From the NCBI GenBank assembly GCA_017462915.1, contig JAFTQG010000046.1:15856-79855 (forward strand): a stretch of 64,000 nt of DNA, in the 5' to 3' direction. Numbering within the stretch: position 1 is the stretch's first letter; the number at the start of each line of letters is the position of its first letter. The DNA comes from Prevotella sp. (GTDB lineage: Bacteria > Bacteroidota > Bacteroidia > Bacteroidales > Bacteroidaceae). The translations under genes were made by a program, and so were the position numbers. Shown here in pieces: positions 1 through 64,000 of the stretch. The notes below the pieces were generated by a model. The model saw only the letters and a program-made list of their open reading frames with translations. It did no database searches and was not told the DNA's origin.

Positions 1-517
1 TATTTATCATAATATGCGAAATACGGCTTTACGGAGAAGTCCGCCACGATTTCCCGCACGGATTTTGACGTTTTTCGGGCAAAAACATGACGGATTTCGG
101 CGAAAATCATGCCAGTTTACGGCATGAAACGTGACACTGAAATATACGAAGCGTGACACTTCATATTATCAAGTGTCACCTTTAGTATGACAAACAAATA
201 GGGCGCAAAACCGCAAAAATCCACAACAGGCTGAATGACAGCATATTGCATAAAGTGGGAATTCCTGTGATTTTCAGGATTTTCTCTCGAAAATTTTCCT
301 GCAAACGATTCTATAGGAGGAAAAATAGCGTGAGTTTTCAGTCACGAATCATATTTGAGATTATACAATGTTAATGCTATCCGAATACTACAGTTGCACA
401 GTTTAAGGCCAAGGTTGCGTTTTTTTGTAATCAATGACAGCTGTGTTAACAGTAATGTCTCCCAGAGCTTATATAGAAAAAGTATGTAAAATGTTTGGTA
501 TTTCGCAGACTTTTTTG

Positions 518-525
518 TAATTTTG
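518..525 (+). promoter_or_regulatory. candidate Bacteroidota -7 box TAATTTTG (consensus TAnnTTTG)
   Basis: Exact match to TAnnTTTG just upstream of the 530-1254 gene pair. It lies so close to ATG 530 that the real start may be ATG 557 or 584. Confidence 0.35.
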
Positions 526-529
526 CGAC

Positions 530-763
530 ATGATCCACAAAAAACATACAAATATTATGTGTAGAATAAATAAAGAAACGGTAATGCGTGCAAACGCAAA
601 AACGAAAAGCCGTCCTATCTCGGATATACGTATATCATCGACAGACAGGGACGTTATGGTAGTATCTGCACGCCATTACGGTGTGGATTATACCCACCAT
701 GTGACCGTATCTGAATTAAAGGCTTCTTATAGCCGTTCACTAAAGGGAATTATGAAACAATGA
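530..763 (+). CDS. small hypothetical protein (start uncertain: 530, 557 or 584)
   Basis: ORF track 77 aa. Its stop overlaps the next ATG (ATGA at 760-763), suggesting translational coupling. No family recognised. Confidence 0.35.
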   Translation: MIHKKHTNIMCRINKETVMRANAKTKSRPISDIRISSTDRDVMVVSARHYGVDYTHHVTVSELKASYSRSLKGIMKQ

Positions 764-1254
764 GTCGTCAATATAATTTCATATATAAGCAACTTGTTGA
801 CGGAGAAGGTGATATAACCGGACATGTGGCTTACTCTTTATATAAAATGGATAAAATCTGTTTTATTGAGAAATTCAAGAAAGAACATGATGGCAAGGAA
901 CCATCAGAGGAAGAATTCCGTCCTTTCCATGATATAGCATGCATGGATGCGAGCATCGAACGTTACAAGATGCACTCCATGTCAGTTCTTCAGACTTTTC
1001 TAAGCGACACATTGTCCAGCACGACAGAGCAGATAGAGAATGATTGTCGTAAACGCCACAAAGAAATGCTATCTGATATTGTAAGCGAGATGAAACCTAA
1101 AGGTTTTTTGAATGGTGTATTGCAAAGTGTTGTCGGTGCTTTTATCTTTATGCTATTACTGTGTGCATTGATGTTTGTCTTGCATTTGTCGGATACCAAG
1201 TACACAGTCACTATTGGCGGTAATGGTAATGCCAAGATAGAAACAAACAAATAA
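760..1254 (+). CDS. hypothetical protein with C-terminal transmembrane anchor
   Basis: 164-aa ORF with a hydrophobic stretch GVLQSVVGAFIFMLLLCALMFVLHL near the C-terminus, followed by a hairpin. No family recognised. Confidence 0.5.
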   Translation: MSRQYNFIYKQLVDGEGDITGHVAYSLYKMDKICFIEKFKKEHDGKEPSEEEFRPFHDIACMDASIERYKMHSMSVLQTFLSDTLSSTTEQIENDCRKRHKEMLSDIVSEMKPKGFLNGVLQSVVGAFIFMLLLCALMFVLHLSDTKYTVTIGGNGNAKIETNK

Positions 1255-1273
1255 AGACGTTATAAAAACAACA

Positions 1274-1315
1274 CAAGAAGTCCGCTGAGCATTGATTGCC
1301 TTGGCGGACTTCTTG
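1274..1315 (+). terminator. hairpin downstream of CDS 760-1254
   Basis: 12-bp perfect stem caagaagtccgc / gcggacttcttg with an 18-nt loop. The trailing T-tract is weak. Confidence 0.4.
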
Positions 1316-1493
1316 CTTATATGTGTGATACATGACGGAGATATAGCGGAATATCAGGCTTGTCAGAAGCGTGCCTACCAAAGGAAATTCCTAACAAAAT
1401 CCAACCACCAAACAATATGTCAATTAATGCCTATTATCCTTAATCTTTCACAAAAGTACCGACACAGGGATATGCTTTCCGACAAATAAGTCG

Positions 1494-1501
1494 TATATTT
1501 G
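1494..1501 (+). promoter_or_regulatory. candidate -7 box TATATTTG
   Basis: Matches TAnnTTTG and lies about 9 nt before the first 66-bp repeat. The repeats would therefore be transcribed as the leader of CDS 1734. Confidence 0.35.
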
Positions 1502-1509
1502 TAGAAGAT

Positions 1510-1697
1510 AAGCGGCATCTCGGCAATCCCAAACAAGTTTGATTGCGCTCGGTTTGCATTGCATTTGCATAAGGCAAGCGGCACCTCGGCAATCTCAAAC
1601 AAGTTTGATTGCACTCGGTTTGCATTGCATTTACATAAGGCAAGCGGCACCTCGGCAATCCCAAACAAGTTTGATTGCACTCGGTTTGCATTGCCTT
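1510..1697. repeat. tandem repeat, 3 copies of a 66-bp unit (third copy truncated)
   Basis: Units start at 1510, 1576 and 1642: aagcggcAYctcggcaatcYcaaacaagtttgattgcRctcggtttgcattgcatttRcataaggc. Copies are nearly identical. Each contains the small inverted repeat gcaatc/gattgc. Confidence 0.9.
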
Positions 1698-1733
1698 TCA
1701 AAACGGAAATTCCGTAACTGTCAGAAAACCATC

Positions 1734-2282
1734 ATGCTTCTACGTCTCCCAACACTCCTGCTCCTTCTGCTTCCATTGCACATGAAAGCACAGGAGAACA
1801 CGGCGGATACCGTTGCCGGGAGAGAACCAGCAAGAGCCTTCTGCGGAGTGATTGCCGACCAGCTCACGCGCGTTCCGCAACGCGATGTGTGCATATCCAT
1901 GAGCAACGGAAAGAGCGTCCACACATCATGGGACGGCAGATACACCATCAGCGACACGCTGTTTGCCACGGCAAGCATCACGAAACGCGGCTTTCTCACA
2001 CGACAACTGCGGCGCGACGAGTTCACGGACACACTGTTCCTGCTCCCTGCCTCGCGCACCATCGCAGAGGTGACGGTATGGGGAAAGCGCCGTGACCATG
2101 CCAATATCTTCACGCCGATGTCGAGAATCGACTCCGAACTCGCGGCGATAGGCGGCAATTTAGGATTCAATGCCCTCGGACTGATAGCCCTTATCGTAGA
2201 CAAGCTGAAACTCATTCCTGACCTGGAGAAAAAGAAAAAGATGAAGGAAGCGAAGAAACGCTTTGTCATAGAAAACTACTGA
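1734..2282 (+). CDS. secreted protein, carboxypeptidase-regulatory-like domain (tentative)
   Basis: The ATG at 1734 gives the signal peptide MLLRLPTLLLLLLPLHMKAQE. The N-terminal 65 aa in the ORF track are a read-through of the tandem repeat. The domain call is a weak recollection. Confidence 0.55.
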   Translation: MLLRLPTLLLLLLPLHMKAQENTADTVAGREPARAFCGVIADQLTRVPQRDVCISMSNGKSVHTSWDGRYTISDTLFATASITKRGFLTRQLRRDEFTDTLFLLPASRTIAEVTVWGKRRDHANIFTPMSRIDSELAAIGGNLGFNALGLIALIVDKLKLIPDLEKKKKMKEAKKRFVIENY

Positions 2283-2336
2283 CGCCCTCCCTGCCGCCTC
2301 TGACCGTGAGGGCCTGCAAGCGCAGAGACGGCTGTT

Positions 2337-2532
2337 AAGTAAGTCACTGAAATTAATGTATAGTATAAATCTTGGTTGTTTTTGAGATGTTTCCGTTTTG
2401 GAACGAAGGAGCATAGCGGGCTATGTGACTGAGTGAAAAGGCGGAAACAGCCAAAAAGAACAAGGGTTATACATACAAGATCAAGCACTTGATTTATAAT
2501 AGATAGTAGCGTTTAATTTCAGTGACTTACTT
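2337..2532. mobile_element. MITE-like long-hairpin element, copy 1 (196 bp)
   Basis: About 85 percent identical by eye, in the same orientation, to 47955-48153. Terminal inverted repeats are aagtaagtcac...gtgacttactt. It is flanked by TA on both sides, the interior is an imperfect palindrome, and no ORF is conserved between the copies. Confidence 0.6.
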
Positions 2533-2565
2533 ATCTATGTCAAGATTCAGGAAAACAAAGACAAT

Positions 2566-3906
2566 ATGAACAACAACAGAGACTCTTTAGACTTCTCAAA
2601 AGAGCCGGTGGGACGGCTTTTCCGCAAGATGTTCCTGCCCACGCTCATAGGTATGGTGTCGATGGTGGTGCTCAACATCACCGACGGCGCCTTTGTCGGC
2701 CACGGTGTAGGCAGCGACGCCTTGGCGGCGGTGAACATCGTGGCACCGTTATACATGATTGTCAGCGGCATAGGACTGATGTTCGGCATAGGCGGCAGCG
2801 TCGTGGCGAGCATACATCTCTCGAAGGGAAACGTCAAGGCCGCCAACATAAACCTCACGCAGAGCGTCATGGCGAGTGTCGCCGTGGGCATCGTGCTCGG
2901 GGCGTTGGTCTTCATGTTCCAGAGGGAGACATGCCTCCTCTTCGGCTGCTCGGAAGCGCTAATACCGCTCGCCTGCTCATACATAAAGTGGGTGGCGTTG
3001 CTCACTCCGTTCAACATGTTCGGCATGACAGGCATGTTCATGGTAAGACTTGACGGCAACCCGAAGTTTGCCATGGGCGTAAACTGCGGCATTGCGGCAC
3101 TGAACATCCTGCTCGACTACCTCCTCGTCTTCCCCATGCAGATGGGACTTGAAGGTGCGGCGATAGCCACCCTGACGGCTTTCGGTTCCGGCTGCATACC
3201 GCTGGCGTGGTTTCTGCTGACAAGGACAAAGACCGTGCATTTCCGCAGGATAAAGGCCAGCAGGACAAGTGTCGCGCTCACCGCACGCAACCTCGGCTAT
3301 CAGATGAAAATCGGGGCATCGGGACTGCTCGGCGAACTGGCCTTGTCTTCGACGATAATCGTCGGCAACTATGTCTTCATACACTACCTCGGCGAGGACG
3401 GCGTGGCGGCCTTCTCGGTAGGATGCTACTGCCTGCCTATCGTCTTCATGATAGGCAACGCCATAGTGCAGAGCGTACAGCCGATAATCAGTTTCGCCCA
3501 CGGCATGAACGATGACGCAAGGCTTGCCAGCGCACGGCGCATAGCCTTCGGCACAGCCGCCATAACGGGCATCGTCGGAATGCTCTCGATATGGTTCGGG
3601 GCAGGCATAATTGCCGTGACGTTCATGGAACCGGGCTGTCATGCCTACGAACTGTGTCGCGACGGACTGCCCTACTATTCCCCAGCATTCCTTTTCATCG
3701 CCGTGAATGTCGTGATGACAGGTTATCTGCAGAGCGTCGAGGAAGCGCGTAAGGCCATGGTCTTCACCGCGTTGCGAGGCTTCCTCTTCTCCATACCGTG
3801 CTTTATCATCCTCCCGATGGTCGTCGGCGACTATGGCGCATGGCTCGCCCTGCCACTTGCCGAGGCAATGACCACGGCGGTGATGGCATGGAGGTTGTAC
3901 GGTTAA
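2566..3906 (+). CDS. MATE family efflux transporter
   Basis: 446 aa and polytopic. The N-terminus (KEPVGRLFRKMFLPTLIGMVSMVVLNITDGAFVGHGVGSDALAAVNIVAP) is typical of MATE/NorM-like proteins. Confidence 0.85.
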   Translation: MNNNRDSLDFSKEPVGRLFRKMFLPTLIGMVSMVVLNITDGAFVGHGVGSDALAAVNIVAPLYMIVSGIGLMFGIGGSVVASIHLSKGNVKAANINLTQSVMASVAVGIVLGALVFMFQRETCLLFGCSEALIPLACSYIKWVALLTPFNMFGMTGMFMVRLDGNPKFAMGVNCGIAALNILLDYLLVFPMQMGLEGAAIATLTAFGSGCIPLAWFLLTRTKTVHFRRIKASRTSVALTARNLGYQMKIGASGLLGELALSSTIIVGNYVFIHYLGEDGVAAFSVGCYCLPIVFMIGNAIVQSVQPIISFAHGMNDDARLASARRIAFGTAAITGIVGMLSIWFGAGIIAVTFMEPGCHAYELCRDGLPYYSPAFLFIAVNVVMTGYLQSVEEARKAMVFTALRGFLFSIPCFIILPMVVGDYGAWLALPLAEAMTTAVMAWRLYG

Positions 3907-4016
3907 GCGGTCATACGGTCAGGCGGTTGAGCGGTTTCAGGAGTGATAGCTGATATAGCCGGGATAGCCGCTATAGAAACTATTATGGCTATATCGGCTA
4001 TTACGGCTATAAAAAC
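3905..4016 (+). repeat. stop-anchored repeat tract: GU-rich 8-mers (RNRCGGTY x4) then a palindromic run of 9-mers (ATAGCCG / CGGCTAT)
   Basis: Starts in the MATE stop codon. 3905-3937 reads aagcggtc atacggtc aggcggtt gagcggtt. 3944-4016 has three ATAGCC-type 9-mers followed by three GGCTAT-type 9-mers. There is no AC-rich arm at this locus. Confidence 0.6.
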
Positions 4017-4040
4017 CACACTTCCGGCCTCAACAAAAAA

Positions 4041-4077
4041 ATCAGGGCAAGCGGCTTGCAACAGCCACTTGCCCTGA
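4041..4077. terminator. bidirectional rho-independent terminator between convergent MATE and ddh genes
   Basis: Stem atcagggcaagcggc / gccacttgccctgat (one mismatch) and loop ttgcaac. An A-run lies on the left and a T-run on the right. Confidence 0.75.
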
Positions 4078-4110
4078 TTTGCGTCTATATCTGTAACAGG
4101 GAGGACAACC

Positions 4111-5010
4111 TTATACGAGATGCTTGATGATGCTCTCGCGGTCTCCTGGCAGATAGTCGATGACAGGAATCTCTATCATCGTGTAGCATCCCGGCTGCTG
4201 ACGCAGGGAGGCACGTGCCACATTGACAAGCACCTGTGCCGTGAGGGCTGGGTTGTTTATCTTCATATTGAACTCGAACAGCTGGTTGTGGGTCTTGCCG
4301 GACACGCCCTTGCGGGTGAGATTGACACCATGGCCTACATCGTTGAGGGCATCCACGCTGTCCACCTGGAACACATGGGTCTCGTCACTGGCAAAGTACG
4401 GATCGGTCTTGATGGCCTTTACAACCTCCTCAAACACAGCACCTTCCTCCAACTCGACATATACCATACGGCGGTGTATGCCCTCGCCTACAGGAATTGT
4501 CATGGAGAGAGCGTCCTTGACACCAGCCTTTGAACGCACGCAGACGGAGTGTCCCATGGAGCGTCCCGGACCGAAATTGGTGTAAGAGAGGCCTTTAGGA
4601 GCAAGAGACTCCATCAGTGTGCGCACGACAGAGTCGGAACCCGGGTCCCATCCTGCCGCTATCACGCTGACAGTGCCTGTCTCCTTGTTGAGCTTGTCGA
4701 GCGTGCGGCGGTACTCAACGATAGACCCGTGGATGTCAAAGGAGTCCACTGTATTTATGCCGAGAGGCAGTATCTGACGGGCATACTCCTCGCAGGAGCG
4801 TGTAGGAGTGGCGAGAATGGCTACATCAACGTCACCAAGCTCCTTTATATCCTTTACTACCTTGTAGTCGGACAGTTCCTTCGGACAGTTCTCTGCACCG
4901 TTGCGGCGCACGATACCGGCTATCTCAAAATCCTCTGCTGCCTCAAGAGCCTCAACGGTGAAGCGGCCTATGTTGCCGTAACCTACTACGGCAGCTCTAA
5001 TTTTTCCCAT
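4111..5010 (-). CDS. ddh: meso-diaminopimelate D-dehydrogenase
   Basis: 299 aa with the N-terminal Rossmann motif MGKIRAAVVGYGNIGR. Length and sequence are typical of Bacteroides-type Ddh. Confidence 0.85.
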   Translation of the reverse strand: MGKIRAAVVGYGNIGRFTVEALEAAEDFEIAGIVRRNGAENCPKELSDYKVVKDIKELGDVDVAILATPTRSCEEYARQILPLGINTVDSFDIHGSIVEYRRTLDKLNKETGTVSVIAAGWDPGSDSVVRTLMESLAPKGLSYTNFGPGRSMGHSVCVRSKAGVKDALSMTIPVGEGIHRRMVYVELEEGAVFEEVVKAIKTDPYFASDETHVFQVDSVDALNDVGHGVNLTRKGVSGKTHNQLFEFNMKINNPALTAQVLVNVARASLRQQPGCYTMIEIPVIDYLPGDRESIIKHLV

Positions 5011-5151
5011 ATCTTTCCTTTGTTTTAATTAATGATTTCCAGTGGATTTCATCAAAGTCTCATAAGTCACCTGCCACGAAAGGACATTACATTTTAGTCG
5101 CAGGCATAGCCAAACGGTGGCTTTATGTAAGCCTTTTGATGTTTCCGAGTG

Positions 5152-5159
5152 CAAAATTA
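5152..5159 (-). promoter_or_regulatory. candidate -7 box (TAATTTTG on minus strand) for ddh
   Basis: The plus strand reads caaaatta, about 140 nt upstream of the ddh ATG. Confidence 0.3.
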
Positions 5160-5269
5160 GCAACATTTATTGAATAATTCTTACCATTTGTCCGTTTTCT
5201 TTTCCTGAGTAATATTATTTAACACAAATATCATCCTCCTATACAATAAACTGCGCCCTCGTGCGTTAT

Positions 5270-5277
5270 TATATTTG
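5270..5277 (+). promoter_or_regulatory. candidate -7 box TATATTTG for ruvA
   Basis: TAnnTTTG match 28 nt upstream of ATG 5305. Confidence 0.4.
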
Positions 5278-5304
5278 TACACACGTATCAGAAACGGATT
5301 TATC

Positions 5305-5946
5305 ATGATAGAATATATAAAAGGCAAACTGACGGAGCTCACTCCTGCTATGGCTGTAATAGAGGCCGGAGGCGTGGGCTACGGGCTATGCATCACTCTG
5401 AATACATACACATCCCTGCAGGCGGTGAAGGGCAAGGACAACGGCGAGGACACAAAACTGTATGTCCACGAACAGCTCGTAACGGGAGGAAGGGACGACT
5501 CGTTCACGCTCTACGGCTTCTCGTCAAAGCAGGAACGCGAACTTTACCGGTTGCTGATAACAGTAAACGGTGTCGGCGGAAACACCGCACGGATGATTCT
5601 CTCGGCAACGACGCCGGGAGACCTGTGCAACACCATAGCGAGCGGCAACGAGAAGATGCTCAAGACAGTAAAGGGCATCGGTCCTAAAGCGGCGCAGAGG
5701 ATTATACTCGAACTGAGGGACAAGATCGTTTCCCTCGGCATCACCGACGAGCTCCACGCCAGTGCCGGCACTGACGGTGCGGCGACAACGGTGAATACCG
5801 GCATACGCGACGAGGCCGTGGCTGCCCTGACGGCTCTCGGTTTCTCACCGGCACCGTCGGCAAAGGCCGTCACGGAGATTCTCAGGGAGACTCCCGACGC
5901 TCCTGTGGAGCAGGTGATAAAGATAGCATTGAAGATGATAAAGTAA
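5305..5946 (+). CDS. ruvA: Holliday junction branch migration complex subunit RuvA
   Basis: [28 protein letters not shown] and the later [14 protein letters not shown] helix-hairpin-helix are typical RuvA. The ORF-track start at 5275 is a TTG, and ATG 5305 fits the conserved N-terminus. Confidence 0.9.
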
Positions 5947-6023
5947 GTGGGCGACATCTCTTTCATACTTGACTGCATAACATAAACCTCATCACGCTCA
6001 CTTACATAAAAAGCGATTCTGGC

Positions 6024-6566
6024 TTGAATAAACTGAGAAACATTGCGACATGGATACTCGTCAGCGCATTTACTGTGCTGACAGGATATGCCATGACCAT
6101 GCCGCAGACGACAAGACCGCAGGACAACAAAAAGGACGGCAAGGAGAAAAAGGACTCGCTGACAACAAAGCTCGACGAGATTCTCGTGATAGACACTGAG
6201 GATATCCCTGACTCTCTGCTGCATCCGCGATGGAAAATACAGAGGACAATTCCGGCAACTTTCGAGGATCTGAAACAGGGTTCGGCAGACCTCAAGCGTC
6301 CCGAGAACCTCGAACAGAAGATAGAATACAACGACTCCATTGACCGATATGTCATAGGCTACAGGATGGGCGGCACGTATATCGATGCTCCTATGATGCT
6401 CACTCTCGACGAATACCTGGACTATATAGGCAAGCAACAGCGTGCACAGTATTACCGCAGCAAGAATTCCGAGATATTCGAGAAGAGGGCAAGGAGAAAT
6501 TTGATTTCACTGACATGCACTTCGACCTTGGACCGGCTGAGAAAATCTTCGGCCCCGGCGGCGTGA
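6024..6566 (+). CDS. sprA: SprA N-terminal fragment (signal peptide plus first ~155 aa), separated from the main ORF by an apparent 1-nt frameshift near 6485
   Basis: It reads like the SprA N-terminus up to ..YYRSKNSEIFEK. The other frame then continues EGKEKFDFTDMHFDLGPAEKIFGPGG. Confidence 0.6.
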   Translation: MNKLRNIATWILVSAFTVLTGYAMTMPQTTRPQDNKKDGKEKKDSLTTKLDEILVIDTEDIPDSLLHPRWKIQRTIPATFEDLKQGSADLKRPENLEQKIEYNDSIDRYVIGYRMGGTYIDAPMMLTLDEYLDYIGKQQRAQYYRSKNSEIFEKRARRNLISLTCTSTLDRLRKSSAPAA

Positions 6567-9500
6567 GAATAAAGACACAGGGTACCGCCGAACTGCGATT
6601 CGGCGCGACAATCAAGAAGATTGACAACCCTTCTCTCCCTATACGCAACAGGAAGACTACAGCGATTGATTTCGATGAGAAGATTAATGTCAATGTGACA
6701 GGTAAGGTCGGCGACAAGGTGAATATGGGTCTCAGTTACAATACTGACGCGACATTCAACTTCGACCAGCAGAACATAAAGCTGAAATACGAGGGAAAGG
6801 AGGACGAGATAATCAAGCTCGTGGAGGCTGGTAACGTCTCTTTCCCTTCCAACTCGTCACTCGTGCAGGGCGCGTCGTCGCTGTTCGGTATACGCACCGA
6901 CCTGCAGTTCGGTAAACTGAAGCTGCAGACTGTGCTTTCGCAGAAGAAATCAAACTCTTCAAGCGTGAGCACAAAGGGCGGCGTACAGCTGACTCCGTTT
7001 GAGATAGACGTGGCGAACTATGAGGAGAACCGACACTTCTTCCTGTCAAATTTCTTCCGTGCACAGTATGACAAAGGCATGGCGTCCCTGCCGAACATCA
7101 CCACAGGAGTGAAGATAAACCGTGTGGAGGTGTGGGTGACAAACAAATCGGGCGCAACGACAAACACCAGAAATGTCATCGCACTGACAGACCTCGGCGA
7201 GGCTCAGAAGATAAGCAACAGCATGTGGGGCGGAGACAAGGGCAACGATTTCCCGTCAAGCAACGCCGCAAATACCGAATACGCGACCATGGTGAGCACA
7301 CTGCAGGATGCGCGCGACATAGACCTCACATCGACGACTCTCGACGGATACAGCCTTGTCGGTGGCGCGGACTATGAGAAGATAGAGCGTGCGCGCCAGC
7401 TGTCATCGTCGGAGTACAGCATAAACCAGTATCTCGGATATATCTCCCTGAAGACAACGCTGCAGACAGACCAGGTGCTTGCCGTGGCATACGAATACAC
7501 ATACGGCGGACAGACATACCAGGTGGGCGAGTTTGCGTCAGACCAGCCGGACAATTCCAAGGCTCTCTTCGTGAAGTCTCTAAAGAACACGTCGAACAAT
7601 CCACAGCAGGGCAACTGGCCGCTGATGATGAAAAACGTCTACTACCTTGCCTCAAGCGTGGAGAAGACAAAGTTCAGACTGGACGTGAAATTCCAGTCTG
7701 ACTCTGCAGGCGTATACCTTACATACATCCCTGAACAACAGGTGAAGGGCACTCCGCTGATAAGACTTCTCGGCGCGGACCGCCTTGACAATAACAACAA
7801 AGCCCACTCCAACGGCTATTTTGACTTTGTCGAGGGCTATACCGTAAGCAACGGCAGGGTATTCTTCCCTAAAGTAGAACCTTTCGGCAGCTATCTCTAT
7901 GAGACTCTCAGAAGCCAAGGCGTGCCAAACCCTGAGAAATACGCATATACAGAGCTGTATGACTCCACGAAAACCATCGCAAAACAGATTGCGGAGAAAA
8001 ACAAATTCGTGCTGTCAGGACAGTTCAAGGGCACTTCGTCCAATGTCATCTCCCTCGGAGCGTATAATGTTCCGCGCGGTTCTGTCATAGTCACGGCAGG
8101 AGGAGTGGTGTTGACGGAAGGGACAGACTATTCTGTCGACTATGCCGCAGGAGAGGTTACGATACTCAACCAGAGCATCATCGATGCCGGAACAAACATA
8201 AATGTCTCGCTCGAAAGCGACACTGACTATGGGCAACAGAGGAAGACGATGGTGGGAATCAACTGGGAATATGACTTCTCCAAGGACTTCCAGATGTCGG
8301 GAACATTCCAGCATCTTTCCGAACAGGCACTTACGACCAAGGTCACCATGGGCTCCGAACCTCTGAAGAATACTCTCTGGGGAGTGAACCTGAACTGGAA
8401 GAAGGAATCGCAGTGGCTCACGAATATACTCGACAAGCTGCCTTTCCTTCATCTCACGGCACCTTCTTCGATACAGGTGTCCGCCGAGTTTGCACAACTC
8501 ATAGCCGGCACAGCCAGCGGAACGCAGGACAACGCATCGTATCTTGACGACTTCGAGAACACCACAAACAAGATTGATGTCTCCACTCCGACATCATGGA
8601 CGCTGTCAAGCGTGCCGACAATGTTCGAGGAGTCCAAGGACAAGAGCACTCTCGCAAGCGGCTTCAACCGCTCGCTCCTCGCATGGTACAATATCGACCC
8701 TCTTTTCACACGTCAGGGCTCGTCACTGACGCCAGGACATATCAAGGGCGATCTCGCACAGCTCTCCAACCATTACGTACGTGAGGTGTATGTCAGCGAA
8801 CTTTTCCCTAACCGCGACCAAAGCACTTACAACGGAGCGGTAAGCACCTTGCCTATACTTAACCTCGCATATTATCCTGACGAGCGTGGACCGTACAACT
8901 TCACTACAGCTCTTGACGATAAAGGCCACCTTACCATGCCGAAGCGCAGCTGGGGCGGTATGATGAGGAAACTGGACACGTCGGACTTCGAAACCGCCAA
9001 CGTCGAGTACATTGAGTTCTGGATGCTCGACCCGTTCATCAATTCACAGAACGGATATTCCGATACCCAAGGTATGGGAGGAGACATGTATTTCAACCTC
9101 GGCGAGGTGAGCGAGGACATCCTTCGTGACGGAAAGAAATTCTACGAGAGCGGCATGCCGACAGACGGTTCGCAGGCTTTCACCACGACCCAGTGGGGAA
9201 AGATTCCTACACAGGCCGCCGTGACATACGCCTTCTCAACTGCTTCTGGAACAAGACACTTGCAGGATGTAGGATATAACGGTCTGACAGATGACGAGGA
9301 GCGCAGCTTCGAGGGATACCGCACATTCCTCGACTATGTCAATGCCACATACAGCGGTAACGACTCTGTATACAACGCCATAATGAACGACCCCGCAGGC
9401 GACGACTATCAGTATTTCCGCAGCTCCGATTTCGACAACCGGCAGACTCCTATCCTCGAACGTTACAAGCGCATAAACAATCCGCAGGGCAACTCTCCCG

Positions 9501-12500
9501 ATTCTGATCAGAGGACAGAAGCCTACGATACGTCATACAAGACAACCCCTGACGTCGAGGATATCAACCAGGACTTCACTCTGAACGAATACGAGAAATA
9601 CTATCAGTACCACATTTCCCTGCGTCCGGAGGACATGCAAGTGGGACAGAACTTCATCGTCGACAAGCGTGTCGCCTCTCCACCGCTGCGCAACAGCGAC
9701 CGAGAGCAGGTGACATGGTACCAGTTCCGCATTCCACTCCGTGAATACGAGAGCAAGGTCGGCTCTATCTCCGACTTCACATCAATACGCTTCATGCGCA
9801 TGTTCCTCACCAATTTCGAGAAGCCTGTCGTCGTGCGTCTCGGCACACTCGACCTTGTCCGCGGCGAATGGCGTGTATATGAGCAGAGCCTTGAGAACTC
9901 TGCCTCAACGGGAACACTGGCCGTGAGCGCTGTGAATATCGAGGAAAACAATGAGAAGACTCCTGTAAACTACGTCCTGCCGCCAGGCATCTCGCGCGTC
10001 GTAGACCCTTCACAGCCACAGCTTACGGAAAACAACGAGCAGGCTCTGGCAATGACACTCACGAACATGGCATCGGGAGAGTCAAAGTGTGTATATAAGA
10101 ATATGTCTCTCGACATGCGCTACTACAAGCATCTGCAGATGTTTGCACACGCACATGCCTTCGAAGCAGACCCTACAGCCCTCACAGACAATCAGCTCGC
10201 ACTCTTCGTACGTGTAGGTTCCGACTATAAGTCAAATTTCTACGAGTACGAGATACCGCTGAAGCTCACCGCTCCAGGACACTACTCATCCGAGGAGCGC
10301 CGTTTCGTATGGCCGGAGGAGAACATGCTCGACATCGACCTCAGCGTCTTCACCGCTCTGAAGAAAGAGCGCAACAGGATGGGAAAGGCGTACAACCAGT
10401 TGCATACGGCATACGATCCCAACAATCCTAAAAACAAAGTATCCATCATGGGCAATCCAACTCTCGGTGAGGTGAAGACCATGATTATCGGCGTGCGTAA
10501 CCTGGCGTCATCCACAAAATCAGGAGAAGTGTGGGTCAATGAGCTTCGTCTGAAAGAGACAGAGAACTCCGGAGGCTGGGCGGCACAGGGAAGCATGAAC
10601 CTGCAGATGTCCGACCTCGGCACTGTCAATGTCAACGGAAAGCATACATCGGCAGGATTCGGCGGTCTGGAGCAGGGCGTGACACAGCGTTCTACCGACG
10701 ATTTCACGACATATTCCGTAACGGCAAATGTCGAACTCGGCAAGTTCTTCCCTGACAAGGCAAAGGTTTCCCTGCCTGTATACTACAGTATGACAAAGGA
10801 GAAAACATCGCCGAAATACAATCCGCTGGACACGGACATGAAACTCAAGGACGCTCTCGATGCCGAACCTGACAAGCATAAGCGTGACTCGATAGAGAGC
10901 ATCGCCGTGACAAAGGTGACAAACACTAACTTCTCCGTATCCAATGCACGTGTCGGAATATCCACAAAGGGACACCCTATGCCTTATGACCCGGCAAACT
11001 TCTCGCTATCGTACAGCCATTCGCACACACACAAGCAGGGCGAGACGACCATCTACGAGAACGAGGACAACTGGCGAGGCTCGCTGAACTACTCATGGAG
11101 CCCTGTATATAAGCCTCTGGAACCTTTCAGGAAAATAAAGTCAAAGTCGAAATATTATGACATCCTGAAGCGTTTCGGCCTGAACTGGCTGCCGCAGTCT
11201 GTAACTTTCAATACAGAGATGACACGCTCTTACTACGAGTTGCAGGAGCGTGACATGGAGGCACTGGAGAACTCACAGTTGCCGCTGACATTCAGTTCGC
11301 AGTTCCTGTGGAACCGTGACTTCTCACTGCGCTGGGACTTGACCAAGAATCTGCACTTCAACTTCCAGTCGGCGACACATGCGGAGATAGAAGAGCCGTA
11401 CACTGCCGTCAACAAAGACCTCTATCCGGAACGCTACCAGGCATGGAAAGACTCTGTATGGACAAGCATCAAGCATTTCGGCACACCGCTCGACTACAGC
11501 CAGAATGTCAGCGCGTCGTACCGACTGCCTCTCAACCTCATACCAATCTTTGACTGGCTCACGGCAGACGGCAGCTATTCATCCACCTACAACTGGGTGC
11601 GCGGCACTGAGCTTGAGGACGGTACATCGCTCGGAAACACGGTAGCCATGAACAGGACATACACCCTCAACGGCTCTTTTGCCATGGAGAAACTGTACAA
11701 TCATGTCCCGTTCCTGAAGAAGACAAACGAGAGATTCAACCGAACTCCGCGACGCGACAACAAGAAGAACGACAAGACGAAGAAGGGCAAGGGAAATGAC
11801 CAGAACGCAAAGAACGACCCTAAGACGCAACTGCCTAAGAACAAGAACTCTGTAGAGAAGGAACTGACACTGTATCCTGACAGCGCGATAGAGTTCTCCC
11901 ACGGCAAGAACTCCAAGCGTCTCATAGTCACGGCAAAGGCAAAGGACGGAAAACTCGTGCCTATCAAGTTCAAGAAGAAGGACAACAACAAGATTGCCGT
12001 CTCCCTGAAAGGCGACTCTGCCATGGAGGTGAAGCTCACCGTGATGAAACTTCCTGACCTTGACTCCGAGAAATGGTACCGCACGGCGCAGTCCGTGGCA
12101 CGCTTCCTCATGATGGTGCGTAATGTCAGCTTCACCTACCGCAATACCTACTCTCTCTCGTTGCCGGGATTCATGAACTCCGTCGGTGATGCCTTCGGAC
12201 AGAAACGGTGTGACGGCCTCCTGTCACCAGGCCTCGACTTCGCCTTCGGACTTGTCGATGACGGCTTCATAGACAATGCGAAAGAGCGCGGATGGCTCAT
12301 GACCAACGACTCCATAGCCACCCCTGCCGCCACTAACAGCACCGAGGACATACAGTTCAGGGCAACCCTTGAACCGTTCAGGAACTTCAAGATAGACCTC
12401 AATGCGAGCCGTACCATGACACGTGCGAAGAGCGTGCAGTACATGTACCGCGGCAATCCTACCACACATTCGGGAACATTCACCATGACAACGCTGTCCA

Positions 12501-13564
12501 TCGGTTCGGCTCTCGAGGGCAGCGGCAACCAGAACAACGGATTCCGCTCAAAGACCTTCGAGAAATTCTGCAACTCCCTCGAAGGTTTCAGGCAGCGTGT
12601 AGAGGCGCAGTATGCCGGGACAAGGTATCCCGAAGGCACAAGCCTTGCAGGACAGCCGTTCGACGCCGCTAAGAACGGCGGCGTAAACCAATACAGCGCG
12701 GATGTCATGGTGCCGGCATTCCTCAACGCCTACACATCCATGGGAGGAAACAACCTCAGCCTGTTCCCGTCGCTTACGAAGCTCCTGCCCAACTGGTCCC
12801 TGAGATACAGCGGACTGGGACAGCTCACATGGTTCCGCGACAGGTTCAAGAGCGTGAACATCACCCACGGATACAAGAGCATCTATGCCGTTGGCTCATA
12901 CAGCAGTTTCTCCACATTCCAGGAGTTCATGAACGGCCTCGGCTTCATCACCGATGCCACAACGTCAAACCCTATACCTAACTCCATGTACAATGTCTCG
13001 CAGGTCAGCATCAACGAGGCGTTCTCACCACTGCTCGGCATAGACGTGACACTGAACAACGGCATGACAATCAAGGGAGAATACCGCACCACACGCGTGC
13101 TGAACCTCTCCATGACAAGTGTCCAGATTACCGAGACGACCTCCAAGGACTGGGTCTTCGGCATCGGCTACAAGCTACAGGACTTCCGCCTGCTCGGAGG
13201 TTCCAACCACCGCAAGGTAAAGGGTTCAGGAAAGAAGGGCGCGGACAACGACAGCAACAACAGCAACCAGACAAAGAAGACGACAAGACGCAACGGATTC
13301 AGCCATGACCTGAACCTCCGCCTTGACCTCAGCTTCAGGAAGCAGGCGGCCATCAACCGCGACATAGCATCCATGATATCTACCGCAACAAGCGGCAACA
13401 ATGCTTTCAAACTGTCATTCTCTGCCGACTATGCCCTGTCGAGACTGATGACCATGAGCTTCTATTTCGACCGCCAGAGCAATACTCCGCTGCTGTCGAA
13501 CAACTCATATCCGACAACGACGCAGGACTTCGGACTGTCACTGAAATTCTCCCTGACAAGATAG
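6515..13564 (+). CDS. sprA: T9SS translocon / cell-surface gliding protein SprA (main body)
   Basis: 2349-aa ORF. It has the motif FDLGPAEKIFGPGGVRIKTQGTAELRFG, beta-rich repeats throughout, and the size typical of SprA. The frame is open upstream of 6515 back into the 6024 ORF. Confidence 0.9.
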   Translation: MHFDLGPAEKIFGPGGVRIKTQGTAELRFGATIKKIDNPSLPIRNRKTTAIDFDEKINVNVTGKVGDKVNMGLSYNTDATFNFDQQNIKLKYEGKEDEIIKLVEAGNVSFPSNSSLVQGASSLFGIRTDLQFGKLKLQTVLSQKKSNSSSVSTKGGVQLTPFEIDVANYEENRHFFLSNFFRAQYDKGMASLPNITTGVKINRVEVWVTNKSGATTNTRNVIALTDLGEAQKISNSMWGGDKGNDFPSSNAANTEYATMVSTLQDARDIDLTSTTLDGYSLVGGADYEKIERARQLSSSEYSINQYLGYISLKTTLQTDQVLAVAYEYTYGGQTYQVGEFASDQPDNSKALFVKSLKNTSNNPQQGNWPLMMKNVYYLASSVEKTKFRLDVKFQSDSAGVYLTYIPEQQVKGTPLIRLLGADRLDNNNKAHSNGYFDFVEGYTVSNGRVFFPKVEPFGSYLYETLRSQGVPNPEKYAYTELYDSTKTIAKQIAEKNKFVLSGQFKGTSSNVISLGAYNVPRGSVIVTAGGVVLTEGTDYSVDYAAGEVTILNQSIIDAGTNINVSLESDTDYGQQRKTMVGINWEYDFSKDFQMSGTFQHLSEQALTTKVTMGSEPLKNTLWGVNLNWKKESQWLTNILDKLPFLHLTAPSSIQVSAEFAQLIAGTASGTQDNASYLDDFENTTNKIDVSTPTSWTLSSVPTMFEESKDKSTLASGFNRSLLAWYNIDPLFTRQGSSLTPGHIKGDLAQLSNHYVREVYVSELFPNRDQSTYNGAVSTLPILNLAYYPDERGPYNFTTALDDKGHLTMPKRSWGGMMRKLDTSDFETANVEYIEFWMLDPFINSQNGYSDTQGMGGDMYFNLGEVSEDILRDGKKFYESGMPTDGSQAFTTTQWGKIPTQAAVTYAFSTASGTRHLQDVGYNGLTDDEERSFEGYRTFLDYVNATYSGNDSVYNAIMNDPAGDDYQYFRSSDFDNRQTPILERYKRINNPQGNSPDSDQRTEAYDTSYKTTPDVEDINQDFTLNEYEKYYQYHISLRPEDMQVGQNFIVDKRVASPPLRNSDREQVTWYQFRIPLREYESKVGSISDFTSIRFMRMFLTNFEKPVVVRLGTLDLVRGEWRVYEQSLENSASTGTLAVSAVNIEENNEKTPVNYVLPPGISRVVDPSQPQLTENNEQALAMTLTNMASGESKCVYKNMSLDMRYYKHLQMFAHAHAFEADPTALTDNQLALFVRVGSDYKSNFYEYEIPLKLTAPGHYSSEERRFVWPEENMLDIDLSVFTALKKERNRMGKAYNQLHTAYDPNNPKNKVSIMGNPTLGEVKTMIIGVRNLASSTKSGEVWVNELRLKETENSGGWAAQGSMNLQMSDLGTVNVNGKHTSAGFGGLEQGVTQRSTDDFTTYSVTANVELGKFFPDKAKVSLPVYYSMTKEKTSPKYNPLDTDMKLKDALDAEPDKHKRDSIESIAVTKVTNTNFSVSNARVGISTKGHPMPYDPANFSLSYSHSHTHKQGETTIYENEDNWRGSLNYSWSPVYKPLEPFRKIKSKSKYYDILKRFGLNWLPQSVTFNTEMTRSYYELQERDMEALENSQLPLTFSSQFLWNRDFSLRWDLTKNLHFNFQSATHAEIEEPYTAVNKDLYPERYQAWKDSVWTSIKHFGTPLDYSQNVSASYRLPLNLIPIFDWLTADGSYSSTYNWVRGTELEDGTSLGNTVAMNRTYTLNGSFAMEKLYNHVPFLKKTNERFNRTPRRDNKKNDKTKKGKGNDQNAKNDPKTQLPKNKNSVEKELTLYPDSAIEFSHGKNSKRLIVTAKAKDGKLVPIKFKKKDNNKIAVSLKGDSAMEVKLTVMKLPDLDSEKWYRTAQSVARFLMMVRNVSFTYRNTYSLSLPGFMNSVGDAFGQKRCDGLLSPGLDFAFGLVDDGFIDNAKERGWLMTNDSIATPAATNSTEDIQFRATLEPFRNFKIDLNASRTMTRAKSVQYMYRGNPTTHSGTFTMTTLSIGSALEGSGNQNNGFRSKTFEKFCNSLEGFRQRVEAQYAGTRYPEGTSLAGQPFDAAKNGGVNQYSADVMVPAFLNAYTSMGGNNLSLFPSLTKLLPNWSLRYSGLGQLTWFRDRFKSVNITHGYKSIYAVGSYSSFSTFQEFMNGLGFITDATTSNPIPNSMYNVSQVSINEAFSPLLGIDVTLNNGMTIKGEYRTTRVLNLSMTSVQITETTSKDWVFGIGYKLQDFRLLGGSNHRKVKGSGKKGADNDSNNSNQTKKTTRRNGFSHDLNLRLDLSFRKQAAINRDIASMISTATSGNNAFKLSFSADYALSRLMTMSFYFDRQSNTPLLSNNSYPTTTQDFGLSLKFSLTR

Positions 13565-13745
13565 TCTGCCGAAGTTCCTGCCTCCGCCCTTTGCCGACAG
13601 ACACGACCACGCCGGCGATGCCATCCGCGAAAGGCCATAAAGCCTGTCACGGATGGTATCTTCCGTGAAAAAGGAAACGACATTATATATATTATAATAT
13701 GTGAGGCTGCTATAAGAAAGGCCTCACACTGCAAAACTGACAACC

Positions 13746-15038
13746 ATGAAACGACTGTTTATACTCACATATCTCCTCTTCCCTCTCCTGCTGTTGCTGC
13801 CGGGCACAGCGCAGGAAGTGACAGACTCCGTCACGACAGACACCCTCTACACCGACACGCTGGAGACTGACACACTGGCTTCGGACAGCCTTGTGCACAA
13901 GACCGTGCAGCAGAAGATAAGTGAACTCCTCGACACAGACTTTTTCAAGAAGACACAAGTGGGCATCATGGTCTACGACCTCACTGCCGATTCCCTCGTC
14001 TTCGCCCATAACGAACGCCAGCTGCTGCGCCCGGCATCGACCATGAAGGTCCTTACAGCCATCACCGCACTGGACTATCTGGACGGCTCATACCGCTACG
14101 CCACATCATTGAGATACAACGACGGCGACCTCACTGTCGTGGGAGGAATGGACCCGCGGTTCAACAGCGACGACATGAACGCGTTTGTAGAGGCTGTCGA
14201 GAAGCTCGATACAGACACCATCTATGGCGAACTGAAAGAGGACAGGTCGTTCAAGGACTCCAAGACGTTAGGCGAAGGCTGGTGCTGGGACGACAAGAAT
14301 CCGGTCCTCACGCCGTTGCCATGGAACCGCAAGGACAAGTTTCTCGAGAAATTCAGACAGATGCTTGCCAATGCACATATCGTGATTTTGCCGAAAGACT
14401 CCATCCCGAGAGATTCTCTCGGCAACAGGATTGCCACAGCATCGTCATCTATCGCCCCGTCAACACTCGTCACACGCCACCACACCCTTGACCAGATACT
14501 TGGCAGGATGATGAAAGAGTCAGACAATTTCTATGCCGAGACGATGCTTTACCAGATAGCCCACAAGGCCGGAGGCAAGGGTGCTTCCGCGAAATCGGCC
14601 TTCACTGTCATGAAACGCCTGATACGCAAGCTCGGACTTGACCCTTCCGACTATCGTCTCGCTGACGGTTCGGGCCTGTCACTGTACAACTACCAGACGA
14701 CAGAGCTGCAGGCAAAGCTACTGCGCTATGCCTATAAGGACTCCAATATATACAGCCATCTGTATCAGTCCATGCCTGTCGCAGGAGTCGACGGCACGCT
14801 GAAAGAGAGGATGAAACGCACGAAATGCCGAGGCAACGTGCGCGCCAAGACAGGCACCCTTACGGGAATATCGTCACTGGCAGGATACCTGACGACGGAG
14901 AACGGCAACGTCCTGTGCTTCTCCATCATCAATCAAGGCATACGCCGCGCAGCACCAGCAAAGGCTTTCCAAGACAAAGTCTGCATGATTCTTTACGGAT
15001 ACGGGGCGCAATGTCAGCAACAGCCTGCCGAACCGTGA
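13746..15038 (+). CDS. dacB: D-alanyl-D-alanine carboxypeptidase/endopeptidase, PBP4 (S13) family
   Basis: Signal peptide plus the three motifs STMK (SxxK), SDN (SxN) and KTGTL (KTG). Confidence 0.8.
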   Translation: MKRLFILTYLLFPLLLLLPGTAQEVTDSVTTDTLYTDTLETDTLASDSLVHKTVQQKISELLDTDFFKKTQVGIMVYDLTADSLVFAHNERQLLRPASTMKVLTAITALDYLDGSYRYATSLRYNDGDLTVVGGMDPRFNSDDMNAFVEAVEKLDTDTIYGELKEDRSFKDSKTLGEGWCWDDKNPVLTPLPWNRKDKFLEKFRQMLANAHIVILPKDSIPRDSLGNRIATASSSIAPSTLVTRHHTLDQILGRMMKESDNFYAETMLYQIAHKAGGKGASAKSAFTVMKRLIRKLGLDPSDYRLADGSGLSLYNYQTTELQAKLLRYAYKDSNIYSHLYQSMPVAGVDGTLKERMKRTKCRGNVRAKTGTLTGISSLAGYLTTENGNVLCFSIINQGIRRAAPAKAFQDKVCMILYGYGAQCQQQPAEP

Positions 15039-15130
15039 CCTTTCACACCACAAAAGGTGACGGTTGACAGGGTGAAAGGTCACCCTCTGCCCAGCAAAAG
15101 GTCACCTTCCGCAAAACGCCCCGTGACCAT
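15033..15130. repeat. cluster of REP-like palindromic units AAAGGTSACC(TTT), 5 units
   Basis: Units: ccgtgaccttt (overlaps the dacB stop), aaaaggtgacgg, gaaaggtcaccct, aaaaggtcacctt, ccgtgaccat. They share a roughly 40-nt module with the 21946-22004 cluster. Confidence 0.7.
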
Positions 15131-15265
15131 ACGCCTGACAATCCGCCACACGCCCGGCACATGACAGCCACCGACATCGGCAGGAATCAATTCTCCACCA
15201 TGCACGGCTATGGAGCTCTCAGCCATATTTTTCATGTTTTTCTTTGCCGTTTGCGAAATATTTTG

Positions 15266-15273
15266 TACTTTTG
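15266..15273 (+). promoter_or_regulatory. candidate -7 box TACTTTTG for etfB operon
   Basis: TAnnTTTG match about 100 nt upstream of ATG 15377. Confidence 0.4.
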
Positions 15274-15376
15274 CAGGGCAAGAAGACACGGACTATAAGC
15301 CACTTAAATCCGCGGAACATTGCACAGACACAATAAAGATACAATAACAAAAAGATAATAACTAAAACTACATCTT

Positions 15377-16186
15377 ATGAGTTTAAAGATTGTTGTACTT
15401 GCCAAACAAGTACCAGACACAAGAAATGTCGGCCCTGACGCCATGACTCCGGAAGGCACCGTCAACCGTGCCGCGTTGCCTGCCGTTTTCAATCCGGACG
15501 ACCTCAACGCTCTTGAGCAGGCTCTTATCCTCAAGGACAGGTTCCCTGGCTCTGTCGTGACAGTCGTGACAATGGGACTACCTAAGGCCGCTGCCATCAT
15601 CCGCGAGGCACTCTACCGCGGTGCAGACAAAGGATATGTCGTTACCGACCGCCCTCTCGGCGGTGCAGATACCCTTGCCACATCATACACACTCGCACAG
15701 GCTGTCAAGAAAACCGGTGACGCCGACATCATCCTATGCGGACGCCAGGCCATCGACGGCGATACCGCACAGGTAGGCCCACAGATAGCCGAGAAGCTCG
15801 GACTCACACAGGTGACATACGCAGAAGAGATTCTCTCCCTCGACGAGGATGCAAGGAAGATTGTCATCAAGCGTCATATCGACGGCGGTGTGGAGACCGT
15901 AGAGGCGCCGCTGCCTATCGTTGTCACTGTCAATGGCTCAGCAGCGCCTTGCCGCCCGGCAAACGCGAAGCGCATCATGGCATACAAGAAGGTAGACATA
16001 CCGGAGTGGAACGCACAGGATATCGAGTGCGACCCGAAGCAGATCGGCAAGGCCGGCTCTCCTACCAACGTGAAAGCCGTGAAGAACATCGTCTTCAAGG
16101 CAAAGGAATCACGCACGCTCACCGGTTCGGAAGAAGACATCAACGGACTTATTGTAGAACTTCTCGATGAGAAAATCATCGGATAA
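15377..16186 (+). CDS. etfB: electron transfer flavoprotein subunit beta
   Basis: MSLKIVVLAKQVPDT... is a typical EtfB/FixA N-terminus, and etfA follows directly. Confidence 0.85.
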   Translation: MSLKIVVLAKQVPDTRNVGPDAMTPEGTVNRAALPAVFNPDDLNALEQALILKDRFPGSVVTVVTMGLPKAAAIIREALYRGADKGYVVTDRPLGGADTLATSYTLAQAVKKTGDADIILCGRQAIDGDTAQVGPQIAEKLGLTQVTYAEEILSLDEDARKIVIKRHIDGGVETVEAPLPIVVTVNGSAAPCRPANAKRIMAYKKVDIPEWNAQDIECDPKQIGKAGSPTNVKAVKNIVFKAKESRTLTGSEEDINGLIVELLDEKIIG

Positions 16187-16201
16187 CAAGGCGCATTTCC
16201 C

Positions 16202-17242
16202 ATGAACAACGTATTTGTATATTGCGAAATAGAGGGAACGACAGTAAAGGATGTCGCTCTCGAACTTCTGACAAAAGGCCGCAAGCTCGCCAACACTCTC
16301 GGCGTGCAGCTGGAGTGCATCATCGCCGGTGCCGGCCTTGACGGCGTGGAAAACCAAGTAATGAAATATGGTGTGGACAAGGTGCACATCTTCGATGCCG
16401 AAGGCCTGTTCCCTTACACCACAAATCCGCACACGGCTCTCGTGGTGAATCTCTTCAAGGAAGAGAAACCTCAGATATGCCTTCTCGGAGCGACCGTCAT
16501 AGGACGCGACCTCGGACCACGTGTCTCTTCGGCACTGTTCAGCGGCCTTACCGCCGACTGTACCGAACTTGAAATAGGCGATTTCGACATGAAAGTGAAG
16601 AACGAGAACGGCGAACTCGTCACCAAGCACTACGAGCAGCAGCTTTATCAGATTCGTCCGGCGTTCGGCGGCAATATCGTTGCCACTATCGTCAATCCTG
16701 AGCACCGTCCACAGATGGCCACCGTCCGTGAGGGTGTGATGAAGAAAGAGGTGCTCGACGAGAACTACAAGGGTGAGGTCATCAGACACGATGTAGCGAA
16801 ATATGTACCTGAGACAGAGTATGTAGTCAAGGTTCTCGACCGCCATGTCGAGGAGGCAAAGCACAATCTCAAAGGCGCTCCTATCGTTGTCGCAGGAGGC
16901 TACGGTGTCGGTTCAAAGGAAGGATTCGACCAGCTCTTCCAGCTTGCAAAGGAACTCCATGCCGAGGTCGGTGCTTCTCGCGCCGCAGTAGATGCCGGAT
17001 GGGTAGACCATGACCGCCAGATAGGCCAGACAGGTGTCACCGTACGCCCGAAGGTATATATCGCCTGCGGCATCTCAGGGCAGATACAGCACATCGCCGG
17101 AATGCAGGATTCAGGCATAATCATATCCATCAACTGCGACCCGAACGCACCGATCAACACCATTGCCGACTATGTCATCAACGGTTCTGTTGAGGATGTG
17201 ATACCAAAACTCATAAAATACTACAAGCATAACAATAAATAA
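16202..17242 (+). CDS. etfA: electron transfer flavoprotein subunit alpha
   Basis: 346 aa with the C-terminal FAD-binding signature ..VYIACGISGQIQHIAGM... Confidence 0.85.
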   Translation: MNNVFVYCEIEGTTVKDVALELLTKGRKLANTLGVQLECIIAGAGLDGVENQVMKYGVDKVHIFDAEGLFPYTTNPHTALVVNLFKEEKPQICLLGATVIGRDLGPRVSSALFSGLTADCTELEIGDFDMKVKNENGELVTKHYEQQLYQIRPAFGGNIVATIVNPEHRPQMATVREGVMKKEVLDENYKGEVIRHDVAKYVPETEYVVKVLDRHVEEAKHNLKGAPIVVAGGYGVGSKEGFDQLFQLAKELHAEVGASRAAVDAGWVDHDRQIGQTGVTVRPKVYIACGISGQIQHIAGMQDSGIIISINCDPNAPINTIADYVINGSVEDVIPKLIKYYKHNNK

Positions 17243-17334
17243 AAAGCACTGTACACACCCGTGCCGCATCGCAACCGACACACATGCGGCAACCGATACG
17301 GCACGGATGACAGACTGCACAACCATAAAAGACA

Positions 17335-19089
17335 ATGGCAAATTTCTTTCAAGATAATCCTGAGATAAAGTTTCATCTCAGCCACCCGTTGCTGAAAAGG
17401 ATTGTGGAGCTCAAGGAGCGCAACTATTCCGATTTCGGCAAGTATGACTATGCACCTGAGAACTTCGAGGATGCCCTCGACTCTTATGAGCGTGTGCTTG
17501 ACCTCGCCGGCGATGTAGCGGCAAACATCATTGCCCCTAACGCCGAGGCTGTCGATGCAGAAGGTCCTCATGTAGAAAACAACCGCATGGTCTACGCCTC
17601 AAAGACCTACGAGAATCTTGACGCCACCATCAAGGCTGGCCTCAACGGTGTGACAATGCCACGCCGATACGGCGGCCTCAATTTCCCTATGGCCATCTAC
17701 TCTGCCATAAACGAGATGATAGCCTGCGGCGATACAGGCTTTGAGAACATCTGGTCTCTGCAGGACTGTATAGAGACTCTCTATGAGTTCGGAGACGAGG
17801 ACCAGCGTCAGCGTTATGTCCCACGCGTATGCCAGGGCGAGACGATGTCCATGGACCTCACTGAGCCGGATGCAGGTTCCGACCTGCAGAGTGTCATGCT
17901 CAAGGCGACATTCGACGAGGAGAACAACTGCTGGCGACTGAACGGCTGCAAGCGATTCATCACCAACGGCGACTCAGACATTCACCTTGTGCTTGCACGC
18001 TCAGAGGAGAACACACGCGACGGACGCGGACTCTCCATGTTTATCTACGACAAGCGCGACGGCGGTGTTGACGTGCGACGCATAGAGAACAAGCTCGGCA
18101 TCCACGGCTCCCCTACCTGCGAACTTGTATACAAGAACGCCAAGGCAGAGCTTTGCGGTTCACGCAAGCTCGGACTCATCAAGTATGTCATGGGACTGAT
18201 GAACGGTGCGCGCCTCGGCATTGCAGGCCAGTCTACCGGAACATCACAGATGGCATACAACGAGGCTCTCGCCTATGCCAAGGACAGGAAGCAGTTCGGC
18301 AAGGCTATCATAGAGTTCCCTGCCGTATACGACATGCTCGCGACCATGAAGGCCAAGCTCGACGCAAGCCGCACGCTCTACTACACCACTTCACGCTATG
18401 TAGATGTCTACAAGACTCTTGAGGACATCGAGCGTGAGCGCAAGGAGGCTGGCGAGCGTCTCACACCGGAAGAGAAGGCGGAATGCAAGACATTCTCACG
18501 TCTCGCCGATGCTTTCACACCGCTTGCGAAGGGCATGACATCCGAATATGCCAACCAGATAGCATACGACGGCATACAGGTGCACGGCGGTTCAGGCTTC
18601 ATGCTCGAGTACGCATGCCAGCGTCTGTACCGCGATGCCCGCATCCTCACCATCTACGAGGGTACGACACAGCTCCAGACTGTTGCCGCAGGACGCTACA
18701 TAACGAACGGATTCTACGGACAGGTCATTGCCGATATGCTTGAGGCAGGCCAGGCACCAGCCTCTGTAGGCTGTGCAGACTGGTGTGCAGAGGAGTTCCT
18801 TCCTCTGAAAGAGCGTGTAGCAAAGATGGCAGAGAAGTATAACGAGGCTGTCGCATACACCAACGAGCAGAAGAACGACGAGTTCAAGGACCTCGTCATA
18901 CGTCACCTCTACGAGATGGCAGGCGACTGCATCATGGCGATACTCCTCATCAACGACGCTTCAAAGGCTCCTGAACTGTTCGGCAAATCGGCACGCGTCT
19001 ATACACGATATGCCGCAGCAGAGGTGGAGAAACATTACGATTTCGTGATGTCAGCCACAGCCGCAGACATAGAAGACTACCGCAAGTAA
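17335..19089 (+). CDS. acyl-CoA dehydrogenase (long, ~580-aa type)
   Basis: ACAD motifs are present (..TEPDAGSDL.., ..IQVHGGSGFMLEY..YRDARILTIYEGTTQLQ). It sits in an operon-like arrangement with etfBA. Confidence 0.85.
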   Translation: MANFFQDNPEIKFHLSHPLLKRIVELKERNYSDFGKYDYAPENFEDALDSYERVLDLAGDVAANIIAPNAEAVDAEGPHVENNRMVYASKTYENLDATIKAGLNGVTMPRRYGGLNFPMAIYSAINEMIACGDTGFENIWSLQDCIETLYEFGDEDQRQRYVPRVCQGETMSMDLTEPDAGSDLQSVMLKATFDEENNCWRLNGCKRFITNGDSDIHLVLARSEENTRDGRGLSMFIYDKRDGGVDVRRIENKLGIHGSPTCELVYKNAKAELCGSRKLGLIKYVMGLMNGARLGIAGQSTGTSQMAYNEALAYAKDRKQFGKAIIEFPAVYDMLATMKAKLDASRTLYYTTSRYVDVYKTLEDIERERKEAGERLTPEEKAECKTFSRLADAFTPLAKGMTSEYANQIAYDGIQVHGGSGFMLEYACQRLYRDARILTIYEGTTQLQTVAAGRYITNGFYGQVIADMLEAGQAPASVGCADWCAEEFLPLKERVAKMAEKYNEAVAYTNEQKNDEFKDLVIRHLYEMAGDCIMAILLINDASKAPELFGKSARVYTRYAAAEVEKHYDFVMSATAADIEDYRK

Positions 19090-19214
19090 TGGTTTTATGG
19101 TTATCGGTTGGTGGTGTTTGGTCTTTGGCAAACCCATAACCAACAACCCAAAACCAACAACCGTATAACCCTAAACCGTATAACCGCATAACCGCAAACC
19201 CTATAACCGTCCAA
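19090..19214 (+). repeat. stop-anchored mirrored repeat: GU-rich arm (19090-19128) then AC-rich 7-8-nt periodic arm (19131-19214)
   Basis: Begins directly after the TAA at 19087-19089. In the right arm, aacc recurs every 7-8 nt (ccgtataacc, ccgcataacc ...). Confidence 0.65.
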
Positions 19215-19254
19215 CCGCCATAACCTCCTCGCAAGGGAGATTATGGCGGTTTTT
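19215..19254 (+). terminator. rho-independent terminator after acyl-CoA dehydrogenase
   Basis: Stem ccgccataacctcc / ggagattatggcgg (one mismatch), a short loop, then TTTTT. Confidence 0.8.
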
Positions 19255-19288
19255 CATGTAATTATTTGTCTGTTAATGAAAAAGTTTG

Positions 19289-19296
19289 TACCTTTG
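19289..19296 (+). promoter_or_regulatory. candidate -7 box TACCTTTG for fabI
   Basis: TAnnTTTG match with a TTTG about 21 nt upstream (19265-19268). It lies 39 nt before ATG 19335. Confidence 0.45.
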
Positions 19297-19334
19297 CCGA
19301 GATTTTTTAAGATAACAAACTCAGAAGAAAAAAC

Positions 19335-20195
19335 ATGTACAACTTACTTAAAGGCAAAAAAGGCATCATCTTCGGTGCCCTCAATGACCAGTCCATAGCA
19401 TGGAAAGTTGCAGAACGCGCTGTAGAAGAAGGCGCAGAGATTGTACTCACCAATACAGCAGTGGCCATACGCATGGGAACTCTTGACGAGCTCGCCAAGA
19501 GCACACATGCCGCAGCTGTCATTCCAGCCGACGCCACAAGCGTCGCAGACCTTGAGAACCTGTTCACCGAGGCCCAGAAGGCTCTCGGCGGAAAGATAGA
19601 CTTTGTACTCCACTCCTGCGCAATGTCTGTAAATATGCGTAAGAAGCGCACATACGACGACCTCGACTATGGCTTCCTCGACAAGACACTTGATATATCC
19701 GCAATATCTTTCCACAAGATGATGCAGGTAGCAAAGAAGCTCGATGCCATCGCCGAGGGCGGTTCTATCCTCGCCCTGACATACGTCGCTTCACACCGCA
19801 CCTTCTTCGGCTACAACGACATGGCCGATGCAAAGGCTCTCCTCGAGTCCATCACACGCTCGTTCGGATACATCTACGGCCGCGAGAAGCAGGTCCGCGT
19901 GAACTGCATATCACAGTCGCCTACCCTCACCACCGCAGGCGGCGGCATAAAGGGCTTCGACGGAATGCTCGACTTTGCAGACCGCATGTCACCTCTCGGC
20001 AACGCATCGGCTGACGACTGTGCCGACTACTGCATCACACTCTTCTCAGACCTCACGAAGAAGGTCACCATGCAGACCCTCTTCCATGACGGCGGATTCT
20101 CCAATATGGGCATGTCTCTGAGAGGCATGGAGCAGTATAACAAGTCGTTCATCCCAGAAAATACCGACGAGAACGGCAAGATCATATACGGTTAA
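19335..20195 (+). CDS. fabI: enoyl-[acyl-carrier-protein] reductase (NADH), FabI
   Basis: MYNLLKGKKGIIFGALNDQSIAWKVA... is a typical FabI N-terminus. Length 286 aa. Confidence 0.85.
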   Translation: MYNLLKGKKGIIFGALNDQSIAWKVAERAVEEGAEIVLTNTAVAIRMGTLDELAKSTHAAAVIPADATSVADLENLFTEAQKALGGKIDFVLHSCAMSVNMRKKRTYDDLDYGFLDKTLDISAISFHKMMQVAKKLDAIAEGGSILALTYVASHRTFFGYNDMADAKALLESITRSFGYIYGREKQVRVNCISQSPTLTTAGGGIKGFDGMLDFADRMSPLGNASADDCADYCITLFSDLTKKVTMQTLFHDGGFSNMGMSLRGMEQYNKSFIPENTDENGKIIYG

Positions 20196-20312
20196 ATGGT
20201 TGTTGGTTGTGGGTTTCAGGTTTTTCACAGCCGTAAACCCATAACCCAAAACCACCAATCCACAACCCCAAACCAAAAAACCGCATAACCAAAAAACCGC
20301 AAAACAACCGCC
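20196..20312 (+). repeat. stop-anchored mirrored repeat: GU-rich arm (20196-20225) then AC-rich arm (20233-20312)
   Basis: Begins directly after the fabI TAA. The arms read atggttgttggttgtgggtttcaggttt ... taaacccataacccaaaaccaccaatccacaaccccaaacc ... Confidence 0.6.
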
Positions 20313-20353
20313 TATGGCATAAAACCGATGACATCTCCCATGATGTCATGACA

Positions 20354-20361
20354 TATTTTTG
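20354..20361 (+). promoter_or_regulatory. candidate -7 box TATTTTTG driving the long leader of the PAP2 gene
   Basis: TAnnTTTG match immediately upstream of structured element copy a. Confidence 0.35.
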
Positions 20362-20404
20362 AGATAAAACGAAGAACGTTGTGTCTACATCTTGCTGTAA
20401 TAAA

Positions 20405-20560
20405 GCGTAGGAAACTTTAACACTGATAACAAGATTGGCATGATGGTTCTCCACGTACCATACGTGGGGCTGCCGTCTCCATTCCGTTATCAAGGGCTTT
20501 CCTACCGCCTTTTACAGAGGGATGAGCGATGAGCAGTTCCACGTTTCCGTTTCTCTACAT
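20405..20560 (+). promoter_or_regulatory. candidate structured cis-regulatory RNA element, copy a
   Basis: Closing helix GUAGGAAAC (20407-20415) / GUUUCUCUAC (20549-20558). Inner helix GGCA/UGCC. 8-bp hairpin at 20449-20469. It is a paralogue of 20712-20878. Strand is inferred from the promoter and the downstream gene. Confidence 0.35.
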
Positions 20561-20565
20561 AAAAG

Positions 20566-20629
20566 AATCATCAGTTTCCAACAAACAATCATCCGTTTCA
20601 AACAAAACAATCATCCATTTCCAACAAGC
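20566..20629. repeat. 3 tandem copies of a 21-22-nt unit AATCATCNNTTTCMAACAARC
   Basis: Units start at 20566, 20587 and 20609, between the two structured elements. Confidence 0.8.
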
Positions 20630-20711
20630 AAACCTCCGATTATCATGTAAAAAACATCAACATATCATCAATAATTCAAAGAAACGTTGTGTCTTCATCT
20701 TGCTGTAAAAA

Positions 20712-20878
20712 AGCGTAGGAAACTTTTTTTTACCCAAACATCTGGGTTCATACTGATAACAAGACCCTGGCATGATGGTTCTCCATGCTGTCTGCATGGG
20801 GTTGCTGTCTCCATTCTCAAGTCAAGACTTCGTGTCTGAGCAAAAGATGGAAACATATTGGTTCCACGTTTCTGTACC
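20712..20878 (+). promoter_or_regulatory. candidate structured cis-regulatory RNA element, copy b
   Basis: Closing helix GUAGGAAAC (20715-20723) / GUUUCUGUAC (20868-20877). The hairpin at 20781-20801 has compensatory changes relative to copy a. Confidence 0.35.
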
Positions 20879-20927
20879 CAACCTCGTATTATGGCCGCGC
20901 AGGAACTGACGAGGCCAGACAAACCAC

Positions 20928-21707
20928 ATGGAGATCAAAAACTTACTGATGGCAATTGCCATCATCGCTGTCCTGCCTGCAGAGATGCACGGACAGCAGG
21001 CGGAGCGTGACACTTTGTCCGCAAACAGCAACAATCAAGAGCATTACACATTCGAATGGAGGAAGACCGCCCTGCCCATCTCCCTCATGGGAGCCGGCGC
21101 CATAGCCCTCGCGCCGAGCTTCGTCAGGCACAGCAGCCGCACCGTCACACGCGACATCATCGACCTGCGCGGTGGCGGCAGACGGCTCGAATTTGACGAC
21201 AACCTCCAGTATCTGCCCGTCGTAGGCTCCCTATTCTTAGGCTGCACGGGCATAAAGGCACGGCATTCGTTCCGAGACAGGGCACTGATTGTCGCCACAT
21301 CCTATGCCACCTTGGGAGTGCTGACAAACATACCAAAGCTCTGCATCAACGAGAAAAGACCTGAATTTGAGAGCCGCAATTCTTTCCCCTCGGGACATAC
21401 CGCCACGGCATTCATGGGCGCCGAACTGGTACGCATCGAGTACGGCGGATGGTATGGCGTTGGTGCCTACGCCATAGCGACAGGAGTAGGCTTCATGCGC
21501 ATGTACAACGGCCGTCACTGGCTCCACGATATCGTCGCCGGAGCCGGTGTCGGCATCCTCAGTGCACGCGTCGGAGAATGGAGCTGCCGCCTGTGGCATA
21601 AGGCTTTTCAGAAAAAGAGGAAGAGGGATGACAGCCTTGTCTTCACACCTATCGCCTCCCCTGTCGACGGCGGATACTACGGCTTCGCCATGGGATACGG
21701 TTTCTGA
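20928..21707 (+). CDS. PAP2 superfamily phosphatase (membrane-associated)
   Basis: All three PAP2 motifs are present: KRPEFESR (KxxxxxxRP), PSGH, and RHWLHD (part of SRxxxxxHxxxD). There is also an N-terminal signal/anchor. Confidence 0.85.
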   Translation: MEIKNLLMAIAIIAVLPAEMHGQQAERDTLSANSNNQEHYTFEWRKTALPISLMGAGAIALAPSFVRHSSRTVTRDIIDLRGGGRRLEFDDNLQYLPVVGSLFLGCTGIKARHSFRDRALIVATSYATLGVLTNIPKLCINEKRPEFESRNSFPSGHTATAFMGAELVRIEYGGWYGVGAYAIATGVGFMRMYNGRHWLHDIVAGAGVGILSARVGEWSCRLWHKAFQKKRKRDDSLVFTPIASPVDGGYYGFAMGYGF

Positions 21708-21924
21708 CCGTCACAAGCCATGGCATGAGAAGGCGTGAAACACATTCTAAAACTGAGGAGACAAGAACCGCTACACATTAGAAACCAATGTTTTAGGTTT
21801 ATATCCAGCAGTCTGACGCACGCAACTATAGGAAAACATCGCAAGTCTTCTATCACGAAATCGACATACTGGATAAAGCAAAAGATAGCACTAAACCATC
21901 AGACAACTAAACGACGAAACAACC

Positions 21925-22005
21925 AAAGGTCACCTTTCGCCATGCAAAGGGTGACGGTTGACACTGTAAAAGGTGACCTTTCGGCAGGTGAAAGGTCACC
22001 TTTTG
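21925..22005. repeat. cluster of REP-like palindromic units AAAGGTSACCTTT, 4 units
   Basis: Units: caaaggtcacctttcg, caaagggtgacgg, aaaaggtgacctttcg, gaaaggtcacctttt. Confidence 0.7.
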
Positions 22006-22123
22006 CAAAGACCATGTGCAGGAAGGAAAATGTCACGCCTCGGACGGCTCGGCATAAGGGGCTACCGCGCGGTCTTTTTTGTGAATAATCTCTAAAAATA
22101 TTGCCTTATTAAAGCAAAAAGAA

Positions 22124-22131
22124 TACCTTTG
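22124..22131 (+). promoter_or_regulatory. candidate -7 box TACCTTTG for the BASS symporter gene
   Basis: TAnnTTTG match 124 nt upstream of ATG 22255. Confidence 0.4.
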
Positions 22132-22154
22132 CATCAATTTCACGGATAGCAAAA

Positions 22155-22250
22155 ATCCATAACTGGAAACCCATACAACCCACAACCGAATACCCATACC
22201 CCAACACCCAAAACCATACAACCATAAACCCGTAAAACCGCAAAACGACC
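22155..22250 (+). repeat. AC-rich, nearly G-free degenerate repeat tract abutting a start codon
   Basis: Reads aaatccataactggaaacccatacaacccacaaccgaatacccataccccaacacccaaaaccatacaaccataaacccgtaaaaccgcaaaacgaccgcc and ends 4 nt before ATG 22255. There is no GU-rich partner arm. Confidence 0.6.
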
Positions 22251-22254
22251 GCCA

Positions 22255-23139
22255 ATGACAAGCCTTTTCATAGTCTTACCCATACTGACGCTGCTGATGT
22301 TCGACCTCGGTCTGACACTGCGTCCGCAGGATTTCCTTTTAGTAGCCACACGTCCCAAGGCCATTGCCGTGGGACTTCTCGGCCAACTCATATTGCTTCC
22401 GCTGACGGCATACTGTCTTGCCACGATGCTCGGCCTACCGCCGTTGCTGTTCATCGGCGTCATGCTGGTGGCCTGCTGTCCGGGCGGCTCGTCAAGCAAT
22501 ATCTTCTCCATGCTCGCCAAGGGCGATGTCGCGCTGTCCGTATCACTTACGGCATTAAGCTCCGTCATCACCCTCGTCACCGTGCCTGCCATCATGCACT
22601 ACGCCACAGTGTCGGCAGGCGAGGCGATTGGCGTACGCCTGCCCATGGGCAACCTCCTTCTGCAAAACCTCGTGACGATGCTTGTGCCCATCGTGGCTGG
22701 CATCATCGTGAGACAGAAATGGAACCATGCGGCGGCAAGCATAGACCGTGTGCTGTCAAAGACGGCGTTTCCGGCACTGATGTTGCTGGCAGGGCTCTTC
22801 TTTGTGCAGAACCAGGAGGCTATCGCGGAACACTTTCCGGCCATCGGACTGTGTGTCACCATGCTGATAATCGTCACGACCGCCATGGCATACGGCATCG
22901 GACGCCTGTCGCGACTGAACAGGAAAGAGCGCCGCACAATAGTGATTGAGGTGGGTATGCAGAACGCTGCGCAGGCCATAGCGGTGGCTTCCAGCCCGTT
23001 TATCTTCAACAACGGCATGATAGCCGTGCCGGGCATAGTGTATGCCCTCATGATGAATGTCGTACTGCTGGCATACGTCGGCGGCATAAAGTTCTGCGGC
23101 AGCATGTCATGCAGCTCGGTTTTTGCAAATAAATACTAA
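22255..23139 (+). CDS. bile acid:sodium symporter (BASS) family transporter
   Basis: 294 aa and polytopic. The motif CCPGGSSSNIFSMLAKGDVALSVSLTALSS is typical of the family. Confidence 0.8.
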   Translation: MTSLFIVLPILTLLMFDLGLTLRPQDFLLVATRPKAIAVGLLGQLILLPLTAYCLATMLGLPPLLFIGVMLVACCPGGSSSNIFSMLAKGDVALSVSLTALSSVITLVTVPAIMHYATVSAGEAIGVRLPMGNLLLQNLVTMLVPIVAGIIVRQKWNHAAASIDRVLSKTAFPALMLLAGLFFVQNQEAIAEHFPAIGLCVTMLIIVTTAMAYGIGRLSRLNRKERRTIVIEVGMQNAAQAIAVASSPFIFNNGMIAVPGIVYALMMNVVLLAYVGGIKFCGSMSCSSVFANKY

Positions 23140-23167
23140 AAAAGTTGTTTCATTAAAACAAAAGAAA

Positions 23168-23175
23168 TATCTTTG
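23168..23175 (+). promoter_or_regulatory. candidate -7 box TATCTTTG
   Basis: TAnnTTTG match 39 nt upstream of ATG 23214. Confidence 0.4.
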
Positions 23176-23213
23176 CAAAGGTTTGCAGACTGTTGCAATA
23201 TATAATCACAAGA

Positions 23214-24044
23214 ATGAAGACACATACGATAAGACACCTTGCTCTCGGGCTTTTCACCGCCTTCAGCGTCTCCGGATGCGACATGTTCGAATACCATCCG
23301 TACAGCACAAAGTTTGAGGGCAGGACCAATATCCATGCCGAGAACATTGAGCAGATAGAGCGGCTGTGCAAGGATAAGGAAGAGATAACCTTCGCTTTCA
23401 TCACCGACACACAGGGGAGCAATACCGCCATGAAGGACGCCATACGCCTCATCCGCGAGCGAGGCGACATAGACTTCATCGTGCACGGCGGCGACCAGAC
23501 GGACTTCGGGCTGCCGAAGGAGTTCATGTGGTGCAGAGACCTGATGGACTCCTCTGGCCTGCCTTATGTCTCGGTCATAGGCAATCATGACTGTCTCGGC
23601 AACGGCGAGCACACGTTCGAGTATCTCTACGGCCAGCCGAACTTCACGTTCAACGCCGGATACATACACTTCGTCTGTCTCAACACTGTCGCCCTGGAGT
23701 ACGACTACTCGGACCCCGTGCCCGACTTCAAGTTCATCGAGAGCGACATCGAGACGGTCAAAGGGCTAAATGCCGAGAAAGACTCCATCACACGCACCAT
23801 AGCGGTGATGCACTCGAGACCCGGCGACGAGCAGTTCAACAACAATGTCGACAAGGTTTTCAACCTCTACATGTCGCAATACCCCAGTCTCTTCTGCGTA
23901 AACGGCCACAACCACTGCGACGATGTCAGCGACATCTTCGATAACGGCATCATCTATTACGGCTGCACCAATATGAAGGAGCGCGCATACTATGTATTTA
24001 AAATAAGGAAAGACGGATATGACTTTGAGAAGATCGACTTCTAA
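23214..24044 (+). CDS. metallophosphoesterase, lipoprotein
   Basis: ATG 23214 gives the lipobox ..AFSVSGC. Calcineurin-like motifs are DTQG, HGGDQTD and GNHD. Confidence 0.75.
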   Translation: MKTHTIRHLALGLFTAFSVSGCDMFEYHPYSTKFEGRTNIHAENIEQIERLCKDKEEITFAFITDTQGSNTAMKDAIRLIRERGDIDFIVHGGDQTDFGLPKEFMWCRDLMDSSGLPYVSVIGNHDCLGNGEHTFEYLYGQPNFTFNAGYIHFVCLNTVALEYDYSDPVPDFKFIESDIETVKGLNAEKDSITRTIAVMHSRPGDEQFNNNVDKVFNLYMSQYPSLFCVNGHNHCDDVSDIFDNGIIYYGCTNMKERAYYVFKIRKDGYDFEKIDF

Positions 24045-24762
24045 TCTGCTGCTCTCCACAGCACTCTGCCTCCTGCCCGTGGGCACAATGATGGCGCAGA
24101 CCGACACAATGATGGCGCAGACCGACACGCTTGCCATAGCAGACGTACAGGAACATCCTGCCGACAGCGACAGTATGGAAGTATCAACGCCAAAAGAATA
24201 CAAATACGAGAAACGCATCAGCAAGTACAAGCAACACTGGGCATCGCTGATTCCGAACAGGTTCTCCTTGCAGTATGCCGGCGATATCGGCATGGTCTCG
24301 GCAGGCATCGGCTGGTGTTACGGCAAGCGCGGCCAGTGGGCCACACACGTATTCCTCGGCTATCTGCCTAAGAATCATACGCCGACCTCCTACTGGTCGT
24401 TCACGGTGAAGCAGACCTACACGCCGTGGAGCCTCCCTTTGGGCAAGAACTGGACAGTGGAACCGCTTTACGGCACGATGTTCATCAACTCCATCCTCAG
24501 CGACGAGTTCTGGACAAAGGAGCCTGACCGCTACCCGAGCGGATACTACGGATTCTCAAGCAGGGTGCGTTTCCATCTCGGCGTGGGACAGAAAGTAACG
24601 TTTCTCATACCTGCCAACCGCCGTTTCCTTGCCAAGAAGATTTCCCTGTACTATGAGGTCTCTACCTGCGACCTGTATGTCCGGCAGAAATTCCTCAGCA
24701 AGACCATCCCGTTCAAGGACATAATATGCCTTGCACTTGGCGTGCAGTACACTATCCTGTAA
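24019..24762 (+). CDS. hypothetical secreted protein, possibly an outer-membrane beta-barrel
   Basis: Signal peptide, alternating aromatic/polar pattern, and a 7-aa duplication TMMAQTD at the predicted cleavage region. It overlaps the upstream gene by 26 nt. Confidence 0.5.
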   Translation: MTLRRSTSNLLLSTALCLLPVGTMMAQTDTMMAQTDTLAIADVQEHPADSDSMEVSTPKEYKYEKRISKYKQHWASLIPNRFSLQYAGDIGMVSAGIGWCYGKRGQWATHVFLGYLPKNHTPTSYWSFTVKQTYTPWSLPLGKNWTVEPLYGTMFINSILSDEFWTKEPDRYPSGYYGFSSRVRFHLGVGQKVTFLIPANRRFLAKKISLYYEVSTCDLYVRQKFLSKTIPFKDIICLALGVQYTIL

Positions 24763-24772
24763 ACTTCCGCCC

Positions 24773-25153
24773 ATGGATATAGAACAGATAAGAGACTTCT
24801 GTCTGTCGTTGCCTCAGACATCCGAGGACTTTCCTTTCGACGAAGAGGCACTCGCTTTCCGCGTAAGGGACAAGATTTTCGCGATGATTAATGTCAACGA
24901 CCCTGAATGGTTTGTACTGAAATGTCATCCTGACGTTGCCCTCGAACTGCGCGAGACACACGGCGAGATAAAGGCGGCATGGCACATGAACAAGAAATAC
25001 TGGAACCAGATAGACATATTCGGCACGCTTACCGACGCACTCATACTGGATATGATACGCCATAGCTATGCGGAAGTCGTGAGAAAGATGCCGAAAAGGG
25101 TGAAGACGGAATATCCAGAACTGCTGACAGTGTCTCCCACGCTTTGCGTATGA
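24773..25153 (+). CDS. MmcQ/YjbR family DNA-binding protein
   Basis: MDIEQIRDFCLSLPQTSEDFPFDEEALAFRVRDKIFAM... is typical of the YjbR family. ATG 24773 is preferred over the ORF-track start. Confidence 0.7.
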   Translation: MDIEQIRDFCLSLPQTSEDFPFDEEALAFRVRDKIFAMINVNDPEWFVLKCHPDVALELRETHGEIKAAWHMNKKYWNQIDIFGTLTDALILDMIRHSYAEVVRKMPKRVKTEYPELLTVSPTLCV

Positions 25154-25354
25154 ACCGTCTTTGCGCATGACACAGAAGGCTTTCCGCGCATGAATCCGTC
25201 ATGCTTCGGTGAAAAACCGGCCACATAAAAAAAACAGTAACTTACACCATTTTTCAGCCTACCATTTTACAATTAGGCCTAATTTTTGCATATTAGGCCC
25301 ATGTGGGGTGAGACAATATTTATCGGGAGAGTGCACAAAACTCTTTTGATAGCT

Positions 25355-25387
25355 AAAAAAATTACGCCAGACGATATTGTCTGACGT
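25355..25387 (-). terminator. rho-independent terminator downstream of tRNA-Ala
   Basis: On the minus strand: stem acgtcagac / gtctggcgt (one G-U pair) followed by AATTTTTTT. Confidence 0.65.
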
Positions 25388-25419
25388 AATTTTAGGCCTA
25401 ATATGCAAAAAGTAAATGA

Positions 25420-25496
<77 letters not shown>

Positions 25497-25603
25497 AAAT
25501 GGACGGGTATCGTCGGGTGTGTAAAAGATACGGACTAAGTCCTGATACACTGTCCTTTTGCCTGTTTACCTGTCATGTTTCCGACAGGGACAGATACCCT
25601 TTG

Positions 25604-25685
25604 TGCGCCTGATAGGACTCGAACCTACACGTCGCGAAACACCAGATCCTAAGTCTGGCGCGTCTACCAATTTCGCCACAGGCGC
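25604..25685 (-). tRNA. tRNA-Leu (anticodon UAG), long variable arm
   Basis: Acceptor GCGCCUG/CAGGCGC, anticodon stem-loop CCAGA CUUAGGA UCUGG, 13-nt variable arm, T-loop UUCGAGU. Confidence 0.85.
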
Positions 25686-25697
25686 AAAATGCAGGTG

Positions 25698-25705
25698 CAA
25701 AGATA
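25698..25705 (-). promoter_or_regulatory. candidate -7 box (TATCTTTG on minus) for the tRNA pair
   Basis: The plus strand reads caaagata, 13 nt upstream of the tRNA-Leu 5' end. Confidence 0.4.
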
Positions 25706-25773
25706 CGAAGAAAATGCAAGAATGCAAAACAATGGGACGGATGGAGCATTATAATTACATTTTCTTAACAGGA

Positions 25774-25938
25774 GGTTGGTGGTGGTTTAGTAGTTTGGTT
25801 ATTTAGTGGTTTGGTGGTTTAGTTGATTAGGGGTATAGCCGAAATAACCGATATAGCCGGAATAGAATCTATCAACTAAACGACTAAACACCCAAACCGC
25901 CAAACCACTAAACGACTAAACAACCAAACCACTAATCC
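25774..25938 (-). repeat. stop-anchored mirrored repeat hairpin downstream of the SPFH gene: 8-mer arms with a 9-mer ATAGCCGRA core
   Basis: Plus-strand left arm 25774-25829 (ggtggttt agtagttt ggttattt agtggttt ggtggttt agttgatt). Core 25831-25873. Right arm 25874-25938 (atcaacta aacgacta aacaccca aaccgcca aaccacta ...). The arm bases next to the core pair almost perfectly. Confidence 0.7.
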
Positions 25939-25942
25939 CTTT

Positions 25943-26896
25943 TTACTTGCCCTCCTTGAACAGTTCCTTTATTCCGCCGATAGAGCCGAGGATATTTGTC
26001 GCCTCGTATGGCAGGTAAACGGTCTTTGTCTTGTCACCCTGCGCCAGCTGCTCCATCATCTGGATATACTTCTGTGCAAGGAGATAGTTTGCCGGATTGG
26101 ACGACTGTCCCACGGCATCCGTTATCTTCTGTATGGCAATCGCCTCAGCCTCAGCCTTGCGGATACGTGCCTGCGCCTCGCCTTCTGCACGCAGGATAGC
26201 CTGCTGTTTGTCAGCCTCGGCACGGTTTATTATCGCCAGTTTGTCGCCCTCGGCATGTAGGATGGCCTGCTGCTTGTCAGCCTCCGAATTGAGGATTGTG
26301 GCGCGCTTGTTACGCTCCGCCTGCATCTGCTTCTCCATAGCCTGAAGGACAGACTCCGGCGGCATGATGTCCTGAAGCTCCACGCGGTTGACTTTCACGC
26401 CCCATTTGTTTGTAGCATCGTCCAGAACGGCACGGAGCTTCGTGTTGATGGTGTCGCGTGATGTCAGCGTCTGGTCAAGTTCCAGTTCGCCGATGATGTT
26501 TCTCAGCGTCGTCTGCGTGAGCTTCTCAATGGCATTCGGGAGATTGTCTATCTCGTAAACCGCCTTGAACGGGTCCACAATCTGAAAGTACAGGAGTGCA
26601 TTGATCTGCATCTGTATGTTGTCTTTCGTAATCACATTCTGCCTGTCAAAGTCATAAACCTGCTCGCGGAGGTCGATGGTCGACGAGTAGACATAGCGTC
26701 CGCGGTGCATCGCTATGATAGGTTTCGCGCGGTCGATGAAAGGGATTATGACGTTCACGCCTGGGGAAAGCGTGGCGAAATACTTGCCGAGACGCTCGAT
26801 GATGCGTGTCTCTGACTGCGGCACAATGACGAGTGCGTTCTTTGCAAAGATGGCCACCAGGATGACGATGGCACCGATAACATAAATTCCAACCAT
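25943..26896 (-). CDS. SPFH domain / band 7 family protein (stomatin-like)
   Basis: N-terminal TM segment, SPFH core, and a C-terminal coiled-coil with repeated AEADKQQAIL(R/H)AEG units. It is paired with an NfeD gene. Confidence 0.85.
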   Translation of the reverse strand: MVGIYVIGAIVILVAIFAKNALVIVPQSETRIIERLGKYFATLSPGVNVIIPFIDRAKPIIAMHRGRYVYSSTIDLREQVYDFDRQNVITKDNIQMQINALLYFQIVDPFKAVYEIDNLPNAIEKLTQTTLRNIIGELELDQTLTSRDTINTKLRAVLDDATNKWGVKVNRVELQDIMPPESVLQAMEKQMQAERNKRATILNSEADKQQAILHAEGDKLAIINRAEADKQQAILRAEGEAQARIRKAEAEAIAIQKITDAVGQSSNPANYLLAQKYIQMMEQLAQGDKTKTVYLPYEATNILGSIGGIKELFKEGK

Positions 26897-26998
26897 ATTG
26901 TTTTCAGTTTTTGGTTTTAAGCAAGAGACTTCAGGCGCACGGCGACACCTCGCCGCAGGCCATGGCTCTTGCCAGTATTAGATGATGGATATAAGATA

Positions 26999-27469
26999 TC
27001 ATTCTATCGGCATGACGGTGATGATGATGCTTTCGCGAGCGACCACCTTCACCCTGCTGCCCACAGGGATTGTCATACCGTCCAGTGACTGCGCCTTCCA
27101 GTCGTCGCCGTCTATGGCGACACGGCCGTATCCCATGCCGGTAATCTGCTCGCTGACGCGTCCCTCCATGCCCAGCAAGGCATCGGCATTGCTCGGTTTC
27201 TCACACTCCTTGGGATGGAGATACTTCTTCATCAAAGGGCGTATGAGGAAGATGCTCACTGCCGTGGCTATGGCAAACGCCGCCAGCTGCACGGATATAC
27301 TCCCTGTAAAAAGCGACACCACGAAACTCAGCACTGCTCCGCAGGCGAAGCAGAAGACATACAATGTGCCCGTAAGCATCTCGACGATGAGGAATGCCAC
27401 TGCCACAATAAGCCACAAGGCCCAGTAGAACGGGAAATCGCCGGTACTGATAAGGAAAAAGTCAATCAT
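26999..27469 (-). CDS. NfeD family protein
   Basis: 156 aa with N-terminal TM helices and a C-terminal OB-like segment (RVAIDGDDWKA..GSRVKVV). It lies upstream of the SPFH gene. Confidence 0.75.
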   Translation of the reverse strand: MIDFFLISTGDFPFYWALWLIVAVAFLIVEMLTGTLYVFCFACGAVLSFVVSLFTGSISVQLAAFAIATAVSIFLIRPLMKKYLHPKECEKPSNADALLGMEGRVSEQITGMGYGRVAIDGDDWKAQSLDGMTIPVGSRVKVVARESIIITVMPIE

Positions 27470-27590
27470 GGCTACTCATAGGTTTTAGTTCGTTCTTGGC
27501 TTCCGTCCGATACGTCTCCACAGCGCGAGGGCGCACAGTCCGTGCCTGCCCGTCATACAGCCTCTATGGAAACATCGGTGAAAGCTGTTG

Positions 27591-27598
27591 CAAAGATA
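27591..27598 (-). promoter_or_regulatory. candidate -7 box (TATCTTTG on minus) for nfeD-SPFH
   Basis: The plus strand reads caaagata, about 120 nt upstream of ATG 27469. Confidence 0.35.
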
Positions 27599-27817
27599 AT
27601 GCTTTTCCATGAGAAATGCAAGAGTTTTCCCTATTTAACATAAAATTAAAATGGCCGGACAATATTCATTGTGCCGTATGAACGACTGCAACATCTCGCT
27701 CATAATCTCCAATACAGCAACTGCACAATGGTTTCTCTCCGAAAAAAGCATATCGCGACAGCCATATATTTAACATTTATTTGTATCAGAAATAGCACAC
27801 TTATGAATTAAAAGATG

Positions 27818-27825
27818 TAATTTTG
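27818..27825 (+). promoter_or_regulatory. candidate -7 box TAATTTTG for the Fic gene
   Basis: TAnnTTTG match about 135 nt upstream of ATG 27962. Confidence 0.35.
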
Positions 27826-27961
27826 CAACAAAAGCAAATATACAACGGATTCAAGAGTCAAAGGAAATTCCGATTAAGCCAAGCAGACTACAGCAGACAC
27901 ATCTGCGTATCGTCTTGACGAAGAAAGGCAGAACGACTCCCAACATAACACCGCCTAAGCC

Positions 27962-28738
27962 ATGAATGGAGAACTGAAAGAACTGCTGCACGAGTGCGAC
28001 ACACTGAAAAACAAGCTGTCGGGATTGCGTCCCTTGCCTGCGGAAAGCCTGAAAAAGATTGAGGAGGCACTCGCCATCGAATACACATACGAGAGCAACC
28101 GCATAGAGGGGAACACGCTTACCCTGCAAGAGACCGCACTCGTCGTCAACGAGGGCGTCACCATCGCAGGAAAATCGATGCGCGAACATCTTGAGACCAT
28201 CAACCACATCGAAGCCATCGGCTACATCAAAGACTTCGCGAAAAGCGACATAGACATCTCGGAACGGACAATAAAGGAGATACATGCACTTGTCTTGCAT
28301 GGCATAGACAGGGAGAATGCAGGCCGATACAGGAACGTCCCCGTGATGATTTCGGGAAGCACCCACATGCCGCCGCAACCGTATCTGCTGGACAAGCTCA
28401 TGGAAGACTTCATGATGAAATTCCATGAAAAGGAGCAAGACCACGAGCATCCTGTGCTGACAGCCGCTTATCTGCACGACGAACTCGTGCGGATACATCC
28501 GTTCATCGACGGTAACGGACGGACATCGCGCCTGCTGATGAACCTGTATCTGCTGCGCAACGGTTACACCATCGTAAACCTGAAAGGCGACAACGAAGAC
28601 AAGATAAGCTATTACAAGGCTTTGGAAGCCTCACATACGGGCAATCGTCCGCTTGATTTCCGGAAGCTCGTCGCACAGGCAGAGATAAGTTCCCTGGAGC
28701 GTTATCTATCCATTCTCGGCTATTCCGCCACAAATTAA
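27962..28738 (+). CDS. Fic family protein (AMPylase-type)
   Basis: Canonical Fic motif HPFIDGNGRTSR (HxFx[D/E]GNGRxxR). Confidence 0.9.
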   Translation: MNGELKELLHECDTLKNKLSGLRPLPAESLKKIEEALAIEYTYESNRIEGNTLTLQETALVVNEGVTIAGKSMREHLETINHIEAIGYIKDFAKSDIDISERTIKEIHALVLHGIDRENAGRYRNVPVMISGSTHMPPQPYLLDKLMEDFMMKFHEKEQDHEHPVLTAAYLHDELVRIHPFIDGNGRTSRLLMNLYLLRNGYTIVNLKGDNEDKISYYKALEASHTGNRPLDFRKLVAQAEISSLERYLSILGYSATN

Positions 28739-28793
28739 ACATATATCGGCACAACGACCGACACACATTGTAAATCAGACACATACAGAAGAC

Positions 28794-28903
28794 ACGGCAA
28801 AGGGTCACGGTTTGCATCGCATTCCGTGACCCTTTGCCGTGTCAAACGTTACCTTTCACCATGTCAAAGGTGACCTTTTTCCGTGTAGAGGGTCACCCTT
28901 TGT
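28794..28903. repeat. REP-like AAAGGTSACC cluster; the first two units form a perfect 17-bp hairpin (28794-28840)
   Basis: The hairpin is acggcaaagggtcacgg tttgcatcgcatt ccgtgaccctttgccgt. It is followed by caaaggtgaccttttt and agagggtcaccctttg, and lies 56 nt after the Fic stop. Confidence 0.7.
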
Positions 28904-29036
28904 CTTGCCTCCCGTATAGCCTGCCCGAGAGAGAGGTATTCACAGGCTACGGCAACGGTCATCGGAGCCGTGCCGGAAAGGCAAGGACTGAGAGACCGCC
29001 TTACATGATTCTGTCGGGCATATCACCTCCGCGGAG

Positions 29037-30170
29037 CTACAGCTTCCGGCAGTAGCAGCGACGCCTCTTCGGGAACTCCGGATTGAGAATCCTCCACTGG
29101 TTCAGCTCCTTGAGGTTCTCCTCCAGCTGAGGGGCAGTCTCCGCATACTTGAAACCAGCCTTCTGATATATCGGGATAAGGTCGTAGAAGAACAGGGAGT
29201 TGACGCCTTTGCCCTGATATTCAGGCTTTATGGCTATGAGAATCATCTCCACCGTGTCCTCCATCTTGAATTTCAGGGCTTTGAGCAGATGGAACCACCC
29301 GAACGGGAATATCCTGCCCTTAGCCTTCCGTATGGCCCGCGCCAGCAAGTTCATCGTCACGGCGACACCGATGAGGTTGTCGTCCTTGTCCAGCACCAGT
29401 GTCACGAACTTCAGATCCACGAGCCCGAAATACGTTTTCACATAGCTGTCTATCTGACGCTGTGACAGTTGCGAGAAGCCGAACAGCGGAGCGTAGGCGG
29501 CATTGAGCAGGTCGAATATCTTCTGTCCGTAACCCTGTCTGAGCACCATGCCAGCCGTCAGCTTTCTTATCTTGAGCCCGTAGCGGCGCATTATCATCTC
29601 CGCGCCGCGCTTGAACTTATCAGGCATACCCTCAGGCACAGCCACACGTATCTGCACCCAGTCCACCTCCTTGCCGTAGCCGTGGGCGTCCATGTGGCTG
29701 ACATAGTAAGGATAGTTGTAGAGAGCCGTGAGCGAGCCCAGCTTGTCGAAGCCCTCGACGAGCATACCCTCCTTGTCGAAGTCGGTAAAGCCCATCGGTC
29801 CCTGTATGCTTGTCATGCCACGCTCCCTTCCCCAGTCCTCCACGGTCTTGAGAAGGGCGGCGGAGACCTCCATGTCGTCTATGAAGTCAAGGTATCCGAA
29901 GCGCACGTTCCTCACGTTCCACGTCTCGTTGGCGCGGTGGTTTATTATCGCCGCCACGCGTCCCACGACCTTGCCGTCTTTCCTTGCAAGGAAGAGTTCC
30001 GCCTCGCAGAAGTCGTAGGCGGCGTTCTTCTTAGGGTCAAATGTGTCGAGGACATCAAACTCCAGGTCCGGGACAGCATACTCGCTGTCCTTGTAAAGTT
30101 CATTGCCGAAATGTGCAAACGTCTTCCTGTCCTTCTTCGTCGTTACTTTTATTATGTCGATATTGCCCAT
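29037..30170 (-). CDS. conserved Bacteroidota protein, probable GNAT-family N-acetyltransferase
   Basis: 377 aa. The C-terminal part (..IAIKPEYQGKGVNSLFFYDLIPIYQKAGFKYAE..) resembles a GNAT acetyl-CoA binding segment. The call rests on recollection only. Confidence 0.5.
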   Translation of the reverse strand: MGNIDIIKVTTKKDRKTFAHFGNELYKDSEYAVPDLEFDVLDTFDPKKNAAYDFCEAELFLARKDGKVVGRVAAIINHRANETWNVRNVRFGYLDFIDDMEVSAALLKTVEDWGRERGMTSIQGPMGFTDFDKEGMLVEGFDKLGSLTALYNYPYYVSHMDAHGYGKEVDWVQIRVAVPEGMPDKFKRGAEMIMRRYGLKIRKLTAGMVLRQGYGQKIFDLLNAAYAPLFGFSQLSQRQIDSYVKTYFGLVDLKFVTLVLDKDDNLIGVAVTMNLLARAIRKAKGRIFPFGWFHLLKALKFKMEDTVEMILIAIKPEYQGKGVNSLFFYDLIPIYQKAGFKYAETAPQLEENLKELNQWRILNPEFPKRRRCYCRKL

Positions 30171-30278
30171 AGCACGTGCACAAAAGGTTTCAGTTTCCTA
30201 CAGGATGCCACGCCGCAGACATGCCGTCCCTGCACGGTTGCCGCCACATTCCTGTAGACTTAGTTGTATTTATAGATG

Positions 30279-30286
30279 CAAAATTA
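30279..30286 (-). promoter_or_regulatory. candidate -7 box (TAATTTTG on minus)
   Basis: The plus strand reads caaaatta, about 110 nt upstream of ATG 30170. Confidence 0.35.
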
Positions 30287-30347
30287 CAAAAAAAGTCCGT
30301 ATCCCCAAAAATATGTCAAATAATTTTGCCGTTTCCTTAATAATGAT

Positions 30348-30355
30348 TAACTTTG
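30348..30355 (+). promoter_or_regulatory. candidate -7 box TAACTTTG for parC
   Basis: TAnnTTTG match with TTTG at 30324-30327, 60 nt before ATG 30415. Confidence 0.45.
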
Positions 30356-30414
30356 CATAGGAGTAGTATCTATGCTCCTTTTTTCACCATAAACACAGAA
30401 ACCTACCCTACTCT

Positions 30415-33123
30415 ATGAGTGACGATATACAAGAAATGGAATCAGCTGAGGAACGTCAGCAGGAGACAGACTATAAGCCCGTAAACCGTTTTGACGCATC
30501 GATAGTGCACCATCTGTCGGGGATGTACCAGAACTGGTTCATCGACTATGCCTCATACGTCATACTGGAGCGTGCCGTGCCGCATATAGAGGACGGTCTG
30601 AAGCCCGTGCAGCGCCGCATACTCCACTCCATGAAGCGTATGGATGACGGCCGCTACAACAAGGTTGCGAACATCGTGGGACACACCATGCAGTTCCATC
30701 CCCACGGAGATGCTTCCATAGGCGACGCCCTTGTGCAGATAGGCCAGAAGAATCTGCTCATAGACTGTCAGGGCAACTGGGGCAATATACTCACAGGTTC
30801 ACGCGCGGCTGCTCCGCGATACATCGAGGCAAGGCTCTCGAAATTCGCCCTGGAGACTGTCTTCAACCAGAAGACGACGGAGTGGCAGATGTCCTACGAC
30901 GGCAGGAACAAGGAGCCGGTGACGCTCCCTGTAAAGTTTCCGCTGCTCCTTGCACAGGGAGCGGAGGGCATTGCCGTGGGCCTGTCGTCGAAGATTCTAC
31001 CTCACAACTTCAACGAACTGTGCGACGCCGCCGTGGCATACCTCCACGGCGAGGAGTATCATCTGTATCCCGACTTCCCTACAGGCGGCAGCATCGATGT
31101 GTCAAAGTACAATGACGGACAGCGTGGCGGAAGGGTGCGTGTGCGTGCCAAGATAGAGAAACTCGACAACAAGACGCTCGTCATACGCGACATACCTTAC
31201 TCCAAGACATCGGAGACCCTCATAGCCTCCATCACCTCCGCCATAGAGAAGGGAAAGATAAAGGCAAGGAAAGTGGAGGACCTCACGGCGGCACAGGTGG
31301 AGATTCTTATCCATCTCGCCCCTGGCACTTCGTCAGACAAGACCATCGACGCCCTCTACGCCTTTAGCGACTGCGAGGTCTCCATCTCCCCGAACTGCTG
31401 TGTCATAGAGGACAACAAGCCGGTCTTCGCGACCGTCTCCGATGTCCTCAACTACAATGCGGAGCAGACGAAGGAGCTCATACGCAAGGAGCTCGAGATA
31501 AGGCGCGGCGAACTCATGGAGCAACTGTTCTATGCGTCGCTCGAGAAGATATTTATCGAGGAGCGCATATACAAGGACCGCAAATACGAGAACGCTGCCA
31601 ATCTCGACGCCGCCTGCGAGCATATCGACGACAGGCTCACGCCGTTCTATCCGCAACTGGTGCGCGAGGTTACCAAGGATGACATCATCCGCCTCATGGA
31701 GATAAAGATGAAGCGCATCCTGAAGTTCAACAAGGACAAGGCAGACGAACTCATGGCAAGCATCAAGGCGGAGATAGCGGAGATAGACCGCGACCTCGCC
31801 AACCTCACGGAGGTGACCTGCAAGTGGTTCATGTATCTCAAGGGCAAGTACGGAGCTGACTATCCGCGCCTGACAGAGATACGCAATTTCGAGAACATCG
31901 ACGCCGTGCGCGTGCTGGAGGCCAACGAGAAGCTGTACATAAACCGTCAGGAGGGCTTCATAGGCACGGGGATGAAGAAGGACGAGTTTGTCTGCAACTG
32001 CTCCAATCTCGATGACGTCATCATCTTCTACAAGGACGGCAAATACAAGATCGTGAGGGTTCAGGACAAGATGTTTGTCGGCAAGAACATCCTCCATGTG
32101 CAGGTGCAGAAGAAGAACGACACCCGCACGATATACAATGTCGTCTACCGCGACGGCAAGCACGGATGGTATTATGCCAAGAGATTCCATGTCGCGAGCT
32201 TCACACGCGACAGCGAGTATGACCTCACGAAGGGGACGCCGGGCTCCAAGGTGGTCTATTTCACCGCTAATCCTAACGGAGAGGCGGAGGTGATAAAGGT
32301 GACGCTCGAACCGGGTGCCAAGGTCAAGAAGCTGTTCCTCGAGTATGACTTCGGCTCTCTTGCCGTGAAAAACCGCAATGCCGGAGGCAACACGCTGTCA
32401 AAGACCACCATACACCGCATATCCCTGAAGTCCCGCGGCCACTCCACGCTCGACGGGCGCGACGTTTGGTTCGACCCAGATGTCCTGCGCCTCAACTATG
32501 ACGAGCACGGAAAGTATCTCGGCAAGTTCAATGATGACGACTCCATACTCGTAGTGCTTGACAACGGCGAGGTCTACACTACCAATTTCGACCTCAACAA
32601 CCATTACGAGCAGAATATCCTCGTGATAGAGAAGCTGGACACGGCGAAGATATGGACGCTCCTCTTCCACAACGGGGAGCAGCAGGGACAGGTATACATG
32701 AAGCGTTTCAAGATGGACCTTGCCACGAAAAAGCATCAGAGCATCCTCGGTTCTGAGGGTTCTTCGGTCATCCTGCTCACCGATACGCCGTATCCGCGTG
32801 TCAGGCTGAATTTCCAGAACAACGAGACCGTACAGCGTGAGCCTTCTGAGGTAGAGTGCGAACCGTTTGTAGATGTCAAGGTTGCCGGCTTCAAATCAAA
32901 GGGAAAGCGCGTGGCGATATGGCCTGTGGCAAGCATCGACGAGCTGGAGCCTACACGCCTGCCTGACCCTGTTGAGGAGCAGACTGAGGCGGAGGACGGC
33001 AACGGCACGGAAGAGGGCAACGCCGACATTAAGGAGACCTCTCTCGACCCTGACGAGGGGAAGAGCGAGGATGAGGTGAGGGACGAGATTACAGGACAGC
33101 TGAGACTTGAATTCGATGAATAG
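30415..33123 (+). CDS. parC: DNA topoisomerase IV subunit A
   Basis: 902 aa with the GyrA/ParC N-terminal signature ..YASYVILERAVPHIEDGLKPVQRRILHSM.. It lacks a GyrA-box-like repeat region, and its size and acidic tail are typical of Bacteroidota ParC. Confidence 0.85.
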   Translation: MSDDIQEMESAEERQQETDYKPVNRFDASIVHHLSGMYQNWFIDYASYVILERAVPHIEDGLKPVQRRILHSMKRMDDGRYNKVANIVGHTMQFHPHGDASIGDALVQIGQKNLLIDCQGNWGNILTGSRAAAPRYIEARLSKFALETVFNQKTTEWQMSYDGRNKEPVTLPVKFPLLLAQGAEGIAVGLSSKILPHNFNELCDAAVAYLHGEEYHLYPDFPTGGSIDVSKYNDGQRGGRVRVRAKIEKLDNKTLVIRDIPYSKTSETLIASITSAIEKGKIKARKVEDLTAAQVEILIHLAPGTSSDKTIDALYAFSDCEVSISPNCCVIEDNKPVFATVSDVLNYNAEQTKELIRKELEIRRGELMEQLFYASLEKIFIEERIYKDRKYENAANLDAACEHIDDRLTPFYPQLVREVTKDDIIRLMEIKMKRILKFNKDKADELMASIKAEIAEIDRDLANLTEVTCKWFMYLKGKYGADYPRLTEIRNFENIDAVRVLEANEKLYINRQEGFIGTGMKKDEFVCNCSNLDDVIIFYKDGKYKIVRVQDKMFVGKNILHVQVQKKNDTRTIYNVVYRDGKHGWYYAKRFHVASFTRDSEYDLTKGTPGSKVVYFTANPNGEAEVIKVTLEPGAKVKKLFLEYDFGSLAVKNRNAGGNTLSKTTIHRISLKSRGHSTLDGRDVWFDPDVLRLNYDEHGKYLGKFNDDDSILVVLDNGEVYTTNFDLNNHYEQNILVIEKLDTAKIWTLLFHNGEQQGQVYMKRFKMDLATKKHQSILGSEGSSVILLTDTPYPRVRLNFQNNETVQREPSEVECEPFVDVKVAGFKSKGKRVAIWPVASIDELEPTRLPDPVEEQTEAEDGNGTEEGNADIKETSLDPDEGKSEDEVRDEITGQLRLEFDE

Positions 33124-33961
33124 GCTTCTGTCCATAATATGCCTTGTCATCCCTCTGTCGCTGTCGGCACAGGAGAAGCACATCACCAGCACGAAGATGC
33201 TCGGTGTAGGATACTGTGGCGTGCAGGACACGTATCTCTCGCCAGAGCATTACGGAGGCATGGAGATACGCTACCTCTCCCATACCGAGCGTGAGCGTGC
33301 CGAAGCTCCGCAAGACTCTCTCGCGTCGCAGGAAGGACGGAGAGGCAGGGAGCGCTGGACACGGCTTATCATCAACGAAGGGAACTTCGCTTACGGGAAG
33401 TCGCGCTCGAAGAACGGTGCCACGCTTTCCGGGGCATACCATTTCCAGTATGGAGTGTTGCGGAAATGGACTTTCCTTGCCGACCGCCTGACACTGAAAG
33501 GCGGGGCACAGGCGGAGTTTATTGGTGGCTTCATCTACAACACGCGCAACGGCAACAATCCTGCACAGGCGCGTGCGCTCATTGACATCGGACCTGTCGT
33601 CATGGCAAAATACATACTGAAAGGCGGCACAGCCGAGGGGAAAGGGCGCATAGCTGTGGCTTACGAGGCGTCGTGCCCGCTCTTCGGACTGACCTTCTCG
33701 CCCAATTACGGGCAGTCTTACTACGAGATTTTCAACGAGGGGAACTACGACCGCAACATCGTTCCCACGACCATAGTGTCCATGCCGTCACTGCGACAGC
33801 AACTGACGTTCACCTTCTGCCTCTCACGGACAAACCTCTCTGTGGGCTACCTCGGAGACTATCGGCAGCTGCAGGTGAACAATCTCAAGCAACACGTGTA
33901 CAGTTCGATGCTCATGGTGGGCATGACACATAGCTTTTATGCAGGAAGGAGGCGCCTATGA
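33116..33961 (+). CDS. hypothetical secreted protein, possibly outer membrane
   Basis: ATG 33116 (ATGAATAG overlap with the parC stop) gives the signal peptide MNRLLSIICLVIPLSLSAQE. Confidence 0.55.
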   Translation: MNRLLSIICLVIPLSLSAQEKHITSTKMLGVGYCGVQDTYLSPEHYGGMEIRYLSHTERERAEAPQDSLASQEGRRGRERWTRLIINEGNFAYGKSRSKNGATLSGAYHFQYGVLRKWTFLADRLTLKGGAQAEFIGGFIYNTRNGNNPAQARALIDIGPVVMAKYILKGGTAEGKGRIAVAYEASCPLFGLTFSPNYGQSYYEIFNEGNYDRNIVPTTIVSMPSLRQQLTFTFCLSRTNLSVGYLGDYRQLQVNNLKQHVYSSMLMVGMTHSFYAGRRRL

Positions 33962-35031
33962 CATCATTATTGCAAGGCAAGACCTCTCTTCCCTACCGTT
34001 TCTTCCACATCTTAAAGACTTCCGGCAGACGGGCTTTCATGCTCGTCTTCATAGCCGTTGTTTCTGCGGCGGTGACCGGTTGCGTCAACGAGGAGGAGTT
34101 TGAGAACACTTCCAGCGGTAACTTCGAGGCGTTGTGGAAAATCATGGACGAGCATTATTGTTTCTTTGAGCTGAAGGAAAAGGAGCTTGGGGTAAACTGG
34201 GACGAGGTGCACGGACGCTACAGCCGTCAGACAGCATCGCCTCTCAGCGGTGACCAGCTGTTTGAAATCCTCGGCAATATGCTCGGCGAACTGCGGGACG
34301 GGCATGTGAACATGTCATCGTCCTTCGACCTTGCGCGCAACTGGTCGTGGCGCGAAGACTATCCCACGAATCTTTCAGACACACTCCTCAGGACCTATCT
34401 CGGCACGGACTACAGGCAGACGTGTGGCATGCAATACAGATTTCTTGACGACAATGTGGGATATGTGCGGTGCTCTTCCTTCGAATATGCTCTCGGAGAG
34501 GGCAATATCGACGAGATTCTCTTCTATCTTGCGCCTGCCAACGGCCTGATAATAGATGTCCGCTCCAACAGCGGCGGACTGCTGACATCGGCGGAGAAGC
34601 TGGCAAGACGCTTCACAAACCAGGACATCACCGTGGGCTATATGCAGCACAAGACGGGAAAGGGGCATAACGATTTCTCGGCGATGGAGGAGCAGCGGCT
34701 GTCTGCCGTCAACCGCCTGCGCTGGCAGAAGAAGGTCGTGGTGCTCACGAACCGTGGCGTATACAGTGCCGCAAACGAGTTTGTGAAATACATGAAGGTA
34801 TGCGGAGCGACGACTGTAGGTGACCGCACGGGAGGAGGAGCAGGTATGCCGTTCTCCTCAGAACTGCCCAACGGCTGGTCGGTGCGCTTCTCTGCCTGCC
34901 CTATGTATGACGTCAACGGCAACTCTACGGAGCAGGGCATAGACCCAGACATCGCCGTGGCGCTGACAGACGAGGATTTCCTGCGAGGAAAGGATACAAT
35001 AATCGAATATGCAAGAAAACTGTTTCAGTAG
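33958..35031 (+). CDS. S41 family peptidase (tail-specific protease-like), lipoprotein
   Basis: ATGA overlap with the upstream gene. Lipobox ..AAVTGC. The S41 catalytic region IIDVRSNSGGLL is followed by VVVLTNRGVYSAANEF. Confidence 0.75.
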   Translation: MTSLLQGKTSLPYRFFHILKTSGRRAFMLVFIAVVSAAVTGCVNEEEFENTSSGNFEALWKIMDEHYCFFELKEKELGVNWDEVHGRYSRQTASPLSGDQLFEILGNMLGELRDGHVNMSSSFDLARNWSWREDYPTNLSDTLLRTYLGTDYRQTCGMQYRFLDDNVGYVRCSSFEYALGEGNIDEILFYLAPANGLIIDVRSNSGGLLTSAEKLARRFTNQDITVGYMQHKTGKGHNDFSAMEEQRLSAVNRLRWQKKVVVLTNRGVYSAANEFVKYMKVCGATTVGDRTGGGAGMPFSSELPNGWSVRFSACPMYDVNGNSTEQGIDPDIAVALTDEDFLRGKDTIIEYARKLFQ

Positions 35032-35033
35032 AT

Positions 35034-35279
35034 AGTTGTTTGGTGGTTTAGTTGTTTAGTTGTTTGGTGATTTAGTCGTTTAGTTGTCAGTTCCTATTTC
35101 GGCTATACCGGCTATTTCGGCTATACCAACGACAAAAAACAAAGACCCACTAAACAACTAAACCACTAAACCACCAAACAACCAAACAACTAAACCACCA
35201 AACCACCAAACCACTAAACCACTAAACCACCAAACCACCAAACCACTAAACAACCAAACCACTAAACAACCAAACCACC
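35034..35279 (+). repeat. stop-anchored mirrored repeat: 7 x RGTKGTTT (35034-35089), 9-nt-spaced GGCTAT core (35095-35128), 16 x AAACMACY (35152-35279)
   Basis: The left arm starts 3 nt after the TAG at 35029-35031. The right arm ends 5 nt before ATG 35285. The two 8-mer consensus sequences are exact reverse complements. Confidence 0.85.
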
Positions 35280-35284
35280 AACCA

Positions 35285-36097
35285 ATGCTAAAAGTAGAAC
35301 ATATAGTAAAAAGGTATGCCGGACATACCGCTCTCGACGATGTCAGCATCAGCGTCGAGAAAGGGAAGGTTTTCGGACTGTTAGGGCCGAACGGTGCCGG
35401 CAAGACGACTCTTATCCGTATCATAAACCGCATAACAGCTCCCGACAGCGGAAAGGTGTTCTTTGACGGACACGATTTCTGTGCCGATGACGTGCGCAAG
35501 ATAGGTTATCTGCCCGAGGAGCGCGGCCTGTACAAGAAGATGAAGGTCGGAGAGCAGGCGCTGTATCTCGCCCGTCTCAAGGGTATGTCGTCACATGACG
35601 CCAAGGCAGAACTGACGAAATGGTTTGAGAAGTTTGAAATCATGCCATGGTGGCACAAGAAGCTGGAGGAACTCTCCAAGGGTATGCAGCAGAAAGTGCA
35701 GTTCATAACGACCGTTGTCCACCGTCCGCCGTTGCTCATATTCGACGAGCCTTTCTCTGGTTTCGACCCCGTAAACGCCGAACTCCTGAAGCGTGAGATA
35801 CTGCAGTTGCGCGACGAGGGACACACCATCATCTACAGTACTCACAACATGGCTTCGGTGGAAGATGTCTGTGACGACATCGCACTGATAAACAAGAGCC
35901 GTGTAGTGCTCTCGGGCAGCGTACTGGACGTGAAGAGGAAGTTCGCAGACGGCACTTTCGAGATAAAGGCGCAGGGCACACGAGAGCAGGTGGAAACTCT
36001 CGCACAGCAACTCCGGAACGTGGAGATGCACGAGGTGCTCCCGTCCATGAACGACGTATTCCTCCGCACGATAAATCCGTCAACGGAAAATATTTAG
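35285..36097 (+). CDS. ABC transporter ATP-binding protein (ABC-2 type)
   Basis: Walker A GPNGAGKTT, signature LSKGMQQK, Walker B LLIFDEP. Confidence 0.9.
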   Translation: MLKVEHIVKRYAGHTALDDVSISVEKGKVFGLLGPNGAGKTTLIRIINRITAPDSGKVFFDGHDFCADDVRKIGYLPEERGLYKKMKVGEQALYLARLKGMSSHDAKAELTKWFEKFEIMPWWHKKLEELSKGMQQKVQFITTVVHRPPLLIFDEPFSGFDPVNAELLKREILQLRDEGHTIIYSTHNMASVEDVCDDIALINKSRVVLSGSVLDVKRKFADGTFEIKAQGTREQVETLAQQLRNVEMHEVLPSMNDVFLRTINPSTENI

Positions 36098-36113
36098 TAA
36101 CAACTCTTGAAAA

Positions 36114-37463
36114 ATGAATAACTTAGGAATAGTAATAGGCAGGGAATACATGACCCGTGTGAAGAAGAAGTCATTTCTCATCCTCACCATACTCATGCCG
36201 TTCCTTATCGTAGCCCTCGGCGCGTTTCCCATCATCCTCGGCTCTATAAAGGATGACGAGCAGAAACAGGTAGTCATAATGGACAAGACGGAGAAGTATC
36301 TGCCGCTTTTCGTCAACGCGTCAGCCTCCGGCGATTCTGTCTCCGACGACGAGATGCAGGGATACAAGTTCGTGCCTGGCGCTGGCGACCTGCAACTCTA
36401 CAATAGTGAGGAGATGGACATAGAGGCTGTGGTTTGCATCACAGAAGACCTGACCTCAAACCCTAATGCCGTAAAGATTTACAGCCGTAAGGAGGTGCAG
36501 GGCGATCTCATACGTCATGTGGAGAGGGTCCTTGACACACAGATTCACAAAGACAAGCTCGCCGCATATAATATACCGCAGCTTGAGACGATTGTCTCCG
36601 ACCTGCAGACAGGCATAGATATAAAGACCGTAAAATGGGGCGAGAACGGCGAGGAGACATTCTCCTCAAGCGAGCTCGCCATGGCTCTCGGCCTCATCTC
36701 CGCCATACTTATATATATGTTCGTGCTCATGTACGGTGCGATGGTCATGCAGGGGGTCATGGAGGAAAAGACAAACCGCATCGTTGAGGTCATCGTGGGC
36801 AGTGTCAAGCCGTTCCAGTTGATGATGGGCAAGATTATCGGTGTCATGCTTGTGGGCTTTACACAGATGATAGTATGGGCTGCGATGATTATAGGCATAA
36901 GCGCAGTCATAGGCATAAGTGCCATGCCGTCCATGACAGGCCCTTCCGTTGGCATTGAAGGCCAGCAGGTAGCTCCGCAGGCAGCTCTTCAGGCAATGGA
37001 GAGCAATCCGTCGGCAGAAATCATGCAGGCGATAAGCAATCTGCCATTGGCGGAGATAGGTATCATGTTCCTCTTCTTCTTCCTCGGCGGATATATACTC
37101 TACTCCTCTTTCTACGCGGCAATAGGCGCGGCGGTAAACTCGCAGGAGGATACCTCGCAGTTTATGACACCGATGGTGATCGTCATGGTCTTTGCCCTCT
37201 ACGCGGCAATGGGCTCTGCAGAGAACACCGACGGTCCGCTCGCGTTCTGGGCATCGATGTTCCCACTCACAAGTCCTATCGTGATGATGGTACGTATACC
37301 GTTCGGAGTGCCGCTATGGCAGGAGATACTGTCTCTCGTCATCCTCTATGCGACAGCCATCCTGTTTGTATGGGTTGGCGGAAAGATATACCGCATCGGC
37401 ATACTCATGTACGGAAAGAAGCCTACTGTCAAGGAGATGTGGAAGTGGATGAAATATTCTTGA
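36114..37463 (+). CDS. ABC-2 family transporter permease
   Basis: 449 aa with an N-terminal TM, a large extracytoplasmic loop and C-terminal TM bundles. It is adjacent to the ATPase gene. Confidence 0.75.
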   Translation: MNNLGIVIGREYMTRVKKKSFLILTILMPFLIVALGAFPIILGSIKDDEQKQVVIMDKTEKYLPLFVNASASGDSVSDDEMQGYKFVPGAGDLQLYNSEEMDIEAVVCITEDLTSNPNAVKIYSRKEVQGDLIRHVERVLDTQIHKDKLAAYNIPQLETIVSDLQTGIDIKTVKWGENGEETFSSSELAMALGLISAILIYMFVLMYGAMVMQGVMEEKTNRIVEVIVGSVKPFQLMMGKIIGVMLVGFTQMIVWAAMIIGISAVIGISAMPSMTGPSVGIEGQQVAPQAALQAMESNPSAEIMQAISNLPLAEIGIMFLFFFLGGYILYSSFYAAIGAAVNSQEDTSQFMTPMVIVMVFALYAAMGSAENTDGPLAFWASMFPLTSPIVMMVRIPFGVPLWQEILSLVILYATAILFVWVGGKIYRIGILMYGKKPTVKEMWKWMKYS

Positions 37464-37670
37464 TTGGTGATTTGGCCGTTTGGTGGTTTAGTCGTTTAGT
37501 ATCTACTGCTATAGCTTCTATTCCGGCTATCCTGCCATTATGGCTATAACCTCTACAGATTCCTATTCCGGCTATTCTGGCTATTCCGGCTATCACAACC
37601 ACACAACCGTATAACCGCACAACCGTATAACCGTATAAAACCGTATTCAATCAACCAATAAACTACTAAA
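37464..37670 (+). repeat. stop-anchored mirrored repeat: GU-rich 8-mers (37464-37500), GGCTAT 9-10-nt core (37501-37595), AC-rich 8-mers YAYAACCR (37596-37670)
   Basis: Starts directly after the TGA at 37461-37463 and ends 2 nt before ATG 37673. Confidence 0.75.
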
Positions 37671-37672
37671 CT

Positions 37673-38098
37673 ATGTATTCAGATCCAAAAGACTGTCTCT
37701 ATTGTCAGAACAATGAGACTCTGCACAATCTCATGATTGAGATTTGCCACCTCCGTGTTTCACGCGTTTTCCTCTTCAAGGAGCAGACATACCGCGGCCG
37801 TTGCCTCGTGGCATACGACGGACATGTCAATGACCTCAACGAGCTCAACGACCAGCAGCGCAACGACTTCATGGCCGATGTAGCACAGACAACACGTGCC
37901 ATGCAGCGCGCATTCAACCCTGAGAAGATAAACTACGGCGCATTCTCCGACACGCTCTCACACCTTCACTTCCACCTCGCCCCTAAATATGTAGGAGGTC
38001 CTGACTACCCTGGTCTCTTCCGCATGAATCCAGGAGAGGTTTACCTCACAGACGAGGAATACAAGGACATGATAGAGCTTATCAAGAAGAACCTCTAA
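37673..38098 (+). CDS. HIT family protein
   Basis: Histidine triad HLHFHLAP near the C-terminal third. Length 141 aa. Confidence 0.8.
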   Translation: MYSDPKDCLYCQNNETLHNLMIEICHLRVSRVFLFKEQTYRGRCLVAYDGHVNDLNELNDQQRNDFMADVAQTTRAMQRAFNPEKINYGAFSDTLSHLHFHLAPKYVGGPDYPGLFRMNPGEVYLTDEEYKDMIELIKKNL

Positions 38099-38159
38099 AG
38101 ACACGAATAGGGCTGACTCCCGATGAACACGGAATCAGCCCTATTCGTGTCTTTAGAGG
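38092..38159. terminator. bidirectional terminator: 25-bp perfect inverted repeat between HIT (+) and the last polysaccharide gene (-)
   Basis: cctctaaagacacgaatagggctga (38092-38116, includes the HIT stop codon) pairs with tcagccctattcgtgtctttagagg (38135-38159). Confidence 0.7.
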
Positions 38160-38232
38160 TTGTTGATTAATGGCTTCTGGTTTTCAGCATTTGCTTTGGT
38201 GCATATCCACCCACAACCTCAACCATCCCCCT

Positions 38233-38955
38233 CTAACCACACTTCTCTTTCATGACATTCCAGAGAAAGAGCGCATTGCCGATGATGTACCGCTTCCACA
38301 TCCTTCGCGGTTCCCTGATGAGTCGGTACAGCCATTCCAGACCATGCCGCTGCCACCATATCGGGGCACGCTCCACCGTACCGGCAAAGAAGTCAAAAAC
38401 CGCGCCGATGGTGCCCACATGACAGTGGATGTCAAGTTCTTTCCAACGCGAGTATGTCCATTTCTCCTGCTTCGGAGCTGTCATGCCTATCCACAGCAAA
38501 TCAGGATTAGCATTGTTTATGGCGGAGATTATTGCCTTGTTGTCTTCCTCCGAAAACTCCGGCTTGTAAGGAGGCGAATAAGTAAGGACTTCTATATTAG
38601 GGTATTCCACGGCGGCCTTCTCCTTTATCCGTGTCAATACATTCTCGCTTGAACCCATAAACATGCACCGTCCTCCGCGCTTGTTCAGGCGTTCCATCTC
38701 GAACACGAACAAGTCCCAACCGGCAATCCTTTCCGTAGGCTGCGACTTTGCTTTCAGCCATCGGCAGGCCTTCACCACACTTATGCCGTCAGGTATCAGG
38801 GCATCTCCGTTCACCAATGCCTCCGCAAAAAGACTGTCCTTCAACGCCGTATTATACGAATGGGCATTGATGGTATTTATCAGCAGCTTCCCTTCAGGCA
38901 AAGAGAGGAGAGCCTCCTTGCTGCATAATATTTTTAATTCTCGTAATTTAAACAT
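38233..38955 (-). CDS. WecB/TagA/CpsF family glycosyltransferase (GT26)
   Basis: 240 aa. The N-terminal segment ..INTINAHSYNTALKD..F..AL..GDALIPDGISVV.. is typical of GT26. Confidence 0.8.
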   Translation of the reverse strand: MFKLRELKILCSKEALLSLPEGKLLINTINAHSYNTALKDSLFAEALVNGDALIPDGISVVKACRWLKAKSQPTERIAGWDLFVFEMERLNKRGGRCMFMGSSENVLTRIKEKAAVEYPNIEVLTYSPPYKPEFSEEDNKAIISAINNANPDLLWIGMTAPKQEKWTYSRWKELDIHCHVGTIGAVFDFFAGTVERAPIWWQRHGLEWLYRLIREPRRMWKRYIIGNALFLWNVMKEKCG

Positions 38956-40079
38956 TTTCTCAATATCTCACACAATCGTTGTTCAAACACATCAAGTACA
39001 AACTCACGTTCAAATTTCTTTCGTCCGTTGTCTCCCATCCGCTTCCTTAGTGGCGCATCGGTAAGCAAACGCTCCAACCTGTCGGCAATCTCCACGGCGT
39101 CAGGGCGGAAAGAGTTCAGCATTATAGGCGTATCGCCTCCTATCAGAAAGCCGTTGACACCGTCTTCTATCTCCTCGCTCACACCGCCGACATTGCTCGC
39201 CACAACAGGAACGCCAAACTGCATGGCCTCCAGCACAGACACGGGAAGAGCCTCGGTATAAGAAGGGAGCACAAAGACATCAGCATTCTGGAAATATTCG
39301 TATTTCGCGTCACCATACTTCGGACCATGATAAACCGAGCAACCGTTAAGTCCCATCGACGTAAGAGCCTTGTCAAACTCCTCTCCCGACATTTCCTTCG
39401 TAAGTCCTCCTACAAAATCAGCCTCAAACCTTACGCCCCTCTCCCGCAACATCTTCAATGCCCGAAGATATTCCATTATGCCCTTGGTCTTCATTATGTT
39501 AGTCAGCCAAAGTATCCGGGGAATGCCGTCACTGTCTTTCCGCCCTCTCTCCTGCGCAATATCCGGTATGGCATTGGGACATACAAACACATCTTCCCTG
39601 CGCACATACCTCCTCACATCGTCATACAATGACTTGGCAAGCAAGATAAGTCTGGCATCCCTGAAATACCTCTTGTAAAGGAAATTGTCAAACCAGCAGT
39701 TCTGCCTCGACTGCACGCCCTTGTTATGAAAGTGCATCACGACCTTCTGCCCCATCATTTTCAGCATCATGATGGTGAAGAAATCCTTGTAGAACGGCAG
39801 ACCCGCCGAGCAGGGAGTGATATACACCAGGTCAGGCTTCACCTCTTTCACCGCCTTGCGTATCTGCCACATCTTCTTTATGACAGCCCATATCTTATCC
39901 GGACCTTTCTTCCTGATATCCTCCAACTTAGAGGCGATGGCCATATTCACGTAATGGCACTCAAACGTCTCATTTATCAGCCTGTTTTTATGGATATACT
40001 CTCCCACCATTGATGCGCCGTGCACCGGCGGAGGCATGTGCATGATGAATAGAATTTTAGACGAATTATGTTTGTCCAT
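38934..40079 (-). CDS. glycosyltransferase family 4 (GT-B)
   Basis: C-terminal EX7E-type region ..PSYTEALPVSVLEAMQFGVPVVASNVGGVSEEIEDGVNGFL. Confidence 0.85.
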   Translation of the reverse strand: MDKHNSSKILFIMHMPPPVHGASMVGEYIHKNRLINETFECHYVNMAIASKLEDIRKKGPDKIWAVIKKMWQIRKAVKEVKPDLVYITPCSAGLPFYKDFFTIMMLKMMGQKVVMHFHNKGVQSRQNCWFDNFLYKRYFRDARLILLAKSLYDDVRRYVRREDVFVCPNAIPDIAQERGRKDSDGIPRILWLTNIMKTKGIMEYLRALKMLRERGVRFEADFVGGLTKEMSGEEFDKALTSMGLNGCSVYHGPKYGDAKYEYFQNADVFVLPSYTEALPVSVLEAMQFGVPVVASNVGGVSEEIEDGVNGFLIGGDTPIMLNSFRPDAVEIADRLERLLTDAPLRKRMGDNGRKKFEREFVLDVFEQRLCEILRKCLNYEN

Positions 40080-40244
40080 TGCTTGTTTTTATAATAATTC
40101 AGACTTTCAGTTCCACGGTTTCAACCCAAATTTATAATCGGATTTTGTTCTTTCTTATATACCAATCATCCTATCTGGCAAACGGCGACGCTAATGCTTT
40201 GATTTACTGCGACATAGAAATTTACATCACAAAGATCAGGTTTG

Positions 40245-40280
40245 GTGTCACCCTTTGTCCTGTGAAGTGTCACCCTTGGC
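40245..40280. repeat. two REP-like units (ggtgtcaccctttg, aagtgtcacccttgg) in a 352-bp intergenic gap inside the polysaccharide locus
   Basis: Same GTSACCCTTTG word as the other clusters. Confidence 0.5.
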
Positions 40281-40431
40281 AGGGCAACCGTATCGGGTTG
40301 CTTGGTCAATAGTTTTTAGTATGTGCGGAAAGGTTGAAATTGTCGGATAAAAAATTCCTTATACTATTTGCAGAAAGCGAAATCCGCCTTGAGCAAACTC
40401 ATATCTGGATCTCCGTTTCAAAGATAAAAAC

Positions 40432-41397
40432 TTACTTTCTATGATACTCCCTCCACCGCAGGAACTTAGCCAACAGCCACCAGGTCAATGGAGTATATTT
40501 AGCCATATTCATCAACTTGCCGATGGGGTCTTTTACAAAGTATTTACCATATCTCAATGCCTCCTGCCTGCTCAAAGCATTTCTGCCCGAAAGCAACTGG
40601 CAATAAGTAAGGTTGCGCGATACCCTTCCTTGCACCATCTTGTATGATGCAGGAATTTCATTGCCAAACCGCTTGACTATACGGCACTCCCATACCGACA
40701 GTGCCGGAGCATTGTCCCAGCGGCGCTTCATCTTGTTCAGCCACCCCTGGTCCCAAGTCACATCACCGCCATCACTTACATAAAGAGCCTTCGGTATCAG
40801 TCCCCATTTCCCGAATGTTGCAATGTAGTTCCAATACTCGTAGTCTTCAGACAGGCGGAGGTCTGTCCTCATGCCGCCACTTTGCAGCGCTATATCCTTG
40901 CGGATTGTTGTGGAGCATGTTCCAACAAAGCAATCGGCCGCCCACTCTGCAAAGAAATCCTTTACTATATACGGTTCTTTTGTCGTATCTTCCGAGAGCC
41001 ATGACGGATTATACGACACACGTCCTCCCAACGAACTGACATTCTTGCAACCCACAGTTACGGCGACACACTCCTTATGCGCATCCAGAAAAGCAACCGA
41101 CTCCTCTATATAACCATCATTCCAATAATCATCGGCATCAATGAATGTCACGTAGCGTCCCTGCGCCAGTTCCACGCCCTTGTTCCTCGCTACAGAAGGA
41201 CCAGCGTTTTTCTGTTGAAACAAAACTATATTCCTTTCTTCTCTCGCCTTTATCAGTTCTACGCTGTTGTCCGTACTTCCATCGTCCACACAGATCACCT
41301 CATACTTGTATTGTGTAGTCTGGTTAAAGATGCTGTCAAGACATCTGCCTATCAATGCGGCAGCATTATAGACAGGAATTATTATTGAAATATCCAT
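40432..41397 (-). CDS. glycosyltransferase family 2
   Basis: N-terminus ISIIIPVYNAAALIGRCLDSIFNQT..VICVDDGSTDNS and the DxD motif IDADD. Confidence 0.85.
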   Translation of the reverse strand: MDISIIIPVYNAAALIGRCLDSIFNQTTQYKYEVICVDDGSTDNSVELIKAREERNIVLFQQKNAGPSVARNKGVELAQGRYVTFIDADDYWNDGYIEESVAFLDAHKECVAVTVGCKNVSSLGGRVSYNPSWLSEDTTKEPYIVKDFFAEWAADCFVGTCSTTIRKDIALQSGGMRTDLRLSEDYEYWNYIATFGKWGLIPKALYVSDGGDVTWDQGWLNKMKRRWDNAPALSVWECRIVKRFGNEIPASYKMVQGRVSRNLTYCQLLSGRNALSRQEALRYGKYFVKDPIGKLMNMAKYTPLTWWLLAKFLRWREYHRK

Positions 41398-41657
41398 TAT
41401 TGTCTCTTAAATTTATATTAGGAAATGCAATACGTTGCACAAAAGCCAAGCTAAGGGAGGAAAAATGCAATGAAATGCACATTTATAAAGAAAATATTGT
41501 ATTGCAAGGGAATCAAACAGAAATATGCGCTTGACAGGTTGCTTGGAAACGTACTAACAGTATGACATAACACTTAATGAAAGAATATCAAGATTACCCC
41601 ATATTGCTATTGAACCGCATTATATGTGAGTATAATGACAGACAAGCCAATCTATCA

Positions 41658-42464
41658 TTAAGCGTTTTCGTTGATGAATTTTCTTTTACGCTTCATCCAA
41701 GCATCAGTCAGTCTGCGTGGCATGTGATTCTTAAACGCCTGTACCCAGCCATATCGCAAATAAGTCCACACCAATGCAAATGGATAATACCATTTCTCAG
41801 CTATATGATGGATGCGCAGACCTTCCAATCGCAACATTAACGGGTTTGTGGCTGAAAGACCGTATTGTCCATTATACCGGGCAACAACGACAGGTATGTA
41901 TTGGAATCCTACGTTTGCCTCATGCAAACGGAAAAACAGGTCGTGGTCTGCCACGATACGATACGAGAGGTCAAACTGAAATTCTCGCATTAAGTCTGCT
42001 TTCACGAAGCAAGACTGATGGCAGAATGGCATAACCGGATTGTCTTTCTGATAATCTGAGGCTTTTGCTATATCACTGCCGAAATCAAATATCTGCAAAG
42101 TATCTCCATAAATGACGCCCGATTCTTGATTTATATTTTGTGAAAAGAATTCCTGCAATGTTGTCGCGTCATAGAAAGTATCTCCGGCATTCATATAGTT
42201 TATCCATTCACCTTGCGCCATGCGTGCCCCTTTATTCATAGCATCATACGTACCCTTATCTTTCTCAGATACGTATCGGAACACCTTACCAGCTTTGTCA
42301 AATAGAGGCTTATAATGTTTCAACAAATCCAAGGTGTTGTCACGACTGCCTCCGTCTACGACAAGATATTCCAAATCCGTATATTGCTGATTCAATACAG
42401 AGTCCAAGGTCTTCTGCAAGTCCGTAGCAGCGTTGAAGCACACTGTAATGATGGTTACTTTCAT
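41658..42464 (-). CDS. glycosyltransferase family 2
   Basis: VTIITVCFNAA..L.KTLDSVLNQ.Y..LEYLVVDGGSRDNT. Confidence 0.85.
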   Translation of the reverse strand: MKVTIITVCFNAATDLQKTLDSVLNQQYTDLEYLVVDGGSRDNTLDLLKHYKPLFDKAGKVFRYVSEKDKGTYDAMNKGARMAQGEWINYMNAGDTFYDATTLQEFFSQNINQESGVIYGDTLQIFDFGSDIAKASDYQKDNPVMPFCHQSCFVKADLMREFQFDLSYRIVADHDLFFRLHEANVGFQYIPVVVARYNGQYGLSATNPLMLRLEGLRIHHIAEKWYYPFALVWTYLRYGWVQAFKNHMPRRLTDAWMKRKRKFINENA

Positions 42465-43639
42465 CTTTTAAGCTTGTTAGTTAATGCATCATAGACACGT
42501 CGTGCACAATTCTCCGTATTGAACTCCTTTTCCAGTTCGATAGACTTTTGCCCCATTACCTTTAGGTCTTGATGATGGAAATAATCCAAAGCCTCAACCA
42601 ATGTATCTTCTTTATATGGGTCGAATGTGATGCCGTTTTCATCCTTGTGTACCAATTCCACATGACATCCATTATATATGGAAGTCGACACGGGCAAGCC
42701 GCATGCCATGGCTTCCGGTATTACAAGACTCCAGTTGTCCTCAATGGTCGGTATAATGAAGACGTCTGCAATGGCATAGAATTTATACACATTCTCGTAT
42801 TCCACCCTTCCTGTCAAGTTGATGGATGTGTCATCCTTGTATTGTCTTCTGAATTCTTCCAGCTGGTTTCCACTGCCTACAAGCAACAGACGGTCAGACG
42901 GGTTACTGAGGATATGCTTCCGCCATGCTTCCAGCAAATATCTCACGCCCTTGCGTTCTACGATTTGCCCTACAAACAAGAATGTAAGTCCATCCCTGTT
43001 AGGCTGGTATTGCTGCTTGAACGTTTCTTTCTCATCAAGTGACATGGATACGATACCCGATTGCAGGAAACTTGCATCCGCACTCATGCCACCTATATGT
43101 ATCTTCTCAGAAGGTACACCAAGAGATTCCAAGTAGTGCTTTGTCTCCTGTCCGTTCACAAGGAATCCTGCAAGGAACTTATTGAAGAGCTTTCTCTGGA
43201 GTATCTTCAGTTTTCCTGTATTACGCTCAGTATGCAATGTACGTTCATAACCCAGATATACAGGTATGCGGTGCAACATGCCATATAGCAACACAAGCGG
43301 TGTCCACTGGAAATACCCTTCTGTTATCAGAACATCCGGCTTGACTTTGCGTATAGCCCTCATCAGACCGAAAGTAAAGGGAATGCGCTTTCCGCGTTCT
43401 ATGTCCGGCATACGGTCAAAGCCCATGGAGTAAGTGTCGAACACATGATCGGACAACAACGGCAAGGCATTGTCGCCCAACTCTTCTTTCACCTTATCGG
43501 CAAACCCATCCTTCCCGCAAATGCGCATACGCATAGGGGAATACATCACGTAGAAATTATTGTTGAACAGCCGTTTCAACTCCTTGTAAAAAGGCAGACG
43601 ATATTCGAAGAATACGGGATTACAATATAGAATTTTCAT
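42461..43639 (-). CDS. glycosyltransferase family 4 (GT-B)
   Basis: 392 aa with the C-terminal ..DVFIIPTIEDNWSLVIPEAMACGLPVSTS.. motif. It has an ATGA overlap with the downstream gene. Confidence 0.8.
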   Translation of the reverse strand: MKILYCNPVFFEYRLPFYKELKRLFNNNFYVMYSPMRMRICGKDGFADKVKEELGDNALPLLSDHVFDTYSMGFDRMPDIERGKRIPFTFGLMRAIRKVKPDVLITEGYFQWTPLVLLYGMLHRIPVYLGYERTLHTERNTGKLKILQRKLFNKFLAGFLVNGQETKHYLESLGVPSEKIHIGGMSADASFLQSGIVSMSLDEKETFKQQYQPNRDGLTFLFVGQIVERKGVRYLLEAWRKHILSNPSDRLLLVGSGNQLEEFRRQYKDDTSINLTGRVEYENVYKFYAIADVFIIPTIEDNWSLVIPEAMACGLPVSTSIYNGCHVELVHKDENGITFDPYKEDTLVEALDYFHHQDLKVMGQKSIELEKEFNTENCARRVYDALTNKLKR

Positions 43640-43653
43640 AATTTATTTATTAA

Positions 43654-44646
43654 TTAGCCTCTTCCTCCTGTTACGAACAAAAAGGATTTCGGATGTTTTC
43701 TATTCCAATAATCACCTATTACATACAATATCATTATTGTGACTATTGGCAATAGGAAAAAAGCGAGCAATGCAACAATCTCTTCTGAAGGGAATACTTT
43801 CCCCAATATAACTTTCATGGTTTTCAAAATGTAAGCGTGCATCACATATATGAAAAATGCCAAAGGTGAAATCTTCAGCAGCCATTCACGCCATCTGTTG
43901 GATATATTGTCGAGCCATTGCCACAAAATAATAATTCCTAATAGTGTATTATAACGATGGATGCTCCACCAATGGGGATACATAAAGCATGACACCAGCC
44001 AAACTGCAGTCAATGTCGATAAACTCCACACAGGCATCTTAACTTTCAAGATTTCCGGATAACGCTGCAGCACACCTCCTAAAAAGAAGAACAACATTCC
44101 TTCTGAGGACAACCACGCACAATCTACAGGAATCCATTGAGTAAACAATCCGATGAACACAACCAGATACAGCCACTTATTATTAACGGCAAATATCCAT
44201 CCGTAAAGCGGAACCAGCAGCATAAAGGTCATGATGTCACGCACATACCACAGTACGCCATTCCAGTCACTATGCAACAGCTGAAGTCCGTATCTCCACA
44301 TTTCATCCTCAACCACCAACCGCCGTGTTAACAGAAGAACGATTAATCCGAAAATATTCCAAAACAAGAATGGCACAAACAGCGTACGCATCTTCTTTCC
44401 TGTCATCCGGAAATATTCACCCCGTCCATAATATGTATATCTGAAGAAAAAGAATCCAGACACCATGAAAAAAAACGGGACGGCAACCTCTGTTTGCTTG
44501 GAAATGCCTTGTTCCATGAAAGTGGCCACTCCATTGCTGTTTGCCAATCCAAAAGCCTGAAGATTAAAGGAATGACGCAAGACAACAAGCACAGTGCAAA
44601 GGAGTCCTCCGATTTTTATCTTATCACTTAACGACTGCTCTATCAT
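43654..44646 (-). CDS. acyltransferase family 3 membrane protein (probable)
   Basis: 330 aa with about 10 TM segments. The N-terminal ..LLCTVLVVLRHS.. and FFFMVSGFFFF segments resemble acyltransferase_3. Confidence 0.65.
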   Translation of the reverse strand: MIEQSLSDKIKIGGLLCTVLVVLRHSFNLQAFGLANSNGVATFMEQGISKQTEVAVPFFFMVSGFFFFRYTYYGRGEYFRMTGKKMRTLFVPFLFWNIFGLIVLLLTRRLVVEDEMWRYGLQLLHSDWNGVLWYVRDIMTFMLLVPLYGWIFAVNNKWLYLVVFIGLFTQWIPVDCAWLSSEGMLFFFLGGVLQRYPEILKVKMPVWSLSTLTAVWLVSCFMYPHWWSIHRYNTLLGIIILWQWLDNISNRWREWLLKISPLAFFIYVMHAYILKTMKVILGKVFPSEEIVALLAFFLLPIVTIMILYVIGDYWNRKHPKSFLFVTGGRG

Positions 44647-45835
44647 AAAACTTCACTTTGGAATAAGAATAAGCCAACGCCACCAATGCGAAATAAGCGA
44701 CTGTAATAGAACACGTTTTTCCTGACATATAGCCATAAGAATATCCGTTCAGCATACCGCACGCTGTAGCACTCAAGATACCGACATATCCAGGCCTCAG
44801 CCTTCGTTTTAATGAGAAGAACAAATGCGAAATATAATGGATGACATATAATAACAAGCCAACAATGCCAAGACTGCCATACATGCCAATATAATTGTTA
44901 TGCGCATCTGACAGAATCTGGTCACCAAAAATATTACCTACCGTTCTTTCTACACAAGCAAATCCCCATCCTAACAAAGGTTTTTGCCTGGCAGTATCAA
45001 GCAATATCTCCCACATCATCTGTCTTCCGTTACCGCTTTCAATCTGCTCAATATTTTTGTCAGGCATCAGGGTTAGGATTATAGCATTTATCAAATCAGG
45101 ATTGACAATAATGTAAAGAGCTATAACAGTCAGGACAAAAGCTATGAAATAATGCCTTGAGAACCAAAGTGCGACAGCAAGTCCAAAAGCAGCCGAGGCA
45201 TTTGCTCCACCACTTGTATGCATAAATAGCATTATTACTGACAATATCATCGTATTCCTCAGGAATTTTCTTCGGTCTTCGTCTTTCCTTTTCATTGCAA
45301 GATACTCTCCTGCACAATAGGAGAAAAGCATGGCTGCACAAGAGCCTGCCGGCAAGAAATGGGCTATCAAGACATGTTGCATTGACACTCTTAATGCGAT
45401 ACATTCAAACAGCACGGTAAACACAACGAAATAAATGAATGTCTTCTCCACTGAGCGTAAGTCATTGAACAGCGTCAGCATCCACACCATTGCCAATATC
45501 ATCACCACATTCTGGAAGGAAAGGAAAAAAGCGAATTGCGGCAAAAATGCCCAGATTGTACTCAAGACGGCAAAGCTATACAATATAAGTACTGTCTTTA
45601 CGCCTCCGTTGGTGTTATTGAAGCCTTTTGCCACGAAATTACCGCCATATTTGTTTAGCAACAATATAATGGCAAAGAGGGAAACGACCTGCACGACTTT
45701 AGCAAAGCCTTCTCCCGTGTCCGGCATGAACTCTATTCGGTAAAGCCATATCAGATAAAATATTGCAAGCCATTTGTACTTTGACTTCAATATGGATTTG
45801 AATACCGAGTATATTTGTTTTACGTATGTAATCAT
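44624..45835 (-). CDS. O-antigen polymerase/ligase-like (Wzy family) membrane protein
   Basis: 403 aa and polytopic, with a large periplasmic loop near the C-terminal third. It lies inside the polysaccharide locus. Confidence 0.65.
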   Translation of the reverse strand: MITYVKQIYSVFKSILKSKYKWLAIFYLIWLYRIEFMPDTGEGFAKVVQVVSLFAIILLLNKYGGNFVAKGFNNTNGGVKTVLILYSFAVLSTIWAFLPQFAFFLSFQNVVMILAMVWMLTLFNDLRSVEKTFIYFVVFTVLFECIALRVSMQHVLIAHFLPAGSCAAMLFSYCAGEYLAMKRKDEDRRKFLRNTMILSVIMLFMHTSGGANASAAFGLAVALWFSRHYFIAFVLTVIALYIIVNPDLINAIILTLMPDKNIEQIESGNGRQMMWEILLDTARQKPLLGWGFACVERTVGNIFGDQILSDAHNNYIGMYGSLGIVGLLLYVIHYISHLFFSLKRRLRPGYVGILSATACGMLNGYSYGYMSGKTCSITVAYFALVALAYSYSKVKFYDRAVVK

Positions 45836-45849
45836 TTTGCAGAATACAC

Positions 45850-46848
45850 TTATATTAATACTTTCCTGTTTTTACCTCTTAATTTCAAATATTTGAACAA
45901 AATGTTATAGACTCTCGTGTAAGCCCAAAACAACAATGGATATTGTACAAATTCAAGGAACTTCTTGTCTGTCATCTGCGTGACAATCTCCAAGTTTTCA
46001 TTATCACTCAGGAATTCCCTCATCTTGCGGTAAACTTGCCAATCAAAAGGCAGTTCCGGAAAGAAGAAACATCTGTCCAATTCCGCTATCCTGTCACATT
46101 CAATCAAGTGCTGCATCTTTGGAGACAAAGATTTTGTTGTAGATTGAAATGCTTCTCCGATTTTCTGTACATAGCTGTAATCTGTTATACAGCTTTGCAT
46201 GATCGAACTGTCATTAACCATATATGCTTGAGTCACCTCGTCTATATAACAAACTTTTTGCACATTTGGCGCAATGCTTATTTGTGTAACCCAGTCTTCC
46301 TGACGCGACACAAACAGAAAGTTTCTGAATATATCTTCAGAAAATAGAGAGCGTTTATATATTGCGCCCCACAGATATGGAGCAACTTCTCTCATTATAT
46401 ACGCTCTTATATACTCCTCTCCTTCCAGTACACCGCTATAATATTTTGTTTCTTCTATACCATAAATGAAATCATCCTGAGAAACTTTGTTGTCACGTCC
46501 CCTCACAATGTCATATCCTTCAATGATTTTGTTATACAATGCATATATGGCATGAGGATATAAATAGTCATCCGAATCCAAGAATATCAAGTACTCTGCT
46601 CTTGCTTCCTTGAATCCTGCCAGCCTTGCAGAAACAAGTCCACCATTCTCTTTGTGCACGACTTTTATGCGCTCGTCTTTAGCTGCGTTCTGGTCGCATA
46701 TCTCAGGACACCTGTCAGGACTTCCGTCATCTACCAATATCAATTCGTAATCGGTAAAGTCCTGACTCAACACAGAGTCTATACACCGTTGGAGATACGG
46801 CTCCACTTTATATACAGGTACTAATACTGAAACTTTGGGAGTATTCAT
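45850..46848 (-). CDS. glycosyltransferase family 2
   Basis: VSVLVPVYKVEPYLQRCIDSVLSQDFTDYELILVDDGSPD and LDSDD. Confidence 0.85.
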   Translation of the reverse strand: MNTPKVSVLVPVYKVEPYLQRCIDSVLSQDFTDYELILVDDGSPDRCPEICDQNAAKDERIKVVHKENGGLVSARLAGFKEARAEYLIFLDSDDYLYPHAIYALYNKIIEGYDIVRGRDNKVSQDDFIYGIEETKYYSGVLEGEEYIRAYIMREVAPYLWGAIYKRSLFSEDIFRNFLFVSRQEDWVTQISIAPNVQKVCYIDEVTQAYMVNDSSIMQSCITDYSYVQKIGEAFQSTTKSLSPKMQHLIECDRIAELDRCFFFPELPFDWQVYRKMREFLSDNENLEIVTQMTDKKFLEFVQYPLLFWAYTRVYNILFKYLKLRGKNRKVLI

Positions 46849-46866
46849 GTTGTTTAATTTGTTTTT

Positions 46867-47871
46867 TTACTTAGCTCCGAAAAGATATTTGCCAAGCAAT
46901 GGAGAGACACGTAAGACGTTGCTGCTCACAAGACACAGGACTATCACTGACGAAGCTATCAATAGTGTACAAAAGAATTCCGTTGAAGGGTTTATATGGG
47001 TTGAAAACCATTGTCCAAGTTCCTGCAAATTATAAGGGAGGAAGAAATAGTGAAGCAGATATATGTCTAATGTCCTTCTGCCCACATATTGCAAGACCTT
47101 TCCCATCCTTGTCTGCTGGGAAAAAAGATTGGAGTAATGTCTGAAAAAAGAGAACACGACAGTTATACCAGTAAATGCCAATACATACTGTTGCATAGGC
47201 AGAAATGTATCATGTATTTGCAACAGACCTATAATGACAAATACAGACAGCAAACACATCGTGAAAATCTTATTGTCAAACATTCTTTCTACCACACTGA
47301 ATTTCCCTTTTACGATACATCCAAATAGGAAATAAATGAAGTATCTATGGTAGTTCATCTGGATAGCAGTCCTTACATCACTCTCCAGCCAATAATTATA
47401 TGGAACAATAGTGTAGACGCTTGTTAATGCAAGAATCACCAAGGCAAATACAGCACACTCCTGATTAAGCGACAACCGAATTTTCTGAAAGAGAATCCTG
47501 AGTAATGTGACTGCAATGAAGAATATAAAAAGCTCTATAGTGAACCAATATCCACTCTTGTCAAAATCCACTATGTGGCGGTAGAGTCTGTCAACAGTCA
47601 TTCCGCCAAAACAATATATGTAAGCAAGCGAGAAAACCGCTGTTGGAACAAGTTGAATCAAAGCCTTCTTCTTGATAAAGTCAAATCCGTTTGCCATATC
47701 CCATCTCCGTTCATACTTGTAATATATAAAACCGCTGATAAAAAAGAACAATGGCATTCTAAACGTAGAAAAGAATATTCCGTATGAGCTATTATATCTA
47801 AAATCCCAACCTCTATAGGAAAAGACAAAGACATGAAACATTACGACCAACAGCATAGTAAACCCACGCAA
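46867..47871 (-). CDS. acyltransferase family 3; 5' end appears disrupted by a C9 tract (full length would be 46867-47939 with C10)
   Basis: The ORF-track start is a TTG inside the conserved motif (E)YIDALRGFTMLLVVMFHV. The frame stays open upstream through the homopolymer. Confidence 0.75.
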   Translation of the reverse strand: MRGFTMLLVVMFHVFVFSYRGWDFRYNSSYGIFFSTFRMPLFFFISGFIYYKYERRWDMANGFDFIKKKALIQLVPTAVFSLAYIYCFGGMTVDRLYRHIVDFDKSGYWFTIELFIFFIAVTLLRILFQKIRLSLNQECAVFALVILALTSVYTIVPYNYWLESDVRTAIQMNYHRYFIYFLFGCIVKGKFSVVERMFDNKIFTMCLLSVFVIIGLLQIHDTFLPMQQYVLAFTGITVVFSFFRHYSNLFSQQTRMGKVLQYVGRRTLDIYLLHYFFLPYNLQELGQWFSTHINPSTEFFCTLLIASSVIVLCLVSSNVLRVSPLLGKYLFGAK

Positions 47872-47914
47872 TGCGTCTATATACTCTATGCGCGTTCCTT
47901 TACCAGCCGAAATA

Positions 47915-47923
47915 GGGGGGGGG
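47915..47923 (-). repeat. homopolymer C9 (coding-strand sense) in the 5' coding region of the acyltransferase
   Basis: The plus strand reads aata GGGGGGGGG actt. ATG 47939 is 68 nt upstream of the TTG at 47871, which is out of frame by 1. Confidence 0.9.
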
Positions 47924-47954
47924 ACTTTTTGTTTTCCATTACATTTACTTTTAT

Positions 47955-48153
47955 AAGTAAGTCACCAAAATTAATGTATGGTATAAAGTGTTGGTTGTTT
48001 TTGAGATGTTTTCGTCTTGTAACGAAGAAGCATAACGGGCTATGTAACTGAGTGACAAGGCGGAAACAGCCAAAAAGAACAAGGTTTTATACATACAAGA
48101 TGTAAGCACTTGCTTTATCATTGATAGTGTCGTCTAATTGGGGCGACTTACTT
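47955..48153. mobile_element. MITE-like long-hairpin element, copy 2 (199 bp)
   Basis: Paralogue of 2337-2532 in the same orientation. It fills the gap between the gtrB-like stop (48158) and the acyltransferase start. Confidence 0.6.
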
Positions 48154-48157
48154 GTCA

Positions 48158-49090
48158 TCATTGCATTTCGTCAGTCTCCCCTATCATATAAGGAGGTCTG
48201 TTCTTTGTTTCGTTAAAGATTCGTCCTATATACTCGCCCAATATGCCAAGGCAAATAAGCTGTATGCCTCCCAAGAAGAGAATGATTACGACCAAGGTCG
48301 TGAAACCTTGCACTGGGTCACCAAAAATCAATGTCTTGACCAAATAATACAACAGGAAACAGAAAGAGATAAAGGCTATGACAAAGCCGGAGATGCTTGC
48401 AAACCGTAATGGCGTAGTGGTGAACGATGTTATGCCTTCAATGGCAAGGTTGAACAAAGAGAAGAAATTCCAGTTGCTGTTTCCTGCCACACGGTCTCCA
48501 CGATTGAACACTATTTCCTTCTTCCTATATCCTATCCAGCAGAACATACCTTTGGTGTAGCGTTCACATTCACGCAATTCCTTCAGCGCATTGACACACT
48601 TCCTGTCTAACAGACGGAAATCGCCGACATTCTGCAACACTTCAAATCTGGTAGTCGCATCCAATATACGGTAGAACAGCAAAGAGAACTGCTTGCGAAG
48701 CCAACTTTCCCTGCCACGGTCTGCACGTTTGGCGTAGACGTCCTGGTATCCCTGTTCCCAATATTCCAACATCTGCGGAATCAGCGACGGAGGGTCCTGT
48801 AAGTCTGCATCCATAATCACCATGCAATCGCCTGTCACATAATCAAAACCGGCAAGCATGGCATTCTCCTTTCCGAAATTTCGCGACAAGCTGACATATC
48901 TTATGCGTTTATCTTCTTGATGCAATGCCTTTACCATCTCAAGAGTGTGGTCACTGCTACCATCGTCAACAAAAACGACTTCCCACTCATACTCCGAATG
49001 TGAGTCCATCAAGCTGACAAGCTCCGGATATAACAAAGGGAGAGATTTTTCTTCGTTATAAGCGGGGACTAAAATAGAAACTTTCTTCAT
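48158..49090 (-). CDS. gtrB: GT2 polyprenyl-phosphate glycosyltransferase, GtrB-like
   Basis: ATG 49090 gives MKKVSILVPAYNEE..VFVDDGSSD..DADLQDPP. Two C-terminal TM helices and the adjacent GtrA-family gene fit the family. Confidence 0.75.
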   Translation of the reverse strand: MKKVSILVPAYNEEKSLPLLYPELVSLMDSHSEYEWEVVFVDDGSSDHTLEMVKALHQEDKRIRYVSLSRNFGKENAMLAGFDYVTGDCMVIMDADLQDPPSLIPQMLEYWEQGYQDVYAKRADRGRESWLRKQFSLLFYRILDATTRFEVLQNVGDFRLLDRKCVNALKELRECERYTKGMFCWIGYRKKEIVFNRGDRVAGNSNWNFFSLFNLAIEGITSFTTTPLRFASISGFVIAFISFCFLLYYLVKTLIFGDPVQGFTTLVVIILFLGGIQLICLGILGEYIGRIFNETKNRPPYMIGETDEMQ

Positions 49091-49103
49091 GACTTGTTCG
49101 TCT

Positions 49104-49505
49104 TTATATTTTAACAGCAATTTTTACTAAGAAAAAATTTACAATTACCGATATGACCAATGTCGGTATGTAAGCTATATTGTCTGGCAAGTAGCATAGT
49201 TGGACAAATATCCACATCAAACCCATCCTGACAACAAACAGATTGACCAGATGTGCCACTACAACACTTCCCACATTCTTTTTTGAGGGCTTGATTCGGA
49301 ACGTCCAATATACAGTCAGGAAATAGTTTGCAAGAAGGCTGATGCAATATCCCGTCATCAACGCCACCTGATAGCAGGCAACAAATCTTACCGTATAAAA
49401 TATGGCGGCATCTATGCCTGTGCATAAGGCACCTACTATACAGAACCTGACAAACTCCATGAGCTGTGGCTCATGCGTGATTTTATCAATGATTTTTGAA
49501 TACAT
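49104..49505 (-). CDS. gtrA: GtrA family membrane protein
   Basis: 133 aa with 4 TM segments. The N-terminus ..FVRFCIVGALCTGIDAAIFY.. is typical of GtrA-like proteins. Confidence 0.75.
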   Translation of the reverse strand: MYSKIIDKITHEPQLMEFVRFCIVGALCTGIDAAIFYTVRFVACYQVALMTGYCISLLANYFLTVYWTFRIKPSKKNVGSVVVAHLVNLFVVRMGLMWIFVQLCYLPDNIAYIPTLVISVIVNFFLVKIAVKI

Positions 49506-49511
49506 ATATCC

Positions 49512-50468
49512 TTACCCCTTTATCAATTTGAATGTTCTTAGCAGTTGAATGAGGCACCATGTCGCCAGCAGTATTACAACAGGACTCGCAAAAGTATAAA
49601 ACACCTGCCAGGCATCCGGCATCCTTGAAACGAATATTGACAGTAGCTTTATATTGAACAAGTGCAGTATATATATATGCAAAGAATATTTTCTGCCTAT
49701 CCGGCTCATGATTCCTTCCTGCTTGACGTGACATGACAAAGTAAATAGCAAGGCACAAATCGACAGGAAAACTGTGCTTATATATAAATCACCTTCCGCA
49801 CCCCCTAACCATCCGCTTTCTGCATATGAGAGCGACGCGAACAATGCTACACCTCCCAAATATATTTTGGAAGATTGTTGCAGCAACTTCTCTTTGTGTT
49901 GTTTTATGTAGTGGCCTGTCAAGAAAAATGGAATTCCCAGAAACAAGAAATTGCGTGACAAGAAACTATAATATGTATTGTCCAGTACCGACTCGATATA
50001 TTTACCCAATAGAATTCCCATTACCAACAATAATGGAATTGCCCAGTAACTAATTCTCAACAAACTGTATCTTTCAATGAAAATCATGCCTGCCAATACA
50101 TATATATATGCAGCCAAATACCATAAATGATATGCAAACGGATTATTGTTGAATAAAACAAAAGCAACAATAGATTTCAGCAATGGAAAGTTATCTACTT
50201 CTTCTATGTCTAATATGTAATTGACAGTTGCATAAAGCAATGAGCCGGCAACCAATATCCATGATGTTTTGCGAAGATTCTTTTTTACCCCCCCCGAATA
50301 GAAATATCCTGACAACATGAAAAACAAAGGAACAGCACTGCGTGCAATAGGCTCGGTGTAAGAATAGTAAGCGGTGCCAACATGCAACAATATGACAAGA
50401 AAAGCACATACCAGACGGAGAATGTCAATAGAATGATTCCTCATCTTTGTCACAAGCTTTCTTGCCAT
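49512..50468 (-). CDS. acyltransferase family 3 (contains an in-frame G8 tract)
   Basis: MRNHSIDILRLVCAFLVILLHV.. and ..VPLFFMLSGYF.. motifs, about 10 TM segments. Confidence 0.8.
   Translation of the reverse strand: MARKLVTKMRNHSIDILRLVCAFLVILLHVGTAYYSYTEPIARSAVPLFFMLSGYFYSGGVKKNLRKTSWILVAGSLLYATVNYILDIEEVDNFPLLKSIVAFVLFNNNPFAYHLWYLAAYIYVLAGMIFIERYSLLRISYWAIPLLLVMGILLGKYIESVLDNTYYSFLSRNFLFLGIPFFLTGHYIKQHKEKLLQQSSKIYLGGVALFASLSYAESGWLGGAEGDLYISTVFLSICALLFTLSCHVKQEGIMSRIGRKYSLHIYILHLFNIKLLSIFVSRMPDAWQVFYTFASPVVILLATWCLIQLLRTFKLIKG
50288..50295 (-). repeat. homopolymer G8 (coding-strand sense) inside the acyltransferase, followed by A6
   Basis: The coding strand reads tat tcg ggg ggg gta aaa aag (YSGGVKK, codons ~57-63). 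Confidence 0.9.
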
Positions 50469-51964
50469 TTTTTCGATACATTCCTTTTCTGCACAATATC
50501 CGCTTTCGTCACTTCAACCCCGAAAGGAGGCGGTGTCACTTTATGCTTTGAATAGATCTTGCTGGCACCATACTCTGCAATGGGGTGATATCCCATGCCG
50601 GCAACCGTACTTTCATACTGTGCCGTCACCTCTTTGCCATGCAGGAGTATGAAATCAGCCCTACCCTCCATAAGCGATTGCTTTTGTGCCTCTGACATTG
50701 CAGGAGTCATTCCCATCTGTGTTATCCAATAACGGCAGGCAGGAAGTGTATACCCCATGGCAAAACCTGGTTCCTGTCCCATGTTCAATACTGTTGGATG
50801 TTCCACTTGCGAAATCATATATCCGACCTGCTCAAAACGGGTTGTCTTCTCTCCGGCTTTGCAGAAGAATGTTTCGGTATAGTGTATTTTACCCCATACT
50901 ATATACACCAAAGCAACAGCTAGCACACCGATATACACCTGTGGTTTTATCCGGCATTCACGCATTAACAGAAGCACTTGCACTACAGCCACAATAGCAA
51001 ATGGGGCGACTATCGAGATATAATGACCGAAATTGTCGTGCCGGATACTTAAGGCAAGGAAGAATAGGGCGGAGAGGAATGGCAGGGCAGATGCGAACCA
51101 CTCTTTTTTCTTCCAAAGGCACAGCAATGGTAATATGTAGACAATATACAGGAAGCGTTTTGTAGTGAATACATTTTTCCATTCTGCAAGATAAGAGGTG
51201 ATAGTCTCTTTCAAAGGTACTTGAACTGTTTGGAGCGTATTGACAAAATACTCCTGCACGAAATCATTCCAATTGCCCACAGCTATGAAGTATAGCAAGA
51301 ATGGTAAAGCCACTACAACGAATCCTGCAATGATGGAAGATACAGTGCGAACTGTTTCCTTCCTCTTATATGCGTAAAACAAAATGCTTACCACAAGACT
51401 CACAAGCATTACAGCTATGCTCCATTTCATCAGCAAACAAGCTGCAATTCCCACTCCGATTCCAAAATACAATCTGAATGGAAGTTTTGCTCTTTGTTGC
51501 ATCAAACGAAGCAATACATAGATGGCGAATGTCACGAAAAAAGTGCAAAAATGTTCAGCTTTTGTTTCGGTATAGAAATTCCAGTAAAAGAATGGCATTG
51601 CCATTCCCATGGAAGCCAGCAGAGATTCTTTCTCAGGCAAATAAAGACGGGCTATTTTGTAGTCAAGACAGAATGTCAGCCAATAGAATAGACAGCACAT
51701 CCAGAATACACCCACATAAGAATAGTGGTGTATCAGATAGCCAATACCGTAGATAGTCCATAATAAAGGGCCTTTTGAATCTGCGAAGTCTACGTATGGG
51801 ACAAGTCCGTTGAACATGGCTTTTCCACACATAAAGAATACGGACGAGTCATAGTGGTCATTGACGGCGTACAGATAAGAATCTATGTTTACGAACAATT
51901 GTACTGCAATGACGTAAACCGCCAGTATAATGGGGACTCTGTATCGGAACCTTTTCTGTTTCAT
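50450..51964 (-). CDS. polytopic GT-C fold glycosyltransferase (ArnT/PMT-like)
   Basis: ATG 51964 gives MKQKRF... There are about 12 TM segments, an N-terminal loop with DSSVFF..GK..G..PYVDFADSKGPL, and a C-terminal soluble domain. Confidence 0.65.
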   Translation of the reverse strand: MKQKRFRYRVPIILAVYVIAVQLFVNIDSYLYAVNDHYDSSVFFMCGKAMFNGLVPYVDFADSKGPLLWTIYGIGYLIHHYSYVGVFWMCCLFYWLTFCLDYKIARLYLPEKESLLASMGMAMPFFYWNFYTETKAEHFCTFFVTFAIYVLLRLMQQRAKLPFRLYFGIGVGIAACLLMKWSIAVMLVSLVVSILFYAYKRKETVRTVSSIIAGFVVVALPFLLYFIAVGNWNDFVQEYFVNTLQTVQVPLKETITSYLAEWKNVFTTKRFLYIVYILPLLCLWKKKEWFASALPFLSALFFLALSIRHDNFGHYISIVAPFAIVAVVQVLLLMRECRIKPQVYIGVLAVALVYIVWGKIHYTETFFCKAGEKTTRFEQVGYMISQVEHPTVLNMGQEPGFAMGYTLPACRYWITQMGMTPAMSEAQKQSLMEGRADFILLHGKEVTAQYESTVAGMGYHPIAEYGASKIYSKHKVTPPPFGVEVTKADIVQKRNVSKKWQESL

Positions 51965-51974
51965 TTCCTTTGTC

Positions 51975-53057
51975 TTATAAATTCTCAATCAATTCCATCC
52001 ATTGTGGCAGAATTGTATTCATGCTAAAGCGATGGGCGGAAGTGTAAGCGTTGCGTCCCATCTGTACACGAAGTTCGTCATCTTTCATTAGTGTGATAAG
52101 CTTTTCAGCAAACTGTGGCACGTTTTCGGGTTCTACAAGCAGACCGTCATACCCGTCGGTGATAATCTCGTTGGGACCGCAAGGACAATCAAACGAGACG
52201 GCAGGCACACTGCATATTGCAGCTTCTGTAAGTACCAGACCAAAGCCCTCGAAGCGTGAAGACAAGGCAAAGATAGCGGCAGAAGACATTTTACCTTGTA
52301 CATCTTTTGTCGGACCCGTGCATACTACATTTCGCAGTCCCATATCACGCGCTTCCTGCTCCAAAGCTTCATAGTCGCCATAGCCACAAACTATTTCCAG
52401 TTGCCAGTCAGGCACTTGCTTTTCCACAGTCTTCCATGCCTCCAACAAGAGGTCAAATCCTTTCTGTGGTGCTATGCGCCCCATGGCTATCACCTTTTTC
52501 TGTTTGCTATGATCTATAGGATGGTCGACTTCAAAAGAAAGCGGATTGTATATCTGTTTCAGGAAATCGGGCTTAAAAGCTGTCTCTCGCAAATAAGTTT
52601 CTCTGTCTGCCTTGGAGATTAGCACAAGTGCATTGGCCTGGTTATGCACCAGTTGCAATGCCTTCTTGCGTAATTCACCTGCACAATAAGAATAGTTGAA
52701 ATGGTCCCACGATATCCATTTTATATCCGTGCCTTTTATAGCAGGAGCTGTCCAGAGGGCATTAAAAGTGTCAATGTCAATAACCACATCTATCTTGTTC
52801 TTTTTAAGATATCGGCGGAAGCGATATGCTCCATACCAGAAATGCCAACGGAACCGACGGTGAAATATGTTATCGAGGATACACCAAAGCTTTATCCTCC
52901 CGTCACAGTGAAAAAAGGGACGGTTAGCCTTGGCATCATAGCTCACCATGTGTACATTGTATCCACGCTCGGCCAGCGCATTGGCCAACCGAAGACCTAC
53001 ACGCTCAGTTCCTCCGCCACAGTCGATGTTGCGGATTGTAAAACAGATGTTCTTCAT
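51975..53057 (-). CDS. glycosyltransferase family 4 (GT-B)
   Basis: ..AAIFALSSRFEGFGLVLTEAAICSVPAVSFDCPCGPNEIITDGYDGLLV. Confidence 0.85.
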   Translation of the reverse strand: MKNICFTIRNIDCGGGTERVGLRLANALAERGYNVHMVSYDAKANRPFFHCDGRIKLWCILDNIFHRRFRWHFWYGAYRFRRYLKKNKIDVVIDIDTFNALWTAPAIKGTDIKWISWDHFNYSYCAGELRKKALQLVHNQANALVLISKADRETYLRETAFKPDFLKQIYNPLSFEVDHPIDHSKQKKVIAMGRIAPQKGFDLLLEAWKTVEKQVPDWQLEIVCGYGDYEALEQEARDMGLRNVVCTGPTKDVQGKMSSAAIFALSSRFEGFGLVLTEAAICSVPAVSFDCPCGPNEIITDGYDGLLVEPENVPQFAEKLITLMKDDELRVQMGRNAYTSAHRFSMNTILPQWMELIENL

Positions 53058-53064
53058 TTTTATA

Positions 53065-54069
53065 TTATTTCCCTAATAAAACCCTATATAATGATGTTGA
53101 AATGGAAAGCATTTTTCTGACCATTAATGAGGAATATGCAATCACAAGAGTCATAATAGCCGATAAAATCGCAATTATCCACCATTGACTTACAGGGTCT
53201 AAGTATTCTCCAATCCACGGCATCTTTAATCCGAGAATAAAGAAATAGTGAATCAAATATATGGGTAATGTATGACGTCCTATCAAGGACAAATGTCTAC
53301 CTATAAATGTTTGCTCCGAAAGCGTATTTTGATATGCAAAACAATATCTGTACAACAAGAAAATCCCCAATAAACCAATCAGTATAGCTTTATAAAAGCC
53401 TCCTCCTGAATGTATCTGTAGTCCAATAAAAACCACCATAGCTGCTCCCATAATCCATTCATTATTTATCAAGCGATGCCACTTGCTCCTGAACATGCAA
53501 CATACAATACCTAATACATAATATGGGAAATGTTCTGCCAAAAGTCGCAGTCCCATCCATCGACAATAGAAGGCTTCATTATGATTCCAATCCCAGAGTT
53601 TAAGTATATGCAGTAATATGGCTATGATTACAAGCGGCAACAATATAATTGTTCCTTTTGAATTGGTCTCTTGCTTTCTGCACTTGGCGTACACTATTGA
53701 CACTAAACAGTGAATGACATTCATGAGAAAAAGGACAAAAGTAAACCAATAACCCCATTTATATTCACCGCCAACACATTCTATCAGTTTAACGTAGTTC
53801 CCATAATATGCACCCACATATAGCAGAAACATTGTTATCGTAGGTAGCATCAAGCATAAAACCCTCTTCTTCAATTGCTTATAAGACAACAGGGGGGGGG
53901 TAAACAATCCGCTGATAAAAAAGAAATTAGAAAGCATAGGGATACTGACAGCCGATGCAATGATTTCCTTTTCCTGAATTCCAAAGCAGAATACTTCTAC
54001 ATGACAGAAAATAACCATAAGCATGGCGATGCCACGCATGCAATCTACATATACTAATCGTTGTTTCAT
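53065..54069 (-). CDS. acyltransferase family 3 (contains an in-frame C9 tract)
   Basis: MKQRLVYVDCMRGIAMLMVIFCHV.. and ..FFFISGLF.. motifs. Confidence 0.8.
   Translation of the reverse strand: MKQRLVYVDCMRGIAMLMVIFCHVEVFCFGIQEKEIIASAVSIPMLSNFFFISGLFTPPLLSYKQLKKRVLCLMLPTITMFLLYVGAYYGNYVKLIECVGGEYKWGYWFTFVLFLMNVIHCLVSIVYAKCRKQETNSKGTIILLPLVIIAILLHILKLWDWNHNEAFYCRWMGLRLLAEHFPYYVLGIVCCMFRSKWHRLINNEWIMGAAMVVFIGLQIHSGGGFYKAILIGLLGIFLLYRYCFAYQNTLSEQTFIGRHLSLIGRHTLPIYLIHYFFILGLKMPWIGEYLDPVSQWWIIAILSAIMTLVIAYSSLMVRKMLSISTSLYRVLLGK
53892..53900 (-). repeat. homopolymer C9 (coding-strand sense) inside the acyltransferase
   Basis: The coding strand reads ttt acc ccc ccc ctg (FTPPL, codons ~56-60). Confidence 0.9.
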
Positions 54070-54073
54070 TATT

Positions 54074-55036
54074 TCAGATGTTTATCAAGGCCATCGGCTC
54101 TTTGAGGATTCCCCATCGGTTCAACCAATACTTCAGTGTGTATTTCCATACCGGTTTACCGTAAACGGTCTTACAACTTGGATACTTGTAAACCTTCCAC
54201 GGTGTCATTCGTAAATATTTCCTATATTCATTCCTATACGGGTGTTTGCACTCCTTAAACCACGGTTTGATAGGCTCACAAAAGTGTACAATATAGGGGT
54301 GGTGACGGACAACATCCACCTCCGGTAAATATTTGTCCAACACTCTTGGCTTTTGCTCAAAAAAGAATGTCGTGGCATTCCACTGGCTGGTAGGCAACAA
54401 CATAATTTTATTTTTGAAATACAGGGCAAAGACATCTTGATCGTTGTTCAACAAGCGTGCATTGTCTTTCAAGAAATCTGCCATTGGACGTTGCTTTTCC
54501 ATTTCCCGCCATTGACCGAGATCTACGACCATTACACCGGAGTTTATATATAAATCATTGTCAGATAGATCTAAACGGTCTTTATGCACTTGCTGATACA
54601 GGTAGTCCTCACAAGCCGCTATCACATTACCCTGCATATCTATGTTGTATAACGGATCAATGTTCGTACGGACAATCATGTCAACATCAAGAAACAGGAA
54701 CCGATTGACATCATCCGGCAAGTATTGCGGAATAAGGGTTTTCAAGTACATTATGCTGTTCCACGCCTTGGTGCTGGTCTCACTCTTCAACGATGCGATA
54801 CTTGCATCCTCATAGTCGTTCTCGATAATGACCAACTGTGATCCAGATCTCTCAACCATCTGATGCAACTTCTTCTTGGTGATATCTTTCATGGAATACG
54901 TCATCAAGAATATACGAAATGTATTCTCCCTATTGTTTTCCAACAAGGAACAAAGCAATACCGCTGCATGCTGAGCATAATTTTCGTCTGCGATGCAGAC
55001 AATATTGTAAAACTGTGTATCTAACATATTCGGCAT
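54074..55036 (-). CDS. glycosyltransferase family 8 (RfaJ/LgtC-like)
   Basis: NIVCIADENYAQHAAVLLCSLLENN.., DxD in FLFLDVDMIV, and NSGVMVVDL. Confidence 0.8.
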   Translation of the reverse strand: MPNMLDTQFYNIVCIADENYAQHAAVLLCSLLENNRENTFRIFLMTYSMKDITKKKLHQMVERSGSQLVIIENDYEDASIASLKSETSTKAWNSIMYLKTLIPQYLPDDVNRFLFLDVDMIVRTNIDPLYNIDMQGNVIAACEDYLYQQVHKDRLDLSDNDLYINSGVMVVDLGQWREMEKQRPMADFLKDNARLLNNDQDVFALYFKNKIMLLPTSQWNATTFFFEQKPRVLDKYLPEVDVVRHHPYIVHFCEPIKPWFKECKHPYRNEYRKYLRMTPWKVYKYPSCKTVYGKPVWKYTLKYWLNRWGILKEPMALINI

Positions 55037-55926
55037 ATTATCTGACTAAGATACAAAGGATCGTTACATTCTCCAACATCATGACCTTCTGGAGCTTCAT
55101 TGGTAAATTTATTTGGAATTGCTTGATGTTGATTTGTTGCCCCTATTTTAAACCATTCATACTCTATATCTAAATGTCCCAAGTCTATTGCCCAATAACC
55201 TAATTTTGCAAGGTCATATGCAAGAACAGTTGCAGACATCCCATAACTCATAAGAATAAGTTTGTCCTTAGATGCATTTTGAGTAATTGCACCCAACATC
55301 TCTTCATAACGTTCAAAAGCATTTGTTGCAGGACCTAATATGCGCTGTATCGTTCGGGCATTATCATATAAATCATTACCTATACCAGAACGTGTTTTCT
55401 CTCCTTCAACAATTACAATATCTTTATTATCCCATATTTTTTTTATTAATGCAATATGAGCAGGACATTTACTCTTGTCCCAATTTTCATTATAAAATCG
55501 TGAGAACTGGGTATTAAGATATGTTCTTCCTGTTGATATTTGTTTATGCAAAAAATTTGAATAACGACATGAATAATGTTCCCAAAAGAATCGAGGCCAA
55601 CCATCAACAAGCATGGATACATCCTTCAGTGGCAATGGAATTCCTATCATATGATTGGGAGCGTCATTAGCAGACATTACCTCCATAAGACGTGCAGCCA
55701 ACTTAGGATCAGGAGTTTGAAAGCCATTGCCCAATCCCATCATAACATAAAACTCTCCATCACCAAAACGACTGACAGAGCATCTATTATCAATTATATA
55801 TTTTATCGACTGCATCGAGTCCAATATATCATATCTTTGATTATATCGGTATGCTAAAGGAATTCCTATATAACGGAAATACCATTCTCGTACAGTTTGA
55901 TATAATGTCGTTTCGTAGTAATGCAT
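55021..55926 (-). CDS. DUF1792 / SP_1767-type (GT-D) glycosyltransferase (tentative)
   Basis: The motif SVSRFGDGEF near residue 50 is what I recall for the GT-D/DUF1792 family. ATG 55926 is preferred over TTG 55935. Confidence 0.55.
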   Translation of the reverse strand: MHYYETTLYQTVREWYFRYIGIPLAYRYNQRYDILDSMQSIKYIIDNRCSVSRFGDGEFYVMMGLGNGFQTPDPKLAARLMEVMSANDAPNHMIGIPLPLKDVSMLVDGWPRFFWEHYSCRYSNFLHKQISTGRTYLNTQFSRFYNENWDKSKCPAHIALIKKIWDNKDIVIVEGEKTRSGIGNDLYDNARTIQRILGPATNAFERYEEMLGAITQNASKDKLILMSYGMSATVLAYDLAKLGYWAIDLGHLDIEYEWFKIGATNQHQAIPNKFTNEAPEGHDVGECNDPLYLSQIICRIC

Positions 55927-55935
55927 AATTGTCAA

Positions 55936-57033
55936 TTATGAATTGAGAGATTGTTCTAAAAAATGATATGATTCATTTTGAAACAGGCTTAAATCCACAT
56001 TAGGAGCCTTTCTTAAATCTTTTGAAATGTCAACTTTATTTTTATCAAGAATAAGCCTATGTTCCTGTCCAAACATTTGTAATAAAGAATATATACGTGC
56101 AAGTCCTCGCTCTTTATTACCTATGACAACAAAGGGTTTGTTGAAAATCAGAGAAAACACACAAGCATGGAAACTGTCTGTTACAACAAATTTTGCATCG
56201 GAAAATCCTTTAAGCCAGTATTCTACCGAAGGCTTTACCTCATGGTCTTCATTTGCAATAACAGAGAAAGGGCGAATTTTCTCTTCTTGCACAATTTGTT
56301 TTACGATAGCTGTTTTTTCAGATGTTGCATCCAGTATATAGCACAACAAGTCGCCGTCACTTTGGGGAATGTTTTGACTATTGATAAGCTTTATATAATC
56401 TTCTTTATCCAACAACATAGTGGGATCGAGTACGTGCGTGGCTTTACAGCTTAAATGCTTTTGACACAATTCCACTGCAGATTTTTCTCGAACCCCTATT
56501 GCCTTGAAAGTACGAGCCATTTCTGTGCATTTGCGTGTTTCTTCTTCATCGTAGTCCCATTCGTCAATACCGAAAGAGGCGGCATAGGCAACTCGCTTGA
56601 TTGACCAATCTTTGCTAAAGAACAAGAAAGCATCTTCCATTCCTCTCTGATATTCGATATGAAAATAAAATCTTCTCCATATTTGATCACTTCCTACTAC
56701 AATAGCATCGAAATTACTTGAAGAAATAGCATCAAGAGATGTTACATGAAAAGTATGTATGTGCCTATCAATAAAGTTCTGAATTTCACCACAAATGGCA
56801 GTTAGATAATGGTTGCTGTCTCTTTCGGCAAATATATGAACATTCTTTTTCAGAATGAATTTATTAAAACCACGTTCAATGTATTTATAGAAGGGTGGCA
56901 AGTCTTTAATATTATCTTTACCAATGACTTGCACCTCATGTCCCATGCGTTCCAGCACAGTCTGCAGGGCGTATGCTTGAAGAATTCCCCCATAGTTAAC
57001 ATGGAGTGGAAGTGTAAGTATTCCTATTCTCAT
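55936..57033 (-). CDS. polysaccharide pyruvyl transferase family protein
   Basis: MRIGILTLPLHVNYGGILQAYALQTVLERMGHEV.. is a typical N-terminus, and C-terminal ..VVTDSFHACVFS.. also fits. Confidence 0.8.
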   Translation of the reverse strand: MRIGILTLPLHVNYGGILQAYALQTVLERMGHEVQVIGKDNIKDLPPFYKYIERGFNKFILKKNVHIFAERDSNHYLTAICGEIQNFIDRHIHTFHVTSLDAISSSNFDAIVVGSDQIWRRFYFHIEYQRGMEDAFLFFSKDWSIKRVAYAASFGIDEWDYDEEETRKCTEMARTFKAIGVREKSAVELCQKHLSCKATHVLDPTMLLDKEDYIKLINSQNIPQSDGDLLCYILDATSEKTAIVKQIVQEEKIRPFSVIANEDHEVKPSVEYWLKGFSDAKFVVTDSFHACVFSLIFNKPFVVIGNKERGLARIYSLLQMFGQEHRLILDKNKVDISKDLRKAPNVDLSLFQNESYHFLEQSLNS

Positions 57034-57059
57034 TGAATTCTTGTCTTAAATGTATTCTA

Positions 57060-57911
57060 TTATTTTTCAATATTATTCTTCGATTTTCTTATTAACTCCC
57101 ATCCTTGCTTAAAGTCTTGAGTCATTCGATTAAGATGTCTTAATGTGGCTTCAATATCTGACTCTTTTGGGGACGGAAGAATTTCCTCATTATGTTCTAT
57201 ACCAATAAAATCTTCCATGACATCTTTTTTCGTCACAATATTAATATGTGACACTTCTGGACTTGAAGATAGTATTTTTCTTACATCTTTTATGTTTGAC
57301 TCACTGTTTACTATCAGGTATTTTATGTCGGAATATTCAAACGAGACACCAAAATCCAAACGGGAATGTCCAATTTGCTTTTTATAATCAGCATAACCGT
57401 CTTCGGTTAGATACGGCATCACTTCATGTTTGTCTGTCTCAGTTATATAAGGAACCAATCGGTATTCCCGCTCATCATAAAACCGATAGTTCTTAAACTT
57501 CCGATTCTTAGTGACAAGAGGTGCTTGAACAAATTTGACGTTAGACAATAGATACATTGCCATTCCCATATAACCTTTTTCTTCGTGCTCTATTGTTTCT
57601 ATAAGCATCTTGAACAATTGATTATAAACACGTGAGCCATTATTGCAATACCAAACAGGCGAAAAACCATTTCTTAAACCCCATTCACGCGAAAATCCAA
57701 TAGCGTAATCGCCATACGTCCATTTTGTTGTAGCAATTTCCGAGAACGGTAAGTCGCACATACTAATCATTGGGAATGCTATACCTCCCATCTTATTTAT
57801 TGGAAATATCTTCTCCAGACTATATGAATAGGAGATATTGCGACTTTTAAGAATCGAAAAAAAGGCATCCCTCTTTGTCATGTGCCACAGTGTGTTAGAA
57901 CTTAATCCCAT
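57060..57911 (-). CDS. AbiGi-like (abortive-infection family PF10899-like) protein
   Basis: The N-terminus LWHMTK..F..ILK, FPMISMCDLPFSEI and YGDYAIGFSREWGLRNGFSPVWY match my recollection of the AbiGi signature (LFHFT.., PMVCFCDIPLS, YG.YGIGL.K.W). There was no search. Confidence 0.55.
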   Translation of the reverse strand: MGLSSNTLWHMTKRDAFFSILKSRNISYSYSLEKIFPINKMGGIAFPMISMCDLPFSEIATTKWTYGDYAIGFSREWGLRNGFSPVWYCNNGSRVYNQLFKMLIETIEHEEKGYMGMAMYLLSNVKFVQAPLVTKNRKFKNYRFYDEREYRLVPYITETDKHEVMPYLTEDGYADYKKQIGHSRLDFGVSFEYSDIKYLIVNSESNIKDVRKILSSSPEVSHINIVTKKDVMEDFIGIEHNEEILPSPKESDIEATLRHLNRMTQDFKQGWELIRKSKNNIEK

Positions 57912-58005
57912 AAGATTACATGATATTCTCTTCTTAATACACTATTAACATTCCACGAAAACATTAAACCACATCATGTCCATCCGTTATAGCGCCGTTC
58001 GCAAA

Positions 58006-58068
58006 GCGTATGCTTGAAGAATCCCCCATAGTTAACATGGAGTGGAAGTGTCAGTATGCCTATTTCAT
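58006..58068 (-). pseudogene. degenerate duplicate of the pyruvyl transferase 5' end
   Basis: 63 nt, roughly 94 percent identical to 56969-57033 with two 1-nt deletions. It reads ATG AAA TAG. Weaker similarity extends to about 57968. Confidence 0.7.
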
Positions 58069-58404
58069 AATATTTAATTGTTATTGCGGGCAAGCTGAGG
58101 AGCGACCTCATTTAACATGACCACCTTTTGAAATGGACACGGGAGCGATTCTATCTCATGCGCTATAGACTTACTTATAGGTTTCATTGTACAATGTGCT
58201 ACTGCCCAGAATTGCTCCTGCCCATCTCAATACAATGCTACTTACAGTTTCTGCTTTTTGTTTTTTTACTTCTACTATTTTCATACTATTCGATTTAATT
58301 AAGTTATAAACACTGATGCATCCCATACACACTGTGAATGGAGGAACATGAGCAAAACCGAACAACAAAACCTGTAAGATATCTATAACGACAGTCGACC
58401 TTAT

Positions 58405-60162
58405 TTATTCTTTCTTCAAAACCTTTTTTGCAATTGTTATTCCAGTTTCTCCAACAACAGTTTTTACAACATTCTTTATTTTACCTTTTACAATAGCTTT
58501 TGTATCAACCATTGTGTTTAGCACCATTTCAAGGGCATTACTTTCATCTTCTGTCTCTGTAAAAACTTCAAAAAGCATTGGCTTGTCAGTCATTTCACTA
58601 TTCAAAAATCTGTCCATAGAAACTAAGAATTCTTCTTTGTTTGATGCTGTTAGATATTCATATCCAAGATTCTCAGCATAATCTTTCACCAAACGATTAG
58701 ACTTATTACCATAATGTTCAGCTGCAGCTATATATTTATCAGCTTCTTCACCAAGGAAATAGCAAGGGTGCCCATAATTTCGGAATTCGTTGCCTTTACC
58801 ATTGTTGATAAGCATTATGCGGACATTTTTGTCTACATGGCGGTTGCCTACAACATTCATGTCATAGAAAAAGGCCAAATCACCGGATATACCAAAGAAA
58901 ATCTTATAAGGACATGCAAATGATGCCCCCATCATGGTGGACACACCGCCGTCTATTCCAAATCCACCAACGTTGCATTTTGCCTGTATGTCGTTGGGTA
59001 ATTTAAAGAAATTCCATGAACGGAGGCTGTGGTATATTCCAAAATGGATTTCGCAGTTAGTTGGTAATTTGTCATGCATCTGCTGAGCCATCCAAATATT
59101 ACTGAAAGGCAACACTGGCAAATTGGCTTCCACATTAGCGATTTCCTTGTTTATATTGCTGAAATATTCATCTCGTGCTACTTCCGATTTTGAATAATGT
59201 TCAAAGAAAGTCTGTTCAGGCATCATAAACACCCTACGTAATGTGCCGAAAGTATCACGTAAAGCTCCATCCGGACTTACACGCCAAGTGTGTTTTGCCC
59301 TTATACAGAACTGATCACCTGAGACCTCACCAATATGTATGCACAGATTAGCATCTCTAAGTGGTGAAACCCACTTTTGCTGTCCAAATACAAACTGTCC
59401 ATGTACTTCATATTTGCCACGATACCCACTGGTATGGTCACAACATACAATAGCATCATGAGTAGCGCAGAATTTGTCAATGGCTTTTGTCTGTTCCTCT
59501 GTAAAATTTGCATGTGAACCAATTCTTACAGCTATTCTACCTTCTGGTATAATAGGCCATTCTTGTTCAAAAGCTGTATGACGATATATTGCATTTACGT
59601 GAGGTATATCCACTACTGAGAAATCATTACTGTATTGGGTGTACATATTAATATGTGCAGGTCCACCACCATTTAACGACAAAGCAAGTATTGCCTTATT
59701 GGCTTCAATCTCACACACACGTTCATCCTCCTTATCCTTAACCATTGGAATAGTAACACTTTCCATGGCAATATCATTCGGTAAATTGCGACGGTCTATC
59801 TGTTGGTCTATCAAATGACCAACCTTATGGTTTCCACGTGTTGATGTTATGGCAAGTACAGGCAATTTGCGGTAATATGCTTCTGTAAGTCCTGGCATGT
59901 AATTGCGTGATGCAGTAGCTCCTGTACAACTGATAACTACAGGCTCTCCTGTCTCAGCAGCCATACCGCAGGCAAGATAGGCTGCACTGCGCTCATCTAC
60001 CGAAGACCATATTTGAAACCAAGGATCATTTTCTATGCTTACAACAAATGTCATATTTGTTGTTCCTGGGGATGCAATCACTCTATGTATGCCATGAGCC
60101 TTGAGCAGGGCTATGACAATCTGGACATTACGCTCGTTTGTATAGTGAAACTTTTGTTCCAT
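58405..60162 (-). CDS. thiamine-pyrophosphate-binding enzyme (MenD/acetolactate-synthase-like)
   Basis: N-terminal PYR domain ..VIASPGTTNMTF..SSVDERSAAYLACGMAAETGEPVVISCTGATASRNYMPGLTEAYYRKLPVLAITS. C-terminal GDLAFFYDMN..N(N)GKGNEF TPP motif. Confidence 0.7.
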   Translation of the reverse strand: MEQKFHYTNERNVQIVIALLKAHGIHRVIASPGTTNMTFVVSIENDPWFQIWSSVDERSAAYLACGMAAETGEPVVISCTGATASRNYMPGLTEAYYRKLPVLAITSTRGNHKVGHLIDQQIDRRNLPNDIAMESVTIPMVKDKEDERVCEIEANKAILALSLNGGGPAHINMYTQYSNDFSVVDIPHVNAIYRHTAFEQEWPIIPEGRIAVRIGSHANFTEEQTKAIDKFCATHDAIVCCDHTSGYRGKYEVHGQFVFGQQKWVSPLRDANLCIHIGEVSGDQFCIRAKHTWRVSPDGALRDTFGTLRRVFMMPEQTFFEHYSKSEVARDEYFSNINKEIANVEANLPVLPFSNIWMAQQMHDKLPTNCEIHFGIYHSLRSWNFFKLPNDIQAKCNVGGFGIDGGVSTMMGASFACPYKIFFGISGDLAFFYDMNVVGNRHVDKNVRIMLINNGKGNEFRNYGHPCYFLGEEADKYIAAAEHYGNKSNRLVKDYAENLGYEYLTASNKEEFLVSMDRFLNSEMTDKPMLFEVFTETEDESNALEMVLNTMVDTKAIVKGKIKNVVKTVVGETGITIAKKVLKKE

Positions 60163-60180
60163 ATCATTATCTTGTCGTTT

Positions 60181-61020
60181 TTATTTCCATCTTGCATTTA
60201 TGGTCTTTCCTTCGTTGCAAACCAATATTTGACCGTTCAAGCAGTTTGACGCATCAGAAAGCAAGAAACTTGCTACTTCTGCCACTTCCTCTGGCAGGTA
60301 ATATCTTCCAGTCATATTGCAATCTAAAGCTAAATTTTCTCTGTCTTTCTTGCCGACCATGTCTGAGATTGTAACACCTGGTGCAACAGCATTGATACGG
60401 TATCCTTCGTTGACATAGCGGTGTGCCAATCCTTGAATAAGGCTATTTAGCGCAGTTTTGGTTAGTCCGTAAGGGCGTTCATCTACCGTCATACTTGTTT
60501 CGGAAGAAGTGAATAAAATGTGTTTAACTCCTTGCGACTTTTCTTTGGCACAATACTCCATAAAGACTTGTGTTAAGAAAAATGGACCTTTCAAGTTGGT
60601 GCTAAATTGGTCATCGAACTGTTTGGAAGATACGGCAAGAAAGCCATCTTCGTGCAATGAGATGCCTGCATTATTTACTAAACAATTGATGTTTCCTCCT
60701 AATAGTTTGTCAGCTTCCTTCATAAAAGAAGAAAAAGATTCTGTATCTTGCATATCTAATCGGAGGTATGCACAAGTGATTTTTGCGGCACTCTCTTCCA
60801 AAATGGATTCATTTCGCCCGGTAATAAGTACTTTAGCACCCTCTTCCGCAAATCGTTTGGCCATAGCATATCCCAAACCTTTTCCTCCACCAGTGACAAT
60901 AATTTTCTTGCCGCTTAATTTGGAAGAGGGAGATGTGTAGTGTATGTCTGCTTTGATTATTACTTGAGGTATTCCTTTCAGAATATATCTAAGAACACGT
61001 TTCAATTTATCTTTATTCAT
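60181..61020 (-). CDS. SDR family oxidoreductase
   Basis: Cofactor motif VTGGGKGLG. Predicted catalytic Y in the PYGLTK (YxxxK) motif. Confidence 0.85.
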   Translation of the reverse strand: MNKDKLKRVLRYILKGIPQVIIKADIHYTSPSSKLSGKKIIVTGGGKGLGYAMAKRFAEEGAKVLITGRNESILEESAAKITCAYLRLDMQDTESFSSFMKEADKLLGGNINCLVNNAGISLHEDGFLAVSSKQFDDQFSTNLKGPFFLTQVFMEYCAKEKSQGVKHILFTSSETSMTVDERPYGLTKTALNSLIQGLAHRYVNEGYRINAVAPGVTISDMVGKKDRENLALDCNMTGRYYLPEEVAEVASFLLSDASNCLNGQILVCNEGKTINARWK

Positions 61021-61035
61021 ATTGATATACTTTAA

Positions 61036-62574
61036 TTATCTTTTTATTTTATTTTTTAGCATCACAATTCTTTCTCTTAAAAATTCACGTTCTCCGGCAT
61101 TGAAGCCCCATTGATAACAACAAAATGCTGTCCAAAGTACGGCTATAGGCGATACTACAAAGAAATGTAGAATGCCTGAGGGTATCCACCAGGCAACTAT
61201 ACAGGGTAAGGTGAACGCAAGTACGGAAACCCACAGACAAGGGAGAATTCCTTCACGGAGGAAACGGCGTACTGGGAATCGTATCAAGCGACGCAGGGTA
61301 TAGAAACGTACTATGTTCAGTAGGAAATAGACCACAATAAAGATGACATATGGACTCCATACCGGTGCGCCCAGTTTGAAAGCAATCCAAGCAAGGGGGA
61401 ACACACTGCATCCCCACGCAGTGACCTCTATCTGATATCTGCGGATATTACCTTGTGCTTGTATTACCTTCAATATGGTTGAACCTGACTGCACAGCCAG
61501 CGACTCAAACATCGTAAGGCGCAGGAAAACTCCTGCCAATGGTGGCACATCGACAAGCCATAATTGCAATAATGTGTCGGCTTCCAAGCAGACGGGAACA
61601 ATAAAAATGTACATTAACAACCACGTGAATTTAGTGCCTCGAATGGCAAGCTGTACCATATAGTCAATGTTGCCACTGGCAAACGATTTGGTGATTTGTG
61701 GGCTGAAAGCGGTAGTGAAATCGTTTACAAACTTCTGTATTGCACTATTGACTGTATTGGCAACTCCACGGGAAGCGTTGAATACCACGCCGTAGAATAC
61801 ATTAACCAACATATTGACACCCTGTGTGTTGAAAGCCCAAGCACTGCTGCCAAACAGATTCCAACCAGCATAGCTGCTCATTTCCTTTAGCAGTTTGAGG
61901 TCGAATACACGTCGGAATCTCGCTTCCTTGAAATGTTTGAAACAGTAGAAGCAGTAGAACAATGTCATTAGTGTGCTGGCTATCGCAAGCAAGATAGAGA
62001 ACAGTATTAAGCGGTCACCGCCATAGGCTTGTATGGAGAAGCAGAGTATCAATTTGGTTACAACGTCTGCAATACCCATATATGCATAAACTCCCATACG
62101 TTCGTAGGCAATGATGACTGCTGTAAAAGGAACGCCTATAAGACCTACAGCCATAGTGAACACGGAGCATTGCAACACCCAGTTTGCAGCATCCATACGA
62201 CCATCGGGTATGGACGCCTGTGTGTTCAGAAACCATACACCAACAACTTCCAATATCACTATGGCAATGGCTGCCATAATAATCTGTACATTGACCGAGG
62301 TACTGAACACTGTTTTCTGTTTCTCAGTATCACCTTCGCCAATAGCGTAGGTTATGTAGCGACTAATGGCGGCAGCCATAGTACTTGTAATGATACTTGA
62401 CATACCGACAATACCTCCCACTACATTATTGATACCGTAATTATCAACACCTAATGCCTGAAGCATGACACGACCTGTATACAGGCTTACGCACATCGTA
62501 ATGAATGTACGCATATAGAGAATCAAGGTGTTTTTTGCTATTCTTTTGTTATTTTCTGAAGTTTGAGTTGGCAT
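61036..62574 (-). CDS. wzx: polysaccharide flippase (Wzx, MOP superfamily)
   Basis: 512 aa with about 12-14 TM segments. The N-terminus KNTLILYMRTFITMCVSLYTGRVMLQALGVDNYG is typical of Wzx-like proteins. It is the first gene of the locus. Confidence 0.75.
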   Translation of the reverse strand: MPTQTSENNKRIAKNTLILYMRTFITMCVSLYTGRVMLQALGVDNYGINNVVGGIVGMSSIITSTMAAAISRYITYAIGEGDTEKQKTVFSTSVNVQIIMAAIAIVILEVVGVWFLNTQASIPDGRMDAANWVLQCSVFTMAVGLIGVPFTAVIIAYERMGVYAYMGIADVVTKLILCFSIQAYGGDRLILFSILLAIASTLMTLFYCFYCFKHFKEARFRRVFDLKLLKEMSSYAGWNLFGSSAWAFNTQGVNMLVNVFYGVVFNASRGVANTVNSAIQKFVNDFTTAFSPQITKSFASGNIDYMVQLAIRGTKFTWLLMYIFIVPVCLEADTLLQLWLVDVPPLAGVFLRLTMFESLAVQSGSTILKVIQAQGNIRRYQIEVTAWGCSVFPLAWIAFKLGAPVWSPYVIFIVVYFLLNIVRFYTLRRLIRFPVRRFLREGILPCLWVSVLAFTLPCIVAWWIPSGILHFFVVSPIAVLWTAFCCYQWGFNAGEREFLRERIVMLKNKIKR

Positions 62575-62618
62575 ATTTTTTATTTCAAGCAGGAGAATAT
62601 ATAAAAAATCAAGAGGAG

Positions 62619-62626
62619 CAAATATA
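62619..62626 (-). promoter_or_regulatory. candidate -7 box (TATATTTG on minus) for the polysaccharide operon
   Basis: The plus strand reads caaatata, 45 nt upstream of the wzx ATG at 62574. Confidence 0.4.
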
Positions 62627-62705
62627 TTACATGAAGTAAGTTCTTATCATTAGGACCATATCATTATTATTTGGCTTATTTTGTACTTTTTTGATTTTCT
62701 ATTTA

Positions 62706-63562
62706 TTATTCACCAATACCTTTAAACAGGTAAGAATAGTTTGAAATGTCAGGTATGTTGCAAACTGGTATATATAGGTTTGATATCGGTTCACCGATGC
62801 AAATATTATTATATTTATCAATCCCAAGTTTTAACTCAGCATCACCCAATTCTGCTTTGATAGCGTAATATGATTTAACAAGCATATTATAGATGTTCAC
62901 CAGGGCAAGAGTGGATCCAGCACTAGTGCCAGCAGCTGTAATACCATATCCTCCTATTGTTGATGTCCCGTCTGACCTTTTTACTATAACATTAATTCCA
63001 GCTTTCCTAAGCTTTCCTATCTCAGGTGAACTGAAATCTACCTCTGGCCTCCCACTTACATCCCAATCTGATGTTAATTCTGGCCAGTTAGCATGAGCAA
63101 TATTTAGTAGTTCTTTATCGCTCCAATGATTATGAGCATCTATTTTAAGAGCAAGGATATTTCATCTTTTACCATAGCATATAAGATATCTCCTGTACGC
63201 TCAATATAGCCAGAACTCTGAATGGTTACACCCAAATGGAAGTGATGAATTTGCCACGATGATAACATCAAGTCTGTATAACCCTCACGTTTCATTGTCT
63301 TAGACTGGTGCGGATTGATATCTTCACCACTTTCCACCTTTGATCTGAACATTTCCCATCCTTCTTGCAATTCTGGAGGGCAGGTGAAATCTTTTGCAAT
63401 CAGTATTTTTCTTGGTTTGGGAGGAATAATGCGCTTTACAAGTGTTATATATTGGATGATAATATCATCTGGTTTGTCGCTCTTTATTTGTATACCGGCC
63501 GCAGTCATACGTTGTTCTAGTATACCTGCAAAATCTTTTTGAAACGGTATAGTCTTTTTCAT
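62706..63562 (-). pseudogene. unknown ~286-aa protein interrupted by a 1-nt frameshift at an A3 run (63160-63162)
   Basis: ORF 63140-63562 ends ..YAMVKDEISLLLK*. The next frame is open from 63161 (NILALKIDAHNHWSDKELL...) down to 62706. One extra A would give ..KDENILALKIDAHNHW... Confidence 0.5.
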
Positions 63563-63621
63563 GAATGTATTTTTTATCGTTTATATTGCTTAGTGAAATA
63601 TTAGCTCAAATCTGATATCCT

Positions 63622-64000
63622 TCAACCATTATGAGTCATTGATGATAGAAATCTTTCCATATTAACAAGCATTGCTTGTCTGGTAGAAGAAATTCCTTCT
63701 GGTCTGAAATGCATAAGGTCATTGCGAATTTTCCTTATCTCATCCAATGCATTGGTGAAGGCTGTCCTGTCTACATTCAGGCTCAACTTGTTCCACATAT
63801 CTCGATTCTCCAATATTCTGACATAATAGCCAAAATTTAGGTCATCAATGGATGTGATATTTGGACGGTCTTCTTCTTTAATGAAGGGCAGTATATCCTC
63901 AAGAGTGAATATGTTTATCAACTGACGAATGTAAGTCTCAATCTCCTTTATCAACAGATATGGCTCAGTCAGTTTTAGGTATTGCTGAGAGATGTCCGTG
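63622..64000 (-). CDS. C-terminal part of a HEPN-motif protein (5' end outside the window)
   Basis: The frame is open to the window edge. The Rx4H motif sits in ..DEIRKIRNDLMHFRPEG.., resembling Swt1-like HEPN domains. Confidence 0.5.
   Translation of the reverse strand, partial: TDISQQYLKLTEPYLLIKEIETYIRQLINIFTLEDILPFIKEEDRPNITSIDDLNFGYYVRILENRDMWNKLSLNVDRTAFTNALDEIRKIRNDLMHFRPEGISSTRQAMLVNMERFLSSMTHNG

Follow-up and report, generated by a model that had tools for sequence, protein, structure and literature searches.

The spacer between an S41 peptidase gene (33958-35031, plus strand, TAG stop at 35029-35031) and an ABC ATPase gene on the same strand (ATG at 35285) was analysed in a 64-kb stretch of Prevotella sp. 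DNA, referred to below as the window. From the stop codon of the peptidase to the ATG of the ATPase, the entire 253-nt spacer is made of octamer repeats and a 9-mer core. A GT-rich arm of about seven RGTKGTTT octamers (35033-35087), the first of which lies 1-2 nt past the TAG, is followed by a core or loop (35088-35146), in which GGCTAT is found at 35101, 35110, and 35119 with a 9-nt period ahead of an A-rich linker, and by an AC-rich arm of about seventeen AAACMACY octamers (35147-35284) that reaches the ATG. Tandem Repeats Finder returned period 8 with 6.9 copies for 35033-35087, period 9 with 3.1 GGCTAT-containing copies for 35100-35127, and period 8 with 16.9 copies for 35147-35281, so the tripartite architecture described in the original prediction is borne out by the sequence and by this program. 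The two octamer consensus sequences are, as had also been claimed, exact reverse complements of each other. Two consecutive AAACMACY units with at most one mismatch occur 28 times in the window versus 0.03 expected, and GGCTATN3GGCTAT occurs 12 times versus 0.15 expected.

The plus-strand RNA from 35029 to 35290 is predicted to fold into a hairpin of about 50 bp with -71.8 kcal/mol (z = -10.4), while the minus strand of the same interval gives z = -8.5. Over 53 nt, the GT arm is 92% complementary to 35154-35206, and in the partition-function fold it is predicted to be paired (unpaired probability 0.16). The proximal units of the AC arm pair with the GT arm and the distal 80-85 nt or so are predicted to be single-stranded; these distal units contain no G and no ATG, GTG, or TTG over about 80 nt.

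Six further loci with the same grammar are present, all within the first 38 kb of the window, and in a composition scan of the window long GT- or AC-pure tracts were restricted to the seven loci and a short coding tract at 38202. A full copy with a GT arm, an ATAGCC/GGTTAT 9-mer core, and an AC arm lies on the minus strand at 25774-25938, downstream of a Band7 gene (stop at 25943-25945, minus strand) and upstream of the -7 box of a tRNA gene (25698-25705, minus strand). Its predicted anchoring to a stop codon does not apply on the plus strand, where no gene end lies beside the GT arm, but it does on the minus strand, where the GT-rich arm starts about 6-9 nt past the Band7 stop. Another copy (37464-37672, plus strand) fills the gap between the stop of an ABC-2 permease gene (37461-37463) and the ATG of a HIT gene (37673), and its parts are about four GT octamers, a core of GGCTAT 9-mers that is extended, and AC octamers of the AACCGTAT type. 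All three parts of the full architecture claimed for it are present; however, the GT arm is of the GGTGGTTT variant and the AC arm of the AACCGTAT variant, and the arms are not complementary. The occurrence of two octamer variants in the window had been recognised correctly.

The copy that follows a MatE gene (3900-4016, plus strand) is built from CGGTNNNN octamers, a palindromic core of three ATAGCC and three GGCTAT, and a short AC run, and it resembles a locus of another Prevotella MAG (L077). A GT arm and palindromic core had been proposed from 3905 onwards; the core stands, and the start is corrected to 3900, the MatE stop TAA (3904-3906) sitting inside the first repeat unit (CGGTTAAG). 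Two copies consist of arms only. One (19090-19214, plus strand) lies immediately past the TAA of an acyl-CoA dehydrogenase gene (19087-19089) and ends in an AC tail of AACCGTAT/AACCGCAT units; the other (20196-20312, plus strand), immediately past the TAA of a FabI-like gene (20193-20195), combines a short GT arm with an AC tail of greater length. The last locus is an AC-only tract (22155-22250, plus strand) in the 5' leader of an SBF transporter gene (ATG at 22255), downstream of a -7 box, TACCTTTG (22124-22131). In the 24-kb polysaccharide locus of the window no element was found, in agreement with the original prediction. The GC content of that locus is 40.7%, and that of the rest of the window is 51.5%.

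The long, slippage-tolerant hairpin that had been postulated for these elements is thus predicted strongly for the 35033 copy and for the 25774 copy (25765-25945, minus strand, z = -6.8), and more weakly for the copies after the MatE gene (3900-4020, z = -4.7, through the palindromic ATAGCC/GGCTAT core with 31-nt arms), the FabI-like gene (20193-20315, z = -3.5), and the acyl-CoA dehydrogenase gene (19087-19215, z = -3.1). Owing to the difference in octamer variant between its two arms, the 37464 copy does not fold (z = -0.34). The AC-only tract is predicted to be unstructured (-4.4 kcal/mol, z = 0.12).

The 35033, 25774 (minus strand), and 37464 copies have in common a non-repetitive arm/core junction, GTTTAGTCGTTTAGT-(10-18 nt)-TTCTATTYCGGCTAT, which in the 35033 copy is TTTAGTCGTTTAGT..TATTYCGGCTAT. 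The junction spans 45-57 nt and is present in three of the seven window copies, the remaining window copies and the loops of the metagenome loci being unrelated. Therefore, these three copies were either dispersed around the genome or homogenised against each other, and judging from the sequence the seven loci are a dispersed family rather than products of independent slippage.

The permease adjoining the main element shares 99% identity with its match in a Prevotella sp. MAG, and the same species was also met in pig-gut assemblies, among others. In relatives with an 83-87% identical permease, the S41 stop and the ABC ATG are separated by 3 nt (e.g. TAGAATATG); the two are likewise 3 nt apart in a more distant contig with an identical HIT protein (L131). 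Since the sister species have a 3-nt gap, the 253-nt element is a lineage-specific gain at a once tightly coupled junction. The predicted stop-codon anchoring is correct as a description of position, right after stops, but it largely reflects that the element is the whole spacer of a gap that was ancestrally 3 nt.

The suggestion that repeat copy number would vary between strains proved right: among strains with an identical ATPase protein the S41/ABC spacer is 86, 253, 262, or 343 nt, where arrays exceeding short-read length may be mis-assembled, so that exact unit counts are uncertain and the qualitative differences are not. The longer arrays contain four unit variants in an order that differs between strains. 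The 86-nt allele (L125) has no GT arm and is made of the GGCTAT core with three or four AC units, and four further contigs terminate within the AC array, which is the most strain-variable part of the element. The permease-to-HIT spacer, which holds the 37464 element, is 115-218 nt in other strains, and all three of its parts change. The elements flanking the FabI-like and Band7 genes are present in all ten strains sampled, with point changes and occasional insertions or deletions of 24 nt (three units).

Comparison of the filled site, CAGTAG-A-[element]-ATG, with the empty sites TTTTAGAATATG, TTTTAGGATATG, and TTTTAGATTATG revealed no target duplication, although the empty sites come from other species and the comparison is weak. 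The ends of the 35033 element are ragged repeat units instead of defined terminal inverted repeats, and no transposase was found among the ORFs examined in the 64-kb window and in short contigs of the species. Eight strain copies of the Band7 element, which vary little, were compared at 60 pairs; there were no double (compensatory) changes and several broken pairs. These copies give no sign of selection on the structure, and it may be the mutational process, rather than selection, that maintains complementarity.

A metagenome scan for three AAACMACY units yielded at least 120 loci. Among the matches listed, many are unrelated AC microsatellites and a clear subset shows, on either strand, a stop codon, then GT-rich 7-8-mers, a loop that is unrelated from one locus to the next, octamers rich in AC, and an ATG. 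This subset includes several contigs of the same co-assemblies, one of which, L148, has Prevotella-like proteins. A 78% identical relative of L148 (L299) has plain spacers of 33-55 nt, and L148 and L300, which are 91% identical, carry differing octamer variants at the same site. The core of the L148/L300 lineage is a small GC hairpin, CCAAGGCGTTTCTACGCCTTGG, and not GGCTAT. Putative analogues of the element, recognised by their arrangement, are therefore present in other Prevotellaceae-like metagenome contigs with other cores and octamer variants. An origin from phages was considered and rejected, as none of 27 viral contigs with three AAACMACY units has a GT arm.

In neighbouring tract pairs from the window and the metagenome loci listed, the order is GT-then-AC in 64 and AC-then-GT in 14, and the exceptions are mostly in contigs of very different composition. 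A GT arm that always lies 5' of the AC arm, as had been claimed, is thus the prevailing order; however, a 5'-GT...AC-3' inverted repeat is identical on both strands, so the polarity relative to genes is partly geometric. The informative point is the rarity of the AC-then-GT order. With genes on either strand, GU-rich RNA follows the stops and AC-rich RNA precedes the starts, which argues for a constraint at the level of mRNA rather than of DNA. In many co-directional gene pairs among the loci listed, both ends of the element lie 0-10 nt from the ORF boundaries. Of 14 such pairs among the loci listed, 12 have the longer arm on the start side and two have it on the stop side (p = 0.0065). Within a locus, the two arms pair with each other better than arms combined across loci do (mean rank 9.1 of 30 versus 15.5 expected, p = 1.4e-4); therefore, both arms of one locus use one octamer variant.

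Partition-function folds were computed for 15 spacers, 14 with a GT arm and L125 without. The 25 nt past the stop have a predicted unpaired probability of 0.09-0.32 where a GT arm is present (14 spacers) and of 0.68 in L125. The 25 nt preceding the ATG are at least 0.85 unpaired in ten of the 15 spacers, intermediate in three, and mostly paired in two. Start-like codons are distributed unevenly: ATG, GTG, and TTG are all absent from the final 60 nt of 14 of the 15 spacers, and the first 60 nt contain 4-10 of them in the 14 GT-arm spacers and none in L125. Two simple accounts of the arms were set aside. The AC arm as an expanded native leader is weakly supported, as the window's native leaders are rich in A (43% A, 16% C, 17% G) and not in A plus C, and the arms as a supply of stops in three frames would be inconsistent, since between 0 and 3 frames are stopped.

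It is probable, on balance, that the elements form a young and fast-evolving composite minisatellite family, similar to REP/BIME or BOX elements, which has grown by slippage and has been shaped by translation without Shine-Dalgarno sequences. Each copy would be two mutually reverse-complementary octamer arrays around a lineage-specific core, which in this species is the GGCTAT 9-mer. Copies may have been dispersed by transposition or ectopic gene conversion, and the arrays would then lengthen and shorten through slippage during replication. For quasi-palindromes, a switch of template from one arm to the other is a well-established mechanism, and such arm-to-arm switching probably holds both arms of a copy to one octamer variant.

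A selective filter may act on these products, such that only copies compatible with Shine-Dalgarno-less translation persist. Prevotella ribosomes work without Shine-Dalgarno pairing and respond very sensitively to structure in the leader; translation depends on leaders that are unstructured, and a structure of -5.2 kcal/mol lowered expression five-fold (PMC3155529). AUG is also depleted around the start codons of Bacteroidetes (PMC6847099). Initiation without Shine-Dalgarno in Bacteroidota would need a leader that is unstructured and poor in start codons. An array of only A and C, which neither pairs with itself nor contains ATG, GTG, or TTG, would be tolerated or even useful before a start codon, while an array of G and T, rich in GTG and TTG, would be harmful there. 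Therefore, only the GT-then-AC order would persist, and the AC arm on the start side would usually be the longer one; the free tail, too, would follow from this filter on a repeat that expands by itself.

The consequences for the RNA can be potentially described as follows. At the 3' end of the upstream cistron, the GU/AC hairpin probably protects the end or offers a site for a double-strand RNase, by analogy with REP/BIME and phage hairpins. The hairpin element would break the tight coupling of stop and start and allow independent initiation, with the free AC tail as a landing pad for fresh initiation on the downstream cistron. The elements may act as mRNA 3'-end stabilisers or intercistronic regulators, both of which had been among the first suggestions.

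A more purposeful version of the last idea is that the element is an adaptive, tunable intercistronic regulator, in which the hairpin sequesters part of the AC leader, a terminating ribosome or an RNase III-type cut frees it, and the length of the array tunes the ratio of upstream to downstream protein in the manner of contingency loci. The GT arm lies 0-9 nt from the stop codon, which is within reach of the terminating ribosome; stems are long and nearly perfect (53 nt, 92% complementary); strains differ strongly in the length of their arrays; and the pattern of free tails is systematic. However, sister species have no elements at the same sites and manage with the 3-nt coupling, a search for compensatory changes found none, the arms have no fixed register of pairing, the 19090, 3905, and 25774 copies are in 3' untranslated regions without a downstream cistron, and the L125 strain has no GT arm at all. 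On these grounds an adaptive regulator is considered unlikely. Also unlikely is a dedicated, self-propagating intercistronic module evolved by Prevotellaceae for ribosomes that disregard Shine-Dalgarno sequences, whose GU/AC hairpin would cap or process the upstream cistron, whose AC runway, free of G and of start codons, would recruit ribosomes to the next AUG, and whose slippage in unit number would tune operon stoichiometry across strains in a heritable but rapidly reversible way; the chance of this is rather small. A phase-variable contingency repeat in the usual sense was rejected, since the arrays are non-coding, lie past stop codons, and have no promoter box at 35033 or 37464.

The position of the elements relative to promoters and terminators bears on two further explanations. 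A sigma-70 promoter scan is uninformative for this phylum. No Bacteroidetes -7 promoter box was found inside any element, and at 35033 and 37464 neither the array nor the stretch from it to the downstream ATG has a TANNTTTG box. Both of these copies are within an operon that has no -7 box from 30348 to the downstream genes. Overall, copies sit inside transcription units, either from stop to start or from stop to a real terminator. When Rfam 15 was searched over the elements, only tRNAs reached the gathering score, and the sub-threshold matches were miRNA-precursor models, which are generic long hairpins.

An involvement of Rho, in which an AC array of 80 nt or more, free of G, rich in C, and unstructured, would serve as a rut site with the GT arm as an anti-rut and thereby set operon polarity, is judged quite improbable. 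Such a composition favours Rho loading, and the AC arrays are 40-45% C, without G, unstructured, and up to 160-250 nt long; moreover, several copies are at operon ends upstream of intrinsic terminators. Yet many AC arrays abut the start codon of a downstream gene without its own promoter, where efficient termination would silence the ABC transporter and HIT genes, and AC-only tracts also serve as 5' leaders (22155 in the window; L132 and L154).

That the elements are Rho-independent terminators or transcriptional insulators, as the original prediction allowed, is very unlikely. There are stable hairpins immediately past stop codons, but the stems are followed by an AC tail and not by a U-run, and a consensus terminator scan found no terminator at the elements. 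Canonical terminators are distinct and lie beyond them: an intrinsic terminator at 19213-19256, with a -7 box at 19289 after it, past the 19090 copy, and a bidirectional terminator hairpin at about 4040-4075 past the 3900-4016 copy. Intra-operon copies, in addition, have no downstream promoter.

The notion of independent simple-sequence tracts or assembly artefacts without common origin is largely refuted and retains hardly any probability: among the matches listed, arrays of three AAACMACY units that lack a GT partner are frequent in metagenome and viral contigs of unrelated origin, and contigs often break in arrays, but the same elements are found in independent assemblies of different samples and pipelines (NCBI, ENA, Logan), three copies have a common non-repetitive junction, and the polarity, gene abutment, and arm matching are far from random.

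If the elements are regarded as a composite minisatellite family, as favoured above, they belong among the bacterial intergenic palindromic and minisatellite repeat families. REP elements are classically linked to the protection of mRNA 3' ends. Like REP, BIME, and REPIN sequences of Proteobacteria (PMC3733652, PMC3116915), the present elements are many intergenic, hairpin-forming, transcribed copies that are clustered and variable between strains. They are also often located right past stop codons as REP elements are, and REP termini can supply the stop, as happens at 3900-3906 here. Unlike in REP and REPIN sequences, the arms are arrays of 8-nt units that extend over 30-160 nt instead of a single palindrome of 20-40 nt with a GTAG or CGTC tag. 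No tagged REP-type palindrome was found in the window copies, and a small GC hairpin core was found only in the L148/L300 lineage. The strict GT-then-AC polarity and the AC arm that runs as a free tail to the start codon also set them apart from REP.

The BrickBuilt MITE/minisatellite of Porphyromonas gingivalis (PMC4596501) resembles the elements in its Bacteroidales host, its intergenic location, its restriction to a species, and its copy number, which is variable across loci and strains; it too is a tandem array within a larger element with inverted ends. However, in BrickBuilt a single array, made of 23-nt units, is combined with defined leader and tail segments and with small terminal inverted repeats; its distance to coding sequences is 49-591 nt, and it has promoters (PMC4596501). 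The present elements lie 0-10 nt away with no -7 box inside. Here, there are two complementary arrays of 8-nt units and 9-nt cores, which abut stop and start codons.

BOX elements of Streptococcus pneumoniae have a modular A-(B)n-C build with variable internal tandem modules of about 45-60 nt; they are intergenic, form stable RNA structures, and affect the expression of neighbouring genes. Sequence and host are unrelated, and BOX is not known to have composition polarity or stop-to-start filling. The early mRNA of phage T7 also has long hairpins between cistrons of a single transcript, whose cleavage by RNase III leaves a protective 3' stem upstream and a free leader downstream. T7 sites are unique and conserved, whereas here the arrays are hypervariable and processing is conjectural.

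By sequence comparison, the elements lack the tagged palindrome of REP/REPIN, the terminal inverted repeats and target duplication of MITEs, the empty-site comparison being weak, and the unit length, gene distance, and promoters of BrickBuilt. Full-text searches, including a Segatella copri transcriptome preprint and with incomplete coverage, found no description of such elements, in line with the earlier statement that no described class has this architecture. The features for which these searches gave no description are the paired reverse-complementary octamer minisatellites, the strict GT-then-AC polarity, the complete filling from stop to start, and the free AC tail.

Many gut communities, of humans as well as of livestock, are dominated by Prevotella and Segatella, and little is known about the expression of operons without Shine-Dalgarno sequences. 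The replacement of 3-nt junctions by a repeat of 100-350 nt with intact downstream genes (the ATPase is identical across strains) is a natural experiment, and the elements could reveal what the Bacteroidota ribosome needs upstream of a start codon. They are candidate parts for engineering expression in Prevotella and Segatella, which are hard to manipulate. They are also hypervariable strain markers, and contigs break at them when Prevotella metagenomes are assembled from short reads. Should there be a dedicated mechanism of copying, it would be a Bacteroidales counterpart of the REP/RAYT systems of Proteobacteria.

The GGCTAT core itself has a different distribution. A genome scan with the GGCTAT 9-mer core gave at least 114 matches, of which about 96 of those listed are non-Bacteroidales. 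The 18 Bacteroidales matches listed are mostly plain GGCTATAGA or GGCTATAAA arrays without GT and AC arms, and repeats coding for Gly-Tyr (GGC TAT) were confirmed in only three Bacteroidales loci (L037, L082, and L099). The core is therefore not diagnostic as a marker of the family and belongs to a separate, wider phenomenon, most Bacteroidales matches listed having no arms; nor is it part of a general grammar, as had been proposed, since it is specific to this species and the metagenome loops are unrelated to it. Among the matches listed, lone arrays of GGCTAT-type 9-mers are common in the intergenic DNA of Prevotella, Muribaculaceae, Sodaliphilus, and Alloprevotella MAGs, usually beside terminators; these genomes seem to have them as a habit of its own, related to the elements but separate from them.

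The polysaccharide locus (38200-64000) has a GC content of 40.7%, as against 51.5% in the remaining window, and it contains none of the GT/AC elements, the intergenic repeats composed of a GT-rich octamer arm, a core or loop, and an AC-rich octamer arm. The gene content 3' of the HIT gene differs in a strain that is 99% identical (L001). It is probably an island that was exchanged recently and varies between strains.

A sequence of about 200 nt is present in two copies, one upstream of the MatE gene (approximately 2330-2560) and the other within the polysaccharide locus (approximately 47950-48160), with a likeness of about 85% as judged by eye. It looks like a MITE, since each copy is bounded by the inverted ends TAAGTAAGTCAC ... 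GTGACTTACTTA. The motif GGTCACC(T/C)TT(T)G / AAAGGTGACC constitutes a second dispersed repeat family, in which short inverted and direct repeats are clustered in several intergenic regions of the window (15034-15115, 28800-28900, and 40255-40320), as well as in another Prevotella MAG (L077).

In a second Prevotellaceae lineage, represented by a metagenome contig with Prevotella-like proteins (L148, 4720-4760 and 7585-7625) and its 91%-identical relative (L300, 630-670), the core of the GT/AC elements is a small conserved GC hairpin, CCTCGTGCCAAGGCGTTTCTACGCCTTGG, which resembles a REP unit. Intergenic 9-mer arrays (GGCTATAGA, GGCTATAAA or GGCTATCCA) were found in MAGs of Prevotella, Muribaculaceae, Sodaliphilus, Alloprevotella, and other Bacteroidales (L009, L044, L050, L083-L085, L096, L098, L104, L111, and L115), and terminator hairpins often adjoin them. 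In L044, three distinct minisatellites of 7-9 nt are adjacent to one another.

Upstream of the PAP2 gene (ATG at 20928), an element of about 110-135 nt occurs twice (20375-20484 and 20683-20816), the copies being 95% identical in one segment and 80% in another. The two copies differ in an internal hairpin (CCACGTACC..GGTACGTGG-like in one form and CCATGCTG..GCATGG in the other), and the changes appear to be compensatory. The pair, for which no match was found in Rfam, may represent a duplicated structured RNA. Between the copies lies a tandem repeat, AAACAATCATCCGTTTCCAAC, with a unit of 21-22 nt and about 3.6 copies (20561-20646).

The spacer between the ABC-2 permease and HIT genes carries, in sister species, a conserved sequence of about 200 nt (L003, 6350-6620, and the equivalent spacer in L006/L007), which is missing from the window species and may represent either a small RNA or a leader with a regulatory role. 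Near the start of the window, a 66-nt tandem repeat (1510-1698; 2.9 copies, 95% matches) overlaps the 5' start of a TTG-initiated ORF (1539-2282).

Follow-up and report, generated by a model that had tools for sequence, protein, structure and literature searches.

G/C homopolymer tracts as candidate phase-variable switches in capsule-locus acyltransferase genes of Prevotella

The window examined here, meaning the whole 64,000-nucleotide stretch of Prevotella sp. DNA, contains a polysaccharide locus with four genes for membrane O-acyltransferases of the AT3 family (PF01757), designated AT3#1 to AT3#4. The coordinates of these genes, of the homopolymer runs that three of them carry, and of the neighbouring genes and repeat are collected in Table 1.

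Table 1. Features of the acyltransferase region, with coordinates in the window.
Feature	Coordinates	Strand	Evidence
AT3#4 acyltransferase gene, tract-free; internal negative control	43654-44646	minus	PF01757, E 6.4e-30
A7 run overlapping the AT3#1 stop codon; A8 in several assemblies; outside the coding sequence	46862-46868	minus	
AT3#1, membrane O-acyltransferase gene (PF01757), 357 aa at C10	46867-47939	minus	Pfam on repaired protein
TTG, sole in-frame start remaining with C9	47869-47871	minus	Open-reading-frame list, conservation analysis
OFF-state reading frame, ATG 47939 to TAG 47888-47886, 17-aa peptide MENKKSPPLFRLVKERA	47886-47939	minus	Translation
Tract 1, C9 homopolymer, codons 6-9 of AT3#1; OFF length in window	47915-47923	minus	Direct read
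MITE-like palindromic repeat, 216 nt, filling the GtrB-like/AT3#1 intergenic gap and ending 6 nt before the ATG	47945-48160	minus	
Gtr-like side-chain modification module holding AT3#2 and preceding AT3#1	48158-51988	minus	Pfam
GtrB-like GT2 gene	48158-49120	minus	Pfam
GtrA gene	49104-49505	minus	Pfam
AT3#2 acyltransferase gene, between the PMT_2 and GtrA genes	49512-50468	minus	PF01757, E 4e-26
Tract 2, G8 on coding strand, codons S58-V61 of AT3#2; ON in window	50288-50295	minus	Direct read
PMT_2 gene (GtrC-like)	50450-51988	minus	Pfam
AT3#3 acyltransferase gene	53065-54069	minus	PF01757, E 7.4e-24
Tract 3, C9 on coding strand, codons T57-L60 of AT3#3; ON in window	53892-53900	minus	Direct read

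On the minus strand, GAA AAC AAA AAG T separates the ATG at 47939-47937 from a run of exactly nine C residues (47923-47915; G9 on the plus strand). The initial annotation had claimed that this run puts the acyltransferase out of frame with its natural ATG, and both the sequence and the reading frames confirm it. The Acyl_transf_3 frame is uninterrupted across the run (..NGKQKVPPPISAGKGTRIEYIDALRG..), and no ATG, GTG or TTG is present in this frame between the upstream TGA and the C residues. The only in-frame start is, as had also been stated, a TTG that cuts into a conserved motif; the open reading frame from TTG 47871 (46867-47871) encodes 334 aa, and its product is without the invariant R17-D22 block. 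Addition of one C joins ATG 47939 to a 357-aa protein, and removal of two yields a protein of 356 aa. Among the lengths observed in other assemblies, 7 and 10 alone place this ATG in the AT3 frame (CCACCTCCG would be an ON example of a tract-locked tract-1 allele), while C8, C9 and C12 lead to a stop after 12 or 17 codons. The C9 of AT3#1 is thus a G/C run of mutable length (about 7 nt or more) inside a coding sequence, and changes in its length decide between a full-length and a truncated frame, as is characteristic of a contingency locus.

For the repaired AT3#1 protein, the PF01757 match spans positions 2-324 of the 326 in the profile (E 3.5e-28, 99 bits, curated cut-off 31). Residues R17, D22, R25, G26 and H36 are each invariant in 118-120 of 120 homologues, and the start lies upstream of R17 in 118 of these. 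In OafA, the R/K-X10-H motif in TMH1 includes two essential residues, R14 and H25 (PMC7448272). The same motif is present in AT3#1 as R25-GFTMLLVVMF-H36, with both of its end residues in the invariant set. The FFXISG motif of TMH2 is found as FFFISG within ..RMPLFFFISGFIYY.., and the RXXR position after TMH2 reads KYERRW, a K-X-X-R / RR variant of a motif whose conservation is high but not absolute (PMC7448272). Judged from its family and its position in a Wzx/Wzy/GT locus, AT3#1 is predicted to transfer acyl groups to a glycan. Because the TTG product is without R17 and D22, and because the TMH1 motif residues of OafA are essential, function is probably lost in the OFF state. The AT3#1 of the window is deposited as a 334-aa protein (P0122) with its start inside the conserved motif, and exact-protein look-up of this form gave no match in the contig index.

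Comparative sequences were obtained by looking up exact proteins in assemblies of ENA, Logan and NCBI, which yielded 26 independent assemblies; NCBI labels the recovered proteins as coming from Prevotella sp. MAGs, and the Bacteroidales origin assumed in the initial annotation is thereby confirmed. All copies are consensus sequences assembled from short-read metagenomes, a kind of data prone to errors in long G/C runs. Tract 1 in these assemblies is C7 (two copies), C8 (six), C9 (eleven), C10 (three) or C12 (three), and one copy carries a frame-equivalent boundary variant. Across 1,190 nt spanning AT3#1, tabulated on 21 of the 26 sequences, the only variable columns are tract 1 (with an adjacent T>C in L014) and the post-stop A7/A8 run. 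The five later additions gave tract lengths and two variants with a single amino-acid change each (P0126 and P0127). There are therefore zero SNPs over 1,190 nt in the 21 tabulated copies, yet five tract lengths in the 26, and tract polymorphism among close relatives far exceeds the background mutation level. Full-length ON proteins are on record for both in-frame lengths, the C10 product as MENKKSPPPISAGKG... (P0125, P0127) and the C7 product as P0001, and the full-length acyltransferase-3 N-terminus that had been predicted for C10 is accordingly found.

Where a locus shares at least 99.85% identity with the window, indels are confined to homopolymers: one is a G5>G6 change, and the others are at tract 1, tract 2 and the A7 run. 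The haplogroup of L003, L011 and L015 is SNP-identical and lies one SNP from the window, and tract 1 in these four sequences is C10, C9, C9 and C9, respectively. A second SNP-identical haplogroup has C7, C8 and C8, and one sample series holds both C12 and C9. ON and OFF alleles thus both occur, and tract length has changed recurrently on near-identical backgrounds. These data support the earlier proposal of a candidate phase-variable OFF state, and the comparison of tract length across strains finds neither a fixed C9 nor a simple C10 assembly error in public assemblies, the two outcomes that had been named as refuting it.

An alternative is a sequencing or assembly artefact: the gene would in reality be intact, with C10, and homopolymer miscalls would make the assemblies differ. 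In its favour, short-read platforms have difficulty with long G/C runs. Over 21,074 nt, L003, a contig about equal in length to that of the window (85,307 versus 85,305 nt), departs from the window in one SNP and in having C10 instead of C9, and the C9 of the window might itself be one residue too short or too long. However, the lengths range from 7 to 12 rather than plus or minus 1 about one value, and they are mostly constant inside a study series while differing among series (C8 three times, C10 twice, C8 twice, C9 twice), which is unlike random assembly noise. Moreover, the variants come from different assemblers (MEGAHIT, SPAdes and Logan), the locus has no more than five A/T runs of 7-8 nt, of which just one is variable, and tracts 2 and 3 behave alike, with gene splits where these are predicted. 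We therefore consider it very unlikely that miscalling accounts for the variation.

Two further acyltransferases in the locus had been reported to carry G/C tracts of 8-9 nt, and these are the G8 of AT3#2 and the C9 of AT3#3, both in frame in the window. Tract 2 was seen as G7, G8 or G9; the G7 (L005, L013) and G9 (L022, L023) forms split or re-frame AT3#2, and its protein cluster includes the out-of-frame call variants P0132, P0135, P0140 and P0141. Tract 3 was seen as C8 or C9, and C8 in L021 and L023 splits AT3#3 into 65 and 261 aa. The gene calls of both genes are split where the frame logic predicts. In contrast, no frame variants of this type were found in the tract-free AT3#4, whose cluster is uniformly 330 aa save for one 245-aa call (P0150). 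The combinations of states across samples include ON/ON/ON, OFF/ON/ON, OFF/OFF, ON/OFF and OFF/OFF/OFF, in agreement with the suggestion that these acyltransferases switch independently. The corresponding figure of up to eight acylation states is a possibility.

Long G/C runs are otherwise absent from this DNA. The window contains 96 runs of 4 nt, 8 of 5 nt, none of 6 or 7 nt, and three of 8-9 nt. These three all fall within one polysaccharide locus, where three of the four AT3 genes carry one each. A G8 pattern has 5 matches in the window versus 0.37 expected from dinucleotide-preserving shuffles, and none of 100 shuffles reaches 5. Codon or amino-acid composition was rejected as the source of the tracts, given that the AT3 proteins are not rich in Pro or Gly and that neither CCC nor GGG is a common codon, at 11-14% of those for Pro and 5.5-7.6% of those for Gly, respectively. 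A divergent AT3#3 allele (roughly 90% identical) carries C8T at the same codons as tract 3, and a 57%-identical orthologue of AT3#1 (P0002), found in the same GtrA/PMT_2/GtrB context, has C7 in an otherwise unrelated N-terminal tail. Because other runs longer than 5 nt are absent, CCC and GGG are rare, and both the AT3#3 allele and P0002 keep their tracts, the tracts look retained rather than accidental.

The same placement is seen in a panel of 80 other Bacteroidales capsule loci (1.24 Mb) found by means of a WecG anchor, which did not recover the window's own species (best identity 81%). G/C runs of 5 to 10 nt number 516, 55, 16, 11, 8 and 2 in this panel, respectively. Twelve of the 21 runs of at least 8 nt lie in O-acyl/acetyltransferase genes (AT3 or hexapeptide acetyltransferase). 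AT3-like DNA makes up 1.15% of the panel yet carries seven of the 21 (P = 2.6e-9), and such tracts are thus placed non-randomly. Other repeat classes, from di- to tetranucleotide or longer, were not found in the locus.

L012 carries a near-identical copy of the stretch from about 52260 to 46620, and the rest of its capsule genes are different. In L014, the AT3#1 cassette has zero SNPs versus 2.2% divergence in the adjacent DNA, a pattern that looks like spread from one capsule locus to another, not like loss. The 216-nt repeat upstream of AT3#1 is 99.5-100% identical in every locus that reaches that far, folds as a single long hairpin (z -4.35), and has a second copy at 2336-2535 of the window (87-91% identity). 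Rfam holds no family for this repeat, and only two tRNAs were matched.

Within the repeat, a match at 47973-47966 to TAnnTTTG, a Bacteroides promoter consensus, provides a weak promoter lead. A sigma-70 promoter scan was set aside, its hits being at or below shuffle expectation and its model being unsuited to Bacteroidota; the 'terminator-like' signal that it gave at 47919-47937 belongs to the antisense strand and amounts to tract 1 itself. Nothing convincing as an invertible promoter was found in 62400-64000, where there is one weak 19-nt, 79%-complementary inverted repeat and no recombinase. The start of the locus may lie past the end of the window, and with it a whole-locus switch.

Another explanation is plain pseudogenisation, by which an accessory acyltransferase decays through neutral frameshifts at a mutable sequence and switching has no function. 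AT3#1 is ON in 5 of the 26 consensus sequences and OFF in 21, which is compatible with the absence of selection for expression; the ON share is close to the one-third expected without such selection, so that any adaptive value is hypothetical. The protein P0126, which comes from an OFF allele, has a substitution (P>S) within the conserved motif MPLFFFISG. In addition, with the full-length protein as query, no relative turned up among GTDB species representatives, and JGI metagenomes gave no match to DNA patterns with a variable gap that were built for tracts 1 and 3. Since AT3#1 has nearly no substitutions, there is no power to test for purifying selection on OFF alleles. Against decay, none of the 26 copies carries a second disabling lesion, two distinct in-frame lengths persist, and tracts are kept in diverged alleles and orthologues. 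The tracts are also strongly over-represented in acyl/acetyltransferase genes across genera, against a background that avoids G/C runs, and the cassette is seemingly spreading. On balance, these observations make neutral decay an unlikely account.

We judge it likely, from comparison of sequences, that the tracts together act as homopolymeric contingency loci by which O-acylation of the capsule is turned ON and OFF. Tract 1 would be a hypermutable homopolymer in an N-terminal tail that is dispensable to the capsule or O-antigen O-acyltransferase, and slipped-strand mispairing during replication would add or remove C residues, presumably in a reversible manner within a clone. With 7, 10 or 13 C residues, ATG 47939 would be in frame and a complete 10-TM AT3 enzyme would be made (ON). 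The remaining lengths, including that of the window, would cause termination after 12 or 17 codons (OFF). The enzyme presumably moves an acyl group, most likely acetyl, from cytoplasmic acyl-CoA to a sugar of the Wzx/Wzy-locus polysaccharide, such that switching would add or remove one decoration. The tracts of AT3#2 and AT3#3, which lie in the loop after the FFxxSG motif, would extend this to several acylation patterns per population, and a benefit such as evasion of phages or antibodies may follow.

The C9 form might instead be expressed by recoding, with RNA polymerase slippage or -1 ribosomal frameshifting, aided by poly-proline stalling, setting a low level of enzyme. The run is a perfect slippery sequence that encodes consecutive prolines, and by sequence logic one -1 slip on C9 restores the AT3 frame. 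However, a dedicated signal is expected to be fixed at one length, whereas genomic in-frame alleles exist and tract length is free among all three frames. Recoding is therefore most improbable as the main mode of expression, although it is compatible with contingency switching as a source of leakiness: OFF alleles may be leaky through transcriptional or ribosomal slippage or through reinitiation at TTG 47871.

The mechanism is classical, with slippage-based switches familiar in pathogens, and its occurrence in Bacteroidales appears to be undescribed. No repeat-based switch in Bacteroidales is reported in a 2025 phase-variation review or in a review of AT3 enzymes (PMC9558356), we found no report of a slippage-type ON/OFF switch for gut Bacteroidales, and the main text of a preprint (PMC11741434, v2) contains no SSR, homopolymer or slipped-strand terms. 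We tentatively suggest, with slightly less than even confidence, that gut and rumen Bacteroidales (Prevotella, Segatella, Paraprevotella, Phocaeicola and Bacteroides) carry widespread, unrecognised G/C homopolymer switches. These would be concentrated in capsule O-acyl/O-acetyltransferase genes, act beneath invertible promoters to give combinatorial capsule fine structure, and in some cases be plug-in cassettes. A zero-SNP AT3 gene with a preceding MITE-like element in a Gtr-like module would be an example of such a cassette.

Capsule variation in Bacteroidales is now explained by whole-locus invertible promoters. If a slippage layer exists as well, the number of surface variants per strain would be far greater than the number of capsule loci suggests, and cells would have a simple escape route from phages or antibodies that recognise O-acetyl groups. 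This layer could be part of the reason why phages and hosts coexist and why these commensals show antigenic micro-heterogeneity. Annotations and MAG catalogues would then systematically mis-call such genes as truncated or split, and tract lengths in metagenomes would be a readable marker of selection on the surfaces of rumen and gut Prevotella.

Tracts in Campylobacter jejuni are about 8-12 nt long, and the enzymes concerned are mainly MeOPN-, methyl- and glycosyltransferases. Two reports describe contingency genes with poly-G runs at its loci for capsule and LOS (PMC8437040, PMC6321876), and a third reportedly links poly-G switching to phage escape (PMC8224891). C. jejuni resembles the Prevotella locus in having G/C homopolymers in several glycan-modifying genes of one locus, with independent switching and combinatorial surface states. 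It differs in phylum and genome composition, and rates and phenotypes are measured there and inferred for Prevotella.

Within the same order, Bacteroides capsule loci are controlled by invertible promoters (PMC11868660, PMC3090145, PMC12118408). These likewise produce capsule heterogeneity within a strain, but by site-specific promoter inversion that acts on a whole locus, whereas in Prevotella a frameshift in one modifying gene would tune a polysaccharide that is expressed. A further case in Bacteroidales is the PSI/9 acetyltransferase of Bacteroides fragilis, in which a frameshift from C4 to C5 led to speculation about slippage (Patrick et al. 2010, PMC3090145). This is also a capsule-locus acetyltransferase broken by one extra C. 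However, runs of 4-5 C are below the length of frequent slippage, and that case is a single difference between two strains, with no polymorphism series or enrichment analysis.

Modification of the Salmonella O-antigen by gtrABC and oafB is subject to Dam/OxyR epigenetic phase variation (PMC9558356). The likeness is in the stochastic glucosylation and acetylation modules, since the window has GtrA, GtrB-like GT2 and PMT_2 (GtrC-like) genes interleaved with AT3 genes. The Salmonella switch is epigenetic and acts at promoters, and its modules are often phage-borne, whereas the Prevotella element is a repeat in coding sequence. Haemophilus influenzae oafA encodes a phase-variable AT3 O-acetyltransferase of lipooligosaccharide (PMC9558356), and it differs from the Prevotella genes in having a tetranucleotide repeat, an LOS heptose target, a proteobacterial pathogen as its host and a single gene, as opposed to homopolymers, a Wzx/Wzy polysaccharide and several AT3 genes per locus. 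The two systems are alike in that a PF01757 enzyme decorates a surface glycan and a simple-sequence repeat inside the gene sets its frame, with stochastic ON/OFF expression.

On the minus strand, ATG 47939 is followed by GAA AAC AAA AAG T, a run of nine C residues (tract 1) and then TATTTCGG. Translation from this ATG yields MENKKSPPLFRLVKERA and terminates at TAG 47888-47886 (an OFF state), and the frame of the acyltransferase AT3#1 is uninterrupted across the run (..NGKQKVPPPISAGKGTRIEYIDALRG..). This frame has no start codon between the upstream TGA and the run, and its earliest start is TTG 47871, which opens an ORF of 334 aa. Addition of one C or removal of two joins ATG 47939 to a 357-aa or a 356-aa protein, respectively. 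The repaired protein, which is AT3#1 with C10, matches Pfam Acyl_transf_3 (PF01757) over its full length (E 3.5e-28, profile positions 2-324 of 326). This reading of the frames confirms all facts that the initial annotation gave for the site, including the placement of the acyltransferase out of frame with ATG 47939 by C9. Quite probably, tract 1 is hypermutable and switches a capsule O-acyltransferase ON and OFF; a classical contingency locus is the best-supported reading.

The conserved core of 120 AT3#1 homologues begins at R17 (R-I-E-Y-I-D-A-[M/L]-R-G), and R17, D22, R25, G26 and H36 are invariant in 118-120 of them. R25 and H36 constitute the TMH1 motif R/K-X10-H; in Salmonella OafA, the residues of this motif are essential (PMC7448272). 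The product of TTG 47871 would retain R25 and H36. As had been claimed, this start cuts into the conserved motif: R17-D22 and the start of the first helix would be lost, and the product is predicted to be inactive or strongly impaired. Nearly all homologues (118/120) start 2-44 residues upstream of R17, with a tail that carries no conserved sequence. Tract 1 can reside in this N-terminal tail because the tail is variable and accommodates two, three or four prolines.

The repaired protein, used as query, retrieved a 356-aa homologue with 100% identity. Its 90% cluster holds MENKKSPPISAGKG... (356 aa, from C7), MENKKSPPPISAGKG... (357 aa, two sequences, from C10) and calls shortened at the N-terminus. 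The 357-aa C10 forms bear out the expectation that C10 yields a full-length acyltransferase from ATG 47939. For the OFF-state gene (deposited as MBQ9094122.1), annotation pipelines pick differing internal starts, giving the shortened calls of 334, 329, 296 and 276 aa. Databases thereby list a single locus as four 'proteins', and the reporting of tract-bearing genes as split or truncated is a systematic annotation artefact for such switches.

AT3#1 DNA was taken from 25 contigs of other assemblies (NCBI, ENA and Logan; L-numbered here), giving 26 copies with the window. The initial proposal of phase variation is supported by this comparison, in that tract 1 is polymorphic (C7 x2, C8 x6, C9 x11, C10 x3 and C12 x3), being neither fixed at C9 nor simply C10. 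In the remaining copy (L014), a preceding T>C change produces the C8 frame. Both ON and OFF alleles therefore occur naturally, with AT3#1 in frame in 5/26 copies. If the consensus state were not under selection, one copy in three would be expected to be ON, and the observed fraction is close to that value; the data therefore do not indicate whether ON or OFF is favoured. In a rival reading, recoding by RNA polymerase or ribosome slippage could make OFF alleles leaky; a dedicated recoding site would be expected to have a fixed single length.

Across 1,190 nt (the gene plus 75 nt upstream; 21 sequences tabulated), only tract 1, whose column includes the adjacent T>C of L014, and a post-stop A7/A8 run vary. 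In loci at least 99.85% identical to the window, all indels are homopolymeric (tract 1, tract 2, the A run and one G5>G6). Over 21,074 nt, the window and L003 are separated by a single SNP and by C9 versus C10, respectively. In a 9.5-kb haplotype table, L003, L011 and L015 are mutually SNP-free and the window is one SNP away (C10, C9, C9 and C9, respectively); a second haplogroup carries C7, C8 and C8. Because these length differences fall on SNP-identical or nearly substitution-free backgrounds, tract 1 length shifts recurrently. The A7 run overlaps the AT3#1 stop codon and is A8 in L009, L010, L016, L018, L019 and L020, a difference of one base in the distance to the following gene's ATG (46848). 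The distribution of A7 and A8 departs from the SNP haplogroups, with L016 grouping with the A7 sequences L001 and L017.

Tract 1 length is mostly constant inside a study series (C8 x3, C10 x2, C8 x2 and C9 x2) and differs from one series to another; two series are mixed (C9/C9/C10/C9 and C12/C9). A plus-or-minus-1 assembly error is possible in the window's own tract, but such error cannot explain the length differences overall, given a range of 7-12 that is reproducible inside study series and recurs under different assemblers. The variation is thus other than random assembly noise.

Two more acyltransferases had been noted to carry G/C8-9 tracts, and these were found as G8 in AT3#2 (tract 2) and C9 in AT3#3 (tract 3). 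Both runs lie shortly after the FFxxSG motif, in the segment toward basic RXXR-like residues. Tract 2 is in frame as G8 (window, L003, L011, L012 and L018), and other assemblies have G7 (L005, L013) or G9 (L022, L023). Among AT3#2 protein calls, either wrong frame enters the AT3 frame precisely at the run (..RIFLFGGVKK.. and ..ISIRGGVKK..). Tract 3 is C9 and in frame in the window, L003 and L011, and C8 in L021 and L023, where AT3#3 is called as 65 + 261 aa. An AT3#3 allele of ~90% identity from another sample series has C8T at the same codons, in frame. The cluster of the tract-free AT3#4 consists entirely of 330-aa proteins except for one 245-aa call.

Coordinates of tracts and associated features (window positions unless a contig is named)
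Feature	Position	Strand	Remark
Tract 1 (C9)	47915-47923	minus	out of frame in window
AT3#1, ORF from TTG	46867-47871		
A7 run	46862-46868		
Tract 2 (G8)	50288-50295		AT3#2, 49512-50468; in frame in window
Tract 3 (C9)	53892-53900		AT3#3, 53065-54069; in frame in window
Capsule locus	~38.9 to 62.6 kb	minus	low GC
SNP-free AT3#1 region	46830-48015		
Block shared with L012	~52260 to 46620		
MITE-like copies	47945-48160; 2336-2535		
TAnnTTTG	47973-47966		
Tandem repeats	1420-1701		three copies
AbiGi-like gene	57060-57911		
FrhB-like gene, G8	L012 1289-1296		split
Radical-SAM gene, G7	L024 5004-5010; L028 1-7		split
AT3#2, G5>G6	L018 2430-2435		window 49806
GtrB-like gene deletion	L018 3109-3219		window 49127-48532
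GT2/hexapeptide junction, G8	L038 7314-7321		
GtrB-like gene, G9	L116 5810-5818		in frame

The suggestion that the three acyltransferases switch separately is matched by differing ON/OFF combinations among assemblies, and the states combine freely. All three tracts are ON in L003, whereas only tract 1 is OFF in the window and L011. Tracts 1 and 2 are OFF in L005, where tract 3 lies outside coverage. Tract 1 is ON and tract 2 OFF in SRR30592961 (L001 + L022), from which the tract 3 gene is absent, and all three are OFF in SRR14160746 (L014 + L023). Two further AT3 genes in L012 are split precisely at G9 and G8, the second being intact with G7 in L014. An FrhB-like gene of L012 and a radical-SAM gene (L024, L028) are also split at G runs, and one Logan contig starts exactly at the latter run. 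L018 carries a frameshift within AT3#2 and a deletion of ~600 nt from the GtrB-like gene, both ordinary inactivating lesions of the same module.

The distribution of long runs is not random. Counted by length, the 64-kb window has 96 G/C runs of 4 nt, eight of 5, none of 6-7 and three of 8-9, and these three all fall in 3/4 AT3 genes of one locus. The G8 pattern has five overlapping matches versus 0.37 expected from dinucleotide-preserving shuffles, with five reached in 0/100 shuffles. CCC accounts for 11-14% of proline codons and GGG for 5.5-7.6% of glycine codons; given this scarcity, the runs are not a product of codon usage. The closest distinct AT3#1 orthologue (P0002, 57% identical, same GtrA/PMT_2/GtrB context) has a C7 run in an N-terminal tail (MIKKNKHIYFTPPDF..) otherwise unrelated in sequence, and the adjoining GtrB-like gene carries G9. 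Retention of the tracts is indicated by the C7 of P0002 and by how rare G/C runs and the codons CCC and GGG are.

A panel of 80 capsule-locus ends (1.24 Mb), anchored on the WecG-type gene at the locus end, was drawn from species-representative genomes of Prevotella, Segatella, Paraprevotella, Phocaeicola and Bacteroides. Its G/C runs of lengths 5 to 10 number 516, 55, 16, 11, 8 and 2, a tenfold drop followed by a plateau. The 21 runs of at least 8 fall in AT3 genes (6), hexapeptide-repeat acetyltransferase genes (6, two of them from the cultured isolate Segatella sinensis CLA-AA-H174), glycosyltransferases (3), a DegT aminotransferase (1), a SusC-like N-terminus (1) and unannotatable sequence (4). 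AT3-like DNA is 1.15% of the panel, yet it holds 7/21 of these runs (binomial P = 2.6e-9). Two of the 12 acyl/acetyltransferase runs are out of frame. In Segatella sinensis L038, a G8 run lies where a GT2 domain meets a hexapeptide acetyltransferase domain, and its length may determine whether the two domains are made fused or as separate proteins. Bacteroidales-type WecG contigs, 70-77% identical to the Prevotella WecG (L052, L057, L060, L062, L066, L068, L070, L072, L075, L084, L088 and L090), are filed in MAGs labelled Lachnospiraceae, Eggerthellaceae, Dysosmobacter, Akkermansia, Flexilinea, Oscillibacter, Vescimonas, Subdoligranulum and Roseburia, and are most likely mis-binned capsule-locus contigs.

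Neutral pseudogenisation of AT3#1 might be suggested by the high OFF fraction. However, it does not fit the absence of a second lesion from AT3#1 copies, the occurrence of two in-frame lengths, the enrichment in particular gene families, or the tracts that diverged alleles and orthologues have kept.

The surrounding polysaccharide biosynthesis locus has a GC content of ~0.40 versus 0.52 upstream. It encodes many GT2, GT4, GT8 and GT-D glycosyltransferases, a pyruvyl transferase, a Wzy polymerase, a WecG-type transferase at the 3' end, four AT3 proteins and a Gtr-like module (PMT_2, AT3#2, GtrA and a GtrB-like GT2). In NCBI, the corresponding proteins come from MAGs and are named 'acyltransferase [Prevotella sp.]'; the contig from which the window evidently derives carries MBQ9094119, MBQ9094122, MBQ9094125 and MBQ9094128. 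The AT3#1 region has zero SNPs in 21 aligned assemblies, although the 3.8 kb next to it are 2.2% diverged in L014 (chance of zero SNPs ~2e-9 under uniform divergence). L012 shares only one block (PMT_2, AT3#2, GtrA, GtrB-like, repeat and AT3#1) within an otherwise different capsule locus. Judging from these sequence comparisons, the Gtr-like module and its two switchable acyltransferases appear to be a cassette that was exchanged recently. A putative abortive-infection gene (AbiGi-like; PF10899, E 1.2e-24) lies inside the locus between a TPP-enzyme gene and the pyruvyl transferase, a position kept in L003, L011, L013 and L022.

The gap directly upstream of AT3#1 is occupied by a MITE-like palindromic repeat (~205-216 nt; terminal inverted repeats AAGTAAGTC...GACTTACTT) that folds into a single extended hairpin (z -4.35) and matches no Rfam family. 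This copy is 99.5-100% identical in all related loci reaching it, and all Logan contigs break within the repeat. It may supply a promoter (TAnnTTTG) or insulate AT3#1 from upstream transcription. The second copy adjoins three tandem copies of a ~66-nt unit, whose ORF translation on one strand repeats CKCNANRVQSNLFEIAEVPLAL.

With tract 1 read as a contingency locus, replication slippage within the C run would alter its length, which would set whether ribosomes from ATG 47939 read the AT3 frame. The enzyme, once made, would acylate the polysaccharide built by the surrounding locus, and with three or more such genes a population would be a mixture of acylation patterns. Slippage as the mutational process, reversal within a clone, the acceptor and any advantage are inferred by analogy with homopolymeric tracts of Haemophilus, Neisseria and Campylobacter, whose behaviour is established (PMC11868660, PMC8437040 and PMC6321876).

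Bacteroidales switches described in a 2025 phase-variation review and a 2025 phage-coexistence study are invertase-driven only, and an AT3 review contains no word beginning 'Bacteroid'. Full-text searches of openly accessible literature returned nothing on repeat-based switching in Prevotella or Bacteroidales; the only hint found is a speculative remark on a C4-to-C5 frameshift in a B. fragilis acetyltransferase (PMC3090145). Of the three closest systems, H. influenzae oafA encodes the same enzyme family as AT3#1, but its repeat is an intragenic tetranucleotide. Salmonella gtr/oafB is a similar side-chain module, but its switch is epigenetic. The poly-G capsule-modification genes of C. jejuni share both the repeat type and the multi-gene logic of the Prevotella locus. 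The mechanism is ordinary; of interest are the taxon, the multiplicity and how broadly such switches appear to occur across Bacteroidales.
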